A stretch of DNA of 20,577 nt, from NCBI GenBank assembly GCA_027492035.1, contig JAOZFT010000041.1, positions 1 through 20,577 of the forward strand, read 5' to 3'. Shown here one piece after another: positions 1-20,577 of this stretch. The stretch's first letter is position 1. Each line of letters starts with the position of its first letter. Under the pieces are notes generated by a model. It saw nothing but the letters and a program-made list of their open reading frames with translations, searched no databases and was not told where the DNA came from. A program made the position numbers and the translations under genes. Origin of the DNA: Thermoproteota archaeon. Its GTDB lineage: Archaea; Korarchaeota; JAOZGF01; JAOZFZ01.

Positions 1-60
1 ATTCATAGAGAAACAGCCGCCAAAAATAAAAGCAGCACTAAAATACTACATAAAAGAGGG
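1..60 (+). repeat. Exact 60-bp direct repeat, copy 1 (may extend beyond the left edge)
   Basis: Bases 1-60 are identical to 765-824; the first mismatch is 61 (g) versus 825 (a). Confidence 0.95.
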
Positions 61-151
61 GGACCTTTACGTGGCCTCGAGAATAGCAAACCTTAAAATA
101 GAGGAATTCAATGAATTAAGAAAGAAGGCGGGGATACCTAACGTTGCCTGA
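1..151 (+). CDS. 5'-truncated small antitoxin-like HTH protein (UPF0175-like), paralog of 688..915
   Basis: Frame from base 2 reads FIEKQPPKIKAALKYYIKEGDLYVASRIANLKIEEFNELRKKAGIPNVA* (TGA 149-151). It aligns end-to-end with the C-terminal part of 688..915 and overlaps the PIN gene TTG start by 8 bp. Not in the ORF track. Confidence 0.8.
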   Translation, partial: FIEKQPPKIKAALKYYIKEGDLYVASRIANLKIEEFNELRKKAGIPNVA

Positions 152-722
152 AACAGCTATAGCTGATACTTGTTTCCTCATAGACTGGGCAAGGTATAGG
201 AGAAGAGATATTTTGTTTGAATTGTTCTCAACGGTTTTCGTACCTGAACAAGTCCTTGACGAAGTTGTGAGTGAAGAAACAATTGAGTGGATCGCTAACT
301 CCTTAGCTAAGAGGAAACTTTCTTTATATGTTGCTCCATCATCAATTGCGGATGAAGCTTTAAAGATAATTGATGTGATGGCTTCGTTAACTTGGACGCG
401 AAGAGTGGAGCTTCCAGAAGCCATATGTTTAGCAATTGGAAAGAAACATGGCTACACTGTTTTAACAGAGAACAGAGGCGCTTTACAAGCTGTTGAAATC
501 TTAACTGAGTACTCAGGTGTCAAGGCGATGAGGGCAATCGATGTTTTAGCTGAAGCTATTTCTACATCAAAAATCACCGTTTTAAGTCGAGAAGAAGTTA
601 AATCTATTCTTTCAGAGTATGAAAAGGACACCAAACATAGATTTCCAAAGGGGGATGTTAAAGAAATAATTGAAAGGGTGATCTCTCGTGGAGGAAATAA
701 AGAAGAAGTGGGAGAGGCTTGA
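144..722 (+). CDS. PIN-domain ribonuclease, VapC-like toxin (DUF3368/COG2405-like)
   Basis: N-terminal IADTCFLID strand, VPEQVLDEV helix, ELPEAICLA and VLTEN motifs; coupled to a small upstream gene. Confidence 0.85.
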   Translation: MPETAIADTCFLIDWARYRRRDILFELFSTVFVPEQVLDEVVSEETIEWIANSLAKRKLSLYVAPSSIADEALKIIDVMASLTWTRRVELPEAICLAIGKKHGYTVLTENRGALQAVEILTEYSGVKAMRAIDVLAEAISTSKITVLSREEVKSILSEYEKDTKHRFPKGDVKEIIERVISRGGNKEEVGEA

Positions 723-915
723 GGAGGAGGCTAGGAGGATAAGGGAGAATGAAGCTGACTGGGAATTCATAGAGAAACAGCCGCCAAAAATAAAAGCAGC
801 ACTAAAATACTACATAAAAGAGGGAGATATAAGAATAGCTTCTAAATTAGCTGATCTGCCACTAGAGAAATTCAGAGAGATAATTAGGAAAGCAAACATT
901 CCAGTTGTTGTTTAG
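688..915 (+). CDS. Small antitoxin-like HTH protein (UPF0175-like), second copy
   Basis: 75 aa, GTG start preceded by GGGTGA; C-terminal HTH-like segment DIRIASKLADLPLEKFREIIRKANIP; paralog of 1..151. Confidence 0.75.
   Translation: MEEIKKKWERLEEEARRIRENEADWEFIEKQPPKIKAALKYYIKEGDIRIASKLADLPLEKFREIIRKANIPVVV
765..824 (+). repeat. Exact 60-bp direct repeat, copy 2
   Basis: Identical to bases 1-60 and in the same codon phase within the paralogous gene. Confidence 0.95.
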
Positions 916-1057
916 GTTTCCCCCTTATTTTTTATGAATTTAAAAAACCTTTAATCGAAGGATTCCTTTAAAGTTTAGAGAGGGTAACAGTAAATTTCTT
1001 CCTTGCTGGTTAAAAGCTAAAAAAATTAACATTTAAAGTTTCTAGATAGGTGTAGGG

Positions 1058-2122
1058 ATGGAGAAAATAAAATTTAGGCTTGTCTGGTTCGATTCTTTCG
1101 GGGCGAAGTCAACATGCACATTTATGAATACTCCTGACGTCTCTGTTTTAATAGATCCAGGGGCAGCTGTGATGCAGCCTAGTTTCCCTGGTTCATGGAG
1201 TCAAAAAGTTACCTGGAAAAATGAGGCGAAGAAAACCATTAAAGAAGCTAGTAGAGAAGCAGATGTAATTGTTATATCTCATTACCACTACGATCACTTC
1301 ACTGATTTCGACGAGGAACTCTATAAAGGGAAATTACTCCTTGTAAAGGACCCAAATGAATACATAAATGATTCTCAAAGGGGTAGAGCTGAAGCTTTTT
1401 ATAATAACCTTTCAAATTTCTTCGGCGGCGTCCAATTAATGAAATTACTACGGGAAAGAGAGGTGAAGAAGTATCCTGACCCACTTGAAAATCTTCCCTT
1501 AGCAAAAAATAGAGATTACGGCGAATACAAGGAAAGGAAAAAAGAGCTTTTAAAGAAAGGAAAGAAACGGTTCCTTGAAAGGGTTAAGAGATGGAATAAA
1601 TCAAAGTTAATCCCCGAACTTAAATTTAAGGATTGCACAGTTAAGTTCGCTGACGGCAAAGATTTCCATTTCAACAAAACAAAAATAAGTTTTACAAGGC
1701 CCTTTTTCCACGGAATTGAATATTCTAGGGTTGGATGGGTGATCTCCACAACCATAACTTACGGGAAAGAGAAAATTATTCATTCATCTGATTTAGAAGG
1801 TCCTGTAATTGAGGATCAAGCAGAATGGATAATAAAGGAGGACCCAGATGTTTTAATACTTGATGGACCTAGCACTTACCTCATACCCTTCATGTTGAAT
1901 TTAATCAATTTAAGACGTGCCATAGAAAATGTTTGCAGGATAATAAGGGAAACAAGGAAGTTGAAGCTTATAATATATGACCATCACTTGCCAAGAGACC
2001 GTAAATTTAAAGAAAGAGTGAAGGAAGTCTATGATGTTGCAGAGGAAAATGGAAAACAAGTTCTTACAGCTGCAGAGTACATGGGAAAGACACCTGTAGT
2101 TTTAAAGGTGCAGAAAGAGTAA
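1058..2122 (+). CDS. Metallo-beta-lactamase-fold hydrolase, UPF0282 family
   Basis: FDSFGAKS and LIDPGAA N-terminal motifs, SHYHYDH metal-binding motif, FHG, HSSD, LDGP and YDHH motifs; AGGTG RBS. Confidence 0.88.
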   Translation: MEKIKFRLVWFDSFGAKSTCTFMNTPDVSVLIDPGAAVMQPSFPGSWSQKVTWKNEAKKTIKEASREADVIVISHYHYDHFTDFDEELYKGKLLLVKDPNEYINDSQRGRAEAFYNNLSNFFGGVQLMKLLREREVKKYPDPLENLPLAKNRDYGEYKERKKELLKKGKKRFLERVKRWNKSKLIPELKFKDCTVKFADGKDFHFNKTKISFTRPFFHGIEYSRVGWVISTTITYGKEKIIHSSDLEGPVIEDQAEWIIKEDPDVLILDGPSTYLIPFMLNLINLRRAIENVCRIIRETRKLKLIIYDHHLPRDRKFKERVKEVYDVAEENGKQVLTAAEYMGKTPVVLKVQKE

Positions 2123-2403
2123 TTTCCAATAATATTTACTGCTTTTTAATGTTTAGAAGAGTAGAAGAGGTTAAGTTATAGAAAAACAATGTTTTTCACA
2201 TTCCCTTCCTTGAAAGAAAGTAAAGTGGAACATGTTTCAGAAAGCTGGAAAAAATAGTTGATGAAAAGCATGAAGTTAGCTGCGTGGATTTGGTTTACTG
2301 TTTCATGAATCCAAATGTGAAGAGAAATAACTAAACCTTAAAAACATGGTTTAAGTTAATTTGATCTTAAGCCTTTAAAAAAGGATAAATAAAGACTTTC
2401 TCA

Positions 2404-3246
2404 TTAACTTGCTTTTATAAAGTGTTTAATGAATTTTTCGGCGTTCCTGAATAGAATTTTGTTTTTTGCTTTCTCACTTATTTCTAATTTTGAAAGGTTT
2501 TTAAGTGGGCTGTAGGGATCCCATGCTACAATTGGTATTTCACTTCCATAGAGAATTTTGTCGCTGTACCTTTCAAGGAAATCATTTGTGGGAGGGTAAT
2601 ACTTCACATTCCTCCTTAAGACTTCACTGTAAATTTCCTTCTTAATCATTACAAGGGAACAGTCAACGTACACATTGCTTCTTTGATCCAAGTATTTCTC
2701 TAGGTAATCAAAGTATTCATAGCACATGTGCGCCAATATAACTGGGAAAGTGAAATCCATTATAAGTTGTTTATATAGCTTCGGGTGAGTATATTTATAC
2801 CCGTTATCCAGGAAATGCCCGGTATGTACAATTAACGGCTTATTTATTTTCTCTAAAACACTGTAAATTCTAATTGCCCCATTTGAATTAGGATAGAACC
2901 TTTGAACTCCTGGATGAAGTTTTAAACCATCTAACCTGTATTTTTCAAAGATTCCAGGTAAGTCCTTAACCTCGTTAAGGGGGTGGAAAGCCCCGAAAGT
3001 GTAAATATCTGCATGTTCCTCTTTAAGGGTTTTCTGCCACTTGTTGAGTTCAAATGTATGTCCAGGCTCTATTGAATGGGTTAAGTTGAAAATAAACCTT
3101 GCACCTTTCCCCTTCAATGCTGTATAAACTTCTTCTGCATTCATTTTAATTGGTATTTCAACTCCCAGTCTCTTCCTTATCCAAACCTTCATTCTATCCA
3201 TGAACTTTCCAGGTAAAAGGTGAACATGGGCATCAACAAACCTCAT
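2404..3246 (-). CDS. Amidohydrolase_2 family TIM-barrel metallohydrolase
   Basis: VDAHVH (HxH), GLKLHP, IVHTG, ILAHM, ILYGSE and C-terminal KILFRNA motifs. Confidence 0.88.
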   Translation of the reverse strand: MRFVDAHVHLLPGKFMDRMKVWIRKRLGVEIPIKMNAEEVYTALKGKGARFIFNLTHSIEPGHTFELNKWQKTLKEEHADIYTFGAFHPLNEVKDLPGIFEKYRLDGLKLHPGVQRFYPNSNGAIRIYSVLEKINKPLIVHTGHFLDNGYKYTHPKLYKQLIMDFTFPVILAHMCYEYFDYLEKYLDQRSNVYVDCSLVMIKKEIYSEVLRRNVKYYPPTNDFLERYSDKILYGSEIPIVAWDPYSPLKNLSKLEISEKAKNKILFRNAEKFIKHFIKAS

Positions 3247-3268
3247 AATTCAAAAAGTTGTTGAATTA
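3246..3268. promoter_or_regulatory. Palindromic operator candidate at the amidohydrolase start
   Basis: TAATTCAA-N7-TTGAATTA touches the ATG and lies just downstream of a TTTAAA TATA-like element on the minus strand. Confidence 0.45.
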
Positions 3269-3457
3269 AATTTTTAAACATTTAAATTTCCCCCCTATCA
3301 ACTCTTCAATTTTTGCAAAGGGGTTTAAGTGTAGCCAGTTTAACTTGGTGTAATAGCATGATAAAAAACAAAGTAGCAGATATATTCAAAAGTTAAACCC
3401 TGCGAAGCACAGTATGAAAGCAAAAAAGCAGGGATGGCTAGTAGAGTTGAACAGGTT

Positions 3458-3670
3458 TCATAGCTGCGGGTTTAATCCCCAAATTGTTAAAGGGTAAAGT
3501 GGCATGATCGGTGTGTAAGTAAATAAATCATTGATTAAGTGGTTAATTGTAGCTGTAAACTCGGAAACAAACCCAATAGGGAAGCTGCTCCAATTGTAGA
3601 GGCCCCCGAATAATACTCCTAAGATTACGCCGAAGATTACTCCTGCAAGCAAGGTATGATTTCTCTGCAA
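3458..3670 (-). CDS. Possible small membrane protein or remnant
   Basis: Glycine-rich hydrophobic helix LLAGVIFGVILGVLFGG; TTG start, no family recognised. Confidence 0.35.
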   Translation of the reverse strand: MQRNHTLLAGVIFGVILGVLFGGLYNWSSFPIGFVSEFTATINHLINDLFTYTPIMPLYPLTIWGLNPQL

Positions 3671-3829
3671 TGCTTTACAAGCGGCTTCATTTCCAAATCA
3701 ATGTCTAGAAGCGCTGAAGAAGCAGTTATAAAAGTGCATACAACGATAACGGTTGAAGCTTCCCGCTTAATCCGTTTAGGCATACATCTAAGTTTATTTT
3801 TAAAAATAACCTAAGAAAACTGTAATGCA

Positions 3830-4525
3830 TTAAATCTTTGGAAGTATTTCTGCGTATTTCTTTATCCTCATCAGCTTTCCTTCTGGCTGTATTAGCCATG
3901 TCATCCAGCATAGCTCTACAGGTTTATATCCGCAAGTTAAAGCTATTTCTTCAGCTTTCTTAGTAAACTCTATATCATCGTTTATAGGCTCTAAACCAGC
4001 TTTAACCAGAATTTCATTAATCACTCGCTTAACAACCTTGTCAGGCATTACGGTATCGACACCGCCCATCATCCTTAAGTATTGGAATGTAATCAAGCCT
4101 ACACCCTTAATTCTTCCAATAGGGTCCTTTCTCCAATTTTCAAGCTTAGCATTTTTAGCCCAAGTTCTCAAAGCAATCTTATCGATGTCGCTTAAGGTTG
4201 AGAGGTATGAAGCTATTTGCTTAGCTATAAACCAAGACCTCCTATTCCTCCATACACTTCTTAACTCATTAACATCAGCCTCAGCTAGATCCTTTAAGCC
4301 TTTAATTTTTCCGGTCTCAACAAACTTTTCACAGAATTCCTCTACCTTCGGTACAACAGCTGTGAAGTAGTTTAACCCGATTGAAGTAAAAGCTGCATCA
4401 ACAACCATTAAAACCACGCTACCGTTCCATCTCTCAGTTTTAAGACATCTAGAACAAAACCTCTCTATTCCAGAAACCTTATGCATATAGCTGTCAACTA
4501 CACGCTTCAACTCCATCAAGACCAC
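3830..4525 (-). CDS. Uncharacterised HhH-GPD-like (DNA glycosylase superfamily) protein
   Basis: Helix-hairpin-helix IGRIKGVGLITFQYL followed by DTVMPD with the conserved Asp; N-terminal CSRC. The real start may be the ATG at 4516. Confidence 0.72.
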   Translation of the reverse strand: MVLMELKRVVDSYMHKVSGIERFCSRCLKTERWNGSVVLMVVDAAFTSIGLNYFTAVVPKVEEFCEKFVETGKIKGLKDLAEADVNELRSVWRNRRSWFIAKQIASYLSTLSDIDKIALRTWAKNAKLENWRKDPIGRIKGVGLITFQYLRMMGGVDTVMPDKVVKRVINEILVKAGLEPINDDIEFTKKAEEIALTCGYKPVELCWMTWLIQPEGKLMRIKKYAEILPKI

Positions 4526-5250
4526 TCTTTAAAGCTAAAAATTAATGAGACCCAAAAATAAAATCAGGACAAATAAATAAAGTAAAAACTAAGTATTTTC
4601 CAAAATTCATGTTTTGGAGGGTATCATATATTTCGTTGGGAGATTGTAAAGATTTAGCTAAAAAATGAGATATCAATATGTTTACCATGTCGACATAAAC
4701 GTTGTGAGCTTCACCATCAATTTTAAAGTGAGGATTAGTTAACCGTATTACTCTAAATAATGGCCATTTTTCAATACAGTCTCTATAACGAATCGGATTT
4801 AAACTTAGAATTACAAATTTCAGTTAAAGATTTTTCCTTTAAATTAGAAATTGTGAAATGATTTTCTCCTCTGATTCACTGAAAATTTTCCATGCAATTA
4901 GATCTAAAATCTCCCAATAATGATCTAAGAGGAGTTTAGGAGTAGTTAGTGCCAGAGGTTAAGGAAGCACACACTCCTCCCAACTGAGTGTAGGTTGAAC
5001 TTAGCTACAGAGGCCACCTTGCAACTGAGCTGACACTTAAAGAAGCAACTGTGATTAAGAAGCCATGTTTAGCTGGGAATAAATTCATATAATCTGACAC
5101 CTCTTCATGCCAAGGCGTACGAAGATTTCTCTTGCGACTTATCCAATGGTGACCGGGTTTCCTCCAAGTTTACAGGTACCCTTTACACCTAAAAGCATCA
5201 AATTAACTGTTCTTCTATGTTTTTTAGTGGAGGCAGGTTAGTGTGATATT

Positions 5251-5409
5251 TCAGTTTTTGAGACTAGTAAGTATTTTATTCATTAATTTAACAGCCTCTC
5301 TTGCATTTTCTAGGATGTTTCTTGTCTTCTCCTTTGTGAAGGTACCTCAAGGTGTAATTCCCTCCAATGGTCTGCCAGATGAAGATTCAGCTTGTATTTT
5401 GTCTAGAAA
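5251..5409 (-). pseudogene. C-terminal fragment of a HEPN-domain protein
   Basis: Reads FLDKIQAESSSGRPLEGITP*GTFTKEKTRNILENAREAVKLMNKILTSLKN*, resembling the 'YG..E.G..P...FT.E.A...LE.A' tail of archaeal HEPN proteins; internal TGA and no start. Confidence 0.4.
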
Positions 5410-5416
5410 AATTTTC

Positions 5417-6742
5417 CTAAACGTTCAGACATCCAAGAAAAACACTTACAGGCACAGCTAAGGGTTCCTCGTTAAATTCCTCTTTGGTTAAAGTTATGAC
5501 ACTTTTAATTTTTCCTACTTTTAACATGGTTATCTTTGGTTTTTTCTTGTATTTCACTTCTATTCCCAATATTTCATCACCAAAAGCTGCTATGTCTATT
5601 TCTCTCTTGTCCTTCCAGTAACCAACTTTGTACCTTCTAGCCAAGTGGGATGCAACTATGCTTTCCACCATTACCGGATCTTCAGGTTTTTTAGTGAAAC
5701 ACCAAAATGAAAAAACTTGGTAGAGAAAGGGATCTGTAATGTGCATCTTTCTCTGCTTGTGGAATACTTCTATTCCCTTGTTGGGATCTATATAGTAAAG
5801 AATCTTTAGGAGAAAGAGTTTTTCCAGTGTATCTATGTAATAGAACACTGTTTTGTGGGATTTAATTTCAAACTCCTTTGCAATCCCATGAAAACTTACT
5901 GTGGATGGAACCTTCTCTATTACGGCTTTAAGGATCCTCTTCATTATGCTTTCGTTTCTTCTTAGCTTTGCAATATCCCCCTTTATCCAGCTTAAATATG
6001 TATCGATCACACCGGTTGAAACCTCATTCCTTTCCAGCAGAGATTTTACAGCTAGGGGAAACCCTCCGCATCGAAGGTAAGATTCAAAAATCTTGTTTAG
6101 CTCATCCAACCAAGGCAAACTCTTTAAGCACGCTTTCCTTATTTCCTCTTTCCTCAAAGTTTTTATTTCCCCTATGTTTTCAAACACTTCCTTATTAACA
6201 ATCCCTATGAATTCCCTGAAGCTTAAAGGATACATAACAAAATCTTTTCCTCCTCCTCTCCTCCCCGGAAAAGTTTCGATTTCCCTTTTGGCAAACATGC
6301 TTAATGACCCTGTTAACACAAGAACGTCATCCTTGAAGTTCCCCATATCAACATGCCACTTTATAGCTCTATACCACTCCCTTGGAAAAGTCACTTCATC
6401 TAAAAGAATAAAAGACGTCTTGATTTTTTCAGCTTCCTTTATTTTCAAGTACTCCCTAATAATTTCATCCAATTCTTTAAAATCAGCCAATTGGTCGCAT
6501 CTAAAATAGAAAATAGCCTTTGGAGTTATTTCTTCCAGTAACCTCTTTACCAAAAGCTTCAATAAAGTAGTTTTACCCACTTGTCTAGGTCCAAAAACAA
6601 AATGGAGAGAATAAGGCTTAACCCCTATTTCCTCAATGATCCGTGGCACCCATTTTATTTTGCTCTCTTTCCACTTCCTGAAATCTTCATCCTTCTCTAT
6701 GTATTCCTCCCCTTTCCACCAGGGATTGTACTCTTCAAGCAT
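5417..6742 (-). CDS. AAA+ ATPase with DUF4143 domain (COG1373 family)
   Basis: YNPWW N-terminus, Walker A GPRQVGKT, Walker B ILLDEV, LTGS, FPGR, PLSFREF, GGFP and C-terminal EIDI...IEVK PD-(D/E)xK-like motif. Confidence 0.93.
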   Translation of the reverse strand: MLEEYNPWWKGEEYIEKDEDFRKWKESKIKWVPRIIEEIGVKPYSLHFVFGPRQVGKTTLLKLLVKRLLEEITPKAIFYFRCDQLADFKELDEIIREYLKIKEAEKIKTSFILLDEVTFPREWYRAIKWHVDMGNFKDDVLVLTGSLSMFAKREIETFPGRRGGGKDFVMYPLSFREFIGIVNKEVFENIGEIKTLRKEEIRKACLKSLPWLDELNKIFESYLRCGGFPLAVKSLLERNEVSTGVIDTYLSWIKGDIAKLRRNESIMKRILKAVIEKVPSTVSFHGIAKEFEIKSHKTVFYYIDTLEKLFLLKILYYIDPNKGIEVFHKQRKMHITDPFLYQVFSFWCFTKKPEDPVMVESIVASHLARRYKVGYWKDKREIDIAAFGDEILGIEVKYKKKPKITMLKVGKIKSVITLTKEEFNEEPLAVPVSVFLGCLNV

Positions 6743-6743
6743 A

Positions 6744-6796
6744 TTGGTATTTATATTACCAATTATTTAAATAACTTTTGGTATTTAAAATACCAA
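6744..6796 (-). promoter_or_regulatory. ATPase promoter: TATA box flanked by two TTGGTA-N7-TACCAA palindromes
   Basis: Palindromes at 6744-6762 and 6778-6796; TTTAAATA box at about 6765-6772 with an A-rich BRE; spacing to the ATG at 6742 fits a leaderless transcript. Confidence 0.7.
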
Positions 6797-6857
6797 TAAT
6801 TTGAATTTTAAATTCATTAAACAACTCTAACTCGGCTTGCTCACTCGCATATGTGAT

Positions 6858-7015
6858 ATGAATAACATCCCTTCAGGAAAAATAATAAAACCCTTTTATG
6901 AAGAAGCTGTACAGCTGCATCTTACGACTTAAGGTTAGGATCAGAGGTATGGGTTGGCCCTACATTGGAAGAAAGGAAGCATCTTGTAGATCTGAGGAAA
7001 GTTGAAGGTAATCAT
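6858..7015 (+). pseudogene. N-terminal remnant of a dCTP deaminase/dUTPase-family gene
   Basis: MNNIPSGKIIKPFYEEAVQ, then after a 1-bp deletion near 6915, ASYDLRLGSEVWV. This rebuilds the I.PF....VQPASYDLRLG signature. Confidence 0.6.
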
Positions 7016-7613
7016 ACCGCGTCAGGCTTAGACAGTTCATCATTAGATAAAAACATCCCTTTTTAGAGAAAGGGGTAGGGACAGTTTTGCGAGGCTCATT
7101 CGACGTAGTTTTAGAAGAATTTGGGAAGCTTTCATTTGAAGAGTTAAAGTTCTCTTAAAAAAGCTTATACGCTATGTGAAGATGAAATTAAACATGTTTT
7201 CAGTGAAAACCAGATATTAAAGGAAATCCTTATTTGTGACGGTAAAAATGTTTTACACATCAAAGAAAGGGGGAGGAATTACAAACAAAATAATAAAAAG
7301 CTGATGAATAAAGAGGAAAAGCATGTTACATGACTGGTAAATCAGTTCAAACAGAGGAAACAACAGGCTTTATCCTTAAATAAAGACCTTTTTTCAAGAA
7401 ATATTACTTACATTATTTGTTGAATGTTGAAAAACAGGAAGGAAGTTTACAGTTTGTCTGGATAATTTCGAGAAGCTTAAAGGTAAAGATCTAATTAAGA
7501 AGTTTCTGCTACTCAGATTAATCGTTGTTCTGTAACATAAGGAAGTGTTTGACAGAGTGCCTGAATGGTTTAAGATTTTAAGAGAGGTTTATCAAAGAAA
7601 TTTTTAAACTCGC

Positions 7614-8561
7614 TTAAACTTCTAAACCTATTCTGTAAGCGTAAAGTAGGTAAACTGGTAAGTATTTCAGGTCCTTCCAATTCTTCATAAAGTCTCTAAC
7701 TGTCTCTACCTCCCGTAACTTTCCATTAAAATAGTATTTGGAAATGGCTTTTCTTATCCCTAAATCTTCAGCTGGGACTTGACCAATGCCTAATCCTGCA
7801 ATTGCTACCATTTTAGCAGTCCATTCACCTATTCCCTTAAATTTCGTTAACTCCTCCAAGATTCTTTTCTCATTCCACTTTGCAACTTCTTCAACTTTAA
7901 AGTTTCCTCTAGCCACTTCTTTAGAGAAGTTGATTATGTATTTTGCCTTTCTCTGACTTAGACCGCATCTTCTCAATTGTAAGATGGATGCGTTTGCAAG
8001 TTTGTCTGGTTTAGGAAAACCATAAAATTTTTCTCCTTCAAAGGTAATGTTCTCACCGAAAGCTTTGACTAAATTGGAAATTATCTTGAAGGCGGCGTAC
8101 AGCGAAATCTGTTGTTGTATTATAGATTTAATGACTACCTCGTAAACAGTGACACCCATTTTAGGAACTTTTAAACCATACAACTTTTCCTTGATCTTCC
8201 TAAGCTTCTCATCCCTCTCCATGAATCTATAAAGCTTTGATAAGTCATCATTTAGATTAAGCCAGTAAATTATTTTCTCTTTAATCCTCTCTCTAGTTTT
8301 AATGGGAAGGCTGCTGGAAGTTACCACCAGCCTTGGTTTATTTATGCTTCCCTCAAAAGTAATTTTAGCTGGAATGACCCTGTCATTCACCAAAAAAGCT
8401 CTTAATAAACCATTACCCATCCTTCTCTCAGGAAATGGTCCACTACCCTTCCTTAACAACATAAAATCCAAGCTCAATTCAAAATTGTAGGGAGGCTTCG
8501 GAAAGATTAATAGTTTAGACGTCTTTCCACCTTCATAGCGATTAAAGTAATCCCCTGACAT
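7614..8561 (-). CDS. alkA: DNA-3-methyladenine glycosylase II (AlkA family)
   Basis: PPYNF N-terminus, YEVVIKSIIQQQIS, FPKPDKLA, GLSQRKAKYI, HhH FKGIGEWTA and catalytic PAEDLGIR. Confidence 0.92.
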   Translation of the reverse strand: MSGDYFNRYEGGKTSKLLIFPKPPYNFELSLDFMLLRKGSGPFPERRMGNGLLRAFLVNDRVIPAKITFEGSINKPRLVVTSSSLPIKTRERIKEKIIYWLNLNDDLSKLYRFMERDEKLRKIKEKLYGLKVPKMGVTVYEVVIKSIIQQQISLYAAFKIISNLVKAFGENITFEGEKFYGFPKPDKLANASILQLRRCGLSQRKAKYIINFSKEVARGNFKVEEVAKWNEKRILEELTKFKGIGEWTAKMVAIAGLGIGQVPAEDLGIRKAISKYYFNGKLREVETVRDFMKNWKDLKYLPVYLLYAYRIGLEV

Positions 8562-8599
8562 CTTCCCTATCCTTTTTTATTACTATTGATATTAACCTT

Positions 8600-8876
8600 C
8601 TAATTAGATAATTTACTTAACAGCTTAATTGTTTTCATGCTTCTAGAAGCCACGTAAACCTTTTCTTTAAAGTATTTAGATAAAACCTTCTCCATCCTTG
8701 AACTGTTGCGTAATAAATCTTCTTTTCTCAAAAAACTGTGTTACCTATCCCAACGACTCTAACTATTCTTAAATTCTCATCCCCTATGCTTCTACACAGT
8801 TCAAGCACTTGCTTCTTAGATATCCTCCTACTTTTAAAAATTGACCTCCCTACCAAATGCTACTCTCCTGGCTCAA
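8600..8876 (-). pseudogene. Frameshifted DUF1697-like gene upstream of alkA
   Basis: Joined frames read RRVAFGREVN / FKSRRISKKQVLELCRSIGDENLRIVRVVGIGNTVF / RMEKVLSKYFKEKVYVASRSMKTIKLL*, matching the DUF1697 pattern A.LRGINV....I....L...GNVVF. Confidence 0.45.
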
Positions 8877-9524
8877 AACAGTCATTAATTGATTTAACTA
8901 ACTTATTTTAATCTTAATAACAGGTGTTCTGCCAATATTTCATCTTGTAATTTCATCATGGATTAAAGGAGCTATAACGAATCTCTAACTTATTTGCACC
9001 ATATAAATCAATTCTTTCACAACTTCAATATTTCGCTCGGATTTACTCGGTTTCCTCGGCCAACTCCTCCATTATTTATCTCTTAGTAAGGCATTCTAAT
9101 TGCACTAGTTGATTTCGTTAAGAAAAAGTAAAGGTTCACAAGTGTTTATATTGTAGCCAGTTGTTCAATGAAGGTTTCCACTTTAACTATCATGAATCCA
9201 AATGATTTAATACCTAGAAGCTTCATTATTGATAAAGTCAGAGAATTTCTCAGTTAAGGAAGGTTTCCACTGAAACCCTCTTTCACACAATGGAAACTCA
9301 CCTGTAAGTGGAAAACAGCCTTTAAAGATTAAATCCTTAACATGGCTTCGGTTACAGGTATGTATTTGCCTTGGGTGAGTTATGTTTCTTGGGTAAGCGG
9401 GCCTTAAGTTAAAAAGTTGGGGAAATGAAAAGATTCAAATAGCGGAATTTTCTTTATTTTATCCGTTAATTTTATAAATGTTGGAAAAATTTTTATTATA
9501 CAGATATGTACCTGAGAGGATGTA

Positions 9525-9767
9525 ATGATGGAAAAATCAAAGATTCAAAGAAGGTTCACTTTAACCATTCCAAAATCTATCAGGAAAGCTGCTAGTCTTA
9601 AAGAAGGAGACGTGGTGTACTGGAGTTTTGTAAATGGTAAAATAATTCTCACTAAACCTTCATTCAAGGCTTTCAGGTCCAGATTTAAAGTTAGCTTTAA
9701 AACATTATCTGATGCTGAAAAGGAAATTCTTGACAAAGCTTTCTTAGAAGAGGCATCTAGAAAGTGA
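9525..9767 (+). CDS. vapB: AbrB/MazE/SpoVT-family antitoxin
   Basis: SKIQRRFTLTIPKSIRKAASLKEGDVV swapped-hairpin motif; GTGA overlap with the downstream PIN gene. Confidence 0.9.
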   Translation: MMEKSKIQRRFTLTIPKSIRKAASLKEGDVVYWSFVNGKIILTKPSFKAFRSRFKVSFKTLSDAEKEILDKAFLEEASRK

Positions 9768-10204
9768 ATTATTTAATTGATTTAAATGTGCTTCTAGCGT
9801 ACTCCTTCGAACTCCACAACGAACATGAAAGTGCAGACAGATTCTTCACCTTAGCTGAAAATGAGGAATGGAGCATTCACTTGTCTTCTATAGCCATATT
9901 AGAAGCCGAAACCTTGTTTCTGTCAGGGAAAGTTAATGTTGAAAGGGAAGAATGGTTAAATTTTATTCATGACATATTAACCTCACCCGTTCTCAGGATT
10001 ATTGAGATTTCACCTAAAATATTTCTCTACCACACCTTTTATTACAGGGGGTATGGAGGAAAATACAGCTACTTTGACTCCTTCCATGTTGCAACAGCCA
10101 GAGAAACATCTCTGCCACTTGCCACGCTTGACAATAAAATATTAGCTGAAAAAACAATAAAAGCAGTCAATTTGAGAGATTTTAAAGGGGTAAAATCAAC
10201 CTAG
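9764..10204 (+). CDS. vapC: VapC PIN-domain ribonuclease toxin
   Basis: LIDLNVL, ILEAE, YFDSFHVATA and LATLD provide the four acidic PIN residues. Confidence 0.92.
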   Translation: MNYLIDLNVLLAYSFELHNEHESADRFFTLAENEEWSIHLSSIAILEAETLFLSGKVNVEREEWLNFIHDILTSPVLRIIEISPKIFLYHTFYYRGYGGKYSYFDSFHVATARETSLPLATLDNKILAEKTIKAVNLRDFKGVKST

Positions 10205-10357
10205 TCACCTAAATGGTGAAGATATAGAAGTGAAGTTAAACAATTAAGCTTAAAAAGACAAGGAACTTATTTATACCCCCTTTAAAAATCAGAGGTTTAA
10301 GTTTAAAGATTAAAATCAAACACTTTAAACATTTAATTTGGGAGAGGGTCTTGCAAC

Positions 10358-11350
10358 GTGGCTGGAATTTCAGATCCTTTAGAAGTTAAGGGGTACACAT
10401 TTAGGAATAGGATTGTTATGCCTCCCATGGCTTCTGAGCTTGCCACCTTTGAAGGAGAGGCTACAGATGAACTAGTTAACCACTACAAGAGTAGAAGCTA
10501 TTGTACAGGATTAATCGTGGTTGAGCACTCCTACGTCTCAGTTGAAGGGAAACTAAGTCCAAGACAACTTGGAATACACATGGATACCTTGATAAATAGT
10601 CTTTCAAAAGTTTCCTCTGTGATAAAGGGAAATGGATGCTTAGCTGTTATCCAGTTGAACCATGCAGGTGGAAAAGCGAACCCAAGTGTAACCGGAACCA
10701 AACCACTTGCCCCTTCACCTGTACCTGTCCCAGGGGGATATGTAACTCCTTCAGCACTGGTTGAAAAGGAAATAGAAACAGTAATAGATTCATTTGTTAA
10801 AGCTGCTTCAAGAGCATTTAAAGCAGGTTTCGACGGAGTTGAAATACATGGAGCCCACGGCTTCCTTCTAAACCAGTTTCTTTCACCGTTAACAAATAAA
10901 AGGAGAGACAGTTACGGTGGAACCTTGGAAAACAGGATGAAATTTCCTTTAAGAGTTGTTAGGGAAGTTAGGAAGTTAACAGGCAGCAAATTACTGCTAT
11001 ACAGGTTGGGAGCAGATGATTTAATGCCTAAAGGCTTCACTATTGATGAAGCTAAGAAATTATCAATTAAACTTGTGGAGGAGGGAGTTGACATAATCGA
11101 TGTTTCAGGTGGACTAGCTGGTTCCAGGCCTCCTGAACTCCAAGGGAAACAGGGTTACTTTGTTCCGTTAGCTGAGAAAATAAAAAAGGTTACTGAAGCC
11201 CCAGTTATCGGGGTGGGAGGCATAAAAGACCCTTACTATGCAGATAAAATTGTAAGAGAAGAAAGAGTAGACTTAGTTGCCGTAGGCAGGGCCATGCTTC
11301 AAAACCCTAACTGGGCCTGTAAGGCTTTAGATTTACTGAAGAAAAACTAA
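10358..11350 (+). CDS. NADH:flavin oxidoreductase (old yellow enzyme family)
   Basis: NRIVMPPM, IQLNHAG, AGFDGVEIHGAHGFLLNQFLSP, RRDSYGG..ENR, GVGGI and VAVGR motifs. Confidence 0.95.
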   Translation: MAGISDPLEVKGYTFRNRIVMPPMASELATFEGEATDELVNHYKSRSYCTGLIVVEHSYVSVEGKLSPRQLGIHMDTLINSLSKVSSVIKGNGCLAVIQLNHAGGKANPSVTGTKPLAPSPVPVPGGYVTPSALVEKEIETVIDSFVKAASRAFKAGFDGVEIHGAHGFLLNQFLSPLTNKRRDSYGGTLENRMKFPLRVVREVRKLTGSKLLLYRLGADDLMPKGFTIDEAKKLSIKLVEEGVDIIDVSGGLAGSRPPELQGKQGYFVPLAEKIKKVTEAPVIGVGGIKDPYYADKIVREERVDLVAVGRAMLQNPNWACKALDLLKKN

Positions 11351-11731
11351 TTAAACCATTCAAGTGAACAAGTTATTTAAGGGTCATCAGGATAAAGCCT
11401 AGGCAAGACCCTGGATTTACCTCCCTTTTTAAGTTTAAAACATTAACTGACTTATTTAAGTCTTGTGAAGGAGAAAGGGTTGTTTCAAAGAAGAAATAAA
11501 CCATTAAAAAAGTGCTTAAATACATAATTAAATTTACAGCTTTAGTTACGGATACTTCATTGTTCAAGTGTTTATAAGCGAGTTTTAGACTTTAAAGTTA
11601 AACATTGAAAAAAGGAAAACAAGCAAAAAACAAAAGTTAATTACGCAATTAAACTGTAACTCTTCCCTAAGATTTCTCCAAAAACCTTCAGCTGACCTAA
11701 AAACCATGAAGAAACCATTGTTGAACCTTAC

Positions 11732-12100
11732 TCAAGTGGAAAATTTTCTCTTTAATTTTTTAATTAACTCCTCCTTTTCCGGGAAACCTTCAAATATTTT
11801 TTCTCCGTTCAACAAAACACAAGGTGTTTTCTTAATTCTATACCTGAGAGTTTTAAATAAACCAAGTAAAGAGGAAGAATCTATTAATCTAAAAAAGAAA
11901 AAACCTGGAAACTCTTCATTAATCCACTTAACTATTTCAGATATTCTCAAATACTCATTCTTTAATTCTTCAGGTACATTGTTGAAGTTACCTGTCACAA
12001 GTTTAGCTTTAGAAGCTAAAACAGTAGGCATACAACTCCAACAAATACCGTAAACATTAGGGAAAGAACCAACAATTTCAATTAAATTCTTTTTAGCCGT
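11732..12100 (-). CDS. Thioredoxin-like CxxC protein; N-terminus extends upstream of the ORF-track start
   Basis: The frame upstream of ATG 12031 reads TAKKNLIEIVGSFPNVYGICWSC. The C-terminus has TPCVLLNGEKIFEGFP (cis-Pro motif). GAGGTG RBS lies 5 nt before an ACG at 12100. Confidence 0.7.
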   Translation of the reverse strand, partial: TAKKNLIEIVGSFPNVYGICWSCMPTVLASKAKLVTGNFNNVPEELKNEYLRISEIVKWINEEFPGFFFFRLIDSSSLLGLFKTLRYRIKKTPCVLLNGEKIFEGFPEKEELIKKLKRKFST

Positions 12101-12159
12101 AAAAACACCTCTACACCTAAAACCGGTGGAAGATAAGTTGTATCAAGAAGTATTTTCAT
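12082..12159 (-). pseudogene. Truncated VapC (PIN) N-terminus
   Basis: MKILLDTTYLPPVLGVEVFLRLKRI*; the first 18 residues are a typical PIN start and overlap the stop of the upstream antitoxin remnant. Confidence 0.75.
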
Positions 12160-12398
12160 TCCGTGTTTCGAAAAATTCATTTTGCATTTCCTCAGATTCC
12201 TTCTCAAATTCTTCAAAAGTTGTTTCAGCAAATTTCGGCCCCGTCAAAGCAAACTCAAAAGGGTCAGGTATAGGTTCTATTATTATTTTCCTTTTCTCAA
12301 CCACGTAATTCACTTCCGCTCCCCTCCCTGAAACCTAACTTCCTCAGTAACTTTTTAGGTAAGTAAAACTCTCCCTTTTACCTATTTACCCTTTACAT
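12143..12398 (-). pseudogene. Decayed AbrB-family antitoxin
   Basis: M*RVNR*KGEFYLPKKLLRKLGFREG, then a frameshift, then EVNYVVEKRKIIIEPIPDPFEFALTGPKFAETTFEEFEKESEEMQNEFFETRNENTS*. Confidence 0.8.
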
Positions 12399-12641
12399 TT
12401 CGCCACCGGTAAAACCTATTAAAAAATGGCGTATTTAAATTTACAGGTAAACCAATATTTTTCAGGTATAATAAGAAAAATTAAAATGTAACTTTCTCCC
12501 GCTTAAAATTTTTCAAACATAAACAATATTGCAAAATAACAGATGCTTTGCTTACGTTTGCACACAAAACAAATGTAGGGTCGCAAAAAACAAAAAGGTT
12601 CTAAATGGGGAAAAGTAAAACAGAAATTCACAGAAACTTTT

Positions 12642-14066
12642 TTATGTTTTTTTCAAACTTTTAAACCCTGTTTTCGCCTTCACTATTTTTATTATGTGTT
12701 CATCCTCTTCAATGAAACCATAAGTTAACACAACTGTTTCACCCTTTTCCAATTTCCCAAGCTGCATAAGTTTTTTATATGTGTTGTTAACTCCTTCCAT
12801 GTAGTTTTCAGCTTCAACCTTTAAAGGTTTAACGCCCCAAACAATTGAAAGCTTCCTTAAAACATTTACATCTGAAGATGCAGCGTAAAAAGGTATTGCA
12901 GGTCTAAACCTTGAAATTCTGAAGGCTGTTCTTCCTTTACGAGTGTAAACAGCCAATTTAGCATTCAAGGATTCAGACAAGAAAACAACTCCCTCTGCAA
13001 ACTTTGTTTTAACACTGAAACCTAAATGCTCCTCCCTCCTACGAAGCACCCTATCTTTACATGCTTCAATTATTTTCTTCAACCACTTAACAGTTTCAAT
13101 AGGGTACTTACCTACAGCTGTTTCACCGGTTAACATTACACCGTCAGCTCCCTCCCTCACTGTTTCAGCAATATCTGAAACTTCAGCCCTGGTGGGGGTT
13201 GGGTTACTTATCATTGAAGCAAGGATTTGGGTTGCAACAATCACAGGTTTCCCAGCCTTAAGACTCTTAAGTACTATGTTCTCCTGAAGCTTAGGCACTT
13301 CCTCAAGTGGAAACTGCATCCCCAAATCTCCCCTCGCAACTATAATGGCATCTGACAAAGGAATTATTTCCTCCATGTTTTCAACCCCCTTTACAGTTTC
13401 AATTTTAGCCATTACAGCCATGTCAGCCTTTTCTTTTTCAATAACTTCCCTAACCTTCTCTAAATCCTCCCCTTTCTTAACGTAACTTACAGCTATGTAA
13501 GTGAAACCGTTCCGAGCTGCAAACTTTATGTTTTCCACATCCTCACTTGTTAAGGAAGGAGTATCTATATCTAAACCACGAACCACCAAGGTTTTCCTTG
13601 AAGAAACAAAACCTTGAGTTAAAGCTGAAGCCCTTATTTCATCTTCACACTTCCCCTTAACCTTAAACACTAAACTTCCGTCATCCATTAAAATTTCGTT
13701 TCCAACCTTTACAGCCCTGTAAAACTCATCAACAGGAAGAGGAAACACCAACTTCGAATCCTCAACATACTTTGCATTTATAAACTTGACTTCATCGCCA
13801 CGTTTTATTTCAGCCTTCCCTCTTATGTCCCCCAACCTTATAGAAGCCCCCTTCAAATCTCCTATAATTGCCACATAAGTTCCAAGTTTCTCTTCAACAC
13901 ACAAAATATTTTTAAGATATTTAACCCATTCAGATTTATTTCCATGGCTGAAGTTAATCCTAAAACCTGAAACCCCATCCTTAACCATTTCCAACAATTT
14001 ATTTTCAGCAGAGGTTGAAGGACCAAGCGTTGAAACCATTTTAACAGGAACAGTCCCAAAAAACAT
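12642..14066 (-). CDS. pyk: Pyruvate kinase
   Basis: STLGPS, RINFSHG, AKIE, VARGDLG, ATQILASM..NPTPTRAEVSD and MLTGETAVGKYP motifs. Confidence 0.98.
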   Translation of the reverse strand: MFFGTVPVKMVSTLGPSTSAENKLLEMVKDGVSGFRINFSHGNKSEWVKYLKNILCVEEKLGTYVAIIGDLKGASIRLGDIRGKAEIKRGDEVKFINAKYVEDSKLVFPLPVDEFYRAVKVGNEILMDDGSLVFKVKGKCEDEIRASALTQGFVSSRKTLVVRGLDIDTPSLTSEDVENIKFAARNGFTYIAVSYVKKGEDLEKVREVIEKEKADMAVMAKIETVKGVENMEEIIPLSDAIIVARGDLGMQFPLEEVPKLQENIVLKSLKAGKPVIVATQILASMISNPTPTRAEVSDIAETVREGADGVMLTGETAVGKYPIETVKWLKKIIEACKDRVLRRREEHLGFSVKTKFAEGVVFLSESLNAKLAVYTRKGRTAFRISRFRPAIPFYAASSDVNVLRKLSIVWGVKPLKVEAENYMEGVNNTYKKLMQLGKLEKGETVVLTYGFIEEDEHIIKIVKAKTGFKSLKKT

Positions 14067-14716
14067 AACGCTTCCACCAGAAAAAACAAATTATTCCAAC
14101 TTAATTCATCCCAAATTTAAACATAAGTTTCCAAAAGTAAAAAAATTAATTAAACCATTAAAACACAAGAGATTAAAGAAAGGAAAAAAAGAAAAAGGCT
14201 GAAAAAGCTTTCACTAAATACCTCAAAAAAGATATACTGCTCCGTAATCACTGTAACTTCTAATAACTACCCAACAAATTATCTCCTTTAACACCAAAAA
14301 TAATTATCTTTCCTGTCTCCCCTGGATCAATGAACCAACCCTACAAACTCCGTTAAAAAACATGCGGACTAGCACCCATGAAGCTCATATCACAAGTTCA
14401 CTTTTTGGAACAATATAAAGAGTTCGCCCTTAAAATGCCACATAAAAAATGGACATACTACTAAAAAAGATTTGGATTCTCTAAATTTTTAACTTATGGA
14501 TTTGTAAGCCATTTAACCATTTAATAAAATTGGTTCCTGAAATTTTTTACTTAGTTTTTTATTCGTTAAAGATTTTAAATGAGTAGGTGAAATGATGTAC
14601 CCGGGGGTAACTTCGGCTTTATAAACATTCCAAAAAGGTTAAGTTTGTTACTTCAATTGTTTATCTGAGGTTGGTTGGGAGGTTAAGTGTTACCTTAGTT
14701 TTTGGTGGTGAAAAGT

Positions 14717-15388
14717 ATGGATTTATCCCTTGCTGTAAAGAATATTGGGAAAGTTAAGGAGGTTAGTTTAACTGAATTAGAGGAAATGGCTGTAAGGGTT
14801 TCTAACGAATTGAAGAGAATGATTAAGGAGGAGTTGCTAGGTAAAGTGGAGGATTTCTATGCTGGTGCTGCTTTTCATTTAAGTTTAGAAATTTTTAGGA
14901 GACGTGTTGAGAGGGAACTTAACGTTTTATTTCCTGCAGGTGAACCTGACGCTGTAATTGCTACTTTAGGTTTCACTCCTCAACCTCTTATTTTGCTTCT
15001 ATATGCCTTGCATCCCCGTTACTTCTTTGTTTTAGCTTCCCACGAAACAGCCCCTGTTTCTAGCCACGTTCTCAAGTTTACTGACGAACTTGGTTGGGAA
15101 AGTTTTCGTTACCAAGTTTTCACTGTTAAAAAGGATGACCCTGTCAGTATTGAAGAAGAAGCAGGGAAAGCTTTAAAACTTCTTCTTGAAGAAAAGGAAA
15201 CAGTTAATGGTGTTTGTGTAGATATTACAGGTGGAACAAAACTTATGAGTGCAAAAACAGCTGTTTATGTTTACAACAACTTAAGAAATGCTGGTGTCCC
15301 CGTTTATTTGACTTATGTAGCTTCCAACCAAATTTCTCGGACTATCTCTGAACCTGGAAGTGAAAAACTGGTTGTTATGCCCCTTTAA
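14717..15388 (+). CDS. Stand-alone CARF-domain protein with N-terminal helical extension
   Basis: CARF motif I ATLGFTPQPLIL, LASHET, motif II VDITGGTKLMSA, LTYV and EPGSEKL tail. ATG 14717 follows a GGTGGTGA RBS (the ORF track starts at 14702). Confidence 0.85.
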   Translation: MDLSLAVKNIGKVKEVSLTELEEMAVRVSNELKRMIKEELLGKVEDFYAGAAFHLSLEIFRRRVERELNVLFPAGEPDAVIATLGFTPQPLILLLYALHPRYFFVLASHETAPVSSHVLKFTDELGWESFRYQVFTVKKDDPVSIEEEAGKALKLLLEEKETVNGVCVDITGGTKLMSAKTAVYVYNNLRNAGVPVYLTYVASNQISRTISEPGSEKLVVMPL

Positions 15389-15998
15389 ATCCTTCAATCC
15401 TTTTAGAGAGAAAGAGTCATAGAAGAAACTTAAAGCCTTCCATAGAGAATCAGCAACTTCAGAAAATATTGTAGGTCCTAGAGCCTAAGCTACACCAAAA
15501 CCCTTTTAATATTTATTGGGTTAGAGAGGCCTAATTTTTCATGTATATGTTTAAATACAATATAAATATGAAATACCCAAACACATCAACATTAGGAAAG
15601 CAAAAGAAAAAGCTAACTCACTCAAAACCTTTATGAAAGCCCTAGAAGACCCCTAAGAAACACAGCTAAAAAATATCCACCTTCATGCTTCTGCAAAACA
15701 CACTTTAAATGTGGAAGCTCCCCCACCACATATACTTAAGTTTAATTATCAATCGAAAACTTAGCAGAACAGGAAAATGAAAAATTTATAAAGCGATATG
15801 CATGTCTATTTTTATCCTTTAATTATTCCTTTAAAGTGAGTGTGATGCCTTACCAATCCCAGTCTCACTAAACAAATTAATCTACCTGGCCAGTTTACTC
15901 CATAACTTATACCCATGCCTTTTCCCCTCTAAAACCTTTAAACTTTCCAGGTTAAACGCTTTTCCCAAAACTTTTTTTAAACATAGAGAGGTGGTGAC

Positions 15999-16611
15999 AT
16001 GGATAAAATAGTTGTGTTTGACATGGAAAGCGTCTTAATAAATGGTGAGTATCTTTCCATGCCTTGCTGAAGCAGTGAACCCTGAACTAAAAAGTAAAAT
16101 AGAAGTAACAACAGAACTTGCTTTACAGGGGAAAATAGACTGGGTTACTGGGTTAAAGAAAAGGATTAATCTGCTTAAAAACATTGTCGATAAGGACTTA
16201 GCATTAAAAGTTGCATCTAAATTAACCTATGTTAAAGGAGCCAAGAAAACCTTGAAAAAATTGAAGAAAAGAGGATACCACCTAGTTGTGATAACAGGGG
16301 GTTTCGATATCGTAGCGAAAAGACTTGAAAAGGAATTTAAGATAGAGGTGATATGTAACGAATTAGTTTTTGACGGAAACAAACTTGTCGATGTCAAAAT
16401 AAAAGTTGCAGATAAATCACTGGTTTTCAAGGAAAGATTTCACTCTGCACCCTACGCGGTAATCGGGGATGGAGCTAACGACTTAAACTTAATGAAAGAG
16501 GCAAAGTTAAAGATAGGTTACAACCCGAAACACATAGTTAAACAATACCTTGAAAAAAACAACGGAAAAATAATTTATAACCTGGAAGACTTGTTAAAGA
16601 TATTAAAATAA
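15999..16611 (+). pseudogene. serB: Phosphoserine phosphatase (HAD family) with one +1 frameshift
   Basis: GAGGTGGTGA RBS, then MDKIVVFDMESVLINGEYL. One extra T at 16054-16056 separates this from PCLAEAV...ITGGF...IGDGANDL. Span is 613 nt (3n+1). Confidence 0.85.
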
Positions 16612-16858
16612 ACCGTTAAACCCCTAAAATTCAGAGCCCCTACCTGAAAAACGGTATTGTTTAACTATGTTTATTTTAATTCTTTTTTACAGAGCAACTC
16701 TAAAATTTTTTGGTAGTTTCCCACTTGCACCCAGACTAAGCCCCTACCCTTTCTCCAGTACTACCATAATAGGTTTTACTATACAAATAGCTCTAACATA
16801 TGTGTGAAGACTTCCCAGGAAACCTCTAGAAACATTAACAGAAACCTGTAGAAAAAAG

Positions 16859-17258
16859 TTATAGCAGCGTTGCCATGAATACATCTATCATCGGGGTTTC
16901 TGGTGATGCTGGGTTAAGTATGAGTTTCCTTGTTTTTGGATCTACCACTAGGTCCAATACCTCTAAAACCACTTGTCCTATAAGGGGGCTGTGAACCCTT
17001 CTCTCCACCTATAACATCAAAGGTTCCTTCACGTCCAAGAATCTCTACTGCCGCAGCTCTATAAACCAGCTTCATCTCTACCTTGTTGTTCGCATATCTC
17101 ACTTTTACTTCGAGAGCCTTTCTTAGCTCCAACTTGTCCACTTTATCTTAGGGTAGCACTGCTGTTGTAGCTCCTGTATCAATAAGGGCATCTGTTTCTA
17201 TGGATTTGGTTGGCTTGAACACGTTTGTGATTTTGACTTTCCCAATCACCTCCCCCAT
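16859..17258 (-). pseudogene. Clan AA (retropepsin-like) aspartic protease pseudogene
   Basis: MGEVIGKVKITN...ALIDTGATTAVLP, in-frame TAA at 17148-17150, +1 frameshift in the run at 16984-16988, then PLIGQVVLEVLDLVVDPKTRKL...*. Confidence 0.88.
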
Positions 17259-17417
17259 CTTTGTTTCCTCCTTCTTAAAGCCACGTTATTTAAAATAAAG
17301 CCCCTTCTTAAATTCTTTTTCAATGTCACTAATGTTTTCGGTGATGCAAAGTCGTGCTAAAGCCGTGGCTCAGGTAAGTGTAAGTGATTGCATACGTCGA
17401 GTATTTTTGGGCAGTGA

Positions 17418-17693
17418 TTTATTTATTGCGAAACTTCAAGGGCAACGTTTACTGAATTAAGTCGTCATTATCCTACAAAATTTGTAGCAACATATGATTC
17501 AAGAGTTGGTGATGCGACAGTGGTAATTGCAAAGGCATTTGCCAGTCCATATCTGATAGAAAGAATTGAGAAAGAGGGGAGAGAAGGGTTAATAAAAAGA
17601 ATTATACATCTTGGTTCTGACTATTACAAAATAACAGAGAAAGGCCGAGAAATTATTATTCCTCTTCTCGAGAAGAAGAGAAGCGTTATATGA
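17418..17693 (+). pseudogene. Winged-helix protein remnant
   Basis: 91-codon open frame with no early start: ATFTELSRHYP...EGLIKRIIHLGSDYYKITEKGREII, ending in the Y.ITEKG wing motif. Confidence 0.45.
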
Positions 17694-17788
17694 ACTACAA
17701 CAAATGCAGCATAACTCTAATTAAAATGCGTTCAAGGAATAACTGTGTAATAATGTTTAAAGTTAACTAAATTCCTTCTTTAAATCCC

Positions 17789-18553
17789 TTAAAGTAGACT
17801 TGTTTCTATGAGTTTCTCTATTTCTCCTTTTACTTTCTTGAATGAAGGTAAATTTGTAACTAGAGGTTTTAGTTCTGTCCCCCACTTGATTTTTACATCT
17901 TCTAAGCACATTAAAAACCTTTTTTCATCGAATTTCAGGTTGTAATACCCCAGTTTTTTCTCCACTATGCTTTTCTTGGCTTTTACTCCTTTCCTTAACA
18001 GGAACCAAAGGTCGTACATGTCTCTTGCCCTTGATCTTCTAACCATTGCTCTAATTTTCTCTGCTAAAATTTCCTCTAGGTGCATCACAGGTAGAAAATA
18101 GGGTCTTAAATCAGGGTAAACAGGGATTACCTCTATAACTTTAGGCTCTAAAAGTAAGTCTTTCCTTAAACTGATTTCCATCCTTAAATTTGAAATGGTT
18201 TTTTCAGTTCCATCATATAAAGGCCCCTTAACCTTTAAAGTGATGTTTTTGGAGTGTCTTTTCTCTTCTACCTTGAACAGTTCACATGGGAAACCGAAGT
18301 TTGTTATGTCTCTGGAAACCTTTTCAATAGATTCCCTGATTTCATTGATGGTTAATGTGAAGTCAAGGCCTATACTGAATCTGTTCAACCCAAATATTTT
18401 TTGCAAAGCTGTTCCACCCTTAAAAACCAGTCCTCTCTTAATTCTTTGCGATAAAAACAAAAGTAGGATATGTTGCAGGTAATCCTTTTCTGTTTGCCAA
18501 ACATTGAAACCGGTAACTTTTGTCAGTTCCGTAAGTTCAACTTTACTCAGCAC
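17789..18553 (-). CDS. abiEii: Type IV TA toxin, AbiEii/AbiGii nucleotidyltransferase (catalytic Asp apparently lost)
   Basis: EKDY, FKGGTAL, RFSIGLDF, EEILAEKIRA and RARDMYDL motifs; start overlaps the antitoxin stop. Confidence 0.93.
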   Translation of the reverse strand: MLSKVELTELTKVTGFNVWQTEKDYLQHILLLFLSQRIKRGLVFKGGTALQKIFGLNRFSIGLDFTLTINEIRESIEKVSRDITNFGFPCELFKVEEKRHSKNITLKVKGPLYDGTEKTISNLRMEISLRKDLLLEPKVIEVIPVYPDLRPYFLPVMHLEEILAEKIRAMVRRSRARDMYDLWFLLRKGVKAKKSIVEKKLGYYNLKFDEKRFLMCLEDVKIKWGTELKPLVTNLPSFKKVKGEIEKLIETSLL

Positions 18554-19266
18554 TACTCCAGCACCTCATTAATTATTAGTTTCCATTTTCTGTTTTTAAC
18601 CCCTGTTGAAGGGGAGAATGGGTTTAGTTTCACAAAATTCCCCGTTAAACCTTTTTTAGTGCGGGTGGAGATATCTACGCCTTTCAACTCTAATAGATAA
18701 CCTAGTCTTTTCAGTAAGGCGTCTGACCTCATCCTTAATGCATAATTTAAAGTTTTATCTAGATCCAGATTTGAATGGGTTAAAGCAAAAAATGTTTCTT
18801 GGATAGGGCAATATTTCGGTAGATATAAGCTGTCAATGATTGCTTTTTCCACTTCTGCGACAAACAGAAACTTATTGTTTAAAATTTCCCTTTTAAACCC
18901 GAAAAATCTATGCTTTTGAAACTTTACAAACTTTATGGAGGTGTTGTTGCAGCGAATTTCCTTTCTCTGCTTTAATGAAACCACAAAATAGGTGTTAGGT
19001 ATTTGTGTTGTTAACTTATGGTAGCTGAGAGCAGAAAGAAACGAAATGTAAGAGGGAAAAACCACGTTAGATGCAACTAAAAAGGGGTTAGACTCGATGA
19101 AATACTTGCCCTTTTCTAATCTAAACAATAAACCCTTCTTAACTAAACGGTTTATAAAAACCTTTGTATATCCTTCACTCTTATTCAAAATTTTAACGAG
19201 ATCAGGAAATTCAAAAACAGCTCTCCTAGAGTTACGCAGGACACTTAGAAACTTATAACTTTTCAT
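18553..19266 (-). CDS. abiEi: Type IV TA antitoxin, AbiEi-family transcriptional regulator
   Basis: N-terminal winged helix (RLVKKGLLFRLEKGKY), PSYISFLSALSYHKLTTQIP, EKAIIDSL and KRLGYLLE motifs. Confidence 0.92.
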   Translation of the reverse strand: MKSYKFLSVLRNSRRAVFEFPDLVKILNKSEGYTKVFINRLVKKGLLFRLEKGKYFIESNPFLVASNVVFPSYISFLSALSYHKLTTQIPNTYFVVSLKQRKEIRCNNTSIKFVKFQKHRFFGFKREILNNKFLFVAEVEKAIIDSLYLPKYCPIQETFFALTHSNLDLDKTLNYALRMRSDALLKRLGYLLELKGVDISTRTKKGLTGNFVKLNPFSPSTGVKNRKWKLIINEVLE

Positions 19267-19298
19267 GAATGAACCTATTGTGTTTTTATATTATTAAA

Positions 19299-19316
19299 GT
19301 TATCTTTTTTGATAAC
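19299..19316. promoter_or_regulatory. Inverted repeat in the abiE promoter (candidate AbiEi operator)
   Basis: GTTATC-T6-GATAAC, 33-50 bp upstream of the abiEi ATG and next to an AT-rich TATA-like tract. Confidence 0.5.
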
Positions 19317-19387
19317 CATAAATCTACAAATGAACTTTTGAAAATATTATGAGAAACCAAATTTAGGGCTTAGAAATTGGTAAGCAA

Positions 19388-19940
19388 TTACGGTTTTTCA
19401 GACTCTCTTTCAAACCCAAATTCCTCTGCAGCCCTCAACAACCATTCAGCCCTTTTCCACCTTAATTGTTCAACGTTCAAGGGGACGTGACCCTGGATAT
19501 TGAGTCGTCTAGTAAACTGTTTGACCCCCTACTTCACCAATGAAGCAGGAAACAACTTCATCCCTGCCAAGCCCCCTATTTCTCTGTATAAAAATGCATA
19601 GGTCGCGCACTATGAAGGCTCATGCCCCCTCTAAAACCCTTCCTCGCTCCGCAATCCAGCTTAAATCAAAGTGAAGAGACACAGGTCTTACAGCCCCAGT
19701 TTTCTTTTTACCATGGATTAAAGGGGTTTCAGCTTTAACTTTCCACTTAATCTTAGATAAAACTTCATAGTAAAGGTTAACATCTATTTTAATAGAGGGT
19801 TTAGCCTCTATTTCCTCTACACATAAATTAGTACTGGTTATGAGCAGTAAACCTATGCCTTCCCCCTGACAAACCTCTTTAACATATCCTTGTAACTCAG
19901 GGTTTGAAAGATACTTGTCTCTCCATGTGCCAAAAAAATC
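19388..19940 (-). pseudogene. Decayed gene, possibly a PD-(D/E)xK nuclease-like protein
   Basis: About 100 open codons with no start (..YVKEVCQGEGIGLLLITSTNLCVEEIEAKPS..), followed by stop-interrupted protein-like sequence ending at TAA 19388-19390. Confidence 0.4.
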
Positions 19941-20137
19941 TAGAGAAGAAGGTAATAATAAAGTGGAAGGAAATAGGGGCTGTGTAAATAAAGGGTTTCG
20001 AGGTGCTGTTTAGTAATAGTTGAAGCAAATCTAATAAATCTGGCTCTTTTAAGCTTAATTAATCCTTGTAAAGGATTTGTGCTTGCCGATCCAGGCTTAA
20101 ATAGAAATTTTTCTTTTTATTCTCCCTCATGTTGGTC

Positions 20138-20440
20138 TCACCCAAACTTCCTTTCAAGCCATTCAAATTTCCCCTTAAAATCATAGAACTCCTTAACATT
20201 CTTAATGTCTAGAAGAGTTATCTTATCTTTAAGTTTATGTAGTTCACCGAGAAACCAGCCTTATAAACGCTTACTTCAAACGGAACAAGGAGCAGAGTTT
20301 CTCTCTAACAGGCCATCAAGGCATCTAAACTCCACCAGCTGAAAAACCATGTCACCTTAAATAACAACCACATAATCTTTCTTTTATCCATTCTTCCTTT
20401 CAGAAAAACACCCTGAAGAATAGCTCCTCTCCACTTTAAA
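20138..20440 (-). pseudogene. Possible decayed gene of unknown family
   Basis: One frame stays protein-like through several stops: KKDYVVVI*GD...SKRL*GWFLGELHKLKDKITLLDIKNVKEFYDFKGKFEWLERKFG*. Confidence 0.25.
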
Positions 20441-20486
20441 GCTGAAAAAGCACAGGTCTGTAAAGGTAAAAACAAGTTTTGCCTAT

Positions 20487-20577
20487 TTACGTCTTCATGG
20501 GCCATGTCCTCTTTACATGTGTCCTGTCAAAGTCTCTGTCCTCAGTAGCTATTACTTGTACACCATTATTGTCTATC
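20487..20577 (-). CDS. 3' end of a VapC PIN-domain toxin (runs off the window)
   Basis: IDNNGVQVIATEDRDFDRTHVKRTWPMKT*, the typical PIN C-terminal I.T.D.DF motif. Not in the ORF track. Confidence 0.8.
   Translation of the reverse strand, partial: IDNNGVQVIATEDRDFDRTHVKRTWPMKT

Follow-up and report, generated by a model that had tools for sequence, protein, structure and literature searches.

Thermus thermophilus Csm6, or TtCsm6 (TTHB152; PDB 5FSH, 8JBB, 8JBC, and 8JH1), is a self-limiting ribonuclease activated by cyclic tetra-adenylate (cA4), with a CARF-6H/HTH-HEPN architecture. As described in PMC10897365, the K137A mutation of TtCsm6 abolishes cA4 binding, Y161 is required for cA4 cleavage and not for binding, and cA4 cleavage is lost in the triple mutant Y167A/R172A/R173A; the mobile loop relays the signal to the HEPN domain, and the CARF domain is more similar to Crn1 than to the CARF domains of other Csm6 proteins. 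The stand-alone Crn1 enzymes are reported to use the same combination of a motif I Ser and a motif II Lys (PMC9638899), and a cut-off of ≤250 aa has been applied to small stand-alone CARF proteins (PMC12409355).

Here, we analyzed a 223-aa protein, designated P0001, encoded in an archaeal contig of 20,577 nt (the whole stretch is referred to as the window). The protein consists of the entire N-terminal CARF module of TtCsm6 (TTHB152)-type ribonucleases, a family with CARF-6H-HEPN architecture. Like TtCsm6, it has motif I, the motif II Lys, equivalents of T81, E83, Y161, and E179, and N-terminal helices; unlike TtCsm6, its mobile loop is two residues shorter and lacks the Tyr/Arg/Arg residues, and its gene lies outside an intact cas locus. 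The sequence identity between the two proteins is approximately 21%. [quoted passage not shown]

Like Crn1 (Sso2081, Sso1393, Sis0455, and Sis0811), P0001 is a stand-alone CARF protein of <250 aa with a motif I Ser/Thr and a motif II Lys, and its length falls within the published cut-off. The P0001 family profile matched Sso2081 with an E-value of 2.3e-8, and the structural Z-scores to Crn1 were 12.3–12.9; P0001 is nevertheless nearer to TtCsm6 than to any Crn1 (Z-scores of 18.9 vs approximately 12.5). Unlike Crn1, it is extended at the N-terminus by a helical region of 75 residues and is encoded away from the intact type III locus, and it has neither the C-terminal insertion of Sis0455 nor the wHTH of Sis0811. 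P0001 further resembles Cam1 (TM helices plus CARF; PDB 8T64-66) in its CARF core, with Z-scores of 17.3–18.4 over residues 54–223. P0001 differs from Cam1 in having amphipathic N-terminal helices; the highest Kyte-Doolittle 19-residue mean over residues 1–75 is 0.56, and a membrane segment is accordingly not expected.

The CARF-only architecture is already catalogued as the PADLOC/Makarova class 'CARF1--CARF'. The corresponding PADLOC model for a stand-alone CARF1 (PDLC01794) matched P0001 with an E-value of 5.2e-5, whereas the CARF_HEPN models matched far better (5.9e-16). The labels 'CARF1' and 'CARF7' are used here in the sense given by the PADLOC model names and by one sentence of PMC12409355.

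Sequence features and predicted structure of P0001

The frame of P0001 is open over 14702/14717–15388 on the + strand, and the ORF is real. The features of the gene are as follows.

14717..15388, + strand: P0001 CARF ORF, 223 aa plus stop codon, a stand-alone TtCsm6-type CARF module
14702, + strand: alternative in-frame TTG start
14704..14711, + strand: Shine-Dalgarno (SD)-like GGTGGTGA, 5 nt before the ATG at 14717
14618..14625, + strand: TTTATAAA, candidate archaeal TATA box, approximately 90 nt upstream of the ATG
14717..14941, + strand: N-terminal helical region, residues 1–75, AF2 helices, aligning to TtCsm6 residues ~1–50
14960..14986, + strand: CARF motif I, ATLGFTPQP, residues 82–90, with G85/F86/T87 corresponding to TtCsm6 G58/T59/S60
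15221..15241, + strand: CARF motif II, DITGGTK, residues 169–175, with T171/G173/K175 corresponding to TtCsm6 T133/G135/K137
15314..15316, + strand: Y200, corresponding to TtCsm6 Y161, in an invariant alignment column (position counted on the profile alignment)
15323..15364, + strand: mobile-loop equivalent, residues 203–216, SNQISRTISEPGSE
15389..15998, no strand: non-coding DNA following the stop codon, in which the 6H/HEPN half would be expected, with no detectable remnant

The SD-like sequence matches 7 of the 8 bases of the anti-SD complement, as defined by the 3' end of the 16S rRNA of this genome (...GGATCACCTCCT); SD-like 5-mers occurred upstream of 25.8% of 1092 long ORFs, compared with 6.6% at a control offset. 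The assignment of TTTATAAA as a TATA box is suggested by its letters and position. A scan for bacterial promoters (sigma-70 sites only) and terminators gave results no better than shuffled sequences, and neither Rfam families nor tRNAs were detected in the window. The codon usage of the P0001 ORF lies at the 87th percentile among 1092 ORFs of the genome, and its GC content is 38.6%, compared with 37.4 ± 2.5%. Furthermore, an independent 3862-bp contig of a second assembly encodes the same 223-aa protein (P0002) with the same end, and the two proteins differ by two changes, both in residues 1–9.

The AF2 model of P0001 (pLDDT 92.8) has helices at residues 3–71 and its first strand at residues 79–83, so that the helical segment of about 70 residues described in the first-pass annotation is present and extends to approximately 75. 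This region is present in 24 of the 25 aligned relatives and belongs to the CARF module of the family; it is not an added effector. In structural comparisons with VIA-align, residues ~16–223 superposed on TtCsm6 residues 1–186 with Z-scores of 18.6–18.9; the alignment to 8jbb_A covered 180 residues (model 24–223 on chain 3–186) with a Z-score of 18.9 and an rmsd of 2.6 Å. Because the model ends at TtCsm6 residue 186 (N186), P0001 stops one residue before the start of the 6H domain. The best 50 PDB rows in VIA-align were all CARF proteins (Z-scores of 10.7–18.9), and Foldseek returned 98 matches at E ≤0.001, led by Csm6, Cam1, Can2, and Card1, with 5fsh_A as the top match (E-value of 3.9e-12). 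By AF2, VIA-align, and Foldseek alike, P0001 has the Rossmann-like CARF fold. A two-copy complex prediction of the dimer scored 0.18, against a mark of 0.42.

At the sequence level, a profile of the P0001 family matched TtCsm6 (5fsh/8jbb) among PDB sequences over its full length with an E-value of ~3e-65 (2.9e-65), and the resemblance to the N-terminal half of Csm6-like proteins proposed earlier is thus borne out by both profile and structure. A single-sequence phmmer search of P0001 against PDB sequences gave chance pilin matches only. The PADLOC model CARF1--CARF_HEPN (PDLC01801) matched P0001 (E-value of 5.9e-16) at model positions 7–153 of 441 only, with 56 bits vs 80–104 bits for other family members. 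No Pfam or NCBIfam model passed its family threshold on P0001, the Pfam model CARF_Card1 scoring 23.5 bits, just below its cut-off of 24.6.

Both CARF motifs are intact, as originally reported: the G-x-S/T motif (after strand 1) is present as G85-F86-T87 and the T-G-G-T-K motif (after strand 4) as T171-G172-G173-T174-K175, and across the 26 rows of the alignment G85, T171, G173, and K175 do not vary. The retained functional residues of TtCsm6 are S60 (T87), T81 (S108), E83 (E110), T133/G135/K137 (T171/G173/K175), Y161 (Y200), and E179 (E216), and the catalytic Ser/Thr of motif I and Lys of motif II that characterize Crn1 are provided by T87 and K175. In PDB 8jbc (K137A), the Lys-to-Ala change falls at motif II in the alignment. 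The mobile loop is different: the position of Y167 is occupied by I206, R172/R173 are deleted, and the position of P174 is occupied by S211, with E216 retained. P0001 consequently misses conserved columns in this loop (Tyr to Ile, Arg to a gap, and Pro to Ser), and it keeps 17 of the 24 highly conserved columns, compared with approximately 0.9 of them in most relatives.

Relatives of P0001 and the missing 6H/HEPN half

An exhaustive search of 1.84 billion representatives gave 28 matches, of which 26 are true relatives at E ≤1e-3. P0003, a repeat protein matched in eight stretches, was dropped as spurious, and P0002 was not counted, being the same protein as P0001. The alignment (A1) contains 24 of the 26 relatives and L009; the N-terminal helical part is missing from P0021 and P0027, and these two were excluded. 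Most of the relatives (17/26) are 437–593 aa long, and the two of these that were compared with Pfam both carry Csm6 6H and HEPN; two further relatives are CARF-TIR proteins. There are also six short relatives (P0009, P0012, P0015, P0026, P0027, and P0028) and the 353-aa P0018. P0009, P0015, P0026, and P0027 continue into the 6H linker in the alignment or in Pfam and read like fragments, as does P0018, and P0012 and P0028 end approximately 20 residues past the CARF domain. The first-pass annotation would have been overturned by close homologs all twice as long with a C-terminal effector, and the family comes near to this. No relative among the 1.84 billion representatives exceeds 37% identity.

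Word-index searches found only the near-identical P0002 at near lengths and nothing among longer proteins, and searches for related loci found none in metagenome contigs or genome contigs with P0001 as the query, and none with P0012. A protein query of 42 other genomes of the phylum found no ortholog of P0001, except one 512-aa form. The mean identity of the P0001 CARF core to its relatives is 0.28, within the range of intact full-length members (0.21–0.37). A 6-residue insertion after motif II is common to P0001 and a full-length Csm6 of a same-phylum genome, which suggests a lineage-internal origin. As far as these sequence comparisons go, P0001 appears to have lost its effector half independently within its own lineage, and not to belong to an established clade of stand-alone proteins.

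P0001 ends in ...EPGSEKLVVMPL followed by the stop codon, and no HEPN domain follows, in agreement with the initial description. The downstream + frames run for up to 41 codons before closing, rather than the 30 or so given there. No similarity to 6H or HEPN was found in any of the six downstream frames: the HMM of the family's C-terminal half (hmmsearch --max) gave only scores below 0 bits, Pfam and PADLOC found no families in the downstream frames translated with X read-through, and Pfam Csm6_6H matched neither P0001 nor these frames, although it is present in the relatives P0004 and P0021. The region 15389..15998 is not repeated elsewhere in the genome. Genome-wide, the C-terminal HMM found nothing, and the Csm6 HEPN family PF09670 had no match in the 93%-complete assembly, with a positive control in T. 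thermophilus.

Decayed cas genes on the contig and a type III locus elsewhere

The genes and remnants around P0001 are as follows.

12398..12625, + strand: 3' remnant of a cas6 pseudogene with three in-frame stops, core match at 12515–12592
12642..14066, − strand: pyruvate kinase (pyk; Pfam PK, E-value of 2.3e-93, and PK_C), divergent from P0001
15999..16611, + strand: HAD/serB-like gene, frameshifted, first motif DMESV
17466..17525, + strand: probable csx3 (Crn3) remnant, sharing its frame with 17520–17693, a small wHTH-like ORF

The arrangement of the flanking genes is as first described, with pyk divergent and a HAD/serB-like gene downstream; the latter is itself frameshifted, its first 23 codons (15999–16070) being out of frame with the main ORF (16042–16611). 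Between these genes, P0001 has non-coding flanks of 650 nt on one side and 610 nt on the other. The earlier statement that no CRISPR-Cas genes lie nearby holds for intact genes, since the 20.6-kb contig carries none, and fails for remnants. The cas6 remnant matched residues 250–275 of the 294-residue Cas6 encoded on another contig, C37, in tblastn (65% identity, 81% positives, 42.4 bits, E-value of 1.6e-8), compared with at most 29.6 bits in 10 shuffles, and shares 73% nucleotide identity with C37:2053–2130. The second match, to residues 67–86 of the 103-residue C37 Csx3 (65% identity, 31.6 bits, E-value of 1.5e-5), is borderline (best shuffle, 29.3 bits; PADLOC Csx3 model PDLC01294, E-value of 0.042), and 17466–17525 is therefore regarded as a probable csx3 remnant on sequence grounds. 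P0001 is intact, and these neighbors are fragments of 20–75 codons with stops. The ORF coverage of the contig is the lowest in the genome (0.594 vs 0.862 genome-wide), and the window is defence-island-like, with AbiEi/AbiEii, MazE/PIN, and PDC-S01 and PDC-S70 candidates. In a synteny check, the pyk protein had no match at E ≤1e-10 in same-family and same-order genomes.

The suggestion to look for cas10 elsewhere in the genome proved productive. An intact type III-D-like locus is present on C37, separate from the P0001 contig, and comprises Cas10 (880 aa, with GGDD at 637), Csm2, Csm3-like proteins, a III-D Cas5, Cas6, Csx1 (C37:6137–7408), and Csx3/Crn3; a signal source thus exists in this genome, given the GGDD-containing Cas10. 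Csx3/Crn3 is described as cA4-specific, and two ring nucleases per locus as rare (10/242) (PMC12409355). The genome also encodes three CARF-wHTH regulators. The parallel search for CBASS produced only a sub-threshold SMODS match (21.8 bits) in a 494-aa frame on C9. A scan of the assembly for CRISPR arrays by exact 22-mer spacing found none, a result of little weight since arrays are often unassembled. The assembly is a 42-contig draft. Overlaps at contig ends connect many of its contigs, among them C37 and C3, whereas C32, the contig of P0001, is joined to none.

Origin and possible role of P0001

We give about an even chance to the reading in which P0001 derives from a Csm6 that decayed and has been retained on its own, as a protein that binds cA4 or as a ring nuclease. 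By this account, a second CRISPR accessory neighborhood would have decayed, and its TtCsm6-type gene would have lost 6H and HEPN while the whole CARF module survived. P0001 would still be made and would bind cA4 as a homodimer, like other CARF proteins, with the cA4 supplied by the intact Cas10 on C37. Because it has no nuclease domain, P0001 cannot be an effector; it may instead serve as a sink for cA4 in trans. Most likely, it would be a slow ring nuclease of the Crn1 kind, converting cA4 to A2>P with the Thr of motif I, the Lys of motif II, and Tyr200, and would damp the Csx1 response beside the locus's own Csx3/Crn3. The retention of the cA4-binding and cA4-cleaving residues of TtCsm6 makes this ring-nuclease or sink role, which the first-pass annotation had raised, plausible, and the loss of the mobile-loop residues weakens it; the accompanying idea of a new variant does not stand, since short stand-alone CARF proteins are common. 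The ORF looks maintained, considering its SD-like site, codon usage, GC content, normal divergence, intact state among decayed neighbors, and copy in a second assembly. On the other side, a recent deletion could leave an intact ORF without selection on an ORF-poor contig with a frameshifted gene and cas pseudogenes, the C37 locus already has a dedicated ring nuclease in Csx3, and P0001 keeps only 17/24 conserved columns, has a lower PADLOC score, and lacks an ortholog in other genomes. A more specific version, in which P0001 is a snapshot of a stand-alone ring nuclease born from a self-limiting effector, with the HEPN half lost at the domain boundary, the CARF domain (in this family capable of cA4 cleavage from the outset) kept under selection as a trans cA4 sink tuning the Csx1 response, and the relay loop left to drift, is offered tentatively and is on the unlikely side.

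It is a serious possibility, though one falling short of an even chance, that P0001 is instead an inert piece of a csm6 pseudogene, whose 3' half was deleted as a second type III/accessory locus decayed, whose frame is open for lack of time, and whose product has no role. The composition of the family fits this well: most relatives are long proteins, the two of these compared with Pfam carry 6H and HEPN, two others are CARF-TIR proteins, four of the six short ones and P0018 are fragment-like, and P0001 is an orphan apart from one near-identical copy. The setting fits too, with cas6 and csx3 fragments on either side, the genome's lowest ORF coverage, and an adjoining frameshifted gene, as do the missing loop residues and the reduced count of conserved columns. 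However, the break is residue-exact at the CARF/6H boundary, and the ~610 nt downstream hold no trace of the lost half, so that the event was either a clean deletion or old; if it was old, chance would not have kept a 223-codon frame open in DNA of 36% GC. P0001 also retains its start codon, an SD-like site, and codon usage that is well adapted, and its divergence is no greater than that of intact family members. The ligand contacts persist and the losses are concentrated in the HEPN-relay loop, which is the pattern of relaxed constraint on the relay alone. By comparison, it is very unlikely that P0001 is a non-catalytic cA4 sensor regulating a partner in trans, such as an island toxin (AbiE/VapC) or one of its neighbors, pyk and the serB-like gene. 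Such a sensor is favored by the retained binding residues (K175, S108, and E110), the defence-island-like window, and the divergent pyk, but P0001 has no output domain, its N-terminal helices belonging to the CARF module; it has no operon partner across its long non-coding flanks, and three CARF-wHTH regulators already serve transcriptional output. Because the neighborhood is conserved in no other genome, no linkage argument can be made for its neighbors. No support was obtained for regulation of pyk, serB, or an island toxin by P0001. That a sequencing frameshift or a chimeric contig has cut a full-length csm6 would fit the frameshift in the serB-like gene and the draft state of the assembly; such an assembly or gene-calling artefact is exceedingly improbable, because the six downstream frames have no 6H or HEPN similarity, PF09670 and the C-terminal HMM found nothing in the assembly, and the independent 3862-bp contig gives the same protein with the same end.

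If P0001 is active as a retained cA4 binder or ring nuclease, it would represent a documented CRISPR effector stripped to its sensor and ring-nuclease domain and a link between the Csm6 CARF clade and Crn1-type stand-alone enzymes. It would also mean that the capacity to degrade cOA can survive away from cas loci and so be missed by locus-based surveys, one of which, for example, covered the range within 6 kb of cas10 (PMC12409355). If inert, P0001 is no more than a fragment that has survived in good condition while the defence island around it decays; in either case, it opens no new class of system. Before a CARF gene is called an 'orphan CARF', its surroundings should be examined for remains of cas pseudogenes, and the other contigs for type III loci. 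As a lead only, the nearest ESM Atlas clusters are CARF proteins of 191–205 aa, one of which is named an SSO1393-like ring nuclease (score of 0.90).

The CARF open frame and its relatives

The SSU rRNA of the source genome (1.87 Mb, 42 contigs, a 93%-complete draft in which the window is contig C32, 20,577 bp) scores 1508 bits with Rfam's archaeal model, which identifies the organism as an archaeon. The gene of P0001, the CARF protein under study, and its immediate surroundings are as follows.

14702 (TTG) or 14717 (ATG) to stop 15386–15388, + strand: open frame of P0001
14704–14711, + strand: SD-like GGTGGTGA, 5 nt before ATG 14717
12642–14066, − strand: pyk, divergent from P0001

ATG 14717 is the likely start rather than TTG 14702, because of the SD-like GGTGGTGA, which, at seven of eight bases, is complementary to the 3′ end of the 16S rRNA (...GGATCACCTCCT); SD-like 5-mers precede 25.8% of long ORFs (n = 1092) versus 6.6% at a control offset. 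The 223-aa product ends in ...EPGSEKLVVMPL* and contains both CARF motifs, and in the AF2 model a helical segment of about 75 residues leads up to the first strand. The first-pass annotation had described these motifs and helices, the C-terminal end, the divergent pyk, and the downstream serB-like gene correctly. Codon usage lies at the 87th percentile among the ORFs of the genome, and the GC content is typical.

Pfam matched CARF_Card1 alone, below threshold (23.5 bits vs the 24.6 cut-off), and NCBIfam gave a weak match to TIGR02710, a CARF protein family. The top PADLOC models were “CARF1--CARF_HEPN”, of which PDLC01801 (E = 5.9e−16) was matched only at positions 7–153 of 441, and the nearest ESM Atlas clusters were CARF proteins of approximately 200 aa. 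Searched exhaustively with HMMER, 1.84 billion representatives gave 28 matches at E ≤ 1e−3: P0002, the same protein in a second assembly (221/223 identical); P0003, discarded as a spurious repeat protein; and 26 relatives, none above 37% identity. Their lengths were 437–593 aa in 17, 353–364 aa in 3, and 218–241 aa in 6. An alignment of P0001 with 24 of the 26 and with L009 (a 508-aa homologue encoded in another genome of this phylum) showed the middle of the long relatives to be helical and their C-terminal part to carry an R-N-x5-H motif. Pfam found Csm6_6H and the Csm6 HEPN domain in P0004 and P0021, the two long relatives from metagenomes that were submitted to it; L009 had a HEPN match under the cut-off and no 6H match. 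In two metagenome relatives (P0006 and P0024), a TIR_2 domain (E = 6e−11 and 1e−17) replaced 6H-HEPN behind a CARF module of the type found in Thermus thermophilus Csm6 (TtCsm6), with N-terminal helices as in P0001.

The alignment profile matched TtCsm6 (5FSH, 8JBB) over its full length (E = 2.9e−65). TtCsm6 entries were also the best structural matches of the P0001 model (pLDDT 92.8, pTM 0.89; Foldseek E = 3.9e−12; VIA-align Z 18.6–18.9, rmsd 2.6–3.2 Å over 180–188 residues). Since model residues 16/24–223 superpose on the TtCsm6 chain up to residue 186, P0001 is the entire CARF module of a TtCsm6-type protein, including the helices at the N-terminus. The profile alignment places P222-L223 on P185-N186 of TtCsm6; P0001 therefore stops one residue short of P187. 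It belongs by descent to the same CARF clade as TtCsm6, but it is not a Csm6, because 6H and HEPN were both tested and are absent.

The missing half and the decaying neighbourhood

Filter-free searches with an HMM of the C-terminal half, reading stops as X, scored below 0 bits in all six frames of 15200–16100 and of the whole window; against the stop-to-stop ORFs (≥40 aa) of the genome, the best match reached only E = 0.79. With the same read-through, Pfam (six frames) and PADLOC (three + frames) found no families in 15389–16044. The Csm6 HEPN family PF09670 was unmatched across the genome, and the control in T. thermophilus was positive. A frameshift artefact or split gene is an unlikely cause of the short length, because the lost half was found nowhere and the 223-aa protein recurs, as P0002, on an independent contig of 3.9 kb.

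The share of sequence taken up by stop-to-stop ORFs of ≥100 aa is 59.4% in the window and 86.2% genome-wide; the window has the lowest value among the 22 contigs >15 kb. Its long frames are interrupted by eleven gaps of ≥300 nt, of which nine reach about 500 nt or more; searched against the rest of the genome, these nine stretches had no second copy, only short paralogous matches on contigs C35 and C37. Searches of the gaps with all genome ORFs and with those of C37, which bears an intact type III-D-like locus, yielded two remnants, listed here with other features of the window.

12398–12625, + strand: 3′ remnant of a cas6 pseudogene, three in-frame stops
17466–17525, + strand: probable csx3/Crn3 C-terminal remnant, 20 aa, 65% identity to C37 Csx3, 31.6 bits
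15999–16611, + strand: HAD/serB-like gene, frameshifted, first 23 codons (MDKIVVFDMESV...) off-frame relative to the 189-aa main ORF
17789–19266, − strand: intact AbiEii/AbiEi pair
9525–10204, + strand: MazE-like antitoxin and PIN toxin
5417–6742, − strand: AAA_14/DUF4143 ATPase (PADLOC PDC-S01)
144–722, + strand: PDC-S70 candidate

The cas6 core (12515–12592, + strand) matches the C-terminus of C37 Cas6 over 26 residues (65% identity, 81% positives, 42.4 bits, E = 1.6e−8; best of 10 gap shuffles, 29.6 bits), and the similarity continues upstream across the stops. The remnant is convergent with pyk and ends about 20 nt from its stop codon. The csx3 remnant is borderline against shuffles, with weak independent support from a PADLOC Csx3 model (E = 0.042); it leads in frame into a 57-aa wHTH-like ORF without a family match (17520–17693, + strand). 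The serB-like frameshift is either a pseudogene mutation or an assembly indel, and the first HAD motif of this gene is DMESV, not DxDxT. AbiEi and the ATPase have C37 paralogues (59% and 32% identity). The low ORF coverage, the two remnants, the defence genes, and the frameshifted serB-like gene thus place P0001 in a decaying, defence-island-like stretch that formerly held CRISPR accessory genes. The earlier statement that no CRISPR-Cas genes lie nearby holds for intact genes but not for remnants.

A cyclic oligoadenylate source in trans

The intact type III-D-like locus (L008) spans positions 385–19846 of C37, and contains the following.

385–19846: cas genes, namely Cas6, several Csm3-like proteins, Cas5-IIID, and Csm2
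880 aa: Cas10, GGDD at residue 637
423 aa: Csx1, CARF2-HEPN
abutting Csx1: Csx3/Crn3 (PF09620, E = 1.5e−32)
427 aa: weak Card1-like protein
3654–3998 and 4018–4305: cas4, split into two ORFs
other content: wHTH-CARF_m5 regulator, PIN protein, DUF4143 protein

A source of cOA therefore exists in trans to P0001, with cA4 most likely its product. The assembly yielded no CRISPR array; C37, at its right end, overlaps C3 at its left. The genome encodes three other short CARF proteins, each a regulator combining CARF with wHTH. Two short CARF proteins lie far from the cas locus, at C9:516396–517070 and C21:103743–104609 (both + strand): one is a wHTH-CARF paralogue of the C37 regulator, and the other is a Csa3-like CARF-wHTH protein with an ortholog in a same-order genome (L017, 950–1714).

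Retained function or inert remnant

According to PMC10897365, TtCsm6 binds and cuts cA4 through T59/S60 (motif I), T81, E83, and T133/G135/K137 (motif II). Binding is lost in K137A, cleavage involves Y161 and N164, and Y167/R172/R173/E179 form a mobile loop, in which the triple mutation Y167A/R172A/R173A abolishes cleavage and single mutations abolish HEPN activation. Sequence and profile alignments give F86/T87, S108, E110, T171/G173/K175, Y200, and E216 as the P0001 equivalents; according to PMC9638899, the Ser of motif I and the Lys of motif II are also used by stand-alone Crn1 enzymes. The P0001 loop departs from this pattern: it is shorter by two residues, Y167 and P174 are replaced by Ile and Ser, and R172 and R173 are deleted. 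Among columns at least 70% conserved, P0001 retains 17/24, and most relatives retain about 0.9. Its mean CARF-core identity to other members (0.28; P0029, 0.24; L009, 0.21) falls inside the range of intact full-length members.

We put the chance that P0001 has been kept as a binder of cA4 or as a ring nuclease at about even. The truncation falls exactly at the domain boundary, the start codon and SD-like site are retained, and the frame is whole while the adjoining cas6 and csx3 are debris. The ligand-contact residues are also kept, the losses clustering in the loop through which HEPN, absent here, receives the signal; the protein has not diverged excessively, and codon usage and GC content fit the genome. 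P0001 also shares a six-residue insertion with a full-length Csm6 from another genome of the phylum, which argues for a native gene derived by loss. These features speak against an inert remnant, a reading that we consider possible but short of probable: exactly this picture would be expected from a clean, recent deletion, the neighbourhood is decaying, and the mobile loop is damaged. Moreover, P0001 has no ortholog; as a query it matched 1 of 42 other phylum genomes (a 512-aa form), and the profile gave CARF matches in five, none of the short type. The main locus already has a Csx3 ring nuclease, and loci with two are rare (10/242 in PMC12409355). A partner-dependent sensor or an artefact jointly take up the small remainder.

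If active at all, P0001 would work as a Crn1-type ring nuclease; its sequence does not clearly assign it to the Crn1 family. Stand-alone CARF proteins are already well known and catalogued, PADLOC having a “CARF1--CARF” model, and the modest interest of P0001 is that it may mark a step from a self-limiting effector towards a stand-alone ring nuclease. In phylum relatives, stand-alone CARF proteins of 156 and 161 aa adjoin loci (L018, G020:C62, 1426–2641, − strand; L015, G027:C6, 538–1968). Each adjoins a CARF protein of about 250 aa, the G020 pair lying beside a full-length 508-aa Csm6, and both are likely Crn1/Csx14-type ring nucleases.
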